DNA of 55,535 nt, taken from IMG/VR virus record IMGVR_UViG_3300009110_000302, positions 62,001-117,535 of that record, one strand, 5' to 3'. The notes under the pieces are model-generated. The model saw nothing but the letters and a program-made list of their open reading frames with translations, was not told the origin of the DNA and searched no databases. Positions 1 through 55,535 of this stretch are shown here, piece after piece; the first letter of the stretch is position 1, and every line of letters starts with the position of its first letter. The translations under genes and the position numbers were made by a program. This stretch comes from an uncultured virus (IMG/VR IMGVR_UViG_3300009110_000302). Taxonomy: Duplodnaviria > Heunggongvirae > Uroviricota > Caudoviricetes.

Positions 1-207
1 TCGTTTATTGTCTGTGACGATGAAGAACAAGCTTTGCATTCTGGAGAGCTACAATATAACACATGGCCGAACTTACAACCGCAGTCTATTAATTCTCTAA
101 TTAAGAACAAAAAAATCCCAAATAAAGGAGTATCAGTGTTTGATTCCACGGGAGTAGCTATTGAAGATGTAGCTATCGCAGCATTAATCTACAAATTATC
201 GGAGTAA
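1..207 (+). CDS. Ornithine cyclodeaminase/mu-crystallin family protein, C-terminal fragment (5' truncated)
   Basis: Not in ORF track; frame 1 translates to ...IVCDDEEQALHSGEL...VSVFDSTGVAIEDVAIAALIYKLSE*, containing the family's C-terminal FDSTGxAxxD motif. Confidence 0.8.
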   Translation, partial: SFIVCDDEEQALHSGELQYNTWPNLQPQSINSLIKNKKIPNKGVSVFDSTGVAIEDVAIAALIYKLSE

Positions 208-315
208 TATGAACGAGGCAGATAGATTAAAATGGAAAATTACCAGACTCAATTCTATAATAAGAGATTTAGAATCAGAGAATAAAAAATTAAAAAAAGG
301 GTTTGGGGTGAGAAG

Positions 316-726
316 GTGTTGCAAACGTACATATTCGATACGCAAGCTGGACAAGACTTTTACAAAAGACTAGATGATCTACATGATGAATATGTATACC
401 ATTTATTATTAAGCGGTCTAGCAGAAAAAGGATTAGATTTAGAGTCTATAAAAATGACAAAGAATCCTGACGTAAGCGAAAAGTATTGCAAAAGAGTAGT
501 AGGTGGGCTGGTAAACGTAAAACCCCAAATAATAGTAAAGCTAACCGAAGACAAGAAACCTAGACTGGAGTGTATATTTACAGTCCTTAATGATAACGAG
601 TACGTCAGGAATGAGTTGTTTATGATACAGAACGTGATGGATTGGCCGCAATTAGGAAAATATAGTTGCCAAATATGGTATTTAGGCGAGACTGCCCTAG
701 AAGAAGTGAGGAAGAAGTGGGAATGA
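316..726 (+). CDS. Hypothetical phage protein
   Basis: 136-aa ORF in a tightly packed + strand gene run. Confidence 0.6.
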   Translation: MLQTYIFDTQAGQDFYKRLDDLHDEYVYHLLLSGLAEKGLDLESIKMTKNPDVSEKYCKRVVGGLVNVKPQIIVKLTEDKKPRLECIFTVLNDNEYVRNELFMIQNVMDWPQLGKYSCQIWYLGETALEEVRKKWE

Positions 727-912
727 AAGCATCGAGAAACGGACAAAGACCTTGTTATACTCCTCCTTTTTCAAGACGTAAAGATTTTTGTAGGAAAGTC
801 AGAGAGACAGAGAAGCAAATACAGCGATGTAAAGATGAAGGGGCTTGGAAGAAGGCGAGTCACCTTCAATGGGTTCTAAGAAATGTTTGGTGGGGCTATA
901 AAAGATACCAGT

Positions 913-1182
913 ATGAAAATTGAAGAAGACTTAAACGATTACGGTAAATATTTAGAATATGATTTTGATAACAGAATCAGTTATGATGAAGACTCAGACT
1001 CTATGTATATCTATGTAGCTCCACCTCAAGGTCAGGTTGGCGCGGTGATGGTTTACGCAGACAAGCAGCATAATATGGTGTCAATAGATACCGATGAAGT
1101 AAATACCCAAGTAGGGATAGAGATAGTCGGAGTATCGAGGTTAATGAAAAAATTTAATTTAAATAAAATAAAAAATAATTAA
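913..1182 (+). CDS. DUF2283-like protein
   Basis: ISYDEDSDSMYIY...SIDTDE...VGIEIVGVS fits the YD-x3-D-x-xYI / D-x-d-x4-vGIEi pattern; ATG at 913 preferred. Confidence 0.6.
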   Translation: MKIEEDLNDYGKYLEYDFDNRISYDEDSDSMYIYVAPPQGQVGAVMVYADKQHNMVSIDTDEVNTQVGIEIVGVSRLMKKFNLNKIKNN

Positions 1183-1186
1183 CATC

Positions 1187-1711
1187 ATGGAAGACCAACC
1201 TTATTTGTTCCCAGAGTTTGCTCGTAGGGCAAAGATGCTTCAAACGATCCTGAAAGAACAGGCTATGGACATTTCTAAAATTAATATTCATTTTGATGGA
1301 GAATCAGAAATGCACATCAAATCTAATAGAAAAGTGAAACAGCTTCAATCATTGGAGGAAAAAAGGTTTTATGCTTTTAAAGGAGATGAAGAAAATCCAA
1401 TGCCGTATATTAAAAATATCAAAACGGGGAAAGTTCTAAAGATTGCTTATACTAGGGATAAATACCCCTGTATTACTTTAGGGCATCGTGACACTCTGAC
1501 GACAACCCCAGTTCATAGATTACTTGCTATGTGTTTTATAGAGAACCCTGACCCTAGTAAACTTATGGAGGTTGACCATTTAAATGGAAATAAGAGAGAT
1601 TGGAGGTTAGAGAATTTAGAGTGGGTTAGCTCTAGTGAAAATAACAAAAGGAGGAAGATTCTTAAAAAGCAGCAAGAGGACTCCCAAACTCCACCAAATT
1701 ATCATATATGA
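1187..1711 (+). CDS. HNH homing-type endonuclease
   Basis: VHRLLAMCFIENP...EVDHLNGNKRDWRLENLEWVSSSENN, typical phage HNH motif. Confidence 0.85.
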   Translation: MEDQPYLFPEFARRAKMLQTILKEQAMDISKINIHFDGESEMHIKSNRKVKQLQSLEEKRFYAFKGDEENPMPYIKNIKTGKVLKIAYTRDKYPCITLGHRDTLTTTPVHRLLAMCFIENPDPSKLMEVDHLNGNKRDWRLENLEWVSSSENNKRRKILKKQQEDSQTPPNYHI

Positions 1712-2208
1712 AAAAGTATTGGGATCATAGCACTAAACCCTCTACTTATGTAATTGTGATTGACGGGGAGGAGGCGTTTCGTGGTAATTATGCTGACGGT
1801 ATGATGTATGTTAAATCTTTAGAAAATGACGGTATGATAAGTTTCAAAGATGATTATCTTCCCGAAATGAATCGTATATCAAAGATAACTTACCGTGCGC
1901 TCCATGTCGAAAAAGAATTGAGACGAGAAATAATTAAATTAAAAAAAGAGCTTAAATAACGGGAGTGTAAAAGGGCTTATGGAAGACAAAATAAAAAAAA
2001 TTTTAGAAAAGTATGCAGACCTTCAAATGAATATGGGTTCTGAAGCGGCTAGGGAAATTTTAGCTATTGATTTGGCTAGATTTTTTAAGCATGAGGTTGC
2101 AGAGCTTAAATCCGAAGTGGAATTAAATAAGAGAATAATGAATAATTTCCACATGGTCGCAAATAAATACCCAGAAATAAAACAAATAATTAGTGGCGAG
2201 CTAGTTAA

Positions 2209-3075
2209 ATGAAAGTGACAATCTTCAGTCTTTGGAGGGACTCTCAACCCTATATTGATAGAGCTTTATCACAGCTTGAAGCTCTTGAAATAAATAATAA
2301 AGACGTTAAGTTCGAGTATTATTTTTATGAAAATGACTCACAAGATGATACCAAATGTATTTTAGAAAACTTTCTTGAGAATAGAGAGGGCAAGCTCGTC
2401 TCTGAAAATTTAAACGCCACCAAATTCGGCTCTACAATCGAAGGAGAAAGAATGAGAGCTATGGCGAAATATAGAAATAACATTCTTTATGCTGCGAAGC
2501 CTATGGATTCTGATTATTGTCTACTCTGGGACAGTGATGTAGAATTTGAGTCAGATATTTTAAATAAATTTTTAAAATATAAAGATGAAGGGGGGATGTT
2601 GTGTCCCAACATAAGACAAAACGTGCCTTGCGTTATGGGTAGTGGCGACGATACTACTTATTATGATAGTTTGTCTTTGATTGACAAGTGGGGCGTTGGT
2701 TGTATGACTTGGGCAAGTAACCCCTTCTATGATGAGGAAGATAGAGCCAAATATGAACAGGGATTACCTATCGAGGTAACGGCGGCTTTTGGGGGTTGCG
2801 TTCTTATTAAGACTGATTTATTAAATAATAAAAAAGTTGAATGGCATTCCGATGGAAAGTTAGAGCATTGGGGTTTATGTGCTAGAATTTTAAAATACAC
2901 TAAAGAAAAAATTATTTTTTTACCTAATGTTGAAGTAAGGGTTCAAATATCCGAAAAAACTATAAATGAAATAAAGCATCATCGCCCTCTATACGCAGCG
3001 CATCAACAAGAAAGTATGGAAATGACCTCTTGGGAAAGACAATTAAAACAAAACGTGCCTAGAGAAGATGTGTAA
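2209..3075 (+). CDS. GT-A fold glycosyltransferase-like protein
   Basis: YENDSQDDT, LWDSDV (DxD), AAFGGCVLIK, EHWGLC motifs. Confidence 0.65.
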   Translation: MKVTIFSLWRDSQPYIDRALSQLEALEINNKDVKFEYYFYENDSQDDTKCILENFLENREGKLVSENLNATKFGSTIEGERMRAMAKYRNNILYAAKPMDSDYCLLWDSDVEFESDILNKFLKYKDEGGMLCPNIRQNVPCVMGSGDDTTYYDSLSLIDKWGVGCMTWASNPFYDEEDRAKYEQGLPIEVTAAFGGCVLIKTDLLNNKKVEWHSDGKLEHWGLCARILKYTKEKIIFLPNVEVRVQISEKTINEIKHHRPLYAAHQQESMEMTSWERQLKQNVPREDV

Positions 3076-3083
3076 ATAAATGT

Positions 3084-3443
3084 GTGTTTGTAGTAGAAGT
3101 CATCATGCCCCAAAGCCTTTCTTCTTGGCAAGAAAGAGGCTATATTGCTTCAGCAGATGAGATAGCTTGTGATAAGTGCAAATTAGGATACTCTAAAGAC
3201 CACTATCAAATTCTTTTTAAAAGTAAGAAACTTGGATACTTCCTTTACCCTCACCCAGAAGATGCCCCCGCGATAGATTTACTTTGTCACGATTGTCTTT
3301 TTAAAAATTTAAAAAAATATGCAGCGGGAGAAGTCGTAGACTTACTCATACTAGACGAAGAAAGAGAGTATAATTGTAAGTTTTATCCAGAAGATGTAGA
3401 CCCCGAATGGGATGACGATAGTGACGATTTTCCATTTAAGTAA
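3084..3443 (+). CDS. Hypothetical protein with two CxxC motifs
   Basis: CDKC and CHDC; acidic C-terminus. Confidence 0.5.
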   Translation: MFVVEVIMPQSLSSWQERGYIASADEIACDKCKLGYSKDHYQILFKSKKLGYFLYPHPEDAPAIDLLCHDCLFKNLKKYAAGEVVDLLILDEEREYNCKFYPEDVDPEWDDDSDDFPFK

Positions 3444-3452
3444 AAAAAAGTC

Positions 3453-3480
3453 TTGACTGCATCCTAACCGTCTCTATAAT
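3453..3480 (+). promoter_or_regulatory. Class A phage promoter (TTG-N9-TAACYRT-N3-TATAAT)
   Basis: TTGACTgcatccTAACCGTctcTATAAT, ATG 8 nt downstream; one of about 17 copies. Confidence 0.75.
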
Positions 3481-3488
3481 GAGACTCC

Positions 3489-4238
3489 ATGCAGATCAAA
3501 CAGTTAGATTTCATCGGTTCTCCAAAGATTGAAAGACAGGAGGAGCAATTCAACTTATGGGACGAAAAAGGAAAGCCCAACAAAATCCGTAATGACGTTG
3601 ACTTTGCGAAGATTGACAAATTATTCAACTCTTTCGACAGAGAAGAAGTAGAACGGTATAAATCTTACTGGGAAAGTATCAAGCCCCAAAATGATACAGA
3701 ACTTTTTCAGCGTTGGCTTTTCGCCTTCATGTCCGTACATACCAGTTGGGAATCTAACGTGCGTGGATATGAAGCGGTGAAAGATTGGATTTCTTGGGTA
3801 AATCGTGATGATGAACTTGAACGTAGACTTGTCGAAAGCCGAGTCGGTCTGCATAAAAATCGTACAAGATTTATCTCGCAATTTGCCCAAAATTTTTGGA
3901 GTGATCCAGAATGGTACAAGCACCAAGAAGGAAACTGGCAGACGTTTCGTGATAGACTTGTCAAAAAGATTCTTGGATTGGGCATCGCAAAAGTGTCGTT
4001 TGCTTTGGAAATGGTTTACCCTAACGAAGCTGAAGTGACCTGTATGGATACTCACTTATTCCAAGCGTATGGCCTTGACCAAACAAAGGACGCTAGACGA
4101 TATACCGAAATTGAGAATTATTGGCTAGATATGTGTCGTATGTGGAATGTACCCTCGACTATCGCAAGAGCAATCTTGTGGGACAGAAAGCAAAACCAAA
4201 CTGATAGCCGTTACTGGAGTTATGTATTGGAGGATTAA
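3489..4238 (+). CDS. HhH DNA glycosylase/AP lyase, 8-oxoguanine glycosylase (Ogg)-like
   Basis: LVKKILGLGIAKVSFAL...TCMDTHL: helix-hairpin-helix with Lys and downstream Asp as in Ogg-type enzymes. Confidence 0.65.
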   Translation: MQIKQLDFIGSPKIERQEEQFNLWDEKGKPNKIRNDVDFAKIDKLFNSFDREEVERYKSYWESIKPQNDTELFQRWLFAFMSVHTSWESNVRGYEAVKDWISWVNRDDELERRLVESRVGLHKNRTRFISQFAQNFWSDPEWYKHQEGNWQTFRDRLVKKILGLGIAKVSFALEMVYPNEAEVTCMDTHLFQAYGLDQTKDARRYTEIENYWLDMCRMWNVPSTIARAILWDRKQNQTDSRYWSYVLED

Positions 4239-4423
4239 AATGAGAAACTACGAACTAATTAAAGCAATCTACGATAGATGTCCCGATGCAACCGACCATC
4301 CTTATACCATAGACCAATACTTTGACCGTTGCCAAGACATTATAGACATGATTGAGAGAGAAAGACCAGAGCTTAAAAGTAAGAATCATTACCCACAACA
4401 AGAAGCAGGAATTGATTATTAAA

Positions 4424-4732
4424 ATGAGATTAACAGAGAAAAATCAAAGAGTATTTTATTGGACAGTCATAGGTATTGTGCTTGCAATGTTTGGAATGTT
4501 ATACACCCAATATGTAGATTTAGAGGAGACGCTTCATCGAACGCATAGGGTTAGCAGTAGACAGGCTCAATTAACCACAAAAAGTTGGTACGATAAAGTA
4601 TTGATTAAAGACAGAAAAATTGAACTGCTTGAACAGCATATTCTTTTTGCAGAGGAACATCACATAAAAGAAATTGGCGCGTGTGTAGCGTATTACACCA
4701 GCGTATTAGAAGAAGTAAAAAACAAGAGATAA
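4424..4732 (+). CDS. Hypothetical membrane protein
   Basis: N-terminal TM VFYWTVIGIVLAMFGMLY. Confidence 0.5.
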   Translation: MRLTEKNQRVFYWTVIGIVLAMFGMLYTQYVDLEETLHRTHRVSSRQAQLTTKSWYDKVLIKDRKIELLEQHILFAEEHHIKEIGACVAYYTSVLEEVKNKR

Positions 4733-4736
4733 AAAA

Positions 4737-5981
4737 ATGAAATTTAAGACTTTATACAAACGAACTACCGTTGGGAAAATCCAAGAGTGGACTATTGAAG
4801 TGGTCGGTGATAAGTACCGTACCATTTCGGGACAGCAAGACGGTAAGAAGATTACAAACAACTGGACTACTTGTTACCCAAAGAACGTAGGTAAGGCTAA
4901 CGCTACTACTGGTGAATTACAGGCACAAAATGAAGCCTCTGCGAAGCACCAGAAAAAGGTTGAGTCAGGTTATCGCCACTCCATAAGCAACATCGACAAG
5001 AAGAAATTTTATGTGCCTATGTTGGCGAAAGATTTTAAAGACAAGAACCGACAGAAAGAAGTGATGGGTGAGATTGATGAATCGGGAGTGGGTGCGCCCG
5101 TATTCTCCCAACCCAAGCTGGATGGCATACGTTGTATTGCTATGCGTGAGGGATTGTTCACTAGGAGTGGCAAGAAGATTACTGCTTGTCCTCACATTAG
5201 CGTTGCACTGGAAGATTTCTTTGAGAAGTATCCTAATGCTGTTCTTGATGGCGAGTTGTATAATCATAAGTATAAAGATGATTTCAACAAAATCATTCAT
5301 CTTGTGCGTAAGCAGAATCTTACTGAAGAACATTTGGCAGAGAGCAAGAGGATGATTCAATATCATATTTATGATGCTCCAGTAATAGGTAAGGACAACC
5401 CATTCCGTAAAGGTGGAGCCTACACAGAGAAGGATTCGTTTTCGGACAGAACTTCCGTACTAGACGCACAGTTCGCTAATCTAGGACTTGATAAGTCTTG
5501 TCGTATTTTTCGTAGGAAGTTCAAAAATGGAAGGAGTCATCAAGGTTTGACGCTTGAAGATAACCCTCTTGTTATAGTAGAGACTACCGAAATCCACGGC
5601 AGAGAGCAACTAGACCGTTGCTATGAAGATTATGTAGAAGCGGGGTACGAAGGACAGATGATTAGGCTTGACGGGCCTTACGAAAACAAGCGTTCATCAA
5701 AACTGCTGAAACGTAAAGAGTTTATTGATGAAGAATATACTATTCTTGGGTACGAAGAAGGCGAGGGTAATCGTGAGGGAACGATTAAGCATTTTAAATT
5801 TAAGAATAAGGACGGTAGAGATTTTAACTCAAACGTCAAAGGTACATTTGAATACCTAACAGGGCTGCTAGAAAAAGCAGACAGTTTAATAGGTAAAGAA
5901 GCAACAATCAAATACTTCAACCTTACTCCCGATGGAGTGCCAAGGTTTCCGTATGTGATTGCAATTAGAGACTACGAATAA
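4737..5981 (+). CDS. lig: ATP-dependent DNA ligase
   Basis: Motif I QPKLDGIRC, LDGELY, YEGQMIR, LLKRK, C-terminal PRFP. Confidence 0.95.
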   Translation: MKFKTLYKRTTVGKIQEWTIEVVGDKYRTISGQQDGKKITNNWTTCYPKNVGKANATTGELQAQNEASAKHQKKVESGYRHSISNIDKKKFYVPMLAKDFKDKNRQKEVMGEIDESGVGAPVFSQPKLDGIRCIAMREGLFTRSGKKITACPHISVALEDFFEKYPNAVLDGELYNHKYKDDFNKIIHLVRKQNLTEEHLAESKRMIQYHIYDAPVIGKDNPFRKGGAYTEKDSFSDRTSVLDAQFANLGLDKSCRIFRRKFKNGRSHQGLTLEDNPLVIVETTEIHGREQLDRCYEDYVEAGYEGQMIRLDGPYENKRSSKLLKRKEFIDEEYTILGYEEGEGNREGTIKHFKFKNKDGRDFNSNVKGTFEYLTGLLEKADSLIGKEATIKYFNLTPDGVPRFPYVIAIRDYE

Positions 5982-6513
5982 AATTATGGGATACAAAATA
6001 CTAGACGTTAAAGCAGACATCCACGAAGATATTGAAAAATACTTTGAGGAAAAATGGCCCCAACTGCGAGAGTTCGGTTGGAAGAATCAACTAGAAGGAG
6101 ATGTTCTTGACATTGTAGACGAACATTTTAAAAAGATAGAAAGATAAATTATGCCAATATCAAAACATAGAAAAAAAGGACTAACGCCTCGACAATGGAG
6201 AAAGAGGCGTAACAAGAGGAAGTCTCAAGAAATGTTGGACAGGAAATCTGAAATGCGTCGAGCCATGATGAAGATGATGCAACAGCAAATGCTTGACGAG
6301 GCAGAAAAGGAGGGGGAAAAAGAAAATGAGAATTAAACCAGTAGAAGAATGTCATAATATCATTAAATATGAACAGGAACGTAGGCAAATTGGAGAACAG
6401 TCTATTGAAGCGATTAAGGATAGTATGCCTTCAGAGATTCAGACTAAATACAATCAACGAGACATAGAGAAACGTAGGTTAAACACTCAATGGGATAGAG
6501 GAGGAATAAACGA

Positions 6514-6846
6514 ATGAAGGTAACAATTAAAGAAGGAATACAAAATTACCTAGAGGATAATTATCCAGATTTCGTTGATGATATTCTTTTAGCTGATGGT
6601 TTTGAAAAAGCGTTTATGGGAGTATCTGAAGTCTATGGGCAAAAACCAGTAGCTTGTTACGATAGTTCAAAATGTATTGACATACTAATGGAAAGAGACG
6701 AAATGGATTGTGACGAGGCCATTGAGTATTTTCATTTCAATGTGACGGGAGCATACGCTGGAGAATTTACTCCCGCTTTTATATTTCCATTTGACGAGAA
6801 GTACGATTGTATAAGCATACTAGAACACGAATTAGAAAATGAATAA
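6514..6846 (+). CDS. Phage hypothetical protein
   Basis: LADGFEKAFMG...VACYD...EAIEYFHFNVTGAYAGEFTP, a pattern I recall from aquatic phage hypotheticals. Confidence 0.6.
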   Translation: MKVTIKEGIQNYLEDNYPDFVDDILLADGFEKAFMGVSEVYGQKPVACYDSSKCIDILMERDEMDCDEAIEYFHFNVTGAYAGEFTPAFIFPFDEKYDCISILEHELENE

Positions 6847-7865
6847 ATTAGCATATTATAGAGAAGCCATAGACTGTCCCGAATGTGGACTACCTACGAA
6901 TTACCTACAAGAAGTAGAAGAAGATGAGCAAAGAGTATTAAAGTGTGAGGACTGCTTCAAAGAAGAAGAATAAATTATTTAAAATTTTAAATTATTATGA
7001 AGTTTGAAGTAAACAGAAATAGCGCAAGGCCATCAGATATTCAACTTATCGCCCAAGCACTTGAGAAGGCGAAGCCTTGGGGGTTAGAAGCGGAGTTTAT
7101 GTGGAGTTTGGCGACCCATTTTAAAACTTACCCTTCAGACCCTATGGATATGGCAGTTCAAGTTGCACTGGACGATTGGGATTTAGATGATTGACCTTAA
7201 CCTAACTATTTGTATAATATAGAGACGGACATGAAAACAATTAAAAAAGGAAAGATCATTAAACGTGCGTCAGACGAGGACGCAGAACAACAGGTGAAAT
7301 CGGGCTGGAAATACTGTCCCAAGTCTGAATGGCGTGAGAAAGTTCGTGACGCTAAACCAGTAGAGGAGAAGAAAGTAGAGGAGAAGAAGAAAGTAACAAA
7401 GAAGAAAGCTGTGAAAAAGAAATGAGCGGAAAAGAAAAGCAAGAGCAAAAGCAACGCCTAGATAGGATGTTGAGTAACAGTCTCCAAGAGACTCTTGAGC
7501 GTAAAGCCCAATACTATAAGAAGTATGGGATGGAGGTTCAAGCCAAGAAGGTTCGTGCCTTCAAAAAACAAGTACGAGAAATGGTAGGAAGTCTTTAAAT
7601 ATGACTGATAAACAAATACTAGATGAAGCGTACCGTACCCTTCAAGTAGCAAAAAATTGTGGTGAAGGAAAGATGCAAAACGAATTAGTCACGGAGCTTG
7701 TGTCTGTAATCGAACAAGAATGGCAGAAGCGAGACGAAGAAGAAATGGTTAGCCAATACAATAGAAACAGAAGTCCAAAAGATTGGATCGTTGACGTTCG
7801 TGAAATGGAGCGGCATCGTGGATTAGAAATTGGAGAAGATGGAACAGTTACAGATTTAAAATAAC

Positions 7866-8219
7866 ATGAAAATAAAATGGGAAAAAAATAGCAGGGTGCT
7901 GGGTTTAGCATCTCAAGGCAAGATTAACCAAGAAGATATTGTACCTCGTTCAAGGACGGATGAATTTCTTGATGAAGTTGCTACCGTGAGGATGAGCAGC
8001 GTAAGAGAGAAAGACCCTTTCTTGACAATCCATATTAGAGGCCCGTTAAGGCATCAGAAAAAACCTTGGGGTACATATAAATATGCGAGCGTGTGTCGTA
8101 TTAACCTTGGAGGCCCGTACACAAAGAGTATGTGTTCAAACGGCGACCTTTCAGAAGCATATAGCTGGCAAGACGTTCACAACGTAGTAGAAGAAGTGAA
8201 GGAGGTGATGAGTCTATGA
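7866..8219 (+). CDS. Hypothetical protein
   Basis: 117-aa ORF in a packed run. Confidence 0.5.
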   Translation: MKIKWEKNSRVLGLASQGKINQEDIVPRSRTDEFLDEVATVRMSSVREKDPFLTIHIRGPLRHQKKPWGTYKYASVCRINLGGPYTKSMCSNGDLSEAYSWQDVHNVVEEVKEVMSL

Positions 8220-8420
8220 AGAACTTAATCCTTATTCTAGTGCTTCCACTTATCGGGTGTAGCTCGACGAGACAGGAGCCAAATATAGAGTTGCCAGAAG
8301 GTATCCATGACCTTCTTCATATAGGGGATACTTACGCCTATAAGAGCATTACAATCAAAGATTATTTCCCGCCAGCAGAAGTAAATTAAATAACCTCAAT
8401 CAAGAAAGGGTCAGAGTCTA

Positions 8421-9263
8421 ATGGTTATGTCAAAGAATCACCAAGCGTTAAACCCCCACTATGCAAGTTACAATTTTCTTCCTGTTATGAGTCGAGAGGA
8501 GGAGCTTGAGGTGGGTGCAAAACTATCTAGTAAAAACGAAAGAGAGAGGAGAAAAGCTCAAGAAGAATTTGTTAACAGAAATTTAAGGCTGGTAATAAAA
8601 ATTGCTTCTGGATACTCAAGGTGTGGTCTTGAGTTAGACGACATGGTTTGCGAGGGAAATATGGGATTAATGGAAGCGGCTAAAAGGTATGACCCATTAG
8701 TAGGGACGAAGTTCAGCACTTATGCCGCTTATTGGATTCGTCAAAAAATAACCAGAGCATTATGTAATCATGGACGTTTAATTAGATTGCCTGTCCAGTT
8801 GGTTCAGTTACAACTAAAGGTTATCAAGTATGTAGACTCTTATTCTCAAGAGAACAATAACGAGGCTACCCCCAAACAAATTGCTGAAGCGTTGGAGGAG
8901 CCTGTCCATTTAGTTGAGAAAGTATTAAATTCAAAATACACTTTTACAAGCGTCGATTCTTTAATGTGCGCTGACGATGCTGCCTCAAGTTTTGGTAGCG
9001 TATTTGCTGATGAGAAAACTGATTCTCCATTAGACTCTCTTGTTAAGAATAATGACAAAGAAGTAATAAATAAATTCTTGAATAAACTTAAAGACAGAGA
9101 AAAGTATATCATTGAGCATAGGTTCGGTCTTAATAATAAAGATATAAAAACTTTAGAAAAAATAGGTGAAGAATTTAATGTCACTAGGGAGAGGATCAGA
9201 CAGGTTGAGTTTGAGGCCATGAAGAAGTTACGTTTTGCAATACAGAAAGCGTATAAGGACTAA
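8421..9263 (+). CDS. RNA polymerase sigma-70 family factor (RpoD/RpoS-like regions 1.2-4)
   Basis: NLRLVIKIA, DDMVCEGNMGLMEAAKRYDP, KFSTYAAYWIRQ, TLEKIGEEFNVTRERIRQVE. Confidence 0.95.
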   Translation: MVMSKNHQALNPHYASYNFLPVMSREEELEVGAKLSSKNERERRKAQEEFVNRNLRLVIKIASGYSRCGLELDDMVCEGNMGLMEAAKRYDPLVGTKFSTYAAYWIRQKITRALCNHGRLIRLPVQLVQLQLKVIKYVDSYSQENNNEATPKQIAEALEEPVHLVEKVLNSKYTFTSVDSLMCADDAASSFGSVFADEKTDSPLDSLVKNNDKEVINKFLNKLKDREKYIIEHRFGLNNKDIKTLEKIGEEFNVTRERIRQVEFEAMKKLRFAIQKAYKD

Positions 9264-9272
9264 TTCCTTCTT

Positions 9273-9360
9273 GGGGAAGTGGTGGAATTGGCAGACACAA
9301 CAGACTTAAAATCTGTCGAACATTGAGTTCGTGCGGGTTCAAGTCCCGCCTTCCCTACCA
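9273..9360 (+). tRNA. tRNA-Leu (anticodon UAA), CCA encoded
   Basis: Acceptor GGGGAAG/CTTCCCT+ACCA; anticodon arm ACAGA-CTTAAAA-TCTGT; long variable arm; T arm GCGGG-TTCAAGT-CCCGC. Confidence 0.95.
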
Positions 9361-9379
9361 ATCTTTTTTTAATATAAAA

Positions 9380-9994
9380 ATGTTTGATGAATTTAAAACA
9401 ATTTTTTCCAAACTCAAAGGTAGAGTTAATGAAAAGAGAAAGAAACTTGATAAGATTAAATTTAATAAGGTCGGAACTGGTGGAGCTAAAGAATATGGGA
9501 TAAATGATGAAGAAGTTCAGAACTTAAAAGAGGTACGAAAGTTAAGACGTAAACCGCGACTGTACGGTAGACGTAAAAATTTCCGTCAGATTGCTGACGA
9601 GATGAACAAACAAGGACGTAAGAATCGTCAGGGTAATCCTTGGACAGAGCAAGCTATTAGAGTTATGTTTATTGATCGAACCGATAGAACTAAAGCTAAT
9701 AAAAGACGTAAAAATCAGATTAAAAGTCTTGAAGCGGAGGTGGAATTTGATTTAACCCTTGAATACCTAGCTGAACTTTGGGAACAACAAAAGGGTTTGT
9801 GTGCTATCACTGGATTAAAAATGATTAAACCGGATCAGCCTAGATCACCTTTAAATGGTTCACCAGATAGAGTAGATTCCAGTAAAGGCTACGTTAAAGG
9901 TAACGTCCAGTGGTTATGCACGTTTGTTAATTATGCTAAAAATGATTTCAATAATAGGGAAATTAAGGAGATATTTCAAGCTATTAAGATTTGA
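9380..9994 (+). CDS. Putative endonuclease with N-terminal recombinase-type DNA-binding segment
   Basis: FRQIADEMNKQGRKNRQGNPWTEQAI (serine recombinase RD-like) plus QKGLCAITG...SPDRVDSSKGYVKGNVQW (His-Me-like nuclease). Confidence 0.6.
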   Translation: MFDEFKTIFSKLKGRVNEKRKKLDKIKFNKVGTGGAKEYGINDEEVQNLKEVRKLRRKPRLYGRRKNFRQIADEMNKQGRKNRQGNPWTEQAIRVMFIDRTDRTKANKRRKNQIKSLEAEVEFDLTLEYLAELWEQQKGLCAITGLKMIKPDQPRSPLNGSPDRVDSSKGYVKGNVQWLCTFVNYAKNDFNNREIKEIFQAIKI

Positions 9995-10058
9995 ATTATT
10001 TTAAAATTTTAAAAAAAGTACCGAAACGGTAGCTTGATTTATTTTTTTCAAAAAAGAT

Positions 10059-10086
10059 TTGACTCAACTCTAACCATCGCTATAAT
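10059..10086 (+). promoter_or_regulatory. Class A phage promoter (rIIA)
   Basis: TTGACTcaactcTAACCATcgcTATAAT, ATG 8 nt downstream. Confidence 0.8.
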
Positions 10087-10094
10087 TAGCATCA

Positions 10095-12332
10095 ATGAAA
10101 CCATTAGAGAAAAGACAAACCCTTAAAACCAGCGGCATCCAAAAGTCTGTTAGCTTTGGAATCAAGCAGTCTGGCATCCACCACGTTCTAGGCATCTTGC
10201 GTGACCAACTTTATTCAGACAAGGTTCTTGCAATTATTCGTGAGTATTCTACCAATGCGGTTGACGCTCATATTGAAGCGGGAAATGCGGATCGTCCTAT
10301 CGAAGTAACTTTCCCAACTAAATTAAAGCCAGTATTCAAGGTTCGTGACTTTGGTGATGGTCTTACAGAGCAAGAGATTCAAGACGTTTACGCTTTTTAC
10401 GGTGAATCCACCAAACGTAATAGTAACGACTGTACGGGTATGCTAGGTATCGGCTCAAAGTCTGCTTTCTCATACGGAGACAATTTCGTTATTAATTCTT
10501 TCGTAAAAGGTAAGAAGATTACTTACAACGCCTTTATTGATCCGTCTCAAGTCGGCCAGATTTCCAAGCTGTCTGAAGAAGATACTGATGAAGAAGATGG
10601 TATTGAAATTTCTGTACCTGTTCGTGAGGATGATTGTCAGGAGTTCCTAGACAAAGGCAAGACTCTGTTTGAGTGGTTCTCCGTCCGTCCTAATGTGAAA
10701 GGTTGTAATCCTTTCGAGTATAAGGACTCAAAAGTTTTATTTTCTGGTGATAATTGGGAGTGGAGAGATGTAGTGAGTGACAGGTATCACAGTTATCGTA
10801 GTCGTCATGGCGAGTTGACTGTTGTTATGGGCAACATTGGATACCCTGTTGATTCCTCCGACTTGAATTTATCTTATGATGATAAAATTTCTCATCTTGT
10901 GTCGGAGAATTTGGTTTTGCGTGTGCCTATTGGAGATGTAGAGATTTCTGCTTCACGGGAAAAGTTACAGTTTACTGATTATACTCGTAAAAAGTTGAAG
11001 ATGCACCTTCAAACGGTTCGTGAAGAACTTTCTAGTACGATTAGCAAGCAGTTCAAAGTGTGTAACACCTTGTTTGAAGCGAAATGTTTATATGGCAGTA
11101 CGTTCCGTACAGATTCGCCTTTGTATGCTTTAAGGGATGTTATTAAAGATCATCTTGTATGGAATGGTAAAACGGTAGATGGAGACTCCTACAACACTTA
11201 CGGTACAGGTGGAGCAACTACGGTAAGGTTTAAGAAAAGTTATCGTGGTGAGCGTTACAAAAGTGACGAATGTGGCTCGTTCTCTTGCGATAAGAATTTG
11301 GTTCTTATCGAAAATGATATAGGGCATCGTCGTGGAATGATGGGTAGGATTTTACCTATCATCCACAATCAGAAGAAAACTCCTGTCATGCTTGAGTTCC
11401 AATCTTTTTCTGACGGTGATAAAATCATCAAAGCTGATAAGGTTCGTGCTAATTGGATTAAAAAGGAAAAATTCGATGGCACTCTTGTGAAGTTGTCGGA
11501 GTTGCCAAAGCATAAGATGAGTGAGTTCGTTGGTTATCAACGGAGTGCTTCCACTACCTCTGGAGGGGTTAAGAATGGTAAACATTCTGCAAAGTTATTT
11601 GAGCTTGATATAGTTACCGAAAGAAGGGGTTGGCATAGTCCAAAATCTGACTTTTGGAACATTGCGGAAGTAGACATGGATAACGGTGGAGTATTTGTAA
11701 TTATTGACAAATTCAATGCTTTGAGAGGGTTGTCCGATGAGTGTGCTAGTCAACTTATCAATAAAGTTAAAGACTTAAAAGCTATTGGAGTTAAGGTTCC
11801 TAAAGTCTACGCAGTTAAGATTAAACAACGTAGTCAGTTAGAGGGTAAAAAAGGTTGGCAGAATTTTTATGATTTTGCCAAGGAAAAAACCCTAGAGAAG
11901 TTAAACGAAGGTTCTTTAACTCAATCTTACGTCGATTACAAGTCTGCTACGGACTTTACTGGAAATCGTGAAGATGCTTGGGGTTCATATAAATCTGAAG
12001 CGTTGGAAATGTTACTGAAAGGATTGCCTCAACTAGCAGACAAAGAAGGAACGATAGCCACTTTCTTAACTAATTACCAGTTGATGAAATCGGCCAATGG
12101 TAAAGCCAAACAGTTGCAGAAATTGGTGGAGGTAGCGAACGAATATACTGACATTAAAAAGTTAAAGATTAAACCTACTTACGATCTAAAACAAGAGTTT
12201 AAGACCGTGATTGAAAAGTATTCGATGCTGAAGCACCTTGATTCTCATGGTTGGAGATGGAATAATACCAAGGAAATTCAAAGCGATGTCATTAATTACA
12301 TTAACGTCATTGACCTTTGCAACAAGAGTTAG
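10095..12332 (+). CDS. rIIA: rIIA-like protein (GHKL ATPase N-terminus)
   Basis: LYSDKVLAIIREYSTNAVDAH, VRDFGDGL, YGESTK, GMLGIGSKS; about 750 aa; rIIB-like gene downstream. Confidence 0.85.
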   Translation: MKPLEKRQTLKTSGIQKSVSFGIKQSGIHHVLGILRDQLYSDKVLAIIREYSTNAVDAHIEAGNADRPIEVTFPTKLKPVFKVRDFGDGLTEQEIQDVYAFYGESTKRNSNDCTGMLGIGSKSAFSYGDNFVINSFVKGKKITYNAFIDPSQVGQISKLSEEDTDEEDGIEISVPVREDDCQEFLDKGKTLFEWFSVRPNVKGCNPFEYKDSKVLFSGDNWEWRDVVSDRYHSYRSRHGELTVVMGNIGYPVDSSDLNLSYDDKISHLVSENLVLRVPIGDVEISASREKLQFTDYTRKKLKMHLQTVREELSSTISKQFKVCNTLFEAKCLYGSTFRTDSPLYALRDVIKDHLVWNGKTVDGDSYNTYGTGGATTVRFKKSYRGERYKSDECGSFSCDKNLVLIENDIGHRRGMMGRILPIIHNQKKTPVMLEFQSFSDGDKIIKADKVRANWIKKEKFDGTLVKLSELPKHKMSEFVGYQRSASTTSGGVKNGKHSAKLFELDIVTERRGWHSPKSDFWNIAEVDMDNGGVFVIIDKFNALRGLSDECASQLINKVKDLKAIGVKVPKVYAVKIKQRSQLEGKKGWQNFYDFAKEKTLEKLNEGSLTQSYVDYKSATDFTGNREDAWGSYKSEALEMLLKGLPQLADKEGTIATFLTNYQLMKSANGKAKQLQKLVEVANEYTDIKKLKIKPTYDLKQEFKTVIEKYSMLKHLDSHGWRWNNTKEIQSDVINYINVIDLCNKS

Positions 12333-12692
12333 ATTCGGTAGGTATTTGAGTGGTTTCGACTACTGAATCATTTAGAGGCGGCTTTTCTTTCGGGAGGAGT
12401 CGCCTCTCTACTGTAAATTAATTTAAAATTTTTTAAAAATTAGAGAAGATTATTATGAGTAAACAAGAAAACATAGACGGGGTACAGCTTGAGAAACTTC
12501 TTGCAAAGTACGAAAAAGAGTACGAGAGTATTATAGTGATGGATGATTATGATGGAGGCCGAAAAGAAGCCTTGAGAGTAGTCATAGAAGATTTGCATAA
12601 AAAAATGTGGTGGACAATTTAGAAAATTTATTATTCCTTCTCTTGCGAGAAGAAAACTATTAAATTAATAATTATTAGGATTTGAAAAAATT

Positions 12693-13043
12693 ATGGAAAA
12701 ACCAAAATTATCTTACTCAAGGCTGGAAGAAAAGCCATTACTATTTAATCAAGCAGCAATCGAAGCGGCAGTAGAGCATCTGAATAAACATGATGCTTAT
12801 TACTATCAAGGTCTGCCAGAATTTGAAGCTGATGATAAATTTAAAGATTATTATATTCAAGAACACAATAGAGAACCAGAACAAGAAGATATTCAAAAGT
12901 ATGTGGTAGATTTAATTATGGAGTGCGTAGAAGAAAACAAGAAAGAGCAGGAGAGAGTAGAGAAAAGTAAAGAGTCTTGTTCAAGGGTTAATATCTCACA
13001 AGGCCAAGAATATAATTCTAAAAAAAGAAAGAAAAAGGGTTGA
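12693..13043 (+). CDS. Hypothetical protein
   Basis: 116-aa ORF between rIIA and rIIB. Confidence 0.5.
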   Translation: MEKPKLSYSRLEEKPLLFNQAAIEAAVEHLNKHDAYYYQGLPEFEADDKFKDYYIQEHNREPEQEDIQKYVVDLIMECVEENKKEQERVEKSKESCSRVNISQGQEYNSKKRKKKG

Positions 13044-13067
13044 CCCCGCTTTAACCATCTGTATAAT
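13040..13067 (+). promoter_or_regulatory. Class A phage promoter (rIIB)
   Basis: TTGACCccgcttTAACCATctgTATAAT. Confidence 0.75.
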
Positions 13068-13102
13068 AGAGAGAGTAAGCAGTTAAAGAAGGAAAAAATT
13101 AT

Positions 13103-13924
13103 ATGATACCATATATCTTAACCGAAAAGAGTCTAACGGTTGTAATCGAAGGCAAGGCTCATACTATGAACAACGATCACCCATCGTTTGAACGTGCTAA
13201 AGAAGCGTTAAAGGACGAGGAGTGGGAGCGTTTAGAAAACCTATTTGATGTATCGAAGGCAGTCGAAGACTATCTTGATTCAGATGCAGAAATCGAGGTA
13301 AAGGATGGAGCAGTATTCTACCAAGGTGAATCAGTTCACAACTTGGTCGTGGATAAGATTTTGAACTTCATGCGTAACAATGAGCCATATCAACCCTTGA
13401 TTAAATTCCTTGGGAATATGATGGATAACCCATCTCATCGTGCTATTGATGAGCTATACTCTTTCTTGGAGCATAAGGCGATGCCTATTACTCCTGACGG
13501 CAATTTCCTTGCCTACAAGGGTGTAACCGATGATTTCAAGGACTTCCATACTCGTACCTTCTCCAATAAGGTTGGAGATGTGCTTGAAATGCGTAGGAAT
13601 GGTGTGTGTGACGATGCTAACCTTGGTTGTTCGTCAGGATTCCATGCTGGTAGCTATGACTACGCTAAAGGGTATGCGAGTAACGGAGGCAATCTTATGA
13701 TTGTTGAAATTAATCCAGCAGACGTTGTAAGCGTCCCTTATGATTGCAGTTGTCAGAAGTTGCGTACATCCAAGTATAAGGTTGTGGGTCATTACGAAAC
13801 AGTTGATGCCCCGCCCTTAAATGAAGGTCTGAATACCGATTTTGGTGATTGGGATGAAGATTATAGTAGTGATTGGAATGAGGGTTACGAACAGGCCAAG
13901 AAGGACTTTGGGCTTGACGATTAG
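13103..13924 (+). CDS. rIIB: rIIB-like protein
   Basis: LYSFLEH..MPITPDGNFLAYKGV, MRRNGVCDD...CSSGFHAG, INPADVVSVPYD..CQKLRTSKYKVV. Confidence 0.85.
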   Translation: MIPYILTEKSLTVVIEGKAHTMNNDHPSFERAKEALKDEEWERLENLFDVSKAVEDYLDSDAEIEVKDGAVFYQGESVHNLVVDKILNFMRNNEPYQPLIKFLGNMMDNPSHRAIDELYSFLEHKAMPITPDGNFLAYKGVTDDFKDFHTRTFSNKVGDVLEMRRNGVCDDANLGCSSGFHAGSYDYAKGYASNGGNLMIVEINPADVVSVPYDCSCQKLRTSKYKVVGHYETVDAPPLNEGLNTDFGDWDEDYSSDWNEGYEQAKKDFGLDD

Positions 13925-13963
13925 GAGAAAGTAATCTGCGTGTTGCTATACACGGGGGGAACA

Positions 13964-14013
13964 AAAACGAGGTCGTTGAGCTTGCCTTCAGCTTGATGGC
14001 CTCGTTTTATTTT
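13964..14013 (+). terminator. Intrinsic terminator after rIIB
   Basis: AAAACGAGGTCGT...ATGGCCTCGTTTT followed by a T-rich tract. Confidence 0.6.
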
Positions 14014-14047
14014 AAAATTATTTTAAATTTAATATAATTCGAGAAAG

Positions 14048-14344
14048 ATGTTTAAAGCAAAACCATACGTTAAAGTAGGAACAGGGGAGTGGATTGCAAT
14101 TATCCCCCGTCCTCCAAAATATGCCACACACGCCGTTCTAACGATGCACAACGATTTGAAGGAGAATGGTAAGCCCAAGACGGCAACTCTCCCCATACAG
14201 GATTTTGGGTGCTTTAAAGGGGTATCTGGGAGCTTTCACTATATCCGTATGGACAACAGGCGTAAGGTGCATGAGGAGTATAAAGAAAGTTGGAAATGGA
14301 ACGGTAGAGAGGTCGAAGGCATAGAGCAACTATTAGAACAATAG
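14048..14344 (+). CDS. Hypothetical protein
   Basis: 98-aa ORF followed by a terminator. Confidence 0.55.
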   Translation: MFKAKPYVKVGTGEWIAIIPRPPKYATHAVLTMHNDLKENGKPKTATLPIQDFGCFKGVSGSFHYIRMDNRRKVHEEYKESWKWNGREVEGIEQLLEQ

Positions 14345-14370
14345 AATTATTTAAAATTTTAATTAATTTG

Positions 14371-14398
14371 AACGGGGCATTTGCTCCGTTATTTTTTT
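14371..14398 (+). terminator. Intrinsic terminator
   Basis: AACGGGGCA-TT-TGCTCCGTT then ATTTTTTT. Confidence 0.7.
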
Positions 14399-14649
14399 CA
14401 TTTATTCCTTGCTTATACCCATGCTTAAACTATGTTGAAAGGTAGTTTGAGTGTCTTATTACATATACAAGAGACTCTTTTTAATATATGAATTAATAGG
14501 TATAAAAAATGGATGTAATTATTGTTATTGGGGGAGCGTTACTGTTAATGTATATGTCTACCCCAAAGAGAGAAAGCGGAGAGGGAGGGACTAATGTGTC
14601 CATAAACGACTCAAAAGGTGATGATAATAGCCTATTTAGTTGGTTCTTC

Positions 14650-15580
14650 TAGGTTGTCTGATATAGGAGGAAATATAGAGTAGAATAATAGGAGTAATCA
14701 CTTATTATTATTATTGTGTGTATAAACATGGGTATGTGTAAAATTTATATTTAATTTAATATAATTATTTAAAACTTATTTATTTATTTTTAATTATGAA
14801 GATAGAAGCTAACAAGAAAAAAGATTTATTTAAAATTTATGTCAATGCTGCTTTAAGCAATGTACGGGCATGGAATAAGAAAGTAAAGGGAACAAAATAT
14901 GCTATCAATAAAAAAGATAGTTATTCAGATAAATTATTAAAAATTTATAGATATGCTAATGAGCATGAAGAATCTGACTATAACAGCGGCCCCCAATTAT
15001 AAATAATATATTATAATTTAATTTAATTATATTTAATTTTTGTAGGTTGTCTGATTTTCTCGAAATAAAGCACTTGACCCTCCTATAACTATATGTTATA
15101 ATATATATGTTGATGGGGTAGGTCTCATAGCATAGTGTGTGTTGTTCATAAGCGAAGTCCTCTGTCCTGCGAGTGTAGGATGGAGGATTTTCGTGTAAAT
15201 ATAGGTGATGAAACAACACTATGTATTTCTACGCTTGTCCATACTGCGCTCCGTGCGCCCAAGCTCATCTCTTTCTGTCGAAAGAGAAAGCGGTACAGTG
15301 TGGTTGTAAGCAGGGGTTCTTCAACAAAGATAAAGAATGTAAGAAACAAAAATATAAATGTAAAGAGGTTTGGAAATGCAGAAAATGTAAAGAGGTTTGG
15401 GTTGAGTCAGAAGAATTTTTAAAAGAGCAAAAAAGAAAAATAAAAGATGGATAATATAATAATAATTATTACATTGATAGTAGCTCCTTATTTATTTTGG
15501 AAAATATGGAATCGCTCCAAATGGTAGGTTGTAGGATTCGCTCGAAATAACCGTAGGTTGTAGGATTTTTGACTAAATAA
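14650..15580 (+). repeat. Dispersed direct repeats in a very AT-rich tract (candidate iterons)
   Basis: TAGGTTGT(CT/AG)GAT at 14650, 15043, 15525, 15554; two copies continue to CTCGAAATAA. Confidence 0.5.
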
Positions 15581-15711
15581 ATACAGGGGGTAGATTCTAG
15601 GTGATTTTAGGTGATTATTTACAATTAGATTGTTATAGGCAAAATTTTAAATAATTTTAAATAATTTTAGGCTTGTTTCAAATCTAACTATATATACTAT
15701 AAAAGGACAAT

Positions 15712-15996
15712 ATGACTACTTCAAAATCTCAAAGATCAAAAAAGAAAATAAATAAACGACCTAATGACAATAATCTTGTATTAAGATATGAAGATGCTTG
15801 GAATTATATCGTTAGCCATATGCCTTTATGGAAGCAGGACATTGTAATAAACATGACTCCAGAAGAAGCTAAAGAAAAAGAAGTGCATGAACGTGCGAGT
15901 CAGATATTTGATGAGATGGCTAAAGAAGTGAGGAAGTTAGCTGAGTCAAATAGGAAGATTCCACCGCCTAAAGAGAACTGGTCAAAGCCCGAATGA
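15712..15996 (+). CDS. Hypothetical protein
   Basis: Class A promoter at 15673-15700 and terminator downstream. Confidence 0.6.
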   Translation: MTTSKSQRSKKKINKRPNDNNLVLRYEDAWNYIVSHMPLWKQDIVINMTPEEAKEKEVHERASQIFDEMAKEVRKLAESNRKIPPPKENWSKPE

Positions 15997-16009
15997 TTGT
16001 TACAATTAA

Positions 16010-16037
16010 ACCCGCCGCTCTGGCGGGTATTTTTTTT
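16010..16037 (+). terminator. Intrinsic terminator
   Basis: ACCCGCC-GCTCT-GGCGGGT then A and T8. Confidence 0.8.
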
Positions 16038-16082
16038 AAAAAATTATCTTGTTTTATTTTTAACTTTAATTAAAATGGATGT

Positions 16083-16412
16083 ATGCCAGTTAAGAAGAAA
16101 ACGAAAAACAAAGACGGCTCCATACGAAAGAAAGGTTCGGGTCGTACAAAAGGTTCGGTTAGTTTTGTAGAGGTTAGTCTAGGAGACTTAAAACAATCTC
16201 TTGAGCCTTTGGGAGACAACGCCACTATCCTTGTAGGACGTAAGTGGGTGGAAGGTCTTGAAATGGTGGGCATACGTTTATCTGCAAAGAAGTTAGACTC
16301 TTGCCAAGCTACCAGTAAAGGCAACATCGAAGCAGCAACTACTTCAGTAGACATGAAGGTAGAGGACTTTGATAGTGATGATGAAGTAGGGATAGATGAA
16401 GTAGAATTTTAA
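16083..16412 (+). CDS. Hypothetical protein, basic N-terminus and acidic C-terminus (possible DNA binding)
   Basis: RKKGSGRTKGS motif; class A promoter 16049-16076. Confidence 0.55.
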   Translation: MPVKKKTKNKDGSIRKKGSGRTKGSVSFVEVSLGDLKQSLEPLGDNATILVGRKWVEGLEMVGIRLSAKKLDSCQATSKGNIEAATTSVDMKVEDFDSDDEVGIDEVEF

Positions 16413-16465
16413 ATAATTTTATTTTATTCTTGTGTCTGTTTTAACTATGTGCATAATTGATAAAG

Positions 16466-17413
16466 ATGAGCGACAAAACCACTAAACTATTTCCTGACAT
16501 TGTTGGTCAGGACAAAGCAAAGAAGAAACTTATGTTCTTCCATCGAGGCTATAAAGCCTCTGGGATCATTCCACACCTTATGTTTATCGCACCCAAGGGA
16601 TGCGGTAAGACCACTCTTGCCAAAGCTATTGGTAAGAACCTTGAGGGTGAGAAGGGCAAGCCAAAGCGTTTCCTTGAGATCAACTGTTCTACTATCAAGA
16701 ACGTGAAGCAGTTCTTCAATCAAGTAATCGTACCTCACGTTGCGAATAAAGAATGTACCGTTCTTTTTGACGAAGCCAGCGAGCTTCCCAAGGATGTGAC
16801 AATGATGTTACTGACCTGTCTGAACCCGAACGAGAACAATCGTAACGAGTTTGCGTATGAAGATTATGTTGTTGATTTCGATTTTCGTATCCACTCGTTT
16901 CTGTTCGCCACTACCGAAGCTCATAAGATTTTCCATGCGTTGATGGATCGTTGCGAGCGTATTGATCTGGAGGAATACTCCTATAATCAGTTAGGCACGA
17001 TCATCTCTCGTCAGATGAAAGGTATTAAGTTTGAGAAGGGCGTTCTTGAGGATGTCGCCACTATCCTGCGAGGCAACGCCCGTGCTGCTCAAAAGATGGC
17101 AAACAACATGAAATCCTACTTAAAGGTTAAGGGTTCTGATAAGTTTATGAACAAAGATTGGGAGATCATGCGTGACGAATTGGGCATCCTACCTTTAGGC
17201 GTGAATCGTATTGAGCTTATCGTGTTGAAGGCACTGAAGGAGAAAAAAGAATGTTCACTGACTCACCTTGCTGCCAAGACGGGGTTGACTCCTCAATGTC
17301 TGCGTCAAGATTTTGAGATGTACCTTCAGAAGATGAATCTGATGGAGATTACAACCAGTGGTCGTGCGCTTACCAAAACAGGGCATGAATACTTGGAGCG
17401 GGAGGATGTTTAA
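16466..17413 (+). CDS. ruvB: RuvB-like AAA+ ATPase (Holliday junction branch migration helicase-like)
   Basis: FPDIVGQ, HLMFIAPKGCGKTTLA, LFDEA, ATTE, RGNAR, C-terminal winged-helix-like EMYLQKMNLMEITTSGRALT. Confidence 0.75.
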   Translation: MSDKTTKLFPDIVGQDKAKKKLMFFHRGYKASGIIPHLMFIAPKGCGKTTLAKAIGKNLEGEKGKPKRFLEINCSTIKNVKQFFNQVIVPHVANKECTVLFDEASELPKDVTMMLLTCLNPNENNRNEFAYEDYVVDFDFRIHSFLFATTEAHKIFHALMDRCERIDLEEYSYNQLGTIISRQMKGIKFEKGVLEDVATILRGNARAAQKMANNMKSYLKVKGSDKFMNKDWEIMRDELGILPLGVNRIELIVLKALKEKKECSLTHLAAKTGLTPQCLRQDFEMYLQKMNLMEITTSGRALTKTGHEYLEREDV

Positions 17414-17912
17414 AGTGATAGATCAAACCTCATATAGTATTTATAAAGATATGGAGTTAGATACTGTAACCCGTTGGAGTGAAAATAATTGGAAATGTAT
17501 AACTACAAATGGATTCTATTTAAATATAAAAATTAAAGGCGGCACACTATATGCTGATTTAGCTGAAACAGAAAATGAGTTAGGATATAATGCAATGCCA
17601 TTAATTAAATATGATAATAAAACTTTAAAGGAATGGGTTCTAAATAATAAAAAGGAAACATCATTTGAACAAATAAAAGAATTTATGAATTGGACTTGCG
17701 CTTCTGACAAAATATGGGATATTTAACACGATGAAAAATAAGAATAAAACATACTTGATTCAAGTAACTACCAAAGGAAATAAAGCTGAAGTCACTCAAG
17801 CAATGGAGGTGACAAGTAACGGATACGTTCCGACTGACAAACGTCAGGTTACTCGACAAGTGCTAAATAAGGCTTCTACATTCGTTACCAAGTAGCGAAA
17901 TAAAGTAGAACA

Positions 17913-17958
17913 GGCCGCCTACCCTTTCTGTCGTTCATCTGGGGGTGGGCGGTTTTTT
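17913..17958 (+). terminator. Intrinsic terminator
   Basis: GGCCGCCTACCCT...GGGGTGGGCGGTT then T tract. Confidence 0.7.
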
Positions 17959-18129
17959 GTTAAATAGTCAAATAAAGGAGTGTAAATAAAGACAGTAAGA
18001 TAATTTGCGGCAAGGCTAGGACGCTTGTTCCGAAATTATATTTTAGGCTGGATAAAGAATCTTATTATTATTAATTAGGTCATATTATAGCTTGCTTTCC
18101 ATTCAACTATCTCTATAATAGGAGGACAT

Positions 18130-18429
18130 ATGAAACAATTCAACACACCAACTATATTATTTATTATTGTATTTAGTATTTATTTTTTATGTGGATGTTC
18201 TTCTCCTAATACAGTGGAGTATCTTTCTCCGTCTATGAGAGGAGCTTTCGGCCCACCAGCTAAAAAGGTTGAAGATAAGTCGCCTTGGGGTGACTTGAAT
18301 AAACAGTATATCAGACAGATGTGGGGTAGATTCCCGAACGGAAGGCCTTGGAAGGGATCTTATGCTAGGCCAAATCCGTGGAAACACTCATACAGAGACG
18401 ATGTTTATTGGAGTTGGAATTTCAAATAA
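18130..18429 (+). CDS. Putative lipoprotein
   Basis: Signal peptide ending LCGC; GGAGG RBS; class A promoter 18092-18119. Confidence 0.6.
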   Translation: MKQFNTPTILFIIVFSIYFLCGCSSPNTVEYLSPSMRGAFGPPAKKVEDKSPWGDLNKQYIRQMWGRFPNGRPWKGSYARPNPWKHSYRDDVYWSWNFK

Positions 18430-18434
18430 AAAAC

Positions 18435-18462
18435 TTGCGTTTAGATTAACTACCCGTATAAT
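18435..18462 (+). promoter_or_regulatory. Class A promoter driving the noncoding RNA
   Basis: TTGCGTttagatTAACTACccgTATAAT with no plausible ORF downstream. Confidence 0.75.
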
Positions 18463-18468
18463 GGGTAT

Positions 18469-18947
18469 AGTTCTTTGAGAGATTGACAATTTAAGTTGCG
18501 GAAACGCGACAACAATTTAAGCTGACGACGGTTGGCTTAAGGGAATGGCTGAACAACCCTCCATCATAAGGGGTAAGGCATAGGGATACGTGTTAGAGTA
18601 TAATCGTATGAGACACGTGTTTCTAGTAGACTGGTAAACTTGAACTGTATTGTGCACTGGTCTTGATGGTAATGCAGCAATCCATCTTCCCATTAATTTT
18701 GTGCGTGGTGCTGGGTTACAGGCCACGTAACAGGAAGAAACACAGGTTACCTCAACCGGAAGCGCGTAAGTATTCCTCGCGTCTGCAAAGGGAGAAGCAG
18801 CGGGTAACCAACGTGAGATCCCAAAATTTCCGTAGTCCAAAATCAAAGGGCTACGGTTTCAACAAGGTCGGGAAAAACAAACGCAGTTGATGCGCCCGTT
18901 AAAGATGAGTTCACACCGAACGTGACCATCGCCTTGTTATTTTTTTT
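18469..18947 (+). ncRNA. Large structured noncoding RNA (~480 nt), family unassigned
   Basis: Own promoter, ends in stem plus T8; about ten hand-identified helices with G-U pairs, including GTTGCG-GAAA-CGCGAC, TAGGGATACGTGTT/GACACGTGTTTCTA, CCGTAGTCC/GGGCTACGG. Confidence 0.75.
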
Positions 18948-18956
18948 GCCCTAATA

Positions 18957-18996
18957 GCACTTGGCACGAATCGTGCTGCCCGATTTCAACCAAGTG
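18957..18996 (+). repeat. 39-bp dyad element copy 1 (sigma54-like box)
   Basis: CACTTGGCACGAATCGTGC-T-GCCCGATTTCAACCAAGTG; TTATTCACA at 19009-19017. Confidence 0.85.
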
Positions 18997-19306
18997 TCAA
19001 GCGTAAAGTTATTCACACCTCAAAAAATTTCTTAAAATCAACGAATTTCACACCGGAGAAAGTGGGGGTAAACAAGAAATTTTCAGGCATGATACCTCAC
19101 AAAAGCAGGGCTTTCTTTCAAAACAATTACCCCCTTTGTCGCTCATTAATTGCCATAATTGATTGACAAACTATTTTGCCGCTCATTTGTGATCGACAAA
19201 AAAATGCATCTAATGTGCATTTAATGCTTGTCACAGGCTTAACTATGCTTATAATGGTTATAACAGTTTGAGACATTAACACTAGAAAAAAGGAACTATA
19301 TATATT

Positions 19307-20209
19307 ATGCCTATAGAAGCAAAACAACAGATTGATGAGGGCTACGACTTCACCGCCAAACAGGTTGAAGTACCCCATCCAATCACCGGAAAAAAATCCG
19401 GTTATTACATGAACATCCGTGAAGACACGGGCGACATCATGGGGTGGACTACTGACCGTTACGGTCTGGTTAATCACCGTGACATAGTAGGGTTTGCAGA
19501 CAATGCGTTTGCTGACCGTGGTATCGAGGTTAATCGTAAAGTTTACGTGACCGAAAACGGTGCGAAGTGCCGTGCGGTTTATGACCTTATCGGTTCGGAA
19601 TATCAAGCGGAAGTTCCCCAAGTCGGTGACATTATGGGCTATCGTTTGACTGCTCAAAACTCGCTTGACCGTAGTCTTCGGATGGCTTATTCGTTAGGCT
19701 TAAAGCGTCTGGCTTGTTTGAATGGCATGACCACAACCGAGTCGGAAGTGGAAATGACAAAGAAACATTCTTTGAATGTTAACTTGAACGAGGTGCTTTC
19801 TCCAAAAGCCTTGGATACTGCTCTTGCCAAGATGAAGCAGAGCCTGACTGTTTACGGTCGGTTGTCGCAGTCGGAAGTTTCTCAAGAGCAAGGAATCATT
19901 ATCCTTCAGAACCTAGCAAATGCCAAGGTGTTTTCTGAAAAGGTGCGTGAGTCTATCGCTCAAGTTTGGAACGGCCAACCAGAGGGACTTGGCAGAGGTG
20001 GAGATGCCGATAAGAGTCGGAACCTTTACAACCTTAACAATGCCGTCACGGAGCATTTGACCTATGAGGTTGCGGATACTCGTTTCGAGTATGCAAATCG
20101 TGTGACCTCTCAAGTCTTAAAGAGGTTCGACAAGGCGACTCGGAACCAAAAAGTTTTGGAGAAACTTTGGACTCCCGCCAAAAATGATCAAATAGTGATT
20201 ACTGAGTAG
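19307..20209 (+). CDS. DUF932/DUF945 family protein
   Basis: REDTGDIMGWTTDRYGLVNH, ENGAK, NSLDRS...RLACLNGM...KKH, NLYNLNNAVTEHLT. Confidence 0.75.
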   Translation: MPIEAKQQIDEGYDFTAKQVEVPHPITGKKSGYYMNIREDTGDIMGWTTDRYGLVNHRDIVGFADNAFADRGIEVNRKVYVTENGAKCRAVYDLIGSEYQAEVPQVGDIMGYRLTAQNSLDRSLRMAYSLGLKRLACLNGMTTTESEVEMTKKHSLNVNLNEVLSPKALDTALAKMKQSLTVYGRLSQSEVSQEQGIIILQNLANAKVFSEKVRESIAQVWNGQPEGLGRGGDADKSRNLYNLNNAVTEHLTYEVADTRFEYANRVTSQVLKRFDKATRNQKVLEKLWTPAKNDQIVITE

Positions 20210-20220
20210 GCTACCCAACC

Positions 20221-20261
20221 GATCCCCTCGCTGCGTTAATCGTGGCGGGGGGATTTTTTTT
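20221..20261 (+). terminator. Intrinsic terminator
   Basis: GATCCCCTCGCTGCG-TTAAT-CGTGGCGGGGGGATT then T tract. Confidence 0.8.
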
Positions 20262-20330
20262 GCCCGTTTAAATAATAACTATTAAATAACGATTATTAAA
20301 TAGACCCGAAAAAATAATAACACCAAATAA

Positions 20331-20370
20331 GCACTTGGCACGGATCTTGCAGCCTGATTTTTAACTAGTG
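20331..20370 (+). repeat. 39-bp dyad element copy 2
   Basis: CACTTGGCACGGATCTTGC-A-GCCTGATTTTTAACTAGTG; left arm TGGCACG-N4-TTGCA is an exact sigma54 consensus. Confidence 0.8.
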
Positions 20371-20434
20371 GTCAAGCGAAAAAAAAAGAAAAAAAATGCT
20401 TGCATGAGTCTTAACCATCCCTATAATTAAGAAC

Positions 20435-20614
20435 ATGAGCAAAACATACGGAACCTATCAAGCAAGAAACGCTGTCAAAGCAGCACAAGTCACCAACCAT
20501 ATCAAAGCACAGAAAAAGATTGGCGTAACTCACGAGGAAGCTAAGGCTGAAGCCTATCGGATCTTCAACATCAAGGCAGCATTACCAATCTTAACCCGTC
20601 ACTTCTTACTTTAG
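20435..20614 (+). CDS. Small hypothetical protein (59 aa, not in ORF track)
   Basis: MSKTYGTYQARNAVKAAQVTNH...; class A promoter 20400-20427. Confidence 0.55.
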   Translation: MSKTYGTYQARNAVKAAQVTNHIKAQKKIGVTHEEAKAEAYRIFNIKAALPILTRHFLL

Positions 20615-20653
20615 GGGTTGACACGAGGCTAACTTTCGCTATAATTAAGGAAG

Positions 20654-20845
20654 ATGAAAATTAAAGGAATCAGAAACGGTTCGTTATATTATAACGAAGG
20701 AACCCAACGAGTAGAACGTGTTCGTAGTAAAGCGAATAGTCAATCAGTTTTCACCACTGTCCATAACAAAGCGTTGGCTGTGGTTCCGGCTAAATCTTTG
20801 AATTTGGCTAGTGGAGAACAGATTGCAAGCTACTTGCAATCATAA
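20654..20845 (+). CDS. Small hypothetical protein
   Basis: Class A promoter 20618-20645 directly upstream. Confidence 0.6.
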   Translation: MKIKGIRNGSLYYNEGTQRVERVRSKANSQSVFTTVHNKALAVVPAKSLNLASGEQIASYLQS

Positions 20846-20928
20846 ACATAACCCTCTCGCCCTTTCTTTACTTTTGGGTGAGAGGGTTTTTACTTGTTAA
20901 GAATATAACTATCATTATAATTGGAACT

Positions 20929-21501
20929 ATGAAAGAAACACTTAAAGATTTAGGGAATACCGCTTTGGATATTCTGTTAACCCTTATTTTAACTTTGCTT
21001 GCCTTGCATATGCTTTTGTTTGCTGCTGTGTCAGTAGCATCAGCGCAAGAGCTAACGCCCGACCAAACAGTTGTCGCAAAGACTATTCTTGGCGAAGCGC
21101 GTGGAGAAGGTAAGGCGGGTATGTATGCCGTTGCTTGTGTCATAGCGCAACGAGCAATTCTGCGGAACAAAACTCCAAAAGAAGTTTGCAAACAGCCTTC
21201 GCAATTTTCTTTTTGGGTTAAAGATAAAAAAACTACCCTTGACGACAGGAATAGAGCAACGGTTGAGCGGCTTATGAAGCACGATATCGAATCAGTGCGT
21301 TACGCTAAAGCTTTGGCTATTCATGTAATGAAAGTAGATCGTTCTTATACTGACCACGCAGACCACTATTGCGCGACAAGAGTTAGTCCTTACTGGGTAA
21401 GAGGGAGGACACCTGTAAGAATCATAGGCAATCATAAATTCTTTAGAATTAACTCCAGAGTTTTTGGAATAACAAAATCTTCTGTCTTGACTCAACCTTA
21501 A
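20929..21501 (+). CDS. Cell wall hydrolase, SleB/Hydrolase_2 family, with N-terminal TM/signal
   Basis: TILGEARGE...AVACVIAQR, EVCKQPSQFSFW, HY, PYW, IGNHKFF. Confidence 0.85.
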   Translation: MKETLKDLGNTALDILLTLILTLLALHMLLFAAVSVASAQELTPDQTVVAKTILGEARGEGKAGMYAVACVIAQRAILRNKTPKEVCKQPSQFSFWVKDKKTTLDDRNRATVERLMKHDIESVRYAKALAIHVMKVDRSYTDHADHYCATRVSPYWVRGRTPVRIIGNHKFFRINSRVFGITKSSVLTQP

Positions 21502-21523
21502 CCATCATTATAATTAAGAAACA

Positions 21524-21853
21524 ATGAAGGCAATCATAGAAATCGAATTAGGCAACTCATCATTTGGCAACAACGATGCTGAAAGACTATTTGAGATGCG
21601 AAACGTCATTGAAAGACTAATGGACAACGCTGACCGTATTATGGCAGCAGACGTTGGAGACTTCACAACCGCGCAAGACGCTAACGGTAACACGGTCGCT
21701 AGAATGGACATCGTAGAAGGTGGCAGGACACCAAAGATGTACGGTCTGGAAAATCAAGCACCTGATCAGCAACTGAACGTAGACCCCGCAGACAAGTATC
21801 AAGAGATGCGGAATGAAAACTGGGCAGACTCAAACGTCAGCGACCCATACTAA
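21524..21853 (+). CDS. Hypothetical protein
   Basis: Class A promoter 21487-21514. Confidence 0.6.
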   Translation: MKAIIEIELGNSSFGNNDAERLFEMRNVIERLMDNADRIMAADVGDFTTAQDANGNTVARMDIVEGGRTPKMYGLENQAPDQQLNVDPADKYQEMRNENWADSNVSDPY

Positions 21854-22088
21854 AATTATGAGCGACTATTGGACCGGACTTGTTAACTATAAACCAAAAA
21901 AGAAAATGACTGATAAAGAATCAAAGCAATTAGATATCTGTCTTGCGTTGTTGGCAATGGCATCCGCAAAGGGAGCGCACCCCACGGATATGCTTAACGC
22001 ATTCACCTTTGATATGAATCTAATAAGGAACGGGGAAGATCCTACTGAAACTCAAAAACTAATTGAGTAATTTCTGATATAAAAACTT

Positions 22089-22129
22089 GCACTTTATGTA
22101 AATCGGGCCGCACGATTCGTGCCAAGTGC
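22089..22129 (-). repeat. 39-bp dyad element copy 3 (inverted)
   Basis: Reverse reads CACTTGGCACGAATCGTGC-G-GCCCGATTTACATAAAGTG; TTATTCACA at 22151-22159. Confidence 0.85.
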
Positions 22130-22164
22130 AAGTAAAGTTTTCGAAAAAAGTTATTCACAATGCC

Positions 22165-22193
22165 TTGACAGGAGGGCGTTTCTGTGTTATATT
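22165..22193 (+). promoter_or_regulatory. Class B promoter (TTGACA-N17-TATAYT with TGTG-type extended -10)
   Basis: TTGACAggagggcgtttctgtgtTATATT; relatives at 25452, 26974, 27329, 28574. Confidence 0.75.
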
Positions 22194-22200
22194 TATTTCA

Positions 22201-22347
22201 ATGAAAGTGAGAAGGAAAAGAAAACGCAGAGCAAGAGCGAGAGTGAACCGCGAAGGCTTTATGAATAGCGCAACCCGTGAACATCGCGTGAAGAAGGGTA
22301 AAGGCTCTTTTAGGCGTAGAAAAAAACATCAAAAAAAATTCGATTAG
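22201..22347 (+). CDS. ArfA-like small basic protein
   Basis: 48 aa, REHRVKKGKGSFRRRKKH resembles the ArfA KKGKGSY-x-R-x2-KH motif. Confidence 0.5.
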   Translation: MKVRRKRKRRARARVNREGFMNSATREHRVKKGKGSFRRRKKHQKKFD

Positions 22348-22402
22348 GGCTTGCATTGTCCTGCTCGACCTGTCATAATCCTATCCAGAAAGTAAATCAA
22401 TT

Positions 22403-22843
22403 ATGTATAACAACCACACAAACACAAAACTAGAGTATCAAGACTTCAGCACTAAAATCATCGTTGCCATCACTGGCGCACCTGAAGATGTGGAAGCTGA
22501 TTTCTGGGGATTCTTCAACACCAACGCCACCGATGCGGGATTGCATCATTTTGGCGAGGCGCGTATTCATTGGCTAACACCTACCACCGCGCAATTTTAC
22601 ACAACCCGTGAGCGTTTGCTTGCTGGTATGGAATTGCGAGCTTTGAACAAACTTCTAAACGAGTCTGCCGATGGTTACAAAGGCACAAAAGGCGGTGCGT
22701 TGGCAGATGCTAAACAAATGGCGCAAGAGTGGTTTGACTCGATGGAACGTGTCACGGACATCATCAAAAAGAATGTGCGAGAGACTACTTACGGCATGGG
22801 AACCATCTCGGCCGAAAAGCCTGACAGCGATTATAGTGCTTGA
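22403..22843 (+). CDS. Hypothetical protein
   Basis: 146-aa ORF with promoter-like TTGCAT...CATAAT upstream. Confidence 0.6.
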   Translation: MYNNHTNTKLEYQDFSTKIIVAITGAPEDVEADFWGFFNTNATDAGLHHFGEARIHWLTPTTAQFYTTRERLLAGMELRALNKLLNESADGYKGTKGGALADAKQMAQEWFDSMERVTDIIKKNVRETTYGMGTISAEKPDSDYSA

Positions 22844-22875
22844 ATCAATCTTAACTATCTGTATAATTAACAAAG

Positions 22876-23619
22876 ATGAACGACCTATTAAAATTTGGAG
22901 ATCCGAACTCCAAGCTAAAGAAAATGATTCGGAAGCTTGGGCTTAAACTAAAAACCTTCACGCTTCCCGCTGGACACACTTGCCCCGGAGCAAAAGACTG
23001 TTTATCAAAAGCAGATCCTGAAACCGGAAAGATTCAAGACGGGCCAGATACGGAGTGGCGATGCTTTGCCGCTAGTGCAGAGGCAACGTATCCGTCATTG
23101 CGTAAAATGGTTTGGCATAACTTCGACTTGCTAAAGCAAGCTTTGAAATTAGACCAAGAGGCAGGATTTGAGAACTGCCCACACACTACCGATTTAATCA
23201 ATCGGAGCTTGCCCAAAAAGTTTGACATCATGCGTGTCCACGTTGGCGGGGATTTCTTTTCAAAGCGTTACTTGCAAGCGTGGGTTGACGTTGCAAGGCA
23301 AAACCCTGACAAGGTTTTTTATGCCTACTCGAAAAGTCTTAATTTCTTTTTGGAATGGGCGTTGCCTTCTAACCTTGTCTTGACTGCCTCGCGTGGTGGC
23401 AAGCATGATGAATTGATTGACGTTGCCGGTTGGAAAGAAGCTGTTGTTGTTTACAGTGAGCAAGAAGCAATCGACAAAGGTTTAGAAATCGACCACGACG
23501 ACACACACGCAGCGTTTGGAAAAGAAAACTTTGCGTTGTTAATTCACGGGACACAGCCAGCAGGGAGTATGGCAAGTAAGGCGTTGCAACTTCTTAAACG
23601 GGGAAAGGTTGCCGCGTGA
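22876..23619 (+). CDS. Phage gene product 88 (GP88)-like protein
   Basis: FTLPAGHTCPGA..C...CFAA, RVHVGGDFFS, FYAYSKS, LPSNLVLTAS. Confidence 0.7.
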   Translation: MNDLLKFGDPNSKLKKMIRKLGLKLKTFTLPAGHTCPGAKDCLSKADPETGKIQDGPDTEWRCFAASAEATYPSLRKMVWHNFDLLKQALKLDQEAGFENCPHTTDLINRSLPKKFDIMRVHVGGDFFSKRYLQAWVDVARQNPDKVFYAYSKSLNFFLEWALPSNLVLTASRGGKHDELIDVAGWKEAVVVYSEQEAIDKGLEIDHDDTHAAFGKENFALLIHGTQPAGSMASKALQLLKRGKVAA

Positions 23620-23734
23620 GCTTAGAAGTAATATTTATAATTGCCTTTTTAATATTTCTTTTCCAGCTACAAAAATGAAAATCCGAATAACAAACAAAGG
23701 CCCGCCCTAAAATTTTTCTTAAAAAAAGCTTGAC

Positions 23735-23774
23735 CACTCGCCAAAAATCGGGCAGCACGATTCGTGCCAAGTGC
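23735..23774 (-). repeat. 39-bp dyad element copy 4 (inverted)
   Basis: Reverse reads CACTTGGCACGAATCGTGC-T-GCCCGATTTTTGGCGAGTG. Confidence 0.85.
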
Positions 23775-23917
23775 TCAAAGCTAGGTGGGACATTGGCTGT
23801 CCACCCACTTAAATTATTTTTCAGACCGCTATTTGAGCCCACAAAAACAGGGTTATTCTGCACCATTTTTTTTTGCGTATCACTTGCATTATTCGTAAAA
23901 GTGGAGTATATTAAGGT

Positions 23918-24196
23918 ATGTTAAACAAAGAACTAACAGTAGAACAAGAAGCTCAACTCCTACTCAACCAAGAGATTGAGGTAACAAGCTCACGCATCAT
24001 GCAGCTTTGGGGTAAGCGTGGAATCGTTGAGGCTGTCATGGCAGATGGTCGTACGTTAGACATTAAGCTAGCTGATGGCAAGAGCGTTTTCCTAGATGTC
24101 ACCTTTGTGGGTGAAGTGCGGGAAGGCATAGCGTTTGCCAAGCAAGAACAGTCTCTTGGCCCAATCGCTAACAGCGTAGTGAAAAGCACTCTTTAG
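23918..24196 (+). CDS. Hypothetical protein
   Basis: TTGCAT-N17-TATATT promoter ends 5 nt before ATG. Confidence 0.6.
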   Translation: MLNKELTVEQEAQLLLNQEIEVTSSRIMQLWGKRGIVEAVMADGRTLDIKLADGKSVFLDVTFVGEVREGIAFAKQEQSLGPIANSVVKSTL

Positions 24197-24233
24197 GCTT
24201 TACAGGCATTTAACTATCCCTATAATTATAACA

Positions 24234-24494
24234 ATGATGAACGAACTAGACCAATTCAAAGAAGATACCGCGATGCGCCTGTTTGGGCGTAGTCGTCGCC
24301 TTGCCATCGCTGGCAACCAATGCGTTAAGTGTGGCGCACACGATCTTGAGTTCCGTGACGAACTCAGCAGCAAGGAGCATGGCATCTCCGGTTTCTGCCA
24401 GTCCTGTCAGGACGACATCTTTGGCCCCAGCGATGAGGAGAAAGAGGAGGTTCTTGGAATCACTCACCAAATGTTTGGAGGTGAAGAATGTTAG
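24234..24494 (+). CDS. Small zinc-finger phage protein
   Basis: CVKCG...FRDELSSKEHGISGFCQSCQDDIFG; class A promoter 24199-24226. Confidence 0.65.
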   Translation: MMNELDQFKEDTAMRLFGRSRRLAIAGNQCVKCGAHDLEFRDELSSKEHGISGFCQSCQDDIFGPSDEEKEEVLGITHQMFGGEEC

Positions 24495-25045
24495 ACATCA
24501 CTGACAAAAAAGCTGTAAGAAAAACTTTCCGCCGTGATGTTTACCGCAATCTTCATTTCAGAGATGAGGTTGTCTATTCTGTGCGTAAAGATGGTCTGGT
24601 TGAGGGTCACGCCCTTTGTTATGTAATGGATGGCGTTACCTTTCACGTTGGGCCTAAAGGCAACCAGCGTGTGCGTGATGAGGAGCGTAAAAACGTTCAC
24701 GCTGTTATTCGCGGGCACGTTATCAATGCCGTTTGGTATGATGAGGATGAGATGGAATGGGCCAAGAGTGCTGCCCAACAATTGGCTGAGATAGAAATGT
24801 GTGGTGTGCCTGTGAGTCGTAACACGAATGTAAGTGACTTGGATGATCCGCGCGCGTGGGAGCCTATGTATAAATGGGTAGAGGTTAAGTATAACCCTTA
24901 TAAGTTCAAGAGCTTTGTCAGCCCTGTTTATTTGCCATTTGGTTCCGAGGAGCCAGAATTCAGACCCATCTTTGAGGCTCGTAAGGTTGTTATTTACAGC
25001 GAGGACAACAAGAGCAAAGTCATGGCAATGGTTCCAATTATTTAA
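24488..25045 (+). CDS. Phage hypothetical protein (YRNLH type)
   Basis: VYRNLH...YSVR..GLVEGH...QRVRDEERKNVHAVIRG...VKYNPYK. Confidence 0.65.
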   Translation: MLDITDKKAVRKTFRRDVYRNLHFRDEVVYSVRKDGLVEGHALCYVMDGVTFHVGPKGNQRVRDEERKNVHAVIRGHVINAVWYDEDEMEWAKSAAQQLAEIEMCGVPVSRNTNVSDLDDPRAWEPMYKWVEVKYNPYKFKSFVSPVYLPFGSEEPEFRPIFEARKVVIYSEDNKSKVMAMVPII

Positions 25046-25086
25046 CTTGCCCTTCTTAACTAATTCAACGAAACCTTATTCTGTAT

Positions 25087-25335
25087 ATGAAAAATTCAAA
25101 GAAAACTGATAAAATCCTGAACGAACTCCGTCGTCAGGGATGCACGATTAAAGAGAAGAAAAACAATGTGATGATTATTCCTCCTGATTCGAATGTGGAA
25201 GCTTACACTGTCCATAGAAGTGACAGACACGTTGGAGCATTGATTGACCATTGCTTGAAAAGATATAGCCACCTTTTGAATTTCAAGAAGCTGGCAAAGT
25301 ATCACAAGAGATTTCAAAACGGAGCGAAGGACTAA
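25087..25335 (+). CDS. Small basic protein, possibly HicA-like fold
   Basis: KILNELRRQGCTIKEKKNNVMIIPP...TVH; the HicA GSH histidine is absent. Confidence 0.35.
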   Translation: MKNSKKTDKILNELRRQGCTIKEKKNNVMIIPPDSNVEAYTVHRSDRHVGALIDHCLKRYSHLLNFKKLAKYHKRFQNGAKD

Positions 25336-25340
25336 ACACG

Positions 25341-25367
25341 AGCGGCGCGAGCCGCTTTTTATTTTTT
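25341..25367 (+). terminator. Intrinsic terminator
   Basis: AGCGGC-GCGA-GCCGCT then T tract, immediately before dyad copy 5. Confidence 0.75.
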
Positions 25368-25371
25368 ACTT

Positions 25372-25412
25372 GCACTTGGCACGAATCCGGCAGCACGATT
25401 CATGCCAAGTGC
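25372..25412 (+). repeat. 39-bp dyad element copy 5
   Basis: CACTTGGCACGAATCCGGC-A-GCACGATTCATGCCAAGTG; TGTGAATAA at 25416-25424. Confidence 0.85.
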
Positions 25413-25488
25413 TATTGTGAATAACTTTCTGAAAAAAATGCCTTCCAGCCCTTGACAAACGGTCGTTTGTGTGTTATATTTATACAAG

Positions 25489-25929
25489 ATGAACGAAGAA
25501 AGACTAAAACCACTTTTTGATTTAGACGGAACCCTAATCCGTGAGGATCGTGACAGCGATCGCCTTTTTGATTTCTTTCGCCCTCACGCTATCCTCGCAC
25601 TAACAGAAGATGATTTAACTCCTCTCGGCGTACTCGTTAGAGACTCTGGAAAAGAATTTGATATCCTTACAGCGAGAGGCCATAAAAACGCAGAATTTGT
25701 TCGCATCGCTCTTACTGCTCTCGGATTCAATGTAAACAAGATCGTCACCGTTGGAGTAGACATTAACTCTCCAGAAGACATGGATAACGTCAGCAGCAAA
25801 AGAGTAGCGGAAAGGAAAATCAGAATCGCCAAATTTGTTCAAAGAAAATTAGTTGACAATGACGAACGGAATCTGGTAGGATTGGGCGAGTTAGGAGAAT
25901 TAGTAAGCCAAGATCAAAAGGAATTTTAA
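25489..25929 (+). CDS. HAD-superfamily phosphatase
   Basis: Motif I FDLDGTL, motif II LTAR, Lys, motif IV VDND. Confidence 0.7.
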   Translation: MNEERLKPLFDLDGTLIREDRDSDRLFDFFRPHAILALTEDDLTPLGVLVRDSGKEFDILTARGHKNAEFVRIALTALGFNVNKIVTVGVDINSPEDMDNVSSKRVAERKIRIAKFVQRKLVDNDERNLVGLGELGELVSQDQKEF

Positions 25930-25931
25930 TT

Positions 25932-26165
25932 ATGATAAAGAACGGAAAAGAACAAAACGTAGTACCCACCACACGCAAACAAAACCTTGCTGCTGCCAAG
26001 GCTTGTGACGACCACTATGAGGCTTGCAGCTTGTTTCGGGCGTTGCAGTACGCCAACAACATGGGAACAGGTGAGGATGACTTTGACGAATTGGCAGAGC
26101 ATTTCATCAACAAGCAAGGGCTTACGGACTACTGCGAAAACGGATTTAAGAAAGTTAATCGGTAG
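25932..26165 (+). CDS. Hypothetical protein
   Basis: 77 aa; TAG stop lies inside the class C palindrome. Confidence 0.5.
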   Translation: MIKNGKEQNVVPTTRKQNLAAAKACDDHYEACSLFRALQYANNMGTGEDDFDELAEHFINKQGLTDYCENGFKKVNR

Positions 26166-26206
26166 GACTACGGATGTCCTACCCCCTGTGGTATACTATA
26201 CGTATG
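26161..26206 (+). promoter_or_regulatory. Class C element: palindrome + extended -10 + ATG
   Basis: GGTAGGAC-TACGGAT-GTCCTACC cccTGtgg TATACT atacgt ATG. Confidence 0.75.
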
Positions 26207-26374
26207 AAAATGATTATGAAAGACATAGAACTAAACGAAAACGGAAACGCCGTGGTAGACGGCACAGAGTATGAAGTGCGTGGATTTGACCACGAAGGAC
26301 AAGAGGCGATCGTGATTCACGAATTGGATTTGATTTCTTACGACGAAGGCGATAACTGGGAGGAAATGGAATAG
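26204..26374 (+). CDS. Small acidic hypothetical protein
   Basis: MKMIMKDIELNENG...; starts at the class C ATG. Confidence 0.55.
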   Translation: MKMIMKDIELNENGNAVVDGTEYEVRGFDHEGQEAIVIHELDLISYDEGDNWEEME

Positions 26375-26377
26375 ATT

Positions 26378-26641
26378 ATGACATTTAACGATTTGAAATT
26401 TAGCGACATATCTGAAACGCATGGAGAAGATGCAATTCAGGCGTATGTGGAATTGCCGAATGGTTATGATGTTTCCGTGGTGAAGCATCGGTTTTCATAC
26501 GGTGGCGAAAAAGGTATGTATGAGATTGGTTGCTTCTTTAACAATCACATGGTTGATCCTGCTGACTGGGGTGATACCGTCAAGGGTTGGTTGAATGAAA
26601 GTGATGTAGAAGATTGGATAAATGTGATTAAAAAATTATGA
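26378..26641 (+). CDS. Phage hypothetical protein
   Basis: LPNGYDVSVV...SYGGEKGMYEIG pattern recalled from phage hypotheticals. Confidence 0.65.
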   Translation: MTFNDLKFSDISETHGEDAIQAYVELPNGYDVSVVKHRFSYGGEKGMYEIGCFFNNHMVDPADWGDTVKGWLNESDVEDWINVIKKL

Positions 26642-26885
26642 GAGAATTAGATTCCATTATGTTTATTGTTTTCTTTTTAATGCTTTGCGCTATTGGCGTT
26701 TTTGTTATAGGCGTAGCGCATGACGCTTACATTGTTTGGTATATAAACAATTAAAATGAATATTTCAACAAACAAAAAAACAGGCACGACTACAATCGTA
26801 ATTTCTTCTAAATTAAAAGAGAAATTTTATAGTATTCTTATAGCTTTTGCTTTGGGGTTAATTATCGGTTGGATATTTTAGGCTT

Positions 26886-26925
26886 GCACTTGGCACGAAT
26901 CCGGCTGCCCGATTTATGCCAAGTG
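26886..26925 (+). repeat. 39-bp dyad element copy 6
   Basis: CACTTGGCACGAATCCGGC-T-GCCCGATTTATGCCAAGTG. Confidence 0.85.
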
Positions 26926-27008
26926 GTCAAGAACTTCTTAACAGGGAGAGAATAACTTTCTTTATTTAAAGGGTTGACAAATGGGCGTTTGCGTGTTATA
27001 TTTATACC

Positions 27009-27320
27009 ATGAAGATGATACTGAAAGCTGCCCGCAACGCAAGCCGCCGCACTCGTAACCGTGTCCGTGAGCACGGGCCCGTGTTCGAGGACGTTACCCG
27101 TCAACATACTGGGCGTAACTTGGGCAGGGGAGTGGTGGATGGTATGGACTGTGTATTGGTGCGTGCTGGTAGCTGGTTTGGCTGGCTACCCATAGATGAG
27201 ATTGAGCGCACCACTGAGGGTGGGGTTAAGTTCTGCTGGCCATTAGATGAGGATGGTGACTTAGGTAGCGCAGGGTGGCTATGCTTAAACCATCAGGCAT
27301 GGCTTAAAGAGCGTGAATAA
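27009..27320 (+). CDS. Hypothetical protein
   Basis: Class B promoter 26974-27002, ATG 6 nt downstream. Confidence 0.6.
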   Translation: MKMILKAARNASRRTRNRVREHGPVFEDVTRQHTGRNLGRGVVDGMDCVLVRAGSWFGWLPIDEIERTTEGGVKFCWPLDEDGDLGSAGWLCLNHQAWLKERE

Positions 27321-27363
27321 CTTACCCCTTGACAAGCACCCCTATGTGTGTTATATTCTTACC

Positions 27364-27606
27364 ATGATGAATGACATGAGCAACACCACCAACCACGACG
27401 CGCGTATCTCCTGCGAGGAGGCCTTCACTGAGGACATGGGCCCTGCCCATTGGGCTAATGAACCTGAGCAGCCCACCCACAAGGAGGTAGCTGGTGTGTG
27501 TGAGGATGCCCCTTGCTGTGGGTGCTGTGGTGACAGCATGGACGATGGCTATGGCACGTATGCTGATGATGCGTGGCATGATGCCAACGAGTACCCTGAC
27601 TGGTAG
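27364..27606 (+). CDS. Small acidic protein with CEDAPCCGCC motif
   Basis: Class B promoter 27329-27357; GVCEDAPCCGCCG. Confidence 0.6.
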   Translation: MMNDMSNTTNHDARISCEEAFTEDMGPAHWANEPEQPTHKEVAGVCEDAPCCGCCGDSMDDGYGTYADDAWHDANEYPDW

Positions 27607-27610
27607 GGTA

Positions 27611-27650
27611 GCACTTGGCACGAATCGTGCAGCCAGATCGGGGCCAAGTG
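27611..27650 (+). repeat. 39-bp dyad element copy 7
   Basis: CACTTGGCACGAATCGTGC-A-GCCAGATCGGGGCCAAGTG. Confidence 0.85.
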
Positions 27651-27665
27651 GTCAAGAACTTTCTT

Positions 27666-27941
27666 TTATTCTTTCTCGTCTTCCCAGTAGTAGCCTTCCG
27701 GTGGCATGATCTCGTTAAGGGTTGTACCTGTTGCCTTGCTCACTATGTATGGCTTAAGCTCTGCCATGTCTACCATACCCCATTCTTTAGCGAAGCCCAT
27801 TACATAGCCGAAGCTCAAGCCGTAGCTGTCTTCTTCTTCTAGGTAATACTCCCAACCATTACGCAGGATGATGTGTTGAGCCACAGCGAAAGGCTCTTTC
27901 GTGTCTTCATTGTTCGAGTTGATGATATTTCTTGTTTTCAT
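27666..27941 (-). CDS. DUF2958-like protein
   Basis: GWEYYLEEED..GLSFGYVMGFAKEWGMVDMAEL resembles the DUF2958 FG.V.G...E.G....EL pattern. Confidence 0.5.
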   Translation of the reverse strand: MKTRNIINSNNEDTKEPFAVAQHIILRNGWEYYLEEEDSYGLSFGYVMGFAKEWGMVDMAELKPYIVSKATGTTLNEIMPPEGYYWEDEKE

Positions 27942-27948
27942 AATTCAA

Positions 27949-28191
27949 TTACCTTTCAACACCAAGCTCTTTGTGGAGCTTGTTAATCTTATTAGTAGTG
28001 TGATTCCAAATCACTTTCATATCATTGGTGCGGTAAATCGCAGCACTACCAACACCGCCAAAGTGTTTACCATGAATTCTGACTTCAACGTCATTAACTT
28101 CAATTTGTGTCACAACGTCAAAGCGCGTGATGTTCTCAGCAATAAATTCTTGCTCTTCTTTATTTAGTTCTATGTTTTTCATATTCTTCAT
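27949..28191 (-). CDS. Hypothetical protein
   Basis: Starts MKNMKNIELN at the class C element 28189-28234. Confidence 0.6.
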   Translation of the reverse strand: MKNMKNIELNKEEQEFIAENITRFDVVTQIEVNDVEVRIHGKHFGGVGSAAIYRTNDMKVIWNHTTNKINKLHKELGVER

Positions 28192-28234
28192 GCGTCTAGT
28201 ATACCATACAGGGTGGGACATCCGTAGTCCTACC
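28189..28234 (-). promoter_or_regulatory. Class C element (minus strand)
   Basis: GGTAGGACTACGGATGTCCCACC ctgtaTGg TATACT agacgc ATG. Confidence 0.75.
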
Positions 28235-28430
28235 AGTTAATTTCTTTCACTCGAATGCTGCCGAGTCGGGCAACATCAGGAAACATCTTTGCGGCTACTC
28301 TGTGAGCGTGTGCCATATCAAATGCTTGAATAGTTTCTGTTTGCTCGCAAGCGGGACGGCTAGGGTCAACTTGCGTTACTAGGGTTAGTTGGAATAGTTT
28401 GTCTTTTATCATGTCTGTTTCAATCATCAT
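28230..28430 (-). CDS. Small hypothetical protein
   Basis: MMIETDMIKDKLF...IQAFDMAHAHRVA...; stop lies inside the next class C palindrome. Confidence 0.55.
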   Translation of the reverse strand: MMIETDMIKDKLFQLTLVTQVDPSRPACEQTETIQAFDMAHAHRVAAKMFPDVARLGSIRVKEINW

Positions 28431-28473
28431 GCGTATAGTATAGCACATGAGGTGGGACATCCGTAGTCCTACC
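28428..28473 (-). promoter_or_regulatory. Class C element (minus strand)
   Basis: GGTAGGACTACGGATGTCCCACC tcatgTGc TATACT atacgc ATG. Confidence 0.75.
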
Positions 28474-28502
28474 AAAAAGAAAGTTAGATTTTTTTTACTT
28501 GA

Positions 28503-28543
28503 GCACTTGGCACGAATCGTGCCGCACGATCTATGCCAAGTGC
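28503..28543 (+). repeat. 39-bp dyad element copy 8
   Basis: CACTTGGCACGAATCGTGC-C-GCACGATCTATGCCAAGTG; TGTGAATAA at 28547-28555. Confidence 0.85.
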
Positions 28544-28632
28544 AATTGTGAATAACTTTATGCAGAAACACCCTTGACAAAGGGCGATTTATGTGGTATA
28601 CTATATGTATTGAGAGTGAGAGATTAAAGATT

Positions 28633-28803
28633 ATGAAAACAGAAAGTATATTCACAGTAACCTTCACCGATGGTGGAGAGGTATTCATTAAAGCAATGGA
28701 CGAGGCTCACGCCCGCCGTATCATAGCGAACAACGGCCTTTGGCGTAGGAATACAGAGGATGAGCCATTCGAGCGTACCATAAAAAAAGTTGAGAAAAAT
28801 TAA
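28633..28803 (+). CDS. Small hypothetical protein
   Basis: Class B promoter 28574-28602. Confidence 0.55.
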   Translation: MKTESIFTVTFTDGGEVFIKAMDEAHARRIIANNGLWRRNTEDEPFERTIKKVEKN

Positions 28804-28804
28804 T

Positions 28805-28850
28805 GGTGGGACAGCGGATGTCTCACCCCCTGTGCTATACTATACGTATG
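28805..28850 (+). promoter_or_regulatory. Class C element
   Basis: GGTGGGACAGCGGATGTCTCACC ccctgTGc TATACT atacgt ATG. Confidence 0.7.
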
Positions 28851-29192
28851 AAAATGATTATGAAAGAACAAACAAACAAAGCAAACAACCTCATCCTCGG
28901 TGCGGTTTACATCAACGCAAACACGGGCGCACCTTGCCGCCTCGTTAACATCGTATCCTGCCAAGGTGTTTGGCTAGAGACTTATGATGGTCAAGGCTAT
29001 GGTGATCTAGTTAAGTTTAAGGATTGCCATTATGCTGACATCGATGAGGTGAATGATTATCTTGAAGATCACCGTGTTTACAACGCGAGCAAGAAAGCTC
29101 CTACTCATAAGCCTGTTAACTATGACACGTATTGGAACGTGCAAGGTTATTACGAAGATAGCTATGGCAACGACATTCGTTGCAGAGACTAA
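28848..29192 (+). CDS. Hypothetical protein
   Basis: Starts MKMIMKE at the class C ATG. Confidence 0.6.
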   Translation: MKMIMKEQTNKANNLILGAVYINANTGAPCRLVNIVSCQGVWLETYDGQGYGDLVKFKDCHYADIDEVNDYLEDHRVYNASKKAPTHKPVNYDTYWNVQGYYEDSYGNDIRCRD

Positions 29193-29413
29193 CCTTATTA
29201 CATTAACTAAACCTTTTTATATTATGAAGAAAAACAAACTACCCTACATCGGAAAAATCCAAGACCTCAACGATGAATTCAACAACGCATTCCGTGATGA
29301 AGTGTTTATGCCTATGGTCACATTCGCGGGAACGCTTATCCTGTTTACCATACTACTTGACTATTCGTTCCAACTCGTGGAAGCACTCGACATCATCCTA
29401 GCCAATTAAGATT

Positions 29414-29725
29414 ATGAGAATTATAGAATTAGAAGAAGCAAGAGAGATTGCAAAGAGTAGTGAAGCAACTCATGTTCGGTTCACTTACGCGAACCATTCT
29501 TATCACGAGTACCCCATCGAAAAGCTAGGGGAAGCAATCGAGTCACACAAGTGGAGTCGTTTGGGTTTGCATTACGGAGTGAAGTTAAACGACGAGTGCG
29601 AGATTAAAAACGAGGGTATGGCTACTGGTTGGCGTATCGATGACTTCATTCAAATTGGTGAGGTTGACTATTCTTGGAACAACGAGCAAACGGGTTCACC
29701 CGCGTGGGAATACCACAGACGTTAA
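29414..29725 (+). CDS. Hypothetical protein
   Basis: 103-aa ORF, last of the accessory run. Confidence 0.55.
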   Translation: MRIIELEEAREIAKSSEATHVRFTYANHSYHEYPIEKLGEAIESHKWSRLGLHYGVKLNDECEIKNEGMATGWRIDDFIQIGEVDYSWNNEQTGSPAWEYHRR

Positions 29726-29898
29726 AGTTGTTATTGAATTAATGAAAAATTATAGCACTCGCGGCCTGAGATATGGTCGGCGGGGGGTAATTTCAATCTT
29801 TCCGGCCGTTTCAAATCTTTGCATATATAGGAAGGTCAAAAAATCCCGAACAGCTATATTAATTTAGGTCTTTCTCTATATAGAAACTATAATTATCG

Positions 29899-30621
29899 AT
29901 GCTTGTGCGAGAAAAAGATATAGATAAGGTTTTATTAGTTAATTTAGATAGCTCTACAAAAAGATATGCAGAATTTTCAGGTATAGAAGGCATAGAAAGG
30001 TTTCCCGCTATAGACTCTAGGGAAAATTGGTTTGTATATAAGGACTACGATTTAAAACTAAAGCCTTTTTGGAATTGGGAAACATATTTCGCCCAAGGCA
30101 AGGGCGCGGTTGGTTGTTATTTGAGTCATTATTTAATTTGGCAAAAAATAATAAAAGAAGACATAGATTTATGCTTGGTGCTTGAAGACGATGCTAATGC
30201 TGAAGATGTAAAAAACTTTTTAACTACAACTCAAAAAAAATACTACGCCCACTCTAATAGCATAATCAATTTAAATAAGCGTAAACAGTTCAGAAATTAC
30301 ATGGTGGGGACAGAGTCATACCTTCTTGATAAAAAAGGCGCACAGAGCCTTGTGGAGGCAGTAAACGGTATAATTGAAGAACCTGTAGATAGATTTATGG
30401 GAAGGGCACATTATAGAAAAAGAATAATAAAATTAATTTATGATCCATGTATAAATTTAAATTATGAAGTAGGAGGGTCTTGGGAGAGTAGTGAGGTCAT
30501 GACAGACTACGCACCTTGGTCATTAAAAGACGAACAAGGGTGGACGCTGTCTTTAAAAGAGCAACATAAAATAATTAAAACCGAACATGGAGAAAAATGG
30601 TGGTGGGAAAAAGATGATTGA
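29899..30621 (+). CDS. Glycosyltransferase family 25
   Basis: VNLDSSTKR, RFPAID, GAVGCYLSHYLIWQKI, LVLEDDA, GTESYLL. Confidence 0.9.
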   Translation: MLVREKDIDKVLLVNLDSSTKRYAEFSGIEGIERFPAIDSRENWFVYKDYDLKLKPFWNWETYFAQGKGAVGCYLSHYLIWQKIIKEDIDLCLVLEDDANAEDVKNFLTTTQKKYYAHSNSIINLNKRKQFRNYMVGTESYLLDKKGAQSLVEAVNGIIEEPVDRFMGRAHYRKRIIKLIYDPCINLNYEVGGSWESSEVMTDYAPWSLKDEQGWTLSLKEQHKIIKTEHGEKWWWEKDD

Positions 30622-31255
30622 TCATAAAAACAGATATATATACGTAAGGACACCGAAAGCTGCCTCTACAAGCATTCTCGGAGCGTTATTCCAACAACAA
30701 ACGACCCATTTCTTCACTAACGTCAATAAAGAGTTCCGAAGAAGGCTAATAAATGTCGAAACCTATTGGGAGGGTGATCGAAACCATTATCCTTTAAGCG
30801 TCATGAAGAAAATAGTCCATCCTCAAATTATAAAAAATTATTTTAAATTTTCATTCGTTCGTAACCCGTGGGCTAGAGTTTTTTCTGCTTATAATTATGA
30901 AAAAGCGTGGCATGATGCGAATGGTCACGAATTAGTTCATCACATAAAGGGTGATTTCAATGAATATGTTGAAAATTACGATAATTGGTACAAAACACAT
31001 AAAACTACCTATTTTGAGTACACTGAAGGTTGTGACTTCATTGGCAAAATGGAAAATTTACAAAATGATTTTGATGAAATGTGCTCTTTAGGTAATTTGA
31101 AGACAAAAACGCTGAAACATCTTAATGTCACAGATAAAAAGATAGAAGCTAAAGGTAATTTTTTTAAATATAGAGATCACTATACCTCTAAGACTAAAGA
31201 TATAATTTATAAAAAATTTAAAAAAGATATAGAATTCTTCGAATATGAATATTAG
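30614..31255 (+). CDS. Sulfotransferase family 2 (carbohydrate sulfotransferase-like)
   Basis: 5'-PSB TPKAASTSI; 3'-PB FSFVRNPWARVFSAY; DFIGKMENLQNDF. Confidence 0.85.
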   Translation: MIDHKNRYIYVRTPKAASTSILGALFQQQTTHFFTNVNKEFRRRLINVETYWEGDRNHYPLSVMKKIVHPQIIKNYFKFSFVRNPWARVFSAYNYEKAWHDANGHELVHHIKGDFNEYVENYDNWYKTHKTTYFEYTEGCDFIGKMENLQNDFDEMCSLGNLKTKTLKHLNVTDKKIEAKGNFFKYRDHYTSKTKDIIYKKFKKDIEFFEYEY

Positions 31256-31823
31256 TAAGATCTTTGAGATTGGCGTGATGAAAACGGGCACGACAAGCCT
31301 TGGGGCAGCTTTTAGACAGTTAGGCTACAAGGACATGAAGTGGCATCCTGTAGCTTATAATAAATTTATTGAATCGCGGCATACTGATTATAAATCTCTA
31401 TTTGATATTATTGATCAATACGAAGCATTTCAAGATGGGCCGTGGCATGATTGTGATTTTAGAAAACTAGATGAGCATTACCCTAATAGTAAGTTCATTA
31501 TATTAGAAAGAGATGATGAAAGTTGGATTCGCAGTATGGAGTTACATAACTCACCAATCTATAATATAAATAAAATTCCTGATGAATATCTTCATGATGA
31601 ATGGGTGCATGACAGATCTAATACTATTGATAGAAAATTGAAATGGAAAAAAGAAAAATACAATAGAATAAAAAACTATTTTAAAGATAGGCCTAATGAT
31701 CTATTAATTATGAATATTTGTGGCGGCGAAGGTTGGGAAAAGATTTGTCCCTTTTTGAATAAAGAAAAGCCTTCGTGGCCTTTCCCGATAAGGAACGTTT
31801 CTCCTACTCAAGAAAAAAATTAG
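31245..31823 (+). CDS. Sulfotransferase-like protein (P-loop type)
   Basis: IGVMKTGTTSLGAAFRQLGY, YPNSKFIILER..ESWIRS, GWEKICPFL. Confidence 0.8.
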   Translation: MNISKIFEIGVMKTGTTSLGAAFRQLGYKDMKWHPVAYNKFIESRHTDYKSLFDIIDQYEAFQDGPWHDCDFRKLDEHYPNSKFIILERDDESWIRSMELHNSPIYNINKIPDEYLHDEWVHDRSNTIDRKLKWKKEKYNRIKNYFKDRPNDLLIMNICGGEGWEKICPFLNKEKPSWPFPIRNVSPTQEKN

Positions 31824-31886
31824 ATATTCTATTTCAATATGAATGGGGCTTTCTGATAGATTGTCAAAAATAGTGTAACTATTATT

Positions 31887-32678
31887 ATGCCAGAAAAGAA
31901 AACTTCTTCTTCAGGGCCGAACAAACTTAAAATTCGTGGAGCAACGGAACTTGCAGAACAACTTACTGAAACAAATGAAAATCATGTGAAACAACATCAA
32001 GCAGCGAACCCGATAAAAACAAACATCAAGTTAAGACAATTCCCTTGGACAGAAAAACAAAAAGAATTTTTTAAAATTGCCCTGCACCCTTCTACTAATA
32101 TAATCATCGTTAAAGGACCGGCAGGTACTTCTAAAACATTATTAGCTACTTATTGTGCTCTTCAGTTATTAAACATGAAGGTAATAGATAATATCATGTA
32201 CCTAAGGTCTGCTGTCGAGTCGTCTGACAAAAGTTTAGGTTTTCTGCCGGGTACGGCTGAAGAAAAATTAAGATTTTTTAATTTACCTTTTTTAGATAAA
32301 TTAGATGAACTTTTAGCTTCTATTAAAGCGGAAAAATTGGAAACCGAGAATCGCGTTTCCATGTTTCCTGTTGCATTTGCTAGAGGAATGAATTGGACAG
32401 ACAAATGCGTTATCCTAGATGAAGCACAGAATTCGACAATAAAAGAAATAACTACGGTTTTGACCCGATTAGGGAAAAACAGTAGATGCTTCATTTTAGC
32501 AGATCCAGCCCAAACGGACCTTCATGAGAATAAACAAGGAGGGATAGAGAAAATTAACGAAAAATTTTCTGACGAAGAAAGCCTACAAATGGGAATTTAT
32601 ACGTTTGAATTTACCGAAGAAGATATAATGAGGTCAGAATTAGTAAAATTTATTGTGTCAAAACTTAATCAACTGTAA
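31887..32678 (+). CDS. phoH: PhoH family ATPase
   Basis: GPAGTSKT, LGFLPG, FARGMNW, ILDEAQN, LTRLG, DPAQTD, EDIMRS. Confidence 0.9.
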   Translation: MPEKKTSSSGPNKLKIRGATELAEQLTETNENHVKQHQAANPIKTNIKLRQFPWTEKQKEFFKIALHPSTNIIIVKGPAGTSKTLLATYCALQLLNMKVIDNIMYLRSAVESSDKSLGFLPGTAEEKLRFFNLPFLDKLDELLASIKAEKLETENRVSMFPVAFARGMNWTDKCVILDEAQNSTIKEITTVLTRLGKNSRCFILADPAQTDLHENKQGGIEKINEKFSDEESLQMGIYTFEFTEEDIMRSELVKFIVSKLNQL

Positions 32679-32699
32679 TATAATATAGGAGTAAATCAT

Positions 32700-33521
32700 A
32701 TGCCTAAGAAAAAAACAAAAAACGATGCCGAAGAAGTATCTAACAAAGAAGAACCAATCCCTGTCGAGCTCGTAGAAGAGAGCGAAACAGACAAGCAAGT
32801 AAAACTTCAAAGCATCATCCAGTCTCAAGCGGAAGTTAAAAAAGTTGAAGCAGAGACGAGAAGGTCAGAAGCTGAAGCCTTAAAGGCTGAGGTGGAAGCT
32901 AAAAAAGTTTTTTACGCTTACGAAAAAGAACTACAGTCTGACGAAGAAAACTGCCTTTATCGCTTTTCGAGAGATGTCAACGAAAGCTCTGTATCTGGGT
33001 GTATGAAGAAGCTTACACAGTGGCACCGTAAAGCCCCAGAATGCCCCATAGAGGTCGTTTTCTCTTCTCCGGGGGGTAGTATCATAGATGGATTCGAATT
33101 ATTCGATTTCCTGCAAGATTTGAGGAATAAGGGGCACCACATTACGACAGGCTCATTAGGGATGGCTGCTTCGATGGCTGGCATTCTTTTACAAGCTGGA
33201 GACAAGAGGTGGATTGGTCACCAATCATGGATGATGATTCATAGGGCCGCTTTTGGAGCGATTGGCAAAACTTACGAAATCGAAGACGAAGTTATGCTTG
33301 TAAAAAGGATAGAAGACAGAATCCTAGACATATTTACTTCTAGGTCTAAATTATCTCAAGCTCAATTGAGAAAAAATTGGGATAGAAAAGACTGGTGGAT
33401 TGACGCAGACGAATGTAAGAAATTAGGGCTAGTTGATGAAATTAGAGCAATGATGCCTGAGCACCTTAATGCTCCTAAAAGGAAGAGGAAGCCTAGGAAA
33501 AAGAGCATTAGAAAGAAATAA
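32700..33521 (+). CDS. ClpP-like serine protease with N-terminal coiled extension
   Basis: SPGGS, GMAASMAGILLQAG (Ser), MMIHR (His), DWWIDADE..KLGLVDEI. Confidence 0.85.
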   Translation: MPKKKTKNDAEEVSNKEEPIPVELVEESETDKQVKLQSIIQSQAEVKKVEAETRRSEAEALKAEVEAKKVFYAYEKELQSDEENCLYRFSRDVNESSVSGCMKKLTQWHRKAPECPIEVVFSSPGGSIIDGFELFDFLQDLRNKGHHITTGSLGMAASMAGILLQAGDKRWIGHQSWMMIHRAAFGAIGKTYEIEDEVMLVKRIEDRILDIFTSRSKLSQAQLRKNWDRKDWWIDADECKKLGLVDEIRAMMPEHLNAPKRKRKPRKKSIRKK

Positions 33522-33553
33522 GGGTCTTAATAGAGTGTAAAGAGAAAATAGCT

Positions 33554-33706
33554 ATGAAAAAATTAATTGTATTTTGTGCGGCACTTTTTGTAATCGGCTG
33601 CAACTGGGGAAATTCCGGATGTCCGGACTGTTCCTGCGAAGCGGGCTGTTGTTCATCCGACAGTTGCTCAGTTGCCGATTGCAATTGTGCGTGCGAGAAA
33701 GAGTAA
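33554..33706 (+). CDS. Cys-rich mini-lipoprotein, metallothionein-like (not in ORF track)
   Basis: MKKLIVFCAALFVIGCNWGNSGCPDCSCEAGCCSSDSCSVADCNCACEKE*; GTGTAA motif upstream. Confidence 0.65.
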   Translation: MKKLIVFCAALFVIGCNWGNSGCPDCSCEAGCCSSDSCSVADCNCACEKE

Positions 33707-33712
33707 AAGTTT

Positions 33713-33928
33713 ATGGGAACTTGGAGTTCACGCATAGGCAAATTCAAAAAGAAAGACCCTAACCACGGATGGCTTTGGAAAAAAATTCAAGGTCAATTCC
33801 GTAAGGTTCGACACTGGTGCTGTAAGGCCGCTTTATGTAACTTCGACACATGTAAATGTGACTGCCACGAAAGAGATATACCTAACGACTGTAAGAATCC
33901 AAAATGCGGTTGTAAGAAAAAGCGATAA
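33713..33928 (+). CDS. Small basic Cys-rich protein
   Basis: WCCKAALCNFDTCKCDCHE...CKNPKCGC. Confidence 0.5.
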   Translation: MGTWSSRIGKFKKKDPNHGWLWKKIQGQFRKVRHWCCKAALCNFDTCKCDCHERDIPNDCKNPKCGCKKKR

Positions 33929-33939
33929 AAAAGCGTTGG

Positions 33940-34131
33940 TTAAAGCTTAGGTAGGTGGGCTAAATCTTTGTGTATTTCTTGACCTAGCTTGTTAATGGCT
34001 ACTGCTCTTTCCCAGAGATCATCCTTCGAGAACTTCTCTTGGTCTTTTATTATGATTAAAGATAGCTCTCCTATTTCTTCAAGCTTTTCTTGTATATGCT
34101 CAATCTTACTTTTTGGTAACAAATAATCCAT
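33940..34131 (-). CDS. Hypothetical protein
   Basis: Preceded by GTGTAA on the minus strand (34140-34145). Confidence 0.55.
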   Translation of the reverse strand: MDYLLPKSKIEHIQEKLEEIGELSLIIIKDQEKFSKDDLWERAVAINKLGQEIHKDLAHLPKL

Positions 34132-34148
34132 ATTCTGGATTACACCTC

Positions 34149-34496
34149 TTACTTACCTCTATATTGAGCTTTACGGCTTCTTTCAGTTTTCCTCCACCCA
34201 CATTCATGATATAAAAATCTACTTATAGTATTAGCAAATTTATATATTTCTTTTTCTGGCTTGTCCCAAAAGAAAGCATGAGCAAATTCATGGATGCACG
34301 TATTAAGTTCTGTTTGCTTGGTATTGTAAGGATTTATACAGATTTTAGGATGTTTCTCGGTAGGATCTTCGCAAATCCCATCACATTTTTCCCCATAAAG
34401 CCTTTTATCTGGTTTTCTAAAAACAACCTCGTATTCCACCCCTTTACAGTTCCTAAACACGAAATTGCCATTTCTCGCCTTAGTCCGTCTGCGCAT
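34149..34496 (-). CDS. HEXXH metallopeptidase-like protein
   Basis: DGIC...ICIN...NTCIHEFAHA...E. Confidence 0.6.
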   Translation of the reverse strand: MRRRTKARNGNFVFRNCKGVEYEVVFRKPDKRLYGEKCDGICEDPTEKHPKICINPYNTKQTELNTCIHEFAHAFFWDKPEKEIYKFANTISRFLYHECGWRKTERSRKAQYRGK

Positions 34497-34572
34497 ATCT
34501 AAATTTACACTCTATAAGAATACCGTCTAATTTATATTAGATTTTAAATTTTTTTTTAATATTATAAGATAA

Positions 34573-34956
34573 ATGAAGACTTATTGTACAAATTGTGGTT
34601 GTAAGGTAGAGCACCTAGCTCAACAAAAACCCAACTTTTGCCCAAAGTGTGGATACTCTTTTACTGGGGTATCATCCTCTCAACAAAATGCTCAAATTAA
34701 TGAAGAAAATGAAGAGGATGAAGAGGCTTTAGGTTTAAATGTCGATAGCGATTTCGAGCTAGAATTCGAATTAGACGAAAAACCAAAACGCTCTAATAAA
34801 CTGTCCGATCTAATGGGAACATCTGGAGGAGCCCCCAACGATAGCGAGCAAAAGAAAAGGGGAAGAGGCAGGCCTAAAAAAATAAATAAGGAAAAAGTCT
34901 GGGAAGACTTCAAAAAGGAAGCAGGTGGAAATCCTCATAAAGAAGCGAACGAATAA
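34573..34956 (+). CDS. Zinc-ribbon protein
   Basis: YCTNCG...PNFCPKCG; RGRGRPKK AT-hook-like. Confidence 0.65.
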   Translation: MKTYCTNCGCKVEHLAQQKPNFCPKCGYSFTGVSSSQQNAQINEENEEDEEALGLNVDSDFELEFELDEKPKRSNKLSDLMGTSGGAPNDSEQKKRGRGRPKKINKEKVWEDFKKEAGGNPHKEANE

Positions 34957-34958
34957 AT

Positions 34959-35741
34959 ATGCCTCGCAAGAATGCAAAAGTTCAAAAAAATCCACCAAAA
35001 AAAAGAGCAGCTAATAAAAAGATAGCGAAAAAAAAACGCGTGTCTACTCCAAAAAAGCGCGTAAAGAAGTTGAAGTTCGAAGACTGCATCCAAGAAATCG
35101 ATGTAGAGATTTGCAAGAGAAAAAATAAATGGAATTTAACCGCCTTAGCTTGGATGGATTTTGATGACGTATCCCAAATTTTAAGAATCCATATATTTAA
35201 AAAATGGCACCTGTTTGACCAAACAAAAAAACTAGTCCCTTGGATTAATAGAATAATATCCAACCAAATAAAAAACTTAATAAGAAATCATTATGGTAAC
35301 TACGTAAGGCCTTGCGTCAAATGCGCTGCGGCAGAAGGAGAAGATTTATGCGTCATATATGGTAAACAGTGCGCTGATTGTCCCTTGTTTAAAAATTGGT
35401 ATAAAAACAAAAAAAGCGCATATGATACTAAACTACCCATAGCTTTAGAAAACCACTCTCAAGAAGTGTTTTCTGTACAGAACCAAGACTCTTTAGATAT
35501 GGACGTAGCGTCTCAAAAGCTACATGACAGAATGCAAAAAATGTTGAAAGTTAATGAATGGTTAGTTTATAAATATTTATATATAGACCACATGTCAGAA
35601 GAACAAGCAGCCAAAAAAATGGGATATAAAACTACGGAAAAAAATAGAAGCCCCGGCTACAAACAAATAAAAAATTTAAAAAAATCTATAATAGCTAAAG
35701 TTAAAAAATGCTTATTGAATGACGAAATAGATATATTTTAA
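34959..35741 (+). CDS. Divergent sigma70/ECF-like factor with Cys-rich insert (candidate late sigma)
   Basis: Region 2-like DFDDVSQILRIHIFKKWHLFD...PWINRIISNQIKNLIR; CVKC...C...CADC; region 4-like MSEEQAAKKMGY. Confidence 0.6.
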   Translation: MPRKNAKVQKNPPKKRAANKKIAKKKRVSTPKKRVKKLKFEDCIQEIDVEICKRKNKWNLTALAWMDFDDVSQILRIHIFKKWHLFDQTKKLVPWINRIISNQIKNLIRNHYGNYVRPCVKCAAAEGEDLCVIYGKQCADCPLFKNWYKNKKSAYDTKLPIALENHSQEVFSVQNQDSLDMDVASQKLHDRMQKMLKVNEWLVYKYLYIDHMSEEQAAKKMGYKTTEKNRSPGYKQIKNLKKSIIAKVKKCLLNDEIDIF

Positions 35742-35743
35742 TT

Positions 35744-36829
35744 ATGGAAGAAATTTTCTTATCAGAAGAACAAAAAGAAAAGGTTTTGAGCGAATGGAAC
35801 TCAAAGCCTAACGACCCCCCATCACTTTTAGAGCTTATCAAGGCAGCGGGGTTTGAAGATAAAGATGGCCGAAGTAAAGAAGGTCGAGCGGTAAAACAAT
35901 TTTTAGCTTCAAGGCAAATTAAAGCCCAAGGAGCCCAAAACTATCAACCTAAAAAAAGGGTCAATCTAACGGATGAAGACGTAGAGTTTATTATTAATAA
36001 CATGGGGATGATGAAATCGATGGAGATGGCTCGGGTGATATTTAAAGATGAGACTTTGACCAATCTAAACCAAGAAACTCGAGCGGTCCTTGAGGTCGTA
36101 CGTTCTCACGAAGAACAAGTGCAGCCTTATGAAAATACTGATGAAGCCTCTATAGACCAATACAAGCCCCCAAAAACTTTTGATCAGTCCTTGGCAAGAA
36201 TTAATAAATATATGCATAATGGCATTAATAAAACGAAACTTAACATCAAGCAAAAGAAAGACATCCAAGCCCTAATAGGTTTCCTGCATACTTATAGATT
36301 TACGCATCAAATTAACAGTTATAATACTACAACAGAAAGAGATTTATTTGAAAGTAGTTTTGTCAGATATGCATTTGATAAAAACGATCTGACAGAAGAA
36401 GAAGTAGATCAATACATAGTGTTATCTACAGAGGTAGTTATAGCTTCAAACATCCAACACCGAGTAGAACACTTGCAGATGCTAATGGATGGGGTGGCAA
36501 ACGACACAGAAGGCCGAAGAATTTCCATGTCTTTAGTGGAAGCTATTAGTACGGCTCAAACAGAGTATAACCAATGTGTTAACAGACAGCATAAACTTTT
36601 AGAGAGTCTAAAAGAAAAAAGAAGTGACAAACTCAAGAAACAACTACATGAAAATGCTAGCATACTAAATCTAGTGGAGATGTGGAAAGAGGAAGAGAGC
36701 AGGAAGCAACTTATTGAGCTGACTGAGCTTCGCAAGAAGACCTTAAAGAGTGAAATAGATAAGCTTTCCGGGATGGACGAGGTAAGGGCTAGAATCATGG
36801 GCATAACAGATGACGAAGCCTTAAATTAG
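35744..36829 (+). CDS. Hypothetical protein upstream of terminase, C-terminal coiled coil
   Basis: 361-aa ORF; position compatible with a packaging accessory. Confidence 0.6.
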   Translation: MEEIFLSEEQKEKVLSEWNSKPNDPPSLLELIKAAGFEDKDGRSKEGRAVKQFLASRQIKAQGAQNYQPKKRVNLTDEDVEFIINNMGMMKSMEMARVIFKDETLTNLNQETRAVLEVVRSHEEQVQPYENTDEASIDQYKPPKTFDQSLARINKYMHNGINKTKLNIKQKKDIQALIGFLHTYRFTHQINSYNTTTERDLFESSFVRYAFDKNDLTEEEVDQYIVLSTEVVIASNIQHRVEHLQMLMDGVANDTEGRRISMSLVEAISTAQTEYNQCVNRQHKLLESLKEKRSDKLKKQLHENASILNLVEMWKEEESRKQLIELTELRKKTLKSEIDKLSGMDEVRARIMGITDDEALN

Positions 36830-36834
36830 TTATA

Positions 36835-37767
36835 ATGATCTGTAAAGTCTGTAATAAAGAATTCGAAACAGAACGCCAACTTCATGCTCACTTAAAAGCT
36901 CATAAGTTGACGATGATAGAATATTATCAACAATACTACCCCCGTTACGATCTATACGATAAAAAAATAATAAAATTTAAAAATAAAACTCAATACTTAA
37001 ATACTGATTTTAACTCTAGGACTAATCTACGCATGTGGATGAAAGATAAGCCAGAAAATGAAGCTAAAGAATATTGCGCTTCTCTAATGAAAAAAAGAAT
37101 AGAAAAAAAGGGCATAGAGTACGCTCCAACTCAAGTAGAGCTAAGAACTATTTTAAGTCCCCCTATTCAGTATCATGATAAGCTATTCGGATCTTACAAC
37201 CAGTTCTGTGAGGGTTTAGGCCTAAAGACTAAATTTGTATCTCCGGGAGAAATAGTCGAAGGCTCAAAATGGAAAGACGCTAAATACAAAATCTACGTAG
37301 ATACGAGAGAGCAAAGACCTTTAAAATTTAAAAATCGTCAAATAGAAATCAAAACTCTAAAGTTTGGAGATTACGCTTTTAGTAACAAGGAGGCGACCTG
37401 TAACTGTTATATAGAAAGAAAAAACTTGTCGGATTTCATAGGCACGATAAGTGGCGGCTACGAACGTTTTATAAATGAAATAGAAAGAGCCAAGGAAGCG
37501 GACGCTTATTTAGTTGTCCTAGTAGAAGACACCTTAACGAACTCGTTAAGCTTCCCATTCTTAAGGCATATATCTAAAAAAATTAAAGCTACTCCTGAAT
37601 TTATTTTTAATAGAGTCAGAAGTCTTACTCAGACTTATCCGCATATCCAATTTTTATTTGTTAAAGGCCGGGTAGAGTCCTCGAGGGTTATAGAAAAAAT
37701 ATTTACTAGCGGGTGCGTTCATGAAAAGATCGATCTCCAACTAGCATACGATACTAAGAAGTTATAA
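36835..37767 (+). CDS. C2H2 zinc finger plus ERCC4/XPF-type nuclease
   Basis: CKVC...HLKAH; VDTREQ, GDY, IERKNLSDF. Confidence 0.8.
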   Translation: MICKVCNKEFETERQLHAHLKAHKLTMIEYYQQYYPRYDLYDKKIIKFKNKTQYLNTDFNSRTNLRMWMKDKPENEAKEYCASLMKKRIEKKGIEYAPTQVELRTILSPPIQYHDKLFGSYNQFCEGLGLKTKFVSPGEIVEGSKWKDAKYKIYVDTREQRPLKFKNRQIEIKTLKFGDYAFSNKEATCNCYIERKNLSDFIGTISGGYERFINEIERAKEADAYLVVLVEDTLTNSLSFPFLRHISKKIKATPEFIFNRVRSLTQTYPHIQFLFVKGRVESSRVIEKIFTSGCVHEKIDLQLAYDTKKL

Positions 37768-39596
37768 TGTGGTACGCTCCAGAAAAATACAAAAAAGATA
37801 TACTTGATGTAAATCAAGAGCTTCTTAAGTTGAAAGGTGATCTAGGAGAAAAAGAGGCCAAGATTACTCTTGTAAAGTTTCTAAAAGCTAACATAGGTTT
37901 TACCACGGAGCTTTTATCAGGAATTAAATTAGCGCCCTATCAAGAGGTTACTCTTAAAGGATTATTTAATAGGAACTTTAGCATGTGTGTCTGGGGCCGT
38001 GGTTGTGGCAAATCTTTTATAGCTGCTGTTTACTGTTTTTTGCAATGTATTTTTGAGCCGGGAACGAAAATAATGATCGCTGGACCAACCTTTAGGACAG
38101 CTAGGAACATATTTACCAATTTAGAAAAGATGGTAGATTCGAAAGGCGCTGAATTGTTACGGCAAGCGTTTCATATACAACCCTCTAAAAGAAACGACCA
38201 ATATGAATGGCAAATTAATGGAGGAACGATAACAGCAATTCCGTTAAGCGGAGAAAAAATTCGTGGTTTTCGTGCAAACGTTTTGCTTTTAGACGAGTTC
38301 TTACTTCTTAGTGAAGACATAGTCAAAACTGTTCTTATGCCATTCTTGGTAGCTCCACAGAACATGAAGGAAAGAATTGAAATCAGAGAAATAGAAGACA
38401 GACTAATTAAAGAAGGAGCGATGAAAGAAGAAGACCGAATGGTGTTCGAGAACGATTCTAAAATGATAGCTCTGTCTTCCGCTAGTTACACCTTCGAAAA
38501 TTTATATAAAACCTACAAAGAGTGGGTGGAAAAAATTTACTCTAAAGAAGAGTTGGATGCGAGCTATTTTATATCTCAAATGGGATACGAAGCTTTACCG
38601 GAAGAGATGATAGACACAACCATTATCGAAGAAGCTCAAAACGGAGGACAAAGTCATTCAAGTTTTCAACGAGAATATTGTGCTCAGTTCACAGATGGCA
38701 GCGATTCTTACTTTAGTGCTAAAAAAATGTTTGAGTGCACGGTCCCTGACGGAGATAAGCCAACCACTTTACTTAAAGGTAAACGAGATAAAAAATATAT
38801 ATTAGGAATTGATCCATCTTTTTCTAATAGTCCCAGTTCTGATTATTTTGCGATGTCTATTCTAGAACTTGATGATGAAAGAAAAGACGGAACCTTGGTA
38901 CACAGTTATGCCGTAGCTGGTGGAGACTTAAAAGATCATATAAGATATCTTTATTATGTTATTAAAAACTTCGATATAGAAATGATTTGTATTGATAATG
39001 CCGGTTATCAATTTATCGACTCCGCTAACGAATCTGAGTTATTTTTAAAAGACAACATAGACCTTAAATTCTTCGACTTTAATAGTGAAAAAGATGGCGA
39101 TAATTATGCTATGGAATTAAAAAGAGCTAGAAGGGCTTACAATAAACAAAATGGAGCCATATGCTTTAAACAGGTATTCACTTCTGAGTTTATTCGAAAA
39201 GCCAACGAACACTTACAAGCGTGTATAGACCATAAAAAAATATGGTTCGCTTCCAAAACCTCTGCTCATGGCGACGTCTTTACAGGAGCGACAAAACAAA
39301 AGGTGGACGTTAGGCTAGTTTCGGAAGAGAACGTGGGCACATTTATAGAAACTCAAGACGACTTAATCTATCAGACAAAAAGGCAATGTGCTCTCGTAGA
39401 GGTTAAAACTACCGCAAGAGGTACGCAAACTTTCGATTTACCTCATCATCTGAAGCGTAGCACTTCTGCCTCAAGAGCTAGAAAAGATAATTATACCACA
39501 TTAATGCTTGCAAATTGGGCTTTAAAGTCTTATTATGATATGATGGAAATAAATTTAGAAGACCAAGACGCTACTTTCGTCCCGAGGATGATATAA
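37767..39596 (+). CDS. terL: Terminase large subunit
   Basis: Walker A GRGCGKS, Walker B LLLDE, IRGFRAN, FQREYCAQF, nuclease ILGIDPS. Confidence 0.9.
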   Translation: MWYAPEKYKKDILDVNQELLKLKGDLGEKEAKITLVKFLKANIGFTTELLSGIKLAPYQEVTLKGLFNRNFSMCVWGRGCGKSFIAAVYCFLQCIFEPGTKIMIAGPTFRTARNIFTNLEKMVDSKGAELLRQAFHIQPSKRNDQYEWQINGGTITAIPLSGEKIRGFRANVLLLDEFLLLSEDIVKTVLMPFLVAPQNMKERIEIREIEDRLIKEGAMKEEDRMVFENDSKMIALSSASYTFENLYKTYKEWVEKIYSKEELDASYFISQMGYEALPEEMIDTTIIEEAQNGGQSHSSFQREYCAQFTDGSDSYFSAKKMFECTVPDGDKPTTLLKGKRDKKYILGIDPSFSNSPSSDYFAMSILELDDERKDGTLVHSYAVAGGDLKDHIRYLYYVIKNFDIEMICIDNAGYQFIDSANESELFLKDNIDLKFFDFNSEKDGDNYAMELKRARRAYNKQNGAICFKQVFTSEFIRKANEHLQACIDHKKIWFASKTSAHGDVFTGATKQKVDVRLVSEENVGTFIETQDDLIYQTKRQCALVEVKTTARGTQTFDLPHHLKRSTSASRARKDNYTTLMLANWALKSYYDMMEINLEDQDATFVPRMI

Positions 39597-39675
39597 ATTC
39601 TCATTTAAGGTTATTTTAGCTCATTTTTTTAAATTTTAGTTTTTTTTTATTCGTCAGTGTAATATTATCTAAGTT

Positions 39676-41619
39676 ATGCCAGCTAAAAAGACCCAAACTA
39701 CGAACGCGAAACAAGGGAAACCTTCTATAGAAAAAAAGGCTTCTAGGAGGAAAAAGACCTCAAACGAAAGTACCCCCTTGATGACATCCTCTGCTTCTGC
39801 TAGGCAAGACACTGGGGTAAGAAGAAACAAATCTGGCTCTATAGTCCGAACGGACCGGTTTAGGAACATTGACGAAGGAATGGTTCCCTTTAACTATTCT
39901 CTGGGCCCGTATGGAAAATCAGCAACAAATTTAGACGTAAGAGATACAGTCATCTTATGCCAAAAAGCTTATTATAATTTTGCTGTATTTAGAAACACTA
40001 TCGATCTTATGACAGAGCTTTCTGTAAGCGAAGTTTATCTTACGGGTGGAAGTAAGAAGTCTAGGGAATTTTTTAACGCTTTTTTCAAGAAAGTTAATTT
40101 GAAAAGTCTACTTGATCGATTTTTCAGAGAGTATTATAGGTCAGGGAACGTTTTTTTATATAAGTTCGAAAAAGATATTACTAAAGCGGATGCGAAAAGA
40201 CTGACTCAGACTTACGCTAACACTCTAGGCAAAATTTCAATTCCTGTTAGGTATACCTTGTTGAATCCCGCAGATATACAAGTAAGCGGTAATATCTCTT
40301 TCGCTACTGGAAAATTTTATAAAGTATTAAACTCTTATGAAATGATGAGGTTAAAGAACCCTCAGACAGAAGAAGACTACGAGGTTTTAGAAAGTCTTCC
40401 TAAAGAAACTAAAGAGCAATTAAATAATCAGTCCAAGCAATCCAACTCTATTCTAACCTTACCTTTGGACCCGAATAAAGTTTCAGCAGTTTTTTATAAG
40501 AAGCAAGATTATGAGCCTTTCGGAGTTCCGATGGGTTACCCAGTTTTAGAAGACATAAACTGGAAAGCTGAATTAAAAAAAATGGACATGGCTCTGACTC
40601 GGACTATGCAACAAATGATTTTACTTGTCACCATGGGTACCGAGCCCGACAAAGGAGGAGTGAACCAAAAGAATTTAGCGGCCATGCAGAGCCTTTTCGA
40701 AAATGAATCAATAGGCCGGGTTCTGATTGCAGATTATACGACAAAAGCAGAATTCGTTATCCCTAAGATTGCAGACTTACTAGACCCTAAAAAATATGAA
40801 GTGGTAGATAGAGATATACAAATGGGTTTAAATAATGTTTTAGTAGGGGGAGAAAAATTCGCTAACCAAAGCGCAAGAATCGATGTGTTTATAGCTAGAC
40901 TAACCCAAGCGAGAGAAACTTTTATTAACGACTTCTTAATGCCTGAAATTAAATCTATAGCTAAAAAATTAGGCTTAAGAAATTATCCTACTCCAATTTT
41001 TGAAGACATTAAATTGAAAGACCCTTATAACAACAATAGAATCTATAGTCGTTTAATTGAGTTAGGTATTTTAACACCAGAAGAAGGTTTAGAGGCTTTG
41101 CAGAGCGGTAGATTACCGACTAAAGAAGAATCTCTTGAGTCTCAAAAAGAATATGTAGACTACAAAGAGGAAGGCTTGTTCGCGCCTATAGCACCAAATC
41201 AAGACGCTGAAGAAGGCTCTAGTCAAACAGGCAGTGGTAGACCCAACGGGACGACCAGCCCTCAAAACACAAAAACTATCAAACCGATAGGTGAAGGAGT
41301 GGGAAAGGAAATTTTTTCTCTTGAGAAGGTTAAAGATAACATGATTTTAGCCCAAAAATTAAATAATAAAATTGAGACAGAGCTTAAGAAAAAACACGAG
41401 CTTAAAGAATTGTCTCGAGAGCAATTAAATATAGCTTCTCAAATAGCAGACATAATCATAGTGAACGAAGAGCCTAAGTCTTGGATAAGAAAAGCTAAGA
41501 GCTATTTAAATAAGCCCGTAGATAAAAATTTAGATAAGGTCAAAGAGGTTCAAAAGCTTGCTGCTGACCATCAGGTTGATGAATATTTAGCGGGTATATT
41601 ATATGTTAGTAAAAAGTAA
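39676..41619 (+). CDS. Portal protein
   Basis: 647 aa directly after TerL; RNTIDLM, EYYRSGNVFLY, KQDYEPFGVP portal-like segments. Confidence 0.7.
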   Translation: MPAKKTQTTNAKQGKPSIEKKASRRKKTSNESTPLMTSSASARQDTGVRRNKSGSIVRTDRFRNIDEGMVPFNYSLGPYGKSATNLDVRDTVILCQKAYYNFAVFRNTIDLMTELSVSEVYLTGGSKKSREFFNAFFKKVNLKSLLDRFFREYYRSGNVFLYKFEKDITKADAKRLTQTYANTLGKISIPVRYTLLNPADIQVSGNISFATGKFYKVLNSYEMMRLKNPQTEEDYEVLESLPKETKEQLNNQSKQSNSILTLPLDPNKVSAVFYKKQDYEPFGVPMGYPVLEDINWKAELKKMDMALTRTMQQMILLVTMGTEPDKGGVNQKNLAAMQSLFENESIGRVLIADYTTKAEFVIPKIADLLDPKKYEVVDRDIQMGLNNVLVGGEKFANQSARIDVFIARLTQARETFINDFLMPEIKSIAKKLGLRNYPTPIFEDIKLKDPYNNNRIYSRLIELGILTPEEGLEALQSGRLPTKEESLESQKEYVDYKEEGLFAPIAPNQDAEEGSSQTGSGRPNGTTSPQNTKTIKPIGEGVGKEIFSLEKVKDNMILAQKLNNKIETELKKKHELKELSREQLNIASQIADIIIVNEEPKSWIRKAKSYLNKPVDKNLDKVKEVQKLAADHQVDEYLAGILYVSKK

Positions 41620-41621
41620 TT

Positions 41622-42719
41622 ATGTTGCGAAACCGAATCATTCACCAGAATGAGCTTCTGTATGTTGGACACGCTTTAGAATCCGGTCAAACATATTCTG
41701 CCCCTATCGTTACTAATCTAGATAAAGTCCAGTCTATCTCTTACGAATTCGCTTATGGTAGGTCTGAAGTTTCTGTAGTTGGAGAATCTAGCCCCGTTGA
41801 TAGGCCCGTTAATTCTAGCCCTATAACAAATTTAAATATCGATTATTTAATTGGCTCTTTCCATAATGAAAAACACTTAGGAATGAAAATTACGCCTCAA
41901 GGTTTTAGTTCTAGTTTTGCTTTATTAAGCGGTTTAGCAGACGAAACAGATAGAAGTAACGATAGGAGAAATCTATATTTAGTTACAAGCGAACAGGGCG
42001 TAGATGTGATGGAGGGGCAAACCGGGAACATAAGCGGGGTGCTATGTTTTCACGATTGTCAAATAAATAGTTACAATGCTAGTTTTACAGTAGGCGACTT
42101 ACCTAGGGCTTCAATATCTTTGCAAGGGGTAAACGCAAGTTACTTTAGTTCGGGCTCAGGTTTAGATGTAAAAGTCTTGGATAGAAAAACTGCGGACACG
42201 GCAGATACTATAGATGTTTCCATACCCATGTCAGGGAACCAGATTTCTTTTTCAGAGACTTTTATTCCCGGAGAGATTAATGTAGAATTCTATAACTCTG
42301 ACGGTAGCCCTATAGCGACCACTGGATTTACTCCGATCACAAACCAAAAAGTCCAATCTTTTGATTTAAGTTTTTCCATTAATAGAAATGAAATTAATTT
42401 AGTTGATCATAAGATTAATTATGACAGATTGTTGTCTACCCCAATTATAGGAACAAGCTCTATGTCAATTATAGATCACGGAACTCAATCTGGAGACTTA
42501 TCCGACGTTCTTAATAACTCTGAAGAGTATAAGATAATAACTAAAATAATGCATAACTCTGCTCATAAAATGAGCTTTACTCTCAATAAAGTAAAAATAG
42601 ATAAAATAAGTTACTCTCACTCTATAGGCGACAAGAAAATGATTAACCTTGCCCTCTCTTTCCCTATTGACCCGTTCAATGAAAACAAAAGCCTTAATTT
42701 CAGTGGTGCTTATTATTAG
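41622..42719 (+). CDS. Virion structural protein, possibly tail-tube-like
   Basis: Beta-rich, Ser/Gly-rich; internal repeat KVQSISYEF / KVQSFDLSF. Confidence 0.4.
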   Translation: MLRNRIIHQNELLYVGHALESGQTYSAPIVTNLDKVQSISYEFAYGRSEVSVVGESSPVDRPVNSSPITNLNIDYLIGSFHNEKHLGMKITPQGFSSSFALLSGLADETDRSNDRRNLYLVTSEQGVDVMEGQTGNISGVLCFHDCQINSYNASFTVGDLPRASISLQGVNASYFSSGSGLDVKVLDRKTADTADTIDVSIPMSGNQISFSETFIPGEINVEFYNSDGSPIATTGFTPITNQKVQSFDLSFSINRNEINLVDHKINYDRLLSTPIIGTSSMSIIDHGTQSGDLSDVLNNSEEYKIITKIMHNSAHKMSFTLNKVKIDKISYSHSIGDKKMINLALSFPIDPFNENKSLNFSGAYY

Positions 42720-42730
42720 TGTAAAGACTA

Positions 42731-43894
42731 ATGGTAATCACCATGAATGAAGAAAGCCAAAATAAAACAACACCTTTAAACGAATATCAATACGGCTCCC
42801 CGGACTTAATTGTGCCTGATATTCCTATGCCTGCTCCTCCGGAACCTAAGAAAGAAGTCGTAGATAAAGTCGATGGAGCTTTTCGGTTTGCTTTTGTCGG
42901 AGCGGGACAAGGCGGCTCTAGGATTGCAGAGATTTTTCACAAACTAGGCTATCGAAAAATAGCCGTCATGAATACCGCTCAGCAAGATTTAAATTTAATA
43001 AAAGTAGAACATAAACTATGCATAGGTGACGGTGGTGCGGGCAAAGAGCCTTCTGTAGCAAGAAAAAAGTTTGATGAAAGAAAAGAAGACGTTTTTGATT
43101 TTCTGAGAGATTCTTTAGGAGAAGGCGTTGATAGATATTTTATTTGTGCGGGCGCTGGAGGGGGAACGGGCGCGGGGACGGTGATGCCTTTAATTGAAAC
43201 TGCTTCAGAATTGCAAAAATCTCAAGGGTCTTCAACCGATAAAGTAGGAGTAATTTTAGCTTTACCAAAAGTCTCAGAAGGGACAAAAGTTAATGCTAAT
43301 GCTTATCAGGTTTTAGAAGAAGTATACAGCGCTGTAGAAAGCGGCTTAGTCTCTCCTTTGGTTGTTGTCGACAACGAAAAAATAAATAAACTTTACCCCG
43401 GTCTTGGCGTGGCTCCGTTTTGGCAAACAGCTAATATGAGTATAGCTGGACTATTCCATTTGTTCAATAATACTGCTACTAAAGACAGTTCTTTTTCTAC
43501 TTTTGACACAAACGACTACAAACAGGTTCTCGATTCAGGCATGATAGTTTTCGGAGCTACCCAAATAATGCAATGGGAAAATCCAAGCGATATAGCTCAA
43601 GCAGTTAGAGACAACTTAAAAACTAATGTCCTTTCGGGAGGTGTAGACTTATCTACTGGCACTAGCGCAGGAGTAATCATGATAGGGGGGAACGAGGTCT
43701 TAAATAACGTTCCTCAGGATCACCTAGATAAAGCATTTGAACAATTTACTAGAATACTAGCAAATGGTAGCGTGGTGCATAGAGGTATCTATAGCGGTAA
43801 CAAAGATAATCTAACAGCTTATACCATGATTGGGGGCTTAGGTAAACCTCATGAGAAGCTGGAAGAACTTAAAAAACATGGAGGGCTTTTATAA
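42731..43894 (+). CDS. Tubulin/FtsZ family GTPase (PhuZ/TubZ-like)
   Basis: FVGAGQGGSRIA, MNTA..DL, GGAGK, signature GAGGGTGAG, VVDN, D.NDY. Confidence 0.9.
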   Translation: MVITMNEESQNKTTPLNEYQYGSPDLIVPDIPMPAPPEPKKEVVDKVDGAFRFAFVGAGQGGSRIAEIFHKLGYRKIAVMNTAQQDLNLIKVEHKLCIGDGGAGKEPSVARKKFDERKEDVFDFLRDSLGEGVDRYFICAGAGGGTGAGTVMPLIETASELQKSQGSSTDKVGVILALPKVSEGTKVNANAYQVLEEVYSAVESGLVSPLVVVDNEKINKLYPGLGVAPFWQTANMSIAGLFHLFNNTATKDSSFSTFDTNDYKQVLDSGMIVFGATQIMQWENPSDIAQAVRDNLKTNVLSGGVDLSTGTSAGVIMIGGNEVLNNVPQDHLDKAFEQFTRILANGSVVHRGIYSGNKDNLTAYTMIGGLGKPHEKLEELKKHGGLL

Positions 43895-43895
43895 T

Positions 43896-44327
43896 ATGTC
43901 AATCGAATTGATAACAATGGCTGCTGGAGGAATAACCGGCTTTATCTTCAGATACTTAGCTGAACGAGCAAAAGAGAGAGCAGAGATTTATAAAATGGCC
44001 TTAGGCATTAAAAAAGCCCAAGACGATTCTGCTGATAGAGCGGCTAAGAGGGTTCCAATAGATGCTGGTAAGTGGGTTAGAAGAGCTATAGTTTGCGCTA
44101 TACTATTTGCAGTTGTTTTAGCTCCATTCATTTTATCTTTATTAGGTCATTCTACAATCGTGCAGATAGAGACAGAAGCTCCAACTTGGTTCTTCGGTCT
44201 ATTTGGGGGAGGCACGGAAGTTTTATTTGTAGAGATGAAAGGTTACTTAATGGTCCCAGAAGTGAGGCAAGCTTTGACAGCGATCATAGGATTTTATTTT
44301 GGGAACGCAGCAGCTAAAACGAGGTGA
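43896..44327 (+). CDS. Membrane protein (holin-like candidate)
   Basis: Hydrophobic segments; C-terminal AIIGFYFG. Confidence 0.5.
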   Translation: MSIELITMAAGGITGFIFRYLAERAKERAEIYKMALGIKKAQDDSADRAAKRVPIDAGKWVRRAIVCAILFAVVLAPFILSLLGHSTIVQIETEAPTWFFGLFGGGTEVLFVEMKGYLMVPEVRQALTAIIGFYFGNAAAKTR

Positions 44328-44355
44328 AATTAAACTGTTATTCGGGCTTTCTATT

Positions 44356-45051
44356 ATGAAGCTATTTATTCTATCTTTACTTGTGCTCATCGGTTGTTTG
44401 TCGGGTTGTAAAACAGGAGGATCTTGGGTTAAGTCCGCCTCTCCAAATATTAAGGTTATCTCGCCAAGCGATTTAATAAAGAACCCGAACGGAACTTTCC
44501 GTTTGAAAGATGGCAATACCCTTCCCGAAAAAGAAAAAGTTACTTCGAAAGAAATACCTCCGCCTAAAAAAGTCAACAAGCCTCAGGTAATTAACGAGCC
44601 TCAAAAAACAGAAAATAAAATTGTTAGCGAAAAAGTTAAGCTTCAGGGCGCGAAATCTAAACCTACCGCTCCAGCTAACTCTAGCGTAAAACCCCAACCT
44701 TTTCCTTCTGACCAAGTCAAAGCCTCCGGAAGCGAGACTGCTTTTGAGCCAACCGTAACTGACATAAGGATGAATATTGTGCCTAAAAATACAGAGCCTA
44801 AAGGAAAAGTTGACAAATCAATCGATACCGTTATTATAGAGGAAGAAAAAATGAAAATAGATTGGGCAGGATTATTTATGTTTTATTTCATGGCAATTAT
44901 GATATTGATCATGAGTTGGATGGTTTACGACTTAATAAAAGACTTTTTGTACAATAAGAAAAGGAATAAAGAAATAAACCCTTTTAAAAAAGAAGAAGCT
45001 AAAAAGCCCCTCTATGGCGCAAAAGGTCGCAAAAGACGTCGAAAAGAATAA
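44356..45051 (+). CDS. Lipoprotein with C-terminal TM helix (unimolecular spanin topology)
   Basis: Lipobox LSGC; Pro/Lys-rich linker; TM WAGLFMFYFMAIMILIMSWMVY; basic tail. Confidence 0.5.
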   Translation: MKLFILSLLVLIGCLSGCKTGGSWVKSASPNIKVISPSDLIKNPNGTFRLKDGNTLPEKEKVTSKEIPPPKKVNKPQVINEPQKTENKIVSEKVKLQGAKSKPTAPANSSVKPQPFPSDQVKASGSETAFEPTVTDIRMNIVPKNTEPKGKVDKSIDTVIIEEEKMKIDWAGLFMFYFMAIMILIMSWMVYDLIKDFLYNKKRNKEINPFKKEEAKKPLYGAKGRKRRRKE

Positions 45052-45138
45052 AAATCATTTCTTATCGTTTCCGAGAGTCGTAGTTTTATTTTACGGCTCT
45101 TTTTTTTATGGTGTAATAAAAAAATAGGATTATTTGTT

Positions 45139-45522
45139 ATGAAATATTTAAAAGAAGCGCCAAGCCACATCTGGACGTTCATACATAAACATACTAACGT
45201 AGTTGTCACCGTTTTAATTTGTTTGTGTTTTTTCTTCTTCTATAAAATATCTAACGACACGAAGCATTACGAAAAATTACATAATCTTCAAATGGAAAAC
45301 GTAATGCTGTCCAATGAGTTAGGACAAGCGATTGACATGATCACTGAACAAGGAAGACATGTAAATAAAATAGAAGAGAGTCTAGAGCTGAGAACGCAGC
45401 AATTAAATGAAGCTGCAGCGTTTGTAAATTTTCTAATCGAGAAGTTAAAGAGTTTAGGAGAATGGCCCCCTAAAGAGGACCCATCCCCAAAACCCGGTAA
45501 TCCTACCAGAAGCGAAGCTTAA
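45139..45522 (+). CDS. Membrane-anchored coiled-coil protein
   Basis: N-terminal TM then heptad region. Confidence 0.5.
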   Translation: MKYLKEAPSHIWTFIHKHTNVVVTVLICLCFFFFYKISNDTKHYEKLHNLQMENVMLSNELGQAIDMITEQGRHVNKIEESLELRTQQLNEAAAFVNFLIEKLKSLGEWPPKEDPSPKPGNPTRSEA

Positions 45523-45800
45523 GGAAGGATAACCATGAAAGAAAATGTACGCTTGTATACCAAGCAAAATAGGCATTGGTGGTCTCATGAGAAAAATACC
45601 AAATGGGCCATACAAGATAAAGAAGGGTATTGGTGGCTTGTCGGTGGTTCTGAATTTCCAGAAAAGAAAATAGAAGAAAAAGAAATGAAATGCGGACTTC
45701 CTCCAACCTTCGATTTAAAGACTCTTGTTTGGAGAATATTTCTAGGGGCGCTTATCGGAACTTTCATCGGTATAGTCATAGGTTTAATTATCCTTTCATT

Positions 45801-46322
45801 ATGAGTAAATACATAATATACTTCATAATAATTTCTTATTTATCTTTATTTAATATAGGATGTTCTCTTTTTCGTCCAGACTCTTTAAGTAGAGAAGATG
45901 GCTACTACACTCAACATCTCCAATCTTGTGGCCCTAGGGCTGCTCAAAAAGCTATTCAGAATTTAAAGAAGCACGGAGTTTGGGATGAGAGATATATAAC
46001 CGTTTTAGAGGTAGGCAAAAAAATACAAAATAATGGAGGTAACGCTTCTAGGCTCTTTTTATCTTTGTTCAACCATAGAACCATGCAAATAACCTTTCCT
46101 TACGAGATGGAAAGATTTTTTGAGAAGGAAGGGTTTAAAGTGTCTCGGGTTAAGTCTTTAAAAGGGTTAGACCCAGAAACAGATACAGCCTTAGTCCTAG
46201 TAAGGGGTTCTGTCCTCTCAAAATATTGGCATTGGGTGTGTTTCCCTACGGATCATTTTATTGAGGACTATTTCGGGAAAGAGACTAAAATCCATATAAT
46301 TCTGCTGGTTGAAAAAAAGTAA
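45801..46322 (+). CDS. Lipoprotein with C39-like cysteine peptidase motif
   Basis: NIGC lipobox; QHLQSCGP; HWVC. Confidence 0.5.
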   Translation: MSKYIIYFIIISYLSLFNIGCSLFRPDSLSREDGYYTQHLQSCGPRAAQKAIQNLKKHGVWDERYITVLEVGKKIQNNGGNASRLFLSLFNHRTMQITFPYEMERFFEKEGFKVSRVKSLKGLDPETDTALVLVRGSVLSKYWHWVCFPTDHFIEDYFGKETKIHIILLVEKK

Positions 46323-46368
46323 AATTTTTCTTGTCATTTTTTCATTGGGAGCTATAATGTTCCTGAAT

Positions 46369-46581
46369 ATGAAAAGAATATATATATTAATTGCTGTGTT
46401 GTCTATCTTTACGCTAGGCACGGGCTGTAGTACAACTTGCAAGCTTCCTTCTGTAACTTTAGGAGGAGCAGCAAACCAAAAAGCGCTTATTGGCGCTTCT
46501 GCGGGAAAAAAGGGCTTAAATTTAACTGCACCGTTAGTTAATGTTGACGTCCCTTTCCCTTCTGCTTCTGTTGACAAATAA
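46369..46581 (+). CDS. Small lipoprotein
   Basis: MKRIYILIAVLSIFTLGTGC; own TTGTCA...TATAAT promoter and terminator. Confidence 0.55.
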   Translation: MKRIYILIAVLSIFTLGTGCSTTCKLPSVTLGGAANQKALIGASAGKKGLNLTAPLVNVDVPFPSASVDK

Positions 46582-46608
46582 TCCAAAAGACTAGAAGCTC
46601 TATTATAT

Positions 46609-46644
46609 AACCTCGCACCTGAGACATGGTGTGAGGTTTTTTTT
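46609..46644 (+). terminator. Intrinsic terminator
   Basis: AACCTCGCACC...GGTGTGAGGTT then T tract. Confidence 0.75.
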
Positions 46645-46696
46645 ATTTTTTTTATAATTTTAAATATCTTACCGTATAATTGTCGTGTATTTATAG

Positions 46697-47242
46697 GTGG
46701 GGGAAACCCTAGTCTTTATGGATTGCTTAATATTTGAAAACTCAGGTTTAAATGATAATCATGAGTCTCCCGAGGCAGACGGCCGAGCTCGTCAGCAGGA
46801 GGCTATTGATTTTTCTAATTTATTGATTGGCCTTTTTGAGGACGTTTGCGAGGACGTCGAAGAGGTCTCTATAGAAGATTTAAAAAAGGTCTATGTCAAA
46901 GCTGCTCATAACTGCGAGACTGACAAATGCTCGAACATTAACCTTTGGGCTTTAGCTAGAATCAATATGTTTATTAGAATGAAATCTCAGAAAGAAATCA
47001 AGCAAACTTCTGAGTCTTCTTTGAAGCAACCTATATCTAAGATTACCGAGATTCAATTAGAGTCTCCTTTTTTTTATGAAGATTTACAGTCTATCGATAT
47101 CACAGCAAAATGGGAGCCTTCTCCTGAAGACTTTTCTTTAGCAGAGCAGTTCATAAATAAGTATGATTTAAAGTTTACCTTCTCAAGTGTTGATGATCTG
47201 TATATCGAAGAATACAAACCTTTGGAGCTAGAGCTCGAGTAA
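46697..47242 (+). CDS. Hypothetical protein
   Basis: 181-aa acidic ORF before the head genes. Confidence 0.55.
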   Translation: MGETLVFMDCLIFENSGLNDNHESPEADGRARQQEAIDFSNLLIGLFEDVCEDVEEVSIEDLKKVYVKAAHNCETDKCSNINLWALARINMFIRMKSQKEIKQTSESSLKQPISKITEIQLESPFFYEDLQSIDITAKWEPSPEDFSLAEQFINKYDLKFTFSSVDDLYIEEYKPLELELE

Positions 47243-47266
47243 AAGCGGTGTAATTATTATTACGTT

Positions 47267-48784
47267 ATGAAAGATTTTAAATTTAAGACAATTTTTAGTT
47301 CTGAGGTCAAGCCTTTGGTCTCTGAGGAGAAAGATGCTTATTTGGCTTTAGCTGCATTGTCTAACATCGGAGACTTAGTCCCAGACGTAGACACTAATAA
47401 AAATATAGATTTACTACCCGTAGCATTTAACGCTTTTGTAGCTAACAGAGTTAATAAAAATCATGACGTTATCAACACTGAGGCTGCTTTATCCATAGCT
47501 CATCATTTCGTAAATAAACCTATTAATATTGAACACAGTAGAGAGAAGGTTATTGGTACTATCCTAACAGCAGGTTATAGTGAGTTCGGAACAGACAAGC
47601 CTCTTACCGAAGAAGAGGTCAAAGATATGAAGGGCCCCTTCAACGTAACCTTGGGTGGGGTTATTTGGAAAACTGTTAATGAGGAGGTTGCGGCTTTGAT
47701 TGAAGATTCTAGTGATCCTACTAGCGAAAATTATCTTAAGGTGTCGGCTAGTTGGGAGCTAGGTTTTTCTGATTACCAATTAGTAATGATGAGCTCCGAA
47801 GATAAGAATATAGAGAATGGCGAATTTATAACGAATCCAAATATTATCGAAGAGTTGGAAAAAAATTTAAAGAGTTTTGGTGGCGACGGTCTGACCGAAG
47901 ATGGGAAATTCATATATAGACATGTAATTGGCGAGATTGTTCCGCTAGGTATTGGTCTAACTGAAAGCCCAGCTGCTGAAGTAAAGGGCATTGTCACCAA
48001 AAGGGCAGAAGCCAAAAATGTTGTGGAAGAGGAAAAGTCTCCCGTGGAGATCGGATCCGAAAGTATTTCACATGAAAAAGAAAAAAATGTAAAAAATAAA
48101 TACATATCGAGAGATAAAATCATGAAAATTAATAGCATTAATGACATCACGGAAGATTCCATGAAAGAAATGTCTGCTTCTGCTATATCGGATTTCATCC
48201 GAAAAGAGCTCGAGGACGCCTCCGAGAAATTTTCTGCTGAGAAGCAGGGAGTGGAAACTGCTCTTAAGGACGCCGAGGAGAAGCACGAGACTCTTTCAAA
48301 GGATCACGAAGAACTAAAAAATAATATGAAAACTATCCAAGACGAACTAGAAGTTCTTAAAGCTGAAAAGCTTGAGAAAGAACGTCAGGAAGCTTTCAAT
48401 ACCCGCATGGCCTCTTTAGACGAAGAGTACGAACTTAGCGATGAAGATCGTGAAGTGATCGCTTCGGACATTAAGGACATGAATGAAGAGACTTTTGAGG
48501 CTTATTCTAACAAGATGGCCGTTTTACTTTCTGCAAAGAATCGTAAGGCTATTGCTGAAGAAGCTTCTCAGAAAGCTGAAGAAGAAGCGAAAGCTTCCGA
48601 AGCAGAAGAAAAAAATCTAGCTGAGGCTGAAACCGCTACCGAAGAGGTAGTCGAAGAAGTTTTAGAAGAAACTGAGCTTAAAACTGAGGTGCCCGTTAGC
48701 ACTGCTGCCAACGAGCCGACCGTATACGAAAAGTATAAGGCCGCGTTCGATATGGACGGTTTTGAGTTTAAATCACATCGTTAA
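47267..48784 (+). CDS. Prohead protease fused to scaffold-like coiled coil
   Basis: NKNHDVI, FVNKPINIEH...IG, SASWEL, GIGLTESPAA; Glu-rich C-terminal half; upstream of capsid genes. Confidence 0.7.
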   Translation: MKDFKFKTIFSSEVKPLVSEEKDAYLALAALSNIGDLVPDVDTNKNIDLLPVAFNAFVANRVNKNHDVINTEAALSIAHHFVNKPINIEHSREKVIGTILTAGYSEFGTDKPLTEEEVKDMKGPFNVTLGGVIWKTVNEEVAALIEDSSDPTSENYLKVSASWELGFSDYQLVMMSSEDKNIENGEFITNPNIIEELEKNLKSFGGDGLTEDGKFIYRHVIGEIVPLGIGLTESPAAEVKGIVTKRAEAKNVVEEEKSPVEIGSESISHEKEKNVKNKYISRDKIMKINSINDITEDSMKEMSASAISDFIRKELEDASEKFSAEKQGVETALKDAEEKHETLSKDHEELKNNMKTIQDELEVLKAEKLEKERQEAFNTRMASLDEEYELSDEDREVIASDIKDMNEETFEAYSNKMAVLLSAKNRKAIAEEASQKAEEEAKASEAEEKNLAEAETATEEVVEEVLEETELKTEVPVSTAANEPTVYEKYKAAFDMDGFEFKSHR

Positions 48785-48826
48785 AATTTTATGTTTAACT
48801 AAAATTATTAAAGGAAAAAAAATATT

Positions 48827-49390
48827 ATGGCACAATTATTACCATTTAGAGACTACGACGAGCACGACGTTATCAACCTTTTTGCGTTCGATTACGCCGG
48901 GACAACTGTCACTAAGGGCGCTCTTGTGAAGATTAAATCTAGTGCTGGGTGGAATGTCGCTCAGGAACTTGATCAGTCTAATAGCATGGTTGGCTTTAGC
49001 TTAAACAATGTAGTGAGCGATCGCTATGCTGTGCAAGCTAGAGTGGATCTTGCTGGTTCAGGCGATAATCCTCTCGGGATGATGCTCTATGATGTAGCAG
49101 AAACTGATGAAAATGGCGAAAAGCTTATTTATAACCCACGTAAAGCTGCCGAGATGCAGACTACCGTTAGCGGTCAAGCAGTACCAATTCTTACCAAGGG
49201 CATCGTCCTTGTTAATGGAGTTGACGGAACTGTTGCCGAAGGCGGATTAGCCTACTGCGGAACCGGTTCAGCAGACGGTGGAATCACTGCCACCGCTGGT
49301 GGAACTAAAAAGAAGATCGGTCGGTTCTTAGGAACTACCGGAGCGAATGGTGAGGTTCTGCTTCACTTAGACGTCAATATCGATCTCTAA
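48827..49390 (+). CDS. Head decoration/cement protein
   Basis: 187 aa, Gly-rich, between scaffold and major capsid gene. Confidence 0.55.
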   Translation: MAQLLPFRDYDEHDVINLFAFDYAGTTVTKGALVKIKSSAGWNVAQELDQSNSMVGFSLNNVVSDRYAVQARVDLAGSGDNPLGMMLYDVAETDENGEKLIYNPRKAAEMQTTVSGQAVPILTKGIVLVNGVDGTVAEGGLAYCGTGSADGGITATAGGTKKKIGRFLGTTGANGEVLLHLDVNIDL

Positions 49391-49417
49391 TATCATTATT
49401 ATAAAGGAATTAATCTA

Positions 49418-50551
49418 ATGAAATTAAAATTAAAAAACACACCTGAACAGGTTGAATTAGTTAAGGCTCTTGGTTCTAAGGATGCGGCTGTGGCAAGGGA
49501 AGCTCAAGAAGCTTTCGCTGCCTTTATCGGTCCTGTTATCCAAAAGGTTATCAAGCAGTCTGCTACCGCTGGTTTAGTCTACACAGATGTCTCTTATGAT
49601 GAAGACGATAGTCCAAGCTACCCGTTAGACTTGTACTATGATCAATCCGCTGGTCATGTGACTGTATGGTCACAAAGCATGGCTGGAGGTTTACCGACCT
49701 CGCTGACTGAGGGCGTTAAAGAGCTTAAAATCTCTACTTACAGACTTGACGCAGCTATTTCTTGGCTTAAGAAGTATGCTCGCAGAGCTCGTTTGGACGT
49801 AGTTAGTAAAGCTCTTGAGCGTATGTCTCAGGAAGTTTTGTTGAAGCAAGAGCGTAACGCTTGGGCTGTCATTTTGAAAGCTCTAGGCAACTCTAGTTCA
49901 ACTAACTCTGTTGCAGCTAACAATGGTCACATTCTAGCTACCAATCAAGAAAGCAAGTTCTCTGTTGCTGACATCAGTCGCCTGATGACTCACATGAAGA
50001 GAATTAGCGCTTCTTTTGCTAATGGTACTGCTGATCCTTCTGACTCTTTTGGTCTTACTGACCTATATGTGAGTCCTGAGGTTCTTGAGCAGATCCGTGG
50101 CTTCGCTTACAATCCGCTGAACACTGAAGGTTCTTCCGTTGGTGTTATGGGTCTTCCCGATGGCGTACGTGAAGGAGTATGGCGTGGTGCAGGAATGAGC
50201 GAGATCTATGGCGTGGCTATTCATGATCTAGTGGAGCTTGGCTCGAGCAAGAAGTATAATACCTTGTTCAGCACCTTCGCTCAGAACGGAATCGCCCACA
50301 CGTCTGGTACCGCAATTGGTGCTCAAAGCACTAACTTTGCTGACGCCGCTGACGAGATCTTGATCGGTATCGACGCATCTAAGGAAGCCTTCATTCGCCC
50401 TGTGGCAATGAATGCCGACAATGGTGCAACCTTTACCGCACTTCCCGACGACCAATTCGCCCAAAGAGCCGACAAGGTTGGCTTCTATGGCGCTATGGAA
50501 GAGGGTCGTGTTTGCATCGATGCGAGAGCTTGTGCAGGCTTGGTCATGTAA
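49418..50551 (+). CDS. Major capsid protein
   Basis: 377 aa, high-expression codon style, position, HK97-like segments (LYVSPEVLEQIR, KVGFYGAMEEG), strong terminator after. Confidence 0.75.
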   Translation: MKLKLKNTPEQVELVKALGSKDAAVAREAQEAFAAFIGPVIQKVIKQSATAGLVYTDVSYDEDDSPSYPLDLYYDQSAGHVTVWSQSMAGGLPTSLTEGVKELKISTYRLDAAISWLKKYARRARLDVVSKALERMSQEVLLKQERNAWAVILKALGNSSSTNSVAANNGHILATNQESKFSVADISRLMTHMKRISASFANGTADPSDSFGLTDLYVSPEVLEQIRGFAYNPLNTEGSSVGVMGLPDGVREGVWRGAGMSEIYGVAIHDLVELGSSKKYNTLFSTFAQNGIAHTSGTAIGAQSTNFADAADEILIGIDASKEAFIRPVAMNADNGATFTALPDDQFAQRADKVGFYGAMEEGRVCIDARACAGLVM

Positions 50552-50572
50552 GTTGACAACATTCTCAAACAC

Positions 50573-50602
50573 ACTCGGGGCTTCGGCCCCGAGTTTTTTT
50601 TT
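50573..50602 (+). terminator. Intrinsic terminator with cUUCGg tetraloop
   Basis: ACTCGGGGC-TTCG-GCCCCGAGT then T tract. Confidence 0.9.
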
Positions 50603-50660
50603 ATTTTAGGGCTTGGCCCTGTATTATGTGTAAAATATTGAGTAAGGTATAAGGTTTTTA

Positions 50661-52103
50661 ATGATGAAATATAGCGTTCCCAGTCATGACGAAGAATATC
50701 CAAAACGGCAAGAATCTAGGCAAATAGGTGTCCCCGGACAAGAGAAAGTAGAGGTTCTTGCTGATGGAACGATAAAGGCTAAAGCTTTTGTAGATAAAGA
50801 CCATCAAGATCTAGACTATAATTTTGACGAAGAAAAACAAGCTCCCTTTTTTCAAAAAAATATAAACGACTCCTTAAAAATCAAATTTGTTCCAAAATCA
50901 TTTAACGTCTATTATAAGGCTACATGTAAAAAGATTTTTTCTATAATTAATAGTTTCGGAAAATTCATTAACAGGGTTAAAGAAATTCCTCTCGCTGGGA
51001 TGGGGCGATACAAACACGCTCATCGTCTAATACGTAGGGGCATTAAAAAACTTCTTAAAGACAATAAAAGATATATTTTTACAAAAAACGATGTGGGGCG
51101 TGGCCCAACAGCAATCCCTTACGTAGAAAGTAAAACTTTTGGACCTTACAATTATCCAGTTAAATTAAAAGCTAGCTCTGATATAGATTTTATAAGAGAC
51201 ATCATATTAATTAAGACTGGAGGTTTTACCGATAGCTCTTCTCCCAACTATGACTCCACGCAAACAGAGGTCGTTTACGTTAGCCCTCATATAGAAAAAA
51301 GTTTTTCCGGAGTTTTCCATACCAGTACTGGTATCAATTTAAATGGAGACAATAGCATCCAAACTGGACTCGGTTTGGATGATGGCATATCTAGTGGAGT
51401 GAGCATTAATCTTTTGTCTTCCGAAGATTTTTCAATCCCTAGCGGCTCTTATTTAAGCGGTAGTGGAGCTTACAATCATTATATTTCTAGCGATGCAAAT
51501 TCTGCTCCTTCTCTACATGTAGAAACAAACGCTCCATCAAACACCTTATTTAAAGAGTATAACCTAAGTAAGAGAAATTTAAGATTTTCTTCTGATCATT
51601 GGGATGGAGTAATTCCAAGCGGAGCTTGGTTCTCTATAGAGTCTTGGTGTTATAACGATAAATACGTAGGGTTTGATGGTCAAATCGATATAGAACCCGT
51701 AGATCAATCCTTAGGGGTTACAATGAACGAAACCGTGATAGGTAAAGCAGAAGATTCTCGAGGTTACGCAGAAGCTTATTCAACAGCTGAAAAAAAAGCA
51801 GAAAAAGTTTTCTATAAAAAGTTAAATAAAAAACTTATGGATAACGGTTTAAAAAACAAAAAGTCAAGATACAAAAAATACGAATACATGATTTACAAAA
51901 GCGCTCAAGGTTACTTCGATAAAGAGGACCATCAACAGACAAAAGATTACGATTTAAAAAAATCAGCAAACCCGACAGGAGAGAGCTTTGTTTACGTAAC
52001 GCAAGATCAAAAAACCTCCAGTCACACGAATACGAACCGACCAGCTGGCGGTAGCTCTAGTGGTAGCTCCAGTAGTAACTCTGGCGGCAACTCAGGTTAT
52101 TAA
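50661..52103 (+). CDS. Hypothetical (probable virion) protein
   Basis: 480-aa ORF after capsid with GTGTAA motif upstream. Confidence 0.6.
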   Translation: MMKYSVPSHDEEYPKRQESRQIGVPGQEKVEVLADGTIKAKAFVDKDHQDLDYNFDEEKQAPFFQKNINDSLKIKFVPKSFNVYYKATCKKIFSIINSFGKFINRVKEIPLAGMGRYKHAHRLIRRGIKKLLKDNKRYIFTKNDVGRGPTAIPYVESKTFGPYNYPVKLKASSDIDFIRDIILIKTGGFTDSSSPNYDSTQTEVVYVSPHIEKSFSGVFHTSTGINLNGDNSIQTGLGLDDGISSGVSINLLSSEDFSIPSGSYLSGSGAYNHYISSDANSAPSLHVETNAPSNTLFKEYNLSKRNLRFSSDHWDGVIPSGAWFSIESWCYNDKYVGFDGQIDIEPVDQSLGVTMNETVIGKAEDSRGYAEAYSTAEKKAEKVFYKKLNKKLMDNGLKNKKSRYKKYEYMIYKSAQGYFDKEDHQQTKDYDLKKSANPTGESFVYVTQDQKTSSHTNTNRPAGGSSSGSSSSNSGGNSGY

Positions 52104-52114
52104 GAGGACTTTAG

Positions 52115-53746
52115 ATGAAGTATTATAATAAAATCAATAGAAATTTAAAAGTGAGAGCTAGACTCTATTTTAATCAATTGTCTCACAATAGAGTTTTAGA
52201 TACTACCCCAAGATATTTCGTAAAGATAGACTCTTTAAAATCTTTAGAAAGAATCGGGTTCACTCAAAAATCTGAGAATAATCAATACGTTAGGTACGCT
52301 TCGAATTTTTATGGAGCTAAGAAAGAAGAATATTTAAGCCAAAAACAGGTTGAGAACATTTTATTAGATTTAAACTCGAAAGCTCCTTACGGTTATAATA
52401 CTGGAATATCTGGAAGCTTACAAGCCTATAATGATGAAGTAAAATTTAATTCATCTTACCAATCATTTTATAATAATTTTTGGAACGATAATTTAAGTAG
52501 GGTTACAGCAGACGCTTCTGAGCAATATCCATATATGGAAGTAGAATTAAACGAAGTGATTAAAAGTAAATTTTTAGTAAAAGAGCCCGCTTCCTATGCT
52601 GATTATTCACCGCCAGTATCAGAAGATGACGCTTCGTATTATAATCCTAACCTTTCAATAGGGACATATTCTTGTGACGAAAATACCAATATAGTAGTTA
52701 CGACAGGGGTAAGCCCTTTCAGTTTTTATGGTTTTGTCGTAGACGGAATACACAGAACTTCTTTAAATTTAGGAAGAAATAAACAATATACATTTACTAA
52801 TACTAATTTATTTCATCAAGAATCATGTCAAACTGGAGTTTTGCCTTTTAGGATCTCAGAGGGGTCTTCTGACGGGGTTTTAAACGGCGGGAGTACTTAT
52901 ACCTCTGGAGTAAACGTTAGTGGCGCGGGTACCTTAACAGGGGCAGAAGTGCTGGTCCTTACTACTGATGAAAATACTCCAAATTCATTAGGTTATCATT
53001 CTCCTTTATATCCTGATATGGGAGCAAATATAGCTATCTTAGATGGTTGTAGTGGGGTTGCAGGAAGCGTTACTCATCCTTCTTTCACTCCTTACGCAAT
53101 TTGGAATAGCGGGACGGTGCCCTCAACGGATTCTTCTAAAAGGACTGTAGCTTCAACCGGTAATCCAAATCATTGTACGCACAATAGTTCTAGAGGGTGG
53201 ACTGGTTATCCAAACATGGATTCTACTCATGGGATATCAGGACAATCCTATGAATGGGAAATACCTTTAAACCCAGTCCTTCCAGCGAGCGGTCAAAATT
53301 CAAGAGTTCCGCTAGGCGCTATAGGAGTTGCGCTCAACGGCTTACCGTTACATAACGCTTACGATCTTTCTGGGAACGATTTAGTTAATTCAGAATTTAA
53401 GGATAATTGTAATGGTTTTGTTAGTTTCGGTAAGTATATGTATCGTCAAGATCCCATATGTACATATGTTGATGTTTCCGGAGAGCATTCTCCTATAGTT
53501 GGTTATGCTTTTGATGGTTATCCTATTTACGGATCGAGAGACGAAAGCGGAATACATATCGATGAAGACGATTTAGACATGTTCCATGGTCATAATCAAG
53601 AAGGTAGGGGTTACCATTATCATGTAACAACGGGAGCTCCTTATGTTTTAGGCGCATATTATAAAGGGGTTCCAACTTCTGGTAATTTTGAGGATACGAA
53701 TTCTCCTGCTATTACTGGATATCCTATTAAATATAGAAGCCTTTAA
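52115..53746 (+). CDS. YHYH domain protein
   Basis: GAIGVALNG, DNCNG, HSPIVGYAFDGYPIYG, DLDMFHGH, YHYHVT. Confidence 0.85.
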   Translation: MKYYNKINRNLKVRARLYFNQLSHNRVLDTTPRYFVKIDSLKSLERIGFTQKSENNQYVRYASNFYGAKKEEYLSQKQVENILLDLNSKAPYGYNTGISGSLQAYNDEVKFNSSYQSFYNNFWNDNLSRVTADASEQYPYMEVELNEVIKSKFLVKEPASYADYSPPVSEDDASYYNPNLSIGTYSCDENTNIVVTTGVSPFSFYGFVVDGIHRTSLNLGRNKQYTFTNTNLFHQESCQTGVLPFRISEGSSDGVLNGGSTYTSGVNVSGAGTLTGAEVLVLTTDENTPNSLGYHSPLYPDMGANIAILDGCSGVAGSVTHPSFTPYAIWNSGTVPSTDSSKRTVASTGNPNHCTHNSSRGWTGYPNMDSTHGISGQSYEWEIPLNPVLPASGQNSRVPLGAIGVALNGLPLHNAYDLSGNDLVNSEFKDNCNGFVSFGKYMYRQDPICTYVDVSGEHSPIVGYAFDGYPIYGSRDESGIHIDEDDLDMFHGHNQEGRGYHYHVTTGAPYVLGAYYKGVPTSGNFEDTNSPAITGYPIKYRSL

Positions 53747-53751
53747 CATAA

Positions 53752-55535
53752 ATGATTAGTAATGTAAACATTCAAAGTGAATCGATTACAGACATTCTTA
53801 GCGCTCCTCTGGGTGTTCATTATGTTATATACTGTGTTTATTTTTGCAATAAATCAGACACCAAAGAAGAAACGGTTACGATCCATTTAGCTGACGGATC
53901 GACAAGCTCTTTTAATTCAGAGACAACTATACTTAAGGAAGTAATTATCCCCCCGGGGGAGACTTTCGTTTTAGGATCTTCTAAGAAGCTTTCTAACGTT
54001 GTTCATTACATGAAAAAAAGAGGAATTGAAGAAAACAAAATATATTTAAACCCGGGTGAGACTTTGGCCGCCTCCTCTTCTGGCCTTAACGTTGTAGCTT
54101 CTCCTATTTATTATAAGTTTGGTGAGGAAGAAAGGGATAATCCGATAGAAAGCCCTACTCCCACGCCTTCTGTGACCCCTAGCTCTGGAGTAATAAGCGA
54201 GTTTTGTCCTTGTAATCGTAATCCAAATGATCAATATCAATATTCTGATTATGCTCATGTGAATACAGGAAATAATTTTTTCCTAGTCCCTTATAATGAT
54301 ACTATTTCTCCTCATGCAACCTCAGGTAAAACTATATTTAAAGCAGGGGATTGTATTTGGTATAAAACCCGTCCTTTTGGAACAATTGAACATCAAACAC
54401 CTACATGGATCAATAAAGTTGGAAGAGTTGAAGGCCCTGTGTATCATGGAAACGATCCTTATTATAAAATAATTTTATATGAAAGACTTCCAGAGAGATT
54501 AGTAGTCGGAACTCAAATTTATAGATGTGACTCTTCGGTTCACGGGCTTACCCCAACCCCGACAAGCTCTATTACTCCCACGCCTTCTGTAACGCCCTCA
54601 AAAGTAACCCCGAGTGCAACCCCTACAAATAGTACGACCCCGAGCGCGACTCCGAGCGTGACTCCAAGCAATACTCCTACTAATAGTAGAACCCCAACTA
54701 CAACACCAACTCCTACAGCATCTGAACCGGTTCTCGGATGCGAAATTGAAGTAAGCGGTGCTCCTATCTCAATTATTAATGGGCTATACGAGCCAGCTGG
54801 TACACATAACGTATGGGGGTCAACTAGAACCTATTATCGCCAAGTTTGGCCCGAGAACACCCCCTCCAAGGCTGGAGCGCACGAATCTCGTTACTTTAAA
54901 ATGTGGCACGATTCCGTTCGGTGGATTGTCGGTCGATTTCTGGGTACACCGGGGTTGGGAAACGAATGGATCCAATCCCAAGATACGCAAGCTGTACATC
55001 CTTGGAGCGCGCCTTGGGGGCATTCATACCCTCTGCCTTCTTGGGGCACCTCTGTATCGCAAGTTATCTGTCCAACCCCGAGCGTGACCCCAAGCGTGAC
55101 CCCGACCAATACCCCTACGAATAGCGTTACTCCGAGTAATACTCCGAGCGTTAGCCTAAGCAGTAGCCCGGGTAGTTCCCCAAGTAATACCCCGAGTAAT
55201 ACTCCAAGTAATACTCCAAGTAATACTCCAAGTAATACTCCAAGCAATACCCCGAGTAATACTCCAAGTAGTACCCCGAGTATAACGCCTACGTCTTCTA
55301 TGACTCTTTGTTCTTGCACTCCTGCTGCATGGCACCCTGACTCGTCTATAGCAGATCCAGCACCTCATGATTTGTACGAAGCCGCCTCTGGAAATTCCGG
55401 CTCCCATACGATCGAAATGCCGTGGGGCACGGTAGCAGCACCGGGGCACGTCCATCCAGTTTTAAAAGAAGGGGATTGTGTTTATTTCCGTCAGCCAAGC
55501 GGGCCGAACCCTAATGGTAGGTTTGGTAACGGTCC
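53752..55535 (+). CDS. Large Thr/Pro/Ser-rich modular protein, 3' truncated (not in ORF track)
   Basis: Frame open from ATG 53752 (MISNVNIQSESITDIL...) to window end; TP/TPSN linkers separate Cys-flanked domains. Confidence 0.8.
   Translation, partial: MISNVNIQSESITDILSAPLGVHYVIYCVYFCNKSDTKEETVTIHLADGSTSSFNSETTILKEVIIPPGETFVLGSSKKLSNVVHYMKKRGIEENKIYLNPGETLAASSSGLNVVASPIYYKFGEEERDNPIESPTPTPSVTPSSGVISEFCPCNRNPNDQYQYSDYAHVNTGNNFFLVPYNDTISPHATSGKTIFKAGDCIWYKTRPFGTIEHQTPTWINKVGRVEGPVYHGNDPYYKIILYERLPERLVVGTQIYRCDSSVHGLTPTPTSSITPTPSVTPSKVTPSATPTNSTTPSATPSVTPSNTPTNSRTPTTTPTPTASEPVLGCEIEVSGAPISIINGLYEPAGTHNVWGSTRTYYRQVWPENTPSKAGAHESRYFKMWHDSVRWIVGRFLGTPGLGNEWIQSQDTQAVHPWSAPWGHSYPLPSWGTSVSQVICPTPSVTPSVTPTNTPTNSVTPSNTPSVSLSSSPGSSPSNTPSNTPSNTPSNTPSNTPSNTPSNTPSSTPSITPTSSMTLCSCTPAAWHPDSSIADPAPHDLYEAASGNSGSHTIEMPWGTVAAPGHVHPVLKEGDCVYFRQPSGPNPNGRFGNG
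55180..55281 (+). repeat. 12-bp coding tandem repeat (TPSN)n
   Basis: ACTCCAAGTAAT and variants, about 8 units. Confidence 0.85.

Follow-up and report, generated by a model that had tools for sequence, protein, structure and literature searches.

The manA RNA (RF01745) commonly lies in potential 5' UTRs and is regarded as a probable riboswitch; the genes associated with it are mannose/fructose, nucleotide, ibpA and photosynthesis genes, and this position is common without being required (PMC2864571). A 2026 preprint describes manA as forming RNA-only cages that are pentamers, decamers or 60-mers. The contacts within these cages are L5-L7' plus L8-L9' or L3-L8'/L6, with the L5-L7' kissing contact found in both pentamer types and L8-L9' in the 60-mer former (10.64898/2026.07.01.735769). 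Described elsewhere are the boxA consensus for rrn operons in B. subtilis, which binds NusB (PMC13753749), and the RNase E consensus RN|WUU (PMC5222698).

Here we analyze the window, a 55,535-nucleotide stretch of an IMG/VR record of an uncultured virus, and within it positions 18469-18947, which a preliminary description made from the sequence had taken for an unassigned RNA of about 480 nt and a new class of large noncoding RNA. We think it probable that these positions are instead an RNA-only operon of a large uncultured phage, in which the known manA RNA is joined to small swappable RNA modules. The part that is already known is manA, in a short form, and the part that is apparently undescribed is the modular, RNA-only operon layout around it. 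What the sequences show is how the operon is laid out, that its modules are independent of each other and that RNA structure is under selection. A new 480-nt RNA class is not supported, and the novelty is confined to the smaller modules and the operon layout. Three modules, M2a, M2b and (probably) motif X, are uncatalogued here; M3 has no homologue, and M0 is a stub.

The phage and the layout of the operon

The IMG/VR record has 117,535 bases and is 69% complete. Among its products are PhoH, ClpP, a sigma-70 factor, a terminase of the T4 type and a TubZ-like protein, and it has no close cultured relatives, the best hits of its terminase having about 23-27% identity. The Tubulin/FtsZ-family (TubZ-like) protein is encoded at 42731-43894, near the terminase and capsid genes. 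A tRNA-Leu(TAA) at 9273-9360 adjoins the phage sigma-70 gene, while a tRNA-Arg(TCT) lies outside the window (G000:C1:23617-23693); both read rare-type codons and stand apart from the RNA operon. Arrays of 12-nt tandem repeats (D1, D2) occupy 54620-55313. Behind a short reading frame there is a pair of neighboring hairpins at 17874-17953 (-35.8 kcal/mol), of which the second precedes a T-run.

The features of the operon are collected in Table 1. The preliminary description had reported a dedicated promoter, a boxA-like sequence and a T8 end, and all three are present. The promoter is an exact member of a phage family with 12 matches at no more than one mismatch in the window versus none in 100 shuffles, the pattern having been drawn from the window's own repeats (families D5/D6/D8); the list returned by a generic sigma-70 scan does not include it. 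Transcription is predicted to start near 18469. Copies of this promoter type span 7191-24226, and a second, 5-copy type (D9) spans 22162-28600. Between 18950 and 28553, seven or more palindromic repeats of 46-58 nt (D3, D4, D7) bound small gene cassettes. Short repeats make up the gene-free interval 19010-19210 and recur, in either orientation, in three relatives (L003, L004, L006); this interval may belong to the cassette boundary or to an origin.

Table 1. Features of the RNA operon and its surroundings, in window positions.
Feature	Position	Strand	Basis and remarks
Sigma-70-like phage promoter	18435..18462	+	TTG -35 box, conserved spacer, TATAAT; 12-copy family
boxA-like antitermination signal	18470..18478	+	Heads the operon in 25/25 manA-bearing copies
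Spacer 1 (ACAATTT)	18486..18492	+	RNase E-type RN|WUU site by sequence; putative cleavage
M0	18495..18510	+	6-bp hairpin, 16 nt; ends match module T of L035, L040
Spacer 2 (ACAATTT)	18512..18518	+	RN|WUU at manA 5' edge; 25/25 copies
manA RNA (RF01745), short form	18518..18696	+	Rfam covariance model, 71.9 bits
Spacer 3 (TAATTT)	18694..18699	+	RN|WUU at manA 3' edge; 23/25 copies
M2a	18701..18730	+	Hairpin; near-invariant apical part, freely varying stem; not in Rfam
M2b	18745..18809	+	Junction RNA of three helices (7+5+4 bp); its junction and loops are conserved; no Rfam family
Spacer 4 (AAATTT)	18824..18829	+	RN|WUU site by sequence; putative cleavage
M3	18830..18856	+	9-bp hairpin, A-rich loop; no sequence homologue found
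M4	18861..18938	+	Three helices, probably a divergent motif X whose P2 loop has a 23-nt insert; no Rfam family
T8 run	18940..18947	+	Predicted transcript 3' end, by sequence; 17-nt junction recurs after motif X in L004
Palindromic cassette-boundary repeat	18950..19007	.	First of 7 copies, family D3; parts RNA operon from DUF932 cassette
DUF932 gene	19307-20209		Own promoter at 19228-19255

RNA folding and coding potential

The 479-nt stretch folds at -149.8 kcal/mol (z = -3.47), none of 100 shuffles being as stable, and the 11 helices named in the preliminary description are all found at 18495-18938 with every position paired. Folding is better on the + strand: the z-score of the manA part is -3.5 on the + strand versus +0.9 on the - strand, and that of the 3' part is -2.7 versus -0.8. 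Together with the covariation of manA, M2b and motif X, which in each case beats all 500 shuffles, this bears out the proposal of selection at the RNA level on the + strand.

The absence of a credible reading frame also held up. Just two frames overlap the stretch, of 75 aa on the + strand and 109 aa on the - strand; both are mechanical calls with TTG starts, neither has a Shine-Dalgarno sequence or ribosome-binding site, and both cross junctions that relatives reshuffle. ARAGORN and Rfam called no tRNA, tmRNA, RNase P or self-splicing intron in 18469-18947; the preliminary description had likewise seen no hallmarks of the last three. Over 18400-19100, Rfam at E up to 10 gave just chance hits besides manA (best E 1.3).

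A short form of manA

The largest module is a full-length match to the Rfam manA model (model positions 1-192), scoring 71.9 bits against a gathering cut-off of 55.2 bits. The stretch is not unassigned, because manA covers 179 of its 479 nt above this cut-off; the strong Rfam hit removes novelty for this module and leaves it with the companions, which have no Rfam family, and with the operon layout. The window copy has P1-P4, P6, P8 and P9, with a GACG-capped P1, the closing helix P2 and the L8/L9 loop complementarity, and it is without P5, P7 and a GNRA L6. Because P5 and P7 are absent, P4 and P6 form one long hairpin, which is the 14-bp stem of the preliminary description. This form is not new, being already represented by 3 of 26 rows in one part of the 2010 alignment (PMC2864571), and as P5 and P7, though usual, are lacking in some seed rows too, their loss marks a subtype and not exclusion from manA.

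The same form is found in relatives, where 18 of 20 loci have a manA above the Rfam cut-off and the other two are cut by contig ends. We compared 25 distinct copies (the window and 24 relatives, leaving out identical, duplicate and truncated loci), which are mutually related and were gathered with the manA pattern, and hence are not independent. The short form is common to all 25. None has the L5/L7 loop motifs, all have the L8 motif, and 24 have its L9 partner, the exception being a variant with one mismatch. When 23 of the copies are aligned, 98.8% of cells are paired (versus at most 52% in slid controls), 20 of 56 pairs show double changes, and 0 of 500 shuffles reach the score. Core helices P1, P2, P3, P4, P8 and P9 are supported by covariation in these 23 copies. 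The L8/L9 helix is 99% paired yet invariant, and as it never varies on both sides, it is without covariation support here. An L1/L6 pseudoknot was considered and dropped, since local hairpins account for the same changes. A search of GTDB genomes with the manA-subtype pattern gave 0 matches.

Companion modules

M0 consists of the first 10 nt and nearly the last 9 nt of a module, T, that occupies the same position in L035 and L040, where it is 151 and 176 nt long. Because of this likeness to both ends of module T, we read it as a deletion remnant, probably the fused ends of this tRNA-shaped module with the middle lost; both spacers and the outer stem were retained. Module T (120-210 nt) is upstream of manA in L003, L004, L013, L021, L027, L028, L035, L040 and others, and in it a large, variable middle part is framed by a T-loop and an acceptor stem like that of tRNA. 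Neither ARAGORN nor Rfam called it in the relative loci.

The M2a hairpin is represented by 15 distinct copies. It is found in the RNA operons of L025, L028, L080, L087 and L100, and in L025, L080 and L087 it is placed inside another module. Of 12 other loci examined, 9 have it in other phages, in a short gap separating genes of the same strand, and two look like chance matches within reading frames. The intergenic copies are at positions 901-918 of L084, L085, L088, L093, L095, L098 and L106-L108; the one in L085 stands between a phrog_2402 gene and primase. M2a is a candidate for a widespread cis element in phages, and between such genes (for example, before primase) it might act as a protein-binding site. 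A scan of GTDB genomes for M2a gave 0 matches, and the L085 hairpin searched against 50,697 phage records gave just matches at E 8.

M2b is a junction RNA that covaries. In its 7 distinct copies, 16 of 16 pairs are formed in every copy, and each of the three helices has pairs in which the window copy differs from the others at both bases. With the window left out, the 6 relatives show double changes at 5 pairs, a score that none of 500 shuffles attains; a model built from these 6 matches the window copy (53.9 bits, E 2e-13) and nothing besides. M2b is also independent of manA, in that 5 of the 7 distinct carriers have no manA nearby and a 100% complete manA-bearing record is missing M2b. The M2b model matched terminator hairpins only on 40 further loci, and 0 of 4 whole relative records. 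We also considered M2 as an HDV-like, pistol or twister ribozyme and dropped the idea, since Rfam gave no hit and the helices required were not seen.

The sole match to a regular expression for M3 was the copy in the window itself. A hairpin of different sequence lies equally far behind M2b in four relatives (L028, L079, L080, L083) out of six, the other two (L081, L100) having none at this position.

Motif X, which we defined from 11 relatives, has three helices around a conserved TTAAAG junction. Its alignment is 94.9% paired with double changes at 5 of 9 pairs, exceeding all 500 shuffles. We regard M4 as probably a member: its positions 18864-18935 fit the three helices by hand, it has a 17-nt downstream junction in common with the motif X of L004, and it ranks first in the 117-kb genome with a descriptor weighted on the 11 relatives (37.3 versus 28.8 for the next), although the free length of its P2 loop was set with knowledge of M4. 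On the other hand, M4 scores only 7 bits with a covariance model made without the window, too low to be reported at E up to 5 over the window, and nhmmer compares M4 with motif X at E 5.6. A viral scan for motif X returned 38 loci, mostly chance except L061/L062, which repeat L004/L005; a scan for M4-like sequences returned 37, none M4-like save the identical copy. Seven weak model hits among 70 loci, with broken pairs and pattern-selected, were not counted.

Modules are reshuffled among relatives

Searching with the manA pattern brought up 6 loci from viruses and 30 from metagenomes; a further one came from the adjoining DUF932 protein. The first four relatives have only manA in common (88-90% identity), and their flanking modules differ. 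The common plan is a promoter, a boxA-like signal, folded modules with A/U spacers and a T-run. We count 26 module orders among 41 loci, a figure that is approximate because the signatures are crude, some loci are cut short and some modules were missed. One relative (L028) has manA, M2a and M2b in the window's order.

The whole 479 nt is found only in an identical copy and, judging by RNA contigs, in near-identical strains. A blastn search of it against 50,697 phage records gave 2 chance hits, and the 3' 251 nt matched one of 5 records, the identical copy. Homologues with covariation are found for manA, M2b and motif X; for the whole stretch, none turned up in these searches beyond such strains.

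Rfam has no family for any companion module in 20 relative loci, and ARAGORN found one true tRNA in 18 loci, outside the operons. L003-L040, L079-L083 and L087 hold at least seven further modules that recur and are uncatalogued (labeled Y, Z, W, V, U, S, R and Q), and none had an Rfam match in the 20 loci tested. In L079 and L100, a short lysine-rich reading frame with a similar start lies within or just after the RNA operon. The window modules have 0 occurrences in the supplements of Fremin and Kyrpides (PMC10690425) other than files 1, 2 and 4, and the 10,006 candidates reported there may still include them. In the mainly open literature, we found no description of a boxA-led, shuffled RNA-only operon around manA.

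Processing signals and RNA-library contigs

The boxA-like signals of several relatives contain the core of the B. subtilis rrn consensus. All 25 copies have an RN|WUU site within 11 nt before manA P1, and 23 of them have one within the 10 nt that follow manA. For comparison, 14% of random windows in the same loci contain such a site, and shuffled manA-edge windows (1000 rounds) gave means of 7.7 and 11.4 copies and maxima of 16 and 19. Since the copies are related and the spacer was noticed before counting, these counts demonstrate conservation and not cleavage. No RN|WUU site is found between M2a and M2b in the window.

We also compared 4 of 13 listed sequencing runs, from 4 studies, as contigs only. 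The runs had been found with the window sequence, the libraries may contain DNA, and the contigs carry neither strand nor ends. No run contained as much as half of the sequence words of the stretch (best share 0.09). Run X1 covers 18620-18797 and run X2 18659-18808, each with at most 10 differences and each bridging manA, M2a and M2b. Contigs of two further studies (X3, X9) cover manA, and one from X9 runs from the 3' end of a module T into manA. The flanking genes are uncovered save for one 36-nt low-complexity match. M3 and M4 are without cover in the 4 runs, which proves nothing. Contigs list no place where many molecules begin or end, as ends are not resolvable from them. These data, in which close relatives are covered from manA to M2b, hint weakly at transcription of such operons into a single precursor.

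A proposed mechanism

Based on these data, we propose a mechanism in four steps. In the first, as read from the sequence and the relatives, a promoter is followed by a boxA-like signal, independently folding modules with A/U spacers and a T-run. Second, boxA would recruit the host NusB-S10 complex as at rRNA operons, and because of this recruitment the untranslated transcript would escape Rho; we judge Nus antitermination at boxA likely. Third, RNase E of the host would cut the RN|WUU spacers and release stable pieces, namely manA (~180 nt), M2a+M2b (~125 nt) and M3/M4, a step that we hold to be probable. Lastly, the pieces could act in trans as decoys or scaffolds for putative protein partners during host takeover or counter-defence. 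This last step is tentative. It draws on invariant loops over exchangeable stems, on turnover like that of accessory genes and on the presence of M2a in cis elsewhere, and it would explain why loops are invariant, why stems covary and why modules are gained, lost and reordered.

One could go further and picture a trans RNA effector array that is the RNA-only counterpart of anti-defence gene islands. Its leader would be copied from rRNA operons and its transcript cut by RNase E; M2b and X would be new small RNA classes, M2a would be a decoy copied from a protein-binding hairpin that serves other phages in cis, and the P5/P7-less manA would assemble via L8-L9' alone, in an architecture not yet seen and possibly with its operon mates. 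Taken jointly, these proposals are speculative and unlikely to hold in every part.

Alternative explanations

The transcript could also stay largely uncut and serve as a beads-on-a-string sponge or scaffold, its A/U spacers merely insulating the folding of the modules. The contigs of two studies that bridge manA, M2a and M2b are what this predicts; two of them run across spacer 3, which means uncut RNA or DNA carry-over and so fits an uncut transcript too. The missing site between M2a and M2b and the insertion of M2a within other modules point the same way. However, the RN|WUU order is much less frequent in shuffled spacers than in the real ones, the tRNA-like ends of module T suggest processing, and contigs are unable to show ends. 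We therefore rate an uncut transcript as rather unlikely, and favor release of the pieces.

A second alternative is that manA is a cis-regulatory leader or riboswitch for the downstream DUF932 gene or for the RNA modules. Its common placement in potential 5' UTRs (PMC2864571) would agree with this, as would a cyanophage-type locus (L002) in which a gene starts directly behind manA. The window manA, however, lies outside any metabolic-gene 5' UTR and is followed by 250 nt of other RNA modules, the T8 run, the palindromic boundary and the separate promoter of the DUF932 gene. A cis switch is improbable here because these last three precede the next gene; furthermore, the sequence after manA varies among relatives, and no alternative terminator/antiterminator fold was seen. 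As part of the explanation that we favor, the window manA is probably a free RNA rather than a 5'-UTR switch.

The idea of the preliminary description, that the stretch is one large RNA (here taken to have a single tertiary fold), can point to the one promoter and one T-run that enclose it, to its folding z-score and to the manA-M2a-M2b order that near-identical strains and L028 keep. It fails because relatives share the pieces separately and in other orders. In addition, manA is known as a family that stands alone, the centroid lacks the long-range pairs present in the MFE fold, and no whole-length homologue was found. This reading is largely refuted by the shuffled modules and is very improbable. 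Hardly credible, finally, is the notion that a recombination hot spot has gathered selfish or DNA-level repeats here and that the modules have no function as RNA: the operon does abut a palindromic cassette boundary where units swap, and M0 does resemble a decayed module, but the covariation tolerates G-U pairs on one strand, the minus strand folds no better than its own shuffles, each module is single-copy in the genome, and RNA-library contigs cover modules.

Comparison with known systems

GOLLD, ROOL and OLE are single RNAs of several hundred nt each. The operon resembles them in being protein-free structured RNA, and manA has been reported to self-assemble too (10.64898/2026.07.01.735769). 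However, there is no Rfam match to these families in 18400-19100, even at E up to 10, and the stretch consists of separable pieces, each 30-180 nt long, in a chain, so the likeness to GOLLD and ROOL drawn in the preliminary description does not stand.

In its promoter, boxA-like sequence and untranslated cargo, the operon is similar to an rrn operon leader (PMC13753749), and in the RN|WUU sites at module edges it is similar to RNase E-processed polycistronic precursors (PMC5222698), both likenesses being ones of sequence. Unlike in either, the cargo is phage-encoded, is neither rRNA nor tRNA, and comprises a hypervariable set of modules. By analogy of context, RNAC and RNAD of phage T4 are also small phage RNAs of obscure role in a stable-RNA region (PMC3014915, PMC9697503), but the window operon is without a tRNA gene and has manA and swappable modules. 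The ncRNA cluster of cyanophage S-CREM1 (wcaG, manA, abiF; PMC9964418) likewise has manA beside other small phage RNAs; the companions in the window are not wcaG or abiF and belong to no Rfam family. The operon family yields compact, covarying motifs absent from Rfam (M2a, M2b and X, with more in relatives), whose small size suits them to direct structural studies and pull-downs.

The closest comparison is with manA itself, which since 2010 has been listed as a probable riboswitch without a ligand and for which RNA-only cages were reported in 2026. The window copy, here in a phage, is like described manA (RF01745; Weinberg et al. 2010, PMC2864571) in its GACG-capped P1, its P2, P3, P8 and P9 and its complementary L8/L9, and differs in standing within an RNA-only operon and not in a metabolic-gene 5' UTR. 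That it is flanked by processing-type sites, with no protein gene to regulate, speaks for a free RNA in the case of this subtype at least. Compared with the cage formers (10.64898/2026.07.01.735769), it lacks P5, P7 and a GNRA L6; by its sequence, with numbering that we mapped from the Rfam consensus, it cannot form the L5-L7' contact and keeps L8-L9' complementarity. Because it is without the kissing loop of both published pentamers, the short manA is a natural deletion test of the cage model.

Follow-up and report, generated by a model that had tools for sequence, protein, structure and literature searches.

Near-palindromic elements carrying sigma54-type boxes beside the sigma70-type early promoters of an uncultured caudovirus: likely RpoN recognition sites

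The window analyzed here, a stretch of 55,535 nucleotides from an uncultured marine member of the Caudoviricetes (IMG/VR record IMGVR_UViG_3300009110_000302, positions 62,001 to 117,535), contains eight near-palindromes (dyads) of 41 bp each (20-1-20), all within 9.6 kb of small early-type genes. One arm of each dyad matches the geometry of a sigma54 (RpoN) -24/-12 box, and comparison with related phage sequences indicates that this arm is likely an RpoN-type recognition site. The element likely acts through binding alone, as a control site next to ordinary promoters, instead of being the decoy or roadblock suggested in the original prediction for this DNA. As a tentative explanation, the best of those considered though somewhat short of probable, host RNA polymerase-sigma54 may be held on the dyad in a closed complex that, without transcribing, damps or tunes the neighboring sigma70 early promoter.

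The dyads are located between gene units, several of them directly 3' of terminator-like hairpins. The motif GCACTTGGCACG is exact in all eight, and each strong arm contains TTGGCACG, corresponding to the TTGGCA(C/T) -24 element, followed by a GC at the exact GG-N10-GC spacing that had been claimed for every copy. Copy 1 (18957-18997, + strand) has its strong arm, TTGGCACGAATCGTGCT, on the + strand and a poor reverse GG-N10-GC, and is found 3' of the manA-containing RNA region, 251 bp upstream of the sigma70 promoter of the DUF932 gene. Copy 2 (20331-20371, + strand), which reads TGGCACGGATCTTGCA as previously stated, is the closest match to the sigma54 consensus in the set (TTGGCACGGATCTTGCA) and has no reverse box; it lies downstream of the DUF932 terminator (20221-20255), with its center 49 bp upstream of a -35 hexamer. 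The strong arms of copy 3 (22089-22129, - strand; center 56 bp upstream of the TTGACA at 22165) and copy 4 (23734-23774, - strand; promoter ~130 bp further on) face away from the next gene. Copy 5 (25372-25412, + strand; center 60 bp upstream of the TTGACA at 25452) is boxed on both strands, with the reverse box (TTGGCATGAATCGTGCT) being the better of the two, and copy 6 (26886-26926, + strand; center 68 bp upstream of the TTGACA at 26974) has a G at -14 in both arms. Copy 7 (27611-27651, + strand) is flanked by convergent genes and has no credible adjoining promoter, while copy 8 (28503-28543, + strand; center 51 bp upstream of the TTGACA at 28574) is again boxed on both strands. Box orientation is independent of the genes, as copies 3, 4 and 7 illustrate and as was originally noted, and nowhere in the window does a box both point toward a transcribed gene and lie just upstream of it.

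The combination TTGGCACG-N6-GC occurs eight times in the 9.6-kb region, where 0.006 occurrences are expected, and nowhere in the remaining 107,934 bases of the genome. When viral contigs were scanned for the exact pattern of the window dyad, the matches were limited to the twin genome and a single site that is unrelated. The two arms of a copy do not covary, being complementary at 402/1008, as compared to 443 +/- 10 when arms are shuffled among copies. A hairpin, cruciform or stem-loop terminator was rejected on this basis.

RpoN recognition is considered likely because a group of sister phages (type A) places the same box as a promoter, and because six orthologous genes exchange a sigma70 for a sigma54-type promoter between the two groups. 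The type-A phages share a common gene order with the window and a terminase that is 76% identical. Ahead of their orthologues of window genes, the 17-mer TTGGCAYGRAWCYTGCT defines 69 promoters with exact sigma54 geometry. In five type-A lineage representatives, every one of the 61 TGGCAY-N7-GC boxes lies on the coding strand, and an ATG follows the -12 C by 11–13 nt in 41 and by 14–19 nt in nine more (50 in total). Among 26 non-A representatives, the coding strand holds 56 of the 120 boxes, and none of the 120 has an ATG at 11–13 nt. The genes at 21524, 22201, 22876, 23918, 24234 and 27009 each have a sigma70 promoter in the window and a sigma54-type box in their type-A orthologues. Judged from its placement in these sequences, the type-A box is likely a promoter. 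The dyads of the type-A phages keep the core, with GG at N10 in 0/24.

The fit of the window arms to a -24/-12 box is uneven. The opposite-strand GG-N10-GC reported for copies 1, 5, 6, 7 and 8, with the two GCs one base apart, was confirmed in all five and is absent from copies 2, 3 and 4; only copies 5 and 8 have credible reverse boxes. Three of the five reverse boxes (copies 1, 6 and 7) have a G at -14, and in copies 1 and 7 the CA(C/T) after the GG is also missing. A TTGC -12 element is present in copy 2 only. G occupies -15 in five strong arms and -14 in two (copies 5 and 6); over the window arms, position -14 is T in 7/10 and G in 3/10. This position is T in 69/69 type-A promoters and G in 0/135 E. 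coli ChIP motifs, as counted by eye from printed tables (the 149 low-stringency supplement sites of PMC4591121 could include G). A matrix was derived solely from the 69 type-A promoters, using sites selected for TGGCA and GC. The dyad arms take ranks 1–9 among 235,014 genome positions with this matrix, with scores of 16.8–23.8 that are all under the 5th percentile of the training promoters (24.0). The GC content between -11 and -1 is 50% in the dyad arms versus 32% in the type-A promoters.

Across the relatives, TTGGCAY and the exact N10 recur in 12 lineages that are otherwise divergent in sequence. Of 183 TTGGCA sites in intergenic DNA, taken from 29 lineages with differing spacers, 124 have the GC at N10 after the GG, and other GG-to-GC spacings account for 4–24 sites each, except N13, which corresponds to the second GC of the GCNGC core. 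The free variation of GG and GC among homologues that was named beforehand as speaking against a sigma54 box is seen in part: the homologous slot lacks the box in 9/29 lineages, one lineage has TTGGCACG-N6-GG (GG at -13/-12), and in the six closest relatives position -14 is G in 9/11 arms and T in 2/11. The GCNGC core is retained in lineages without the GG, and the arms bear lineage-specific flanks (CACT, AGTAAG, AACGAT) that RpoN does not explain. Because the homologous slot is boxless in these nine lineages and the -14 T is lost in most arms of the closest relatives, the sigma54 box is one arm type of a broader element and does not account for all of it. The original assignment is supported in part: the arm is very probably an RpoN-type site, given the promoter use of the box in sister phages, its conserved spacing and a likely host phylum that often has RpoN. 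No cultured relatives were found for the capsid protein, and terminase matches to cultured phages reach only 23–27%.

The genes following the dyads have sigma70-type promoters of their own, as originally proposed, with nine sites matching 11–12 of 12 consensus positions; a scan at a loose threshold gave 30 sites against 21.7 +/- 5.8 in shuffles, which is no clear excess. The DUF932 (TIGR03299-like) gene (19307-20209, + strand), which served as the anchor for fetching relatives, is preceded by TTGTCA-N16-TATAAT (19228-19255, + strand). The near-leaderless promoter beside copy 3 (22165-22193, + strand) belongs to a gene whose sister-phage orthologue has a sigma54-type promoter. The promoter of the GP88-family gene (22876-23619) was located by sequence match (22840-22867, + strand), and in orthologues of this gene (69–71% identity) a sigma54-type promoter lies 12 nt 5' of the ATG. 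Additional sequence matches on the + strand are the near-leaderless promoters beside copy 5 (25452-25480) and copy 6 (26974-27002), and the promoter beside copy 8 (28574-28602).

The usual position of the dyad is 36–70 bp upstream of the sigma70 -35 hexamer (about 45 bp), and center-to--35 distances across the relatives peak near 37, 46, 56 and 67. These distances follow a ~10.3-bp phasing (R 0.38, Rayleigh p 2e-4 for 59 lineage-unique values; p 4e-4 in a jitter control with 31 off-peak values), in which the values are not independent of one another and the count includes one spurious value of 100. The phasing is not evident from the window alone (49, 51, 56, 60, 68, about 130 and 251). Among the 89 dyads that have a single sigma70 promoter no more than 130 nt away, GG is kept on both arms in 50, solely on the promoter-proximal arm, which points away from the gene, in 32, and solely on the other arm in seven. 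No promoter was called beside 47 of 136 dyads.

The host is probably a member of the Verrucomicrobiota, which are named in six of eight named rows. Verrucomicrobiota often possess RpoN (PMC3372290), and the case for RpoN in this inferred host rests on that statement. One related contig was binned in a Pseudomonadales MAG that also has rpoN. No PF00158 match above cut-off was found in G000, its twin G001 and three type-A fragments (records 9–83% complete), nor was an RpoN-type DNA-binding domain found in the phage sequence. A phage-encoded sigma54 activator or RpoN domain was rejected for these partial records, as the only matches were sub-threshold and on a RuvB-like ATPase.

In the proposed mechanism, host RpoN would bind the dyad chiefly through the invariant -24 half, with the -12 half relaxed and followed by GC-richer DNA; closed-complex formation is dominated by -24 recognition in bacteria (PMC5095919). 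A dyad would hold one holoenzyme, since its two -12 elements overlap. In this arrangement the bound sigma54 enzyme and the sigma70 polymerase would lie back to back and may compete for the A/T-rich DNA upstream of the -35 hexamer. Competition of this kind would make early expression depend on how much sigma54 holoenzyme is free. Since the GCNGC core is kept in boxless lineages, it is probably read by a second factor. Sigma-factor competition at intergenic sites is consistent with E. coli data, and many E. coli sigma54 sites are bound without being transcribed (both PMC4591121). Features that run against this mechanism are the G at -14, the low matrix scores, the boxless lineages and the type-A dyads lacking GG at N10. 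Further points of this kind are the lineage-specific flanks, the non-independence of the phasing values, the absence of a promoter at copy 7 and at the 47 dyads mentioned above, and the Pseudomonadales-binned contig.

The main rival to an RpoN platform is a phage-encoded regulator. The dyad would then serve as operator for a dimeric protein of lineage-specific recognition, either phage-encoded or another protein of the host, and the resemblance to sigma54 sites an old promoter relic or incidental, with RpoN binding unselected; this is possible, although on balance rather unlikely. It would account for the two-fold symmetry, for the lineage-specific arms around a common GCNGC core and for the persistence of that core without GG, as well as for the drift of -14 to G in close relatives and the lineage with GG at -13/-12. 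Helical phasing to the -35 hexamer is typical of activators, and lineage-specific repressor sites are known from Cluster A mycobacteriophages (PMC6550527). These stoperators likewise comprise many copies of a protein-binding motif that varies between related phages, but they are asymmetric, oriented with transcription, distributed genome-wide and bound by a known phage repressor, whereas the dyads here occur in both orientations within 9.6 kb only, with no repressor recognized. An operator does not explain the recurrence of TTGGCAY with an exact N10 in 12 lineages that differ elsewhere, or the use of the box as a promoter in sister phages. Moreover, no candidate for the regulator emerged from this genome, which is 69% complete: no repressor was recognized among the annotated ORFs (68 by PHROGs and Pfam, 106 by NCBIfam, of about 177), and the small basic protein encoded at 16083, a regulator candidate, has no family match. 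DUF932 was rejected as the dyad-binding protein, as its model (pLDDT 77) has no PDB match at E <= 0.001; a literature search for its function returned nothing, as judged from the search listing.

The arms could instead be working sigma54 promoters that are driven by a host activator and either transcribe antisense toward the upstream unit or yield short RNAs that silence early genes, which seems improbable. The high ranks of the arms with the family's own promoter matrix and the excess of dyads whose kept arm faces the upstream unit (32 versus seven) are consistent with this possibility, and interference from active sigma54 promoters is left open by PMC4591121. It is opposed by the GC-rich -11 to -1 segment, the frequent loss of the -14 T, the overlapping -12 elements, the lack of an ATG at promoter distance in all 120 non-A boxes, and the failure to find an activator gene in the sequences searched.

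A decoy role, in which the dyads sequester host sigma54 holoenzyme, perhaps also at the expense of co-infecting sister phages that require it, is very unlikely. The many binding-type sites without promoter context would suit it, replication may multiply their number, and PMC4591121 lists decoy functions as a possibility. Titration is implausible because an entering genome brings about ten credible sites, as compared to more than 250 sites in E. coli. Additionally, a sponge needs neither a copy per gene unit nor a preferred -35 distance or an orientation bias, and its binding would be weakened by the degenerate -12 halves.

Shuffling of gene cassettes at the dyads, acting as recombination or hairpin sites, has a still slighter chance of being their function. 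Relatives L030 and L031 differ from the window by blocks whose ends are dyads, a few contig joints fall at dyads, and labels on the DUF932 tree are scattered, as mosaic modules would give. Many other joints lie elsewhere and have short sides, the complementarity of same-copy arms falls below that of shuffled arms, and the phasing to the -35 hexamer is left unexplained; shuffling may be a by-product, because any repeat promotes exchange. One of the closest parallels is the PeSL cassettes of the T4-type phages phi1 and RB49 (PMC2839356). These modules too are repeated between genes, carry consensus sigma70 early promoters, belong to a variable region of small genes and mark places where the gene blocks of related phages diverge. 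Unlike the dyad of a PeSL, which is a stem-loop terminator, the dyad here lacks compensatory pairing, contains a sigma54 box and is accompanied by separate terminator-like hairpins; of the shuffling and mini-circles associated with PeSLs, the present family shows block ends at dyads in L030 and L031 and a mixed picture for contig joints.

The roadblock role, in which bound sigma54 holoenzyme would halt read-through between cassettes, suits the location of the dyads between gene units and after hairpins but is the least probable. Expression of E. coli genes was not lowered by RNAP:sigma54 bound within them (only 3/85 genes with internal sites fell on sigma54 overexpression, and the authors rule out repression by roadblock; PMC4591121), and copy 7 sits between convergent genes.

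The dyads share TTGGCAY and the exact GG-N10-GC with bacterial sigma54 sites (PMC4591121, PMC5095919), and the GTG at -15 to -13 seen in dyad arms is also present in E. coli motifs IS33 and IS41. They differ from these sites in being head-to-head pairs with overlapping -12 elements, often with G at -14 and lineage-specific flanks, and in lying upstream of sigma70 promoters with no activator gene found. Early promoters in the phages used for comparison are sigma70-type (PMC2839356), and literature searches on phage sigma54 promoters, at the level of listings, returned no paper in which sigma54 drives phage early genes or serves to regulate them. What the family adds is a promoter switch within one phage family and a paired, phased, binding-only form of the sigma54 site. 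It constitutes a natural experiment in which the same genes stand behind either sigma70 promoters or leaderless promoters of sigma54 geometry, with no activator found in partial records, and it raises two questions: by what means activator-dependent promoters could be fired on a phage genome that has just entered the cell, and whether a parked sigma54 polymerase is able to regulate sigma70 promoters next to it. A bolder and doubtful extension is that this family of marine phages, whose hosts are probably Verrucomicrobiota, switches its entire early-gene program between host sigma70 and sigma54 promoters on orthologues, and that in the sigma70-type members parked sigma54 polymerase at helix-phased, paired, non-firing sites might serve as both a host-state sensor and an early-gene repressor.

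GCWGC was rejected as an avoided restriction site, with an observed/expected ratio of 0.99. A nonamer, TTATTCACA, which is presumably DnaA-box-like, occurs at 19009-19017 and 22151-22159 on the + strand and at 25416-25424 and 28547-28555 on the - strand, with the copy at 22151 placed between the dyad and the -35 hexamer.

The window holds eight 41-bp dyads, all within 18957–28543, and none occurs elsewhere in the genome. The strong arm reads GCACTTGGCACG with GG-N10-GC in every dyad, and GG-N10-GC is also found on the other strand in copies 1, 5, 6, 7 and 8, so that the boxes are as originally described in arm, spacing and opposite-strand occurrence. The pattern TTGGCACG-N6-GC is present eight times in the dyad region (0.006 expected) and is absent from the other 107,934 bases. 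The original prediction matched this arm to the sigma54 (RpoN) box; the match holds for the -24 half, but the -12 halves are worse than was implied: position -15 is G in five strong arms, and -14 is G in two. By our count, the 135 E. coli ChIP motifs (PMC4591121, Tables 1 and 2) have G at -15 in five and at -14 in none. Judged by the bases of these motifs, every copy except copy 6 contains a credible box on one strand or both (seven of eight), and a credible reverse box is found in copies 5 and 8 only.

Related loci were fetched by alignment of the neighbouring DUF932 protein, which gave 91 loci in 31 clusters at 90% identity; their metagenomic part comprises the best 80 of 155. The slot after DUF932, available for 29 clusters, contains a boxed dyad in 12, sigma54-type boxes in promoter position (type A) in five, a mixture in two, a lone box in one, and no box in nine. 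Five of these nine show, by eye, different arms (TTGACA...TGTCAA, for example) around a GC-rich core, and one has TTGGCACGGAACGTGG. Of 183 intergenic TTGGCA sites from 29 representatives, 124 have a GC at N10 after GG and 82 have one at N13, where it is the second GC of GCNGC; other spacings give 4–24. Spacers and flanks vary between lineages, while TTGGCAY and GC are constant. Of the 11 boxed arms found in the six closest relatives, nine carry G at -14. Many type-A promoters also retain an element centred on GCWGC shortly before them; none of its 24 matches has GG at N10. Variation of GG and GC among homologues, which had been named as evidence against RpoN, is thus present in part, because nine of 29 clusters lack the box, -14 drifts to G and the core outlasts the box; the -24 element is kept and the -12 element is relaxed. 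The -24 element dominates closed-complex formation (PMC5095919, excerpt), and a retained -24 with a relaxed -12 would fit a site used for binding only. Other dyads occupy the same slots in some lineages (L021:4400–13200, L029, L071, L073, L079, L081 and L084), including AGTACG-N4-CGTACT, GGGGCWGCCCC, inward-facing TTGACA arms around a GC clamp, and GAGACT-N-AGTCTC.

In type A, a label assigned to five clusters after the data were seen, all 61 boxes of the five representatives (one per cluster) lie on the coding strand directly before genes; the ATG is 11–13 nt past the -12 C in 41 and 14–19 nt past it in nine more. The 26 other representatives have 56 of 120 boxes on the coding strand, and no box among the 120 is followed by an ATG at 11–13 nt. 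In the established -24/-12 geometry, an 11-nt gap sets the sigma54 start on the A of the ATG, and a type-A start placed there by geometry agrees with the near-leaderless sigma70 promoters of the window. In the 69 distinct type-A promoters, T stands at -14 in every one and C at -16 in 67; neither position played a part in choosing them. The stretch after the GC is 32% GC in these promoters versus 50% in dyad arms. With a matrix built from type-A promoters, nine dyad arms take the top ranks among 235,014 positions; dyad arms score 16.8–23.8, under the 5th percentile (24.0) of a training set that was itself selected on TGGCA and GC.

One type-A contig shares the gene order of the window, and its terminase is 76% identical. 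Six window genes with a sigma70 promoter (21524, 22201, 22876, 23918, 24234 and 27009) have type-A orthologues with a sigma54-type box, the matches to 27009 being weak (35–42% identity); the type-A orthologues of the DUF932, RuvB-like and 20654 genes have no box within 60 nt. Because type-A phages put the box before orthologous genes, the entire phage family appears to make use of host RpoN. This promoter use is the strongest support for the sigma54 identity of the arm, although the relaxed -12 and the patchy occurrence of the box count against it. In the DUF932 tree, the window protein groups with two type-A clusters (support 100/99), and the labels are spread over its branches (type A requires four changes, at least two of them forced), as would be expected of exchanged modules.

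Most early genes of the sister phages (early regions of L022, L034–L037, L052, L064, L068, L077, L078, L080, L113 and L114, and L130:2465–10083) have the motif TTGGCAYG-N4-YTGCT 11–12 nt ahead of their ATG. These leaderless promoters of sigma54 geometry may well be a stronger result than the dyad. The RuvB-like and 20654-like genes of type A retain sigma70-type promoters (L022, L035, L036 and L052), whose -35 region overlaps a short palindrome (ACGCATGCAAG, TTGCA-N4-TGTAA). No sigma54 activator was matched over the Pfam cut-off in the phage genome, its 142-kb twin or three type-A fragments, all incomplete records. A clear activator domain (PF00158, E 2e-60) is encoded at G005:C1:3108–3566 (L125), in a complete 49-kb phage record with one match to the type-A promoter pattern.

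One sigma70-type promoter lies within 130 nt of 89 of the 136 boxed dyads, and none was called for the other 47. GG is on both arms in 50 of the 89, on the promoter-proximal arm alone, which points away from the gene, in 32, and on the other arm alone in seven. Distances from dyad centre to -35 peak at 44–47, with side peaks near 37, 56 and 67. The 59 lineage-unique distances, which are not mutually independent and include one from a spurious promoter call, are phased at 10.3 bp (R 0.38, Rayleigh p 2e-4; R 0.05–0.12 at periods 8, 9 and 15), and the 31 off-peak distances gave p 4e-4 in a jitter control. The window's own distances (49, 51, 56, 60, 68, ~130 and 251) have no clear phase. The phasing is suggestive of a bound protein acting on the neighbouring promoter. 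Nonamers TTATTCACA / TTATCCACA, which we take to be DnaA-box-like, lie between dyad and -35, often 4–5 nt before TTGACA, in the window (19009, 22151, 25416–25424 and 28547–28555) and in many relatives (e.g. L027 and L089), and suggest that a further host factor may act at these promoters.

We tentatively view the dyad as a control platform lying upstream of an early gene unit. The boxed arm would hold one host polymerase-sigma54 per dyad, likely in a closed complex back to back with the sigma70 polymerase, and competition for the A/T-rich upstream region would damp or tune the promoter. Binding of sigma54 holoenzyme to the better arms in vitro is probable. The main rival, in which the dyad is the operator of a dimeric regulator from phage or host, is somewhat less likely. 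The dyads would then resemble the lineage-specific sites of Cluster A mycobacteriophages (PMC6550527, excerpt); no such regulator emerged from a search of the incomplete phage genome for the RpoN DNA-binding domain, a DUF932 fold comparison or a family search with the small basic protein at 16083. Two close relatives have gene blocks that stop at dyads, a pattern that recalls PeSL shuffling (PMC2839356, excerpt); contig joints give a mixed picture, and shuffling is treated as a by-product. The decoy function first suggested is unlikely: E. coli has an estimated >250 sigma54 sites (PMC4591121), so that the ~10 brought in by a phage genome would be too few to titrate the enzyme, and a sponge would need neither set distance nor orientation. 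The roadblock function suggested with it is also unlikely, since sigma54 overexpression lowered only 3 of 85 E. coli genes with internal sigma54 sites, and repression by roadblock is ruled out in that study (PMC4591121). A hairpin was rejected, as arms of one copy pair less than arms shuffled among copies (126 elements, nine lineages: 402 of 1008 spacer positions versus 443 ± 10; whole arms, 1250 versus 1311 ± 12).

Among the papers listed by literature searches, none deals with sigma54 early promoters in phages, with sigma54-dependent bacteriophage promoters or with RpoN and Verrucomicrobia phages. The present analysis adds the sigma70/sigma54 switch on orthologous genes within one phage family, the arm orientation bias, the phasing, and bounds on how far the dyads can be read as RpoN sites.

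The virus record, of which the window is bases 62001–117535, is linear, 117.5 kb and 69% complete (CheckV). From 68 and 106 scanned of ~177 called ORFs, it encodes a DnaE-type polymerase, DnaB, primase, rIIA/B, three sigma70-family factors, a tubulin/FtsZ protein, PhoH, a Clp-type protease and terminase. The 142-kb IMG/VR twin is identical across the 20.9 kb compared and is therefore not independent. Runs with the region and a named habitat are marine or seawater metagenomes, and a search for a cultured relative found none. Eight relatives of the RpoD-like factor carry an organism name: six that we take to be Verrucomicrobiota, one Myxococcaceae and one archaeal MAG. For a conserved small protein, the nearest Atlas clusters are likewise mostly Verrucomicrobiota, on 3 and 6 members with a record. 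Against such a host, one related contig was binned in a Pseudomonadales MAG, which also has rpoN. RpoN is often present in Verrucomicrobia (PMC3372290, excerpt).

Auxiliary genes are numerous at G000:C1 38058–63200 of this genome and window 42731–43894 (aldehyde dehydrogenase, GMP reductase, GlmS, histidine decarboxylase-like, proline dehydrogenase, ribosomal protein S21, a MotA/ZorA-like protein and a tubulin with a weak TubZ C-terminal match). A tail-type gene at the window end contains 12-bp tandem repeats (TACTCCAAGTAA-like; 54620–55313). A second dyad family, GGT(A/G)GGAC-N7-GTC(C/T)(T/C)ACC, is confined to 23784, 26161, 28212, 28451 and 28805; four copies occupy the expected -35 position of promoters with a TATACT -10, and it looks like a putative activator or repressor site. 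A short basic ORF at 22201–22347, common in relatives, weakly matches ArfA (ribosome rescue; E 0.001, below cut-off). The gene-free stretch just before dyad copy 1 contains a manA RNA (Rfam RF01745, 18518–18696).
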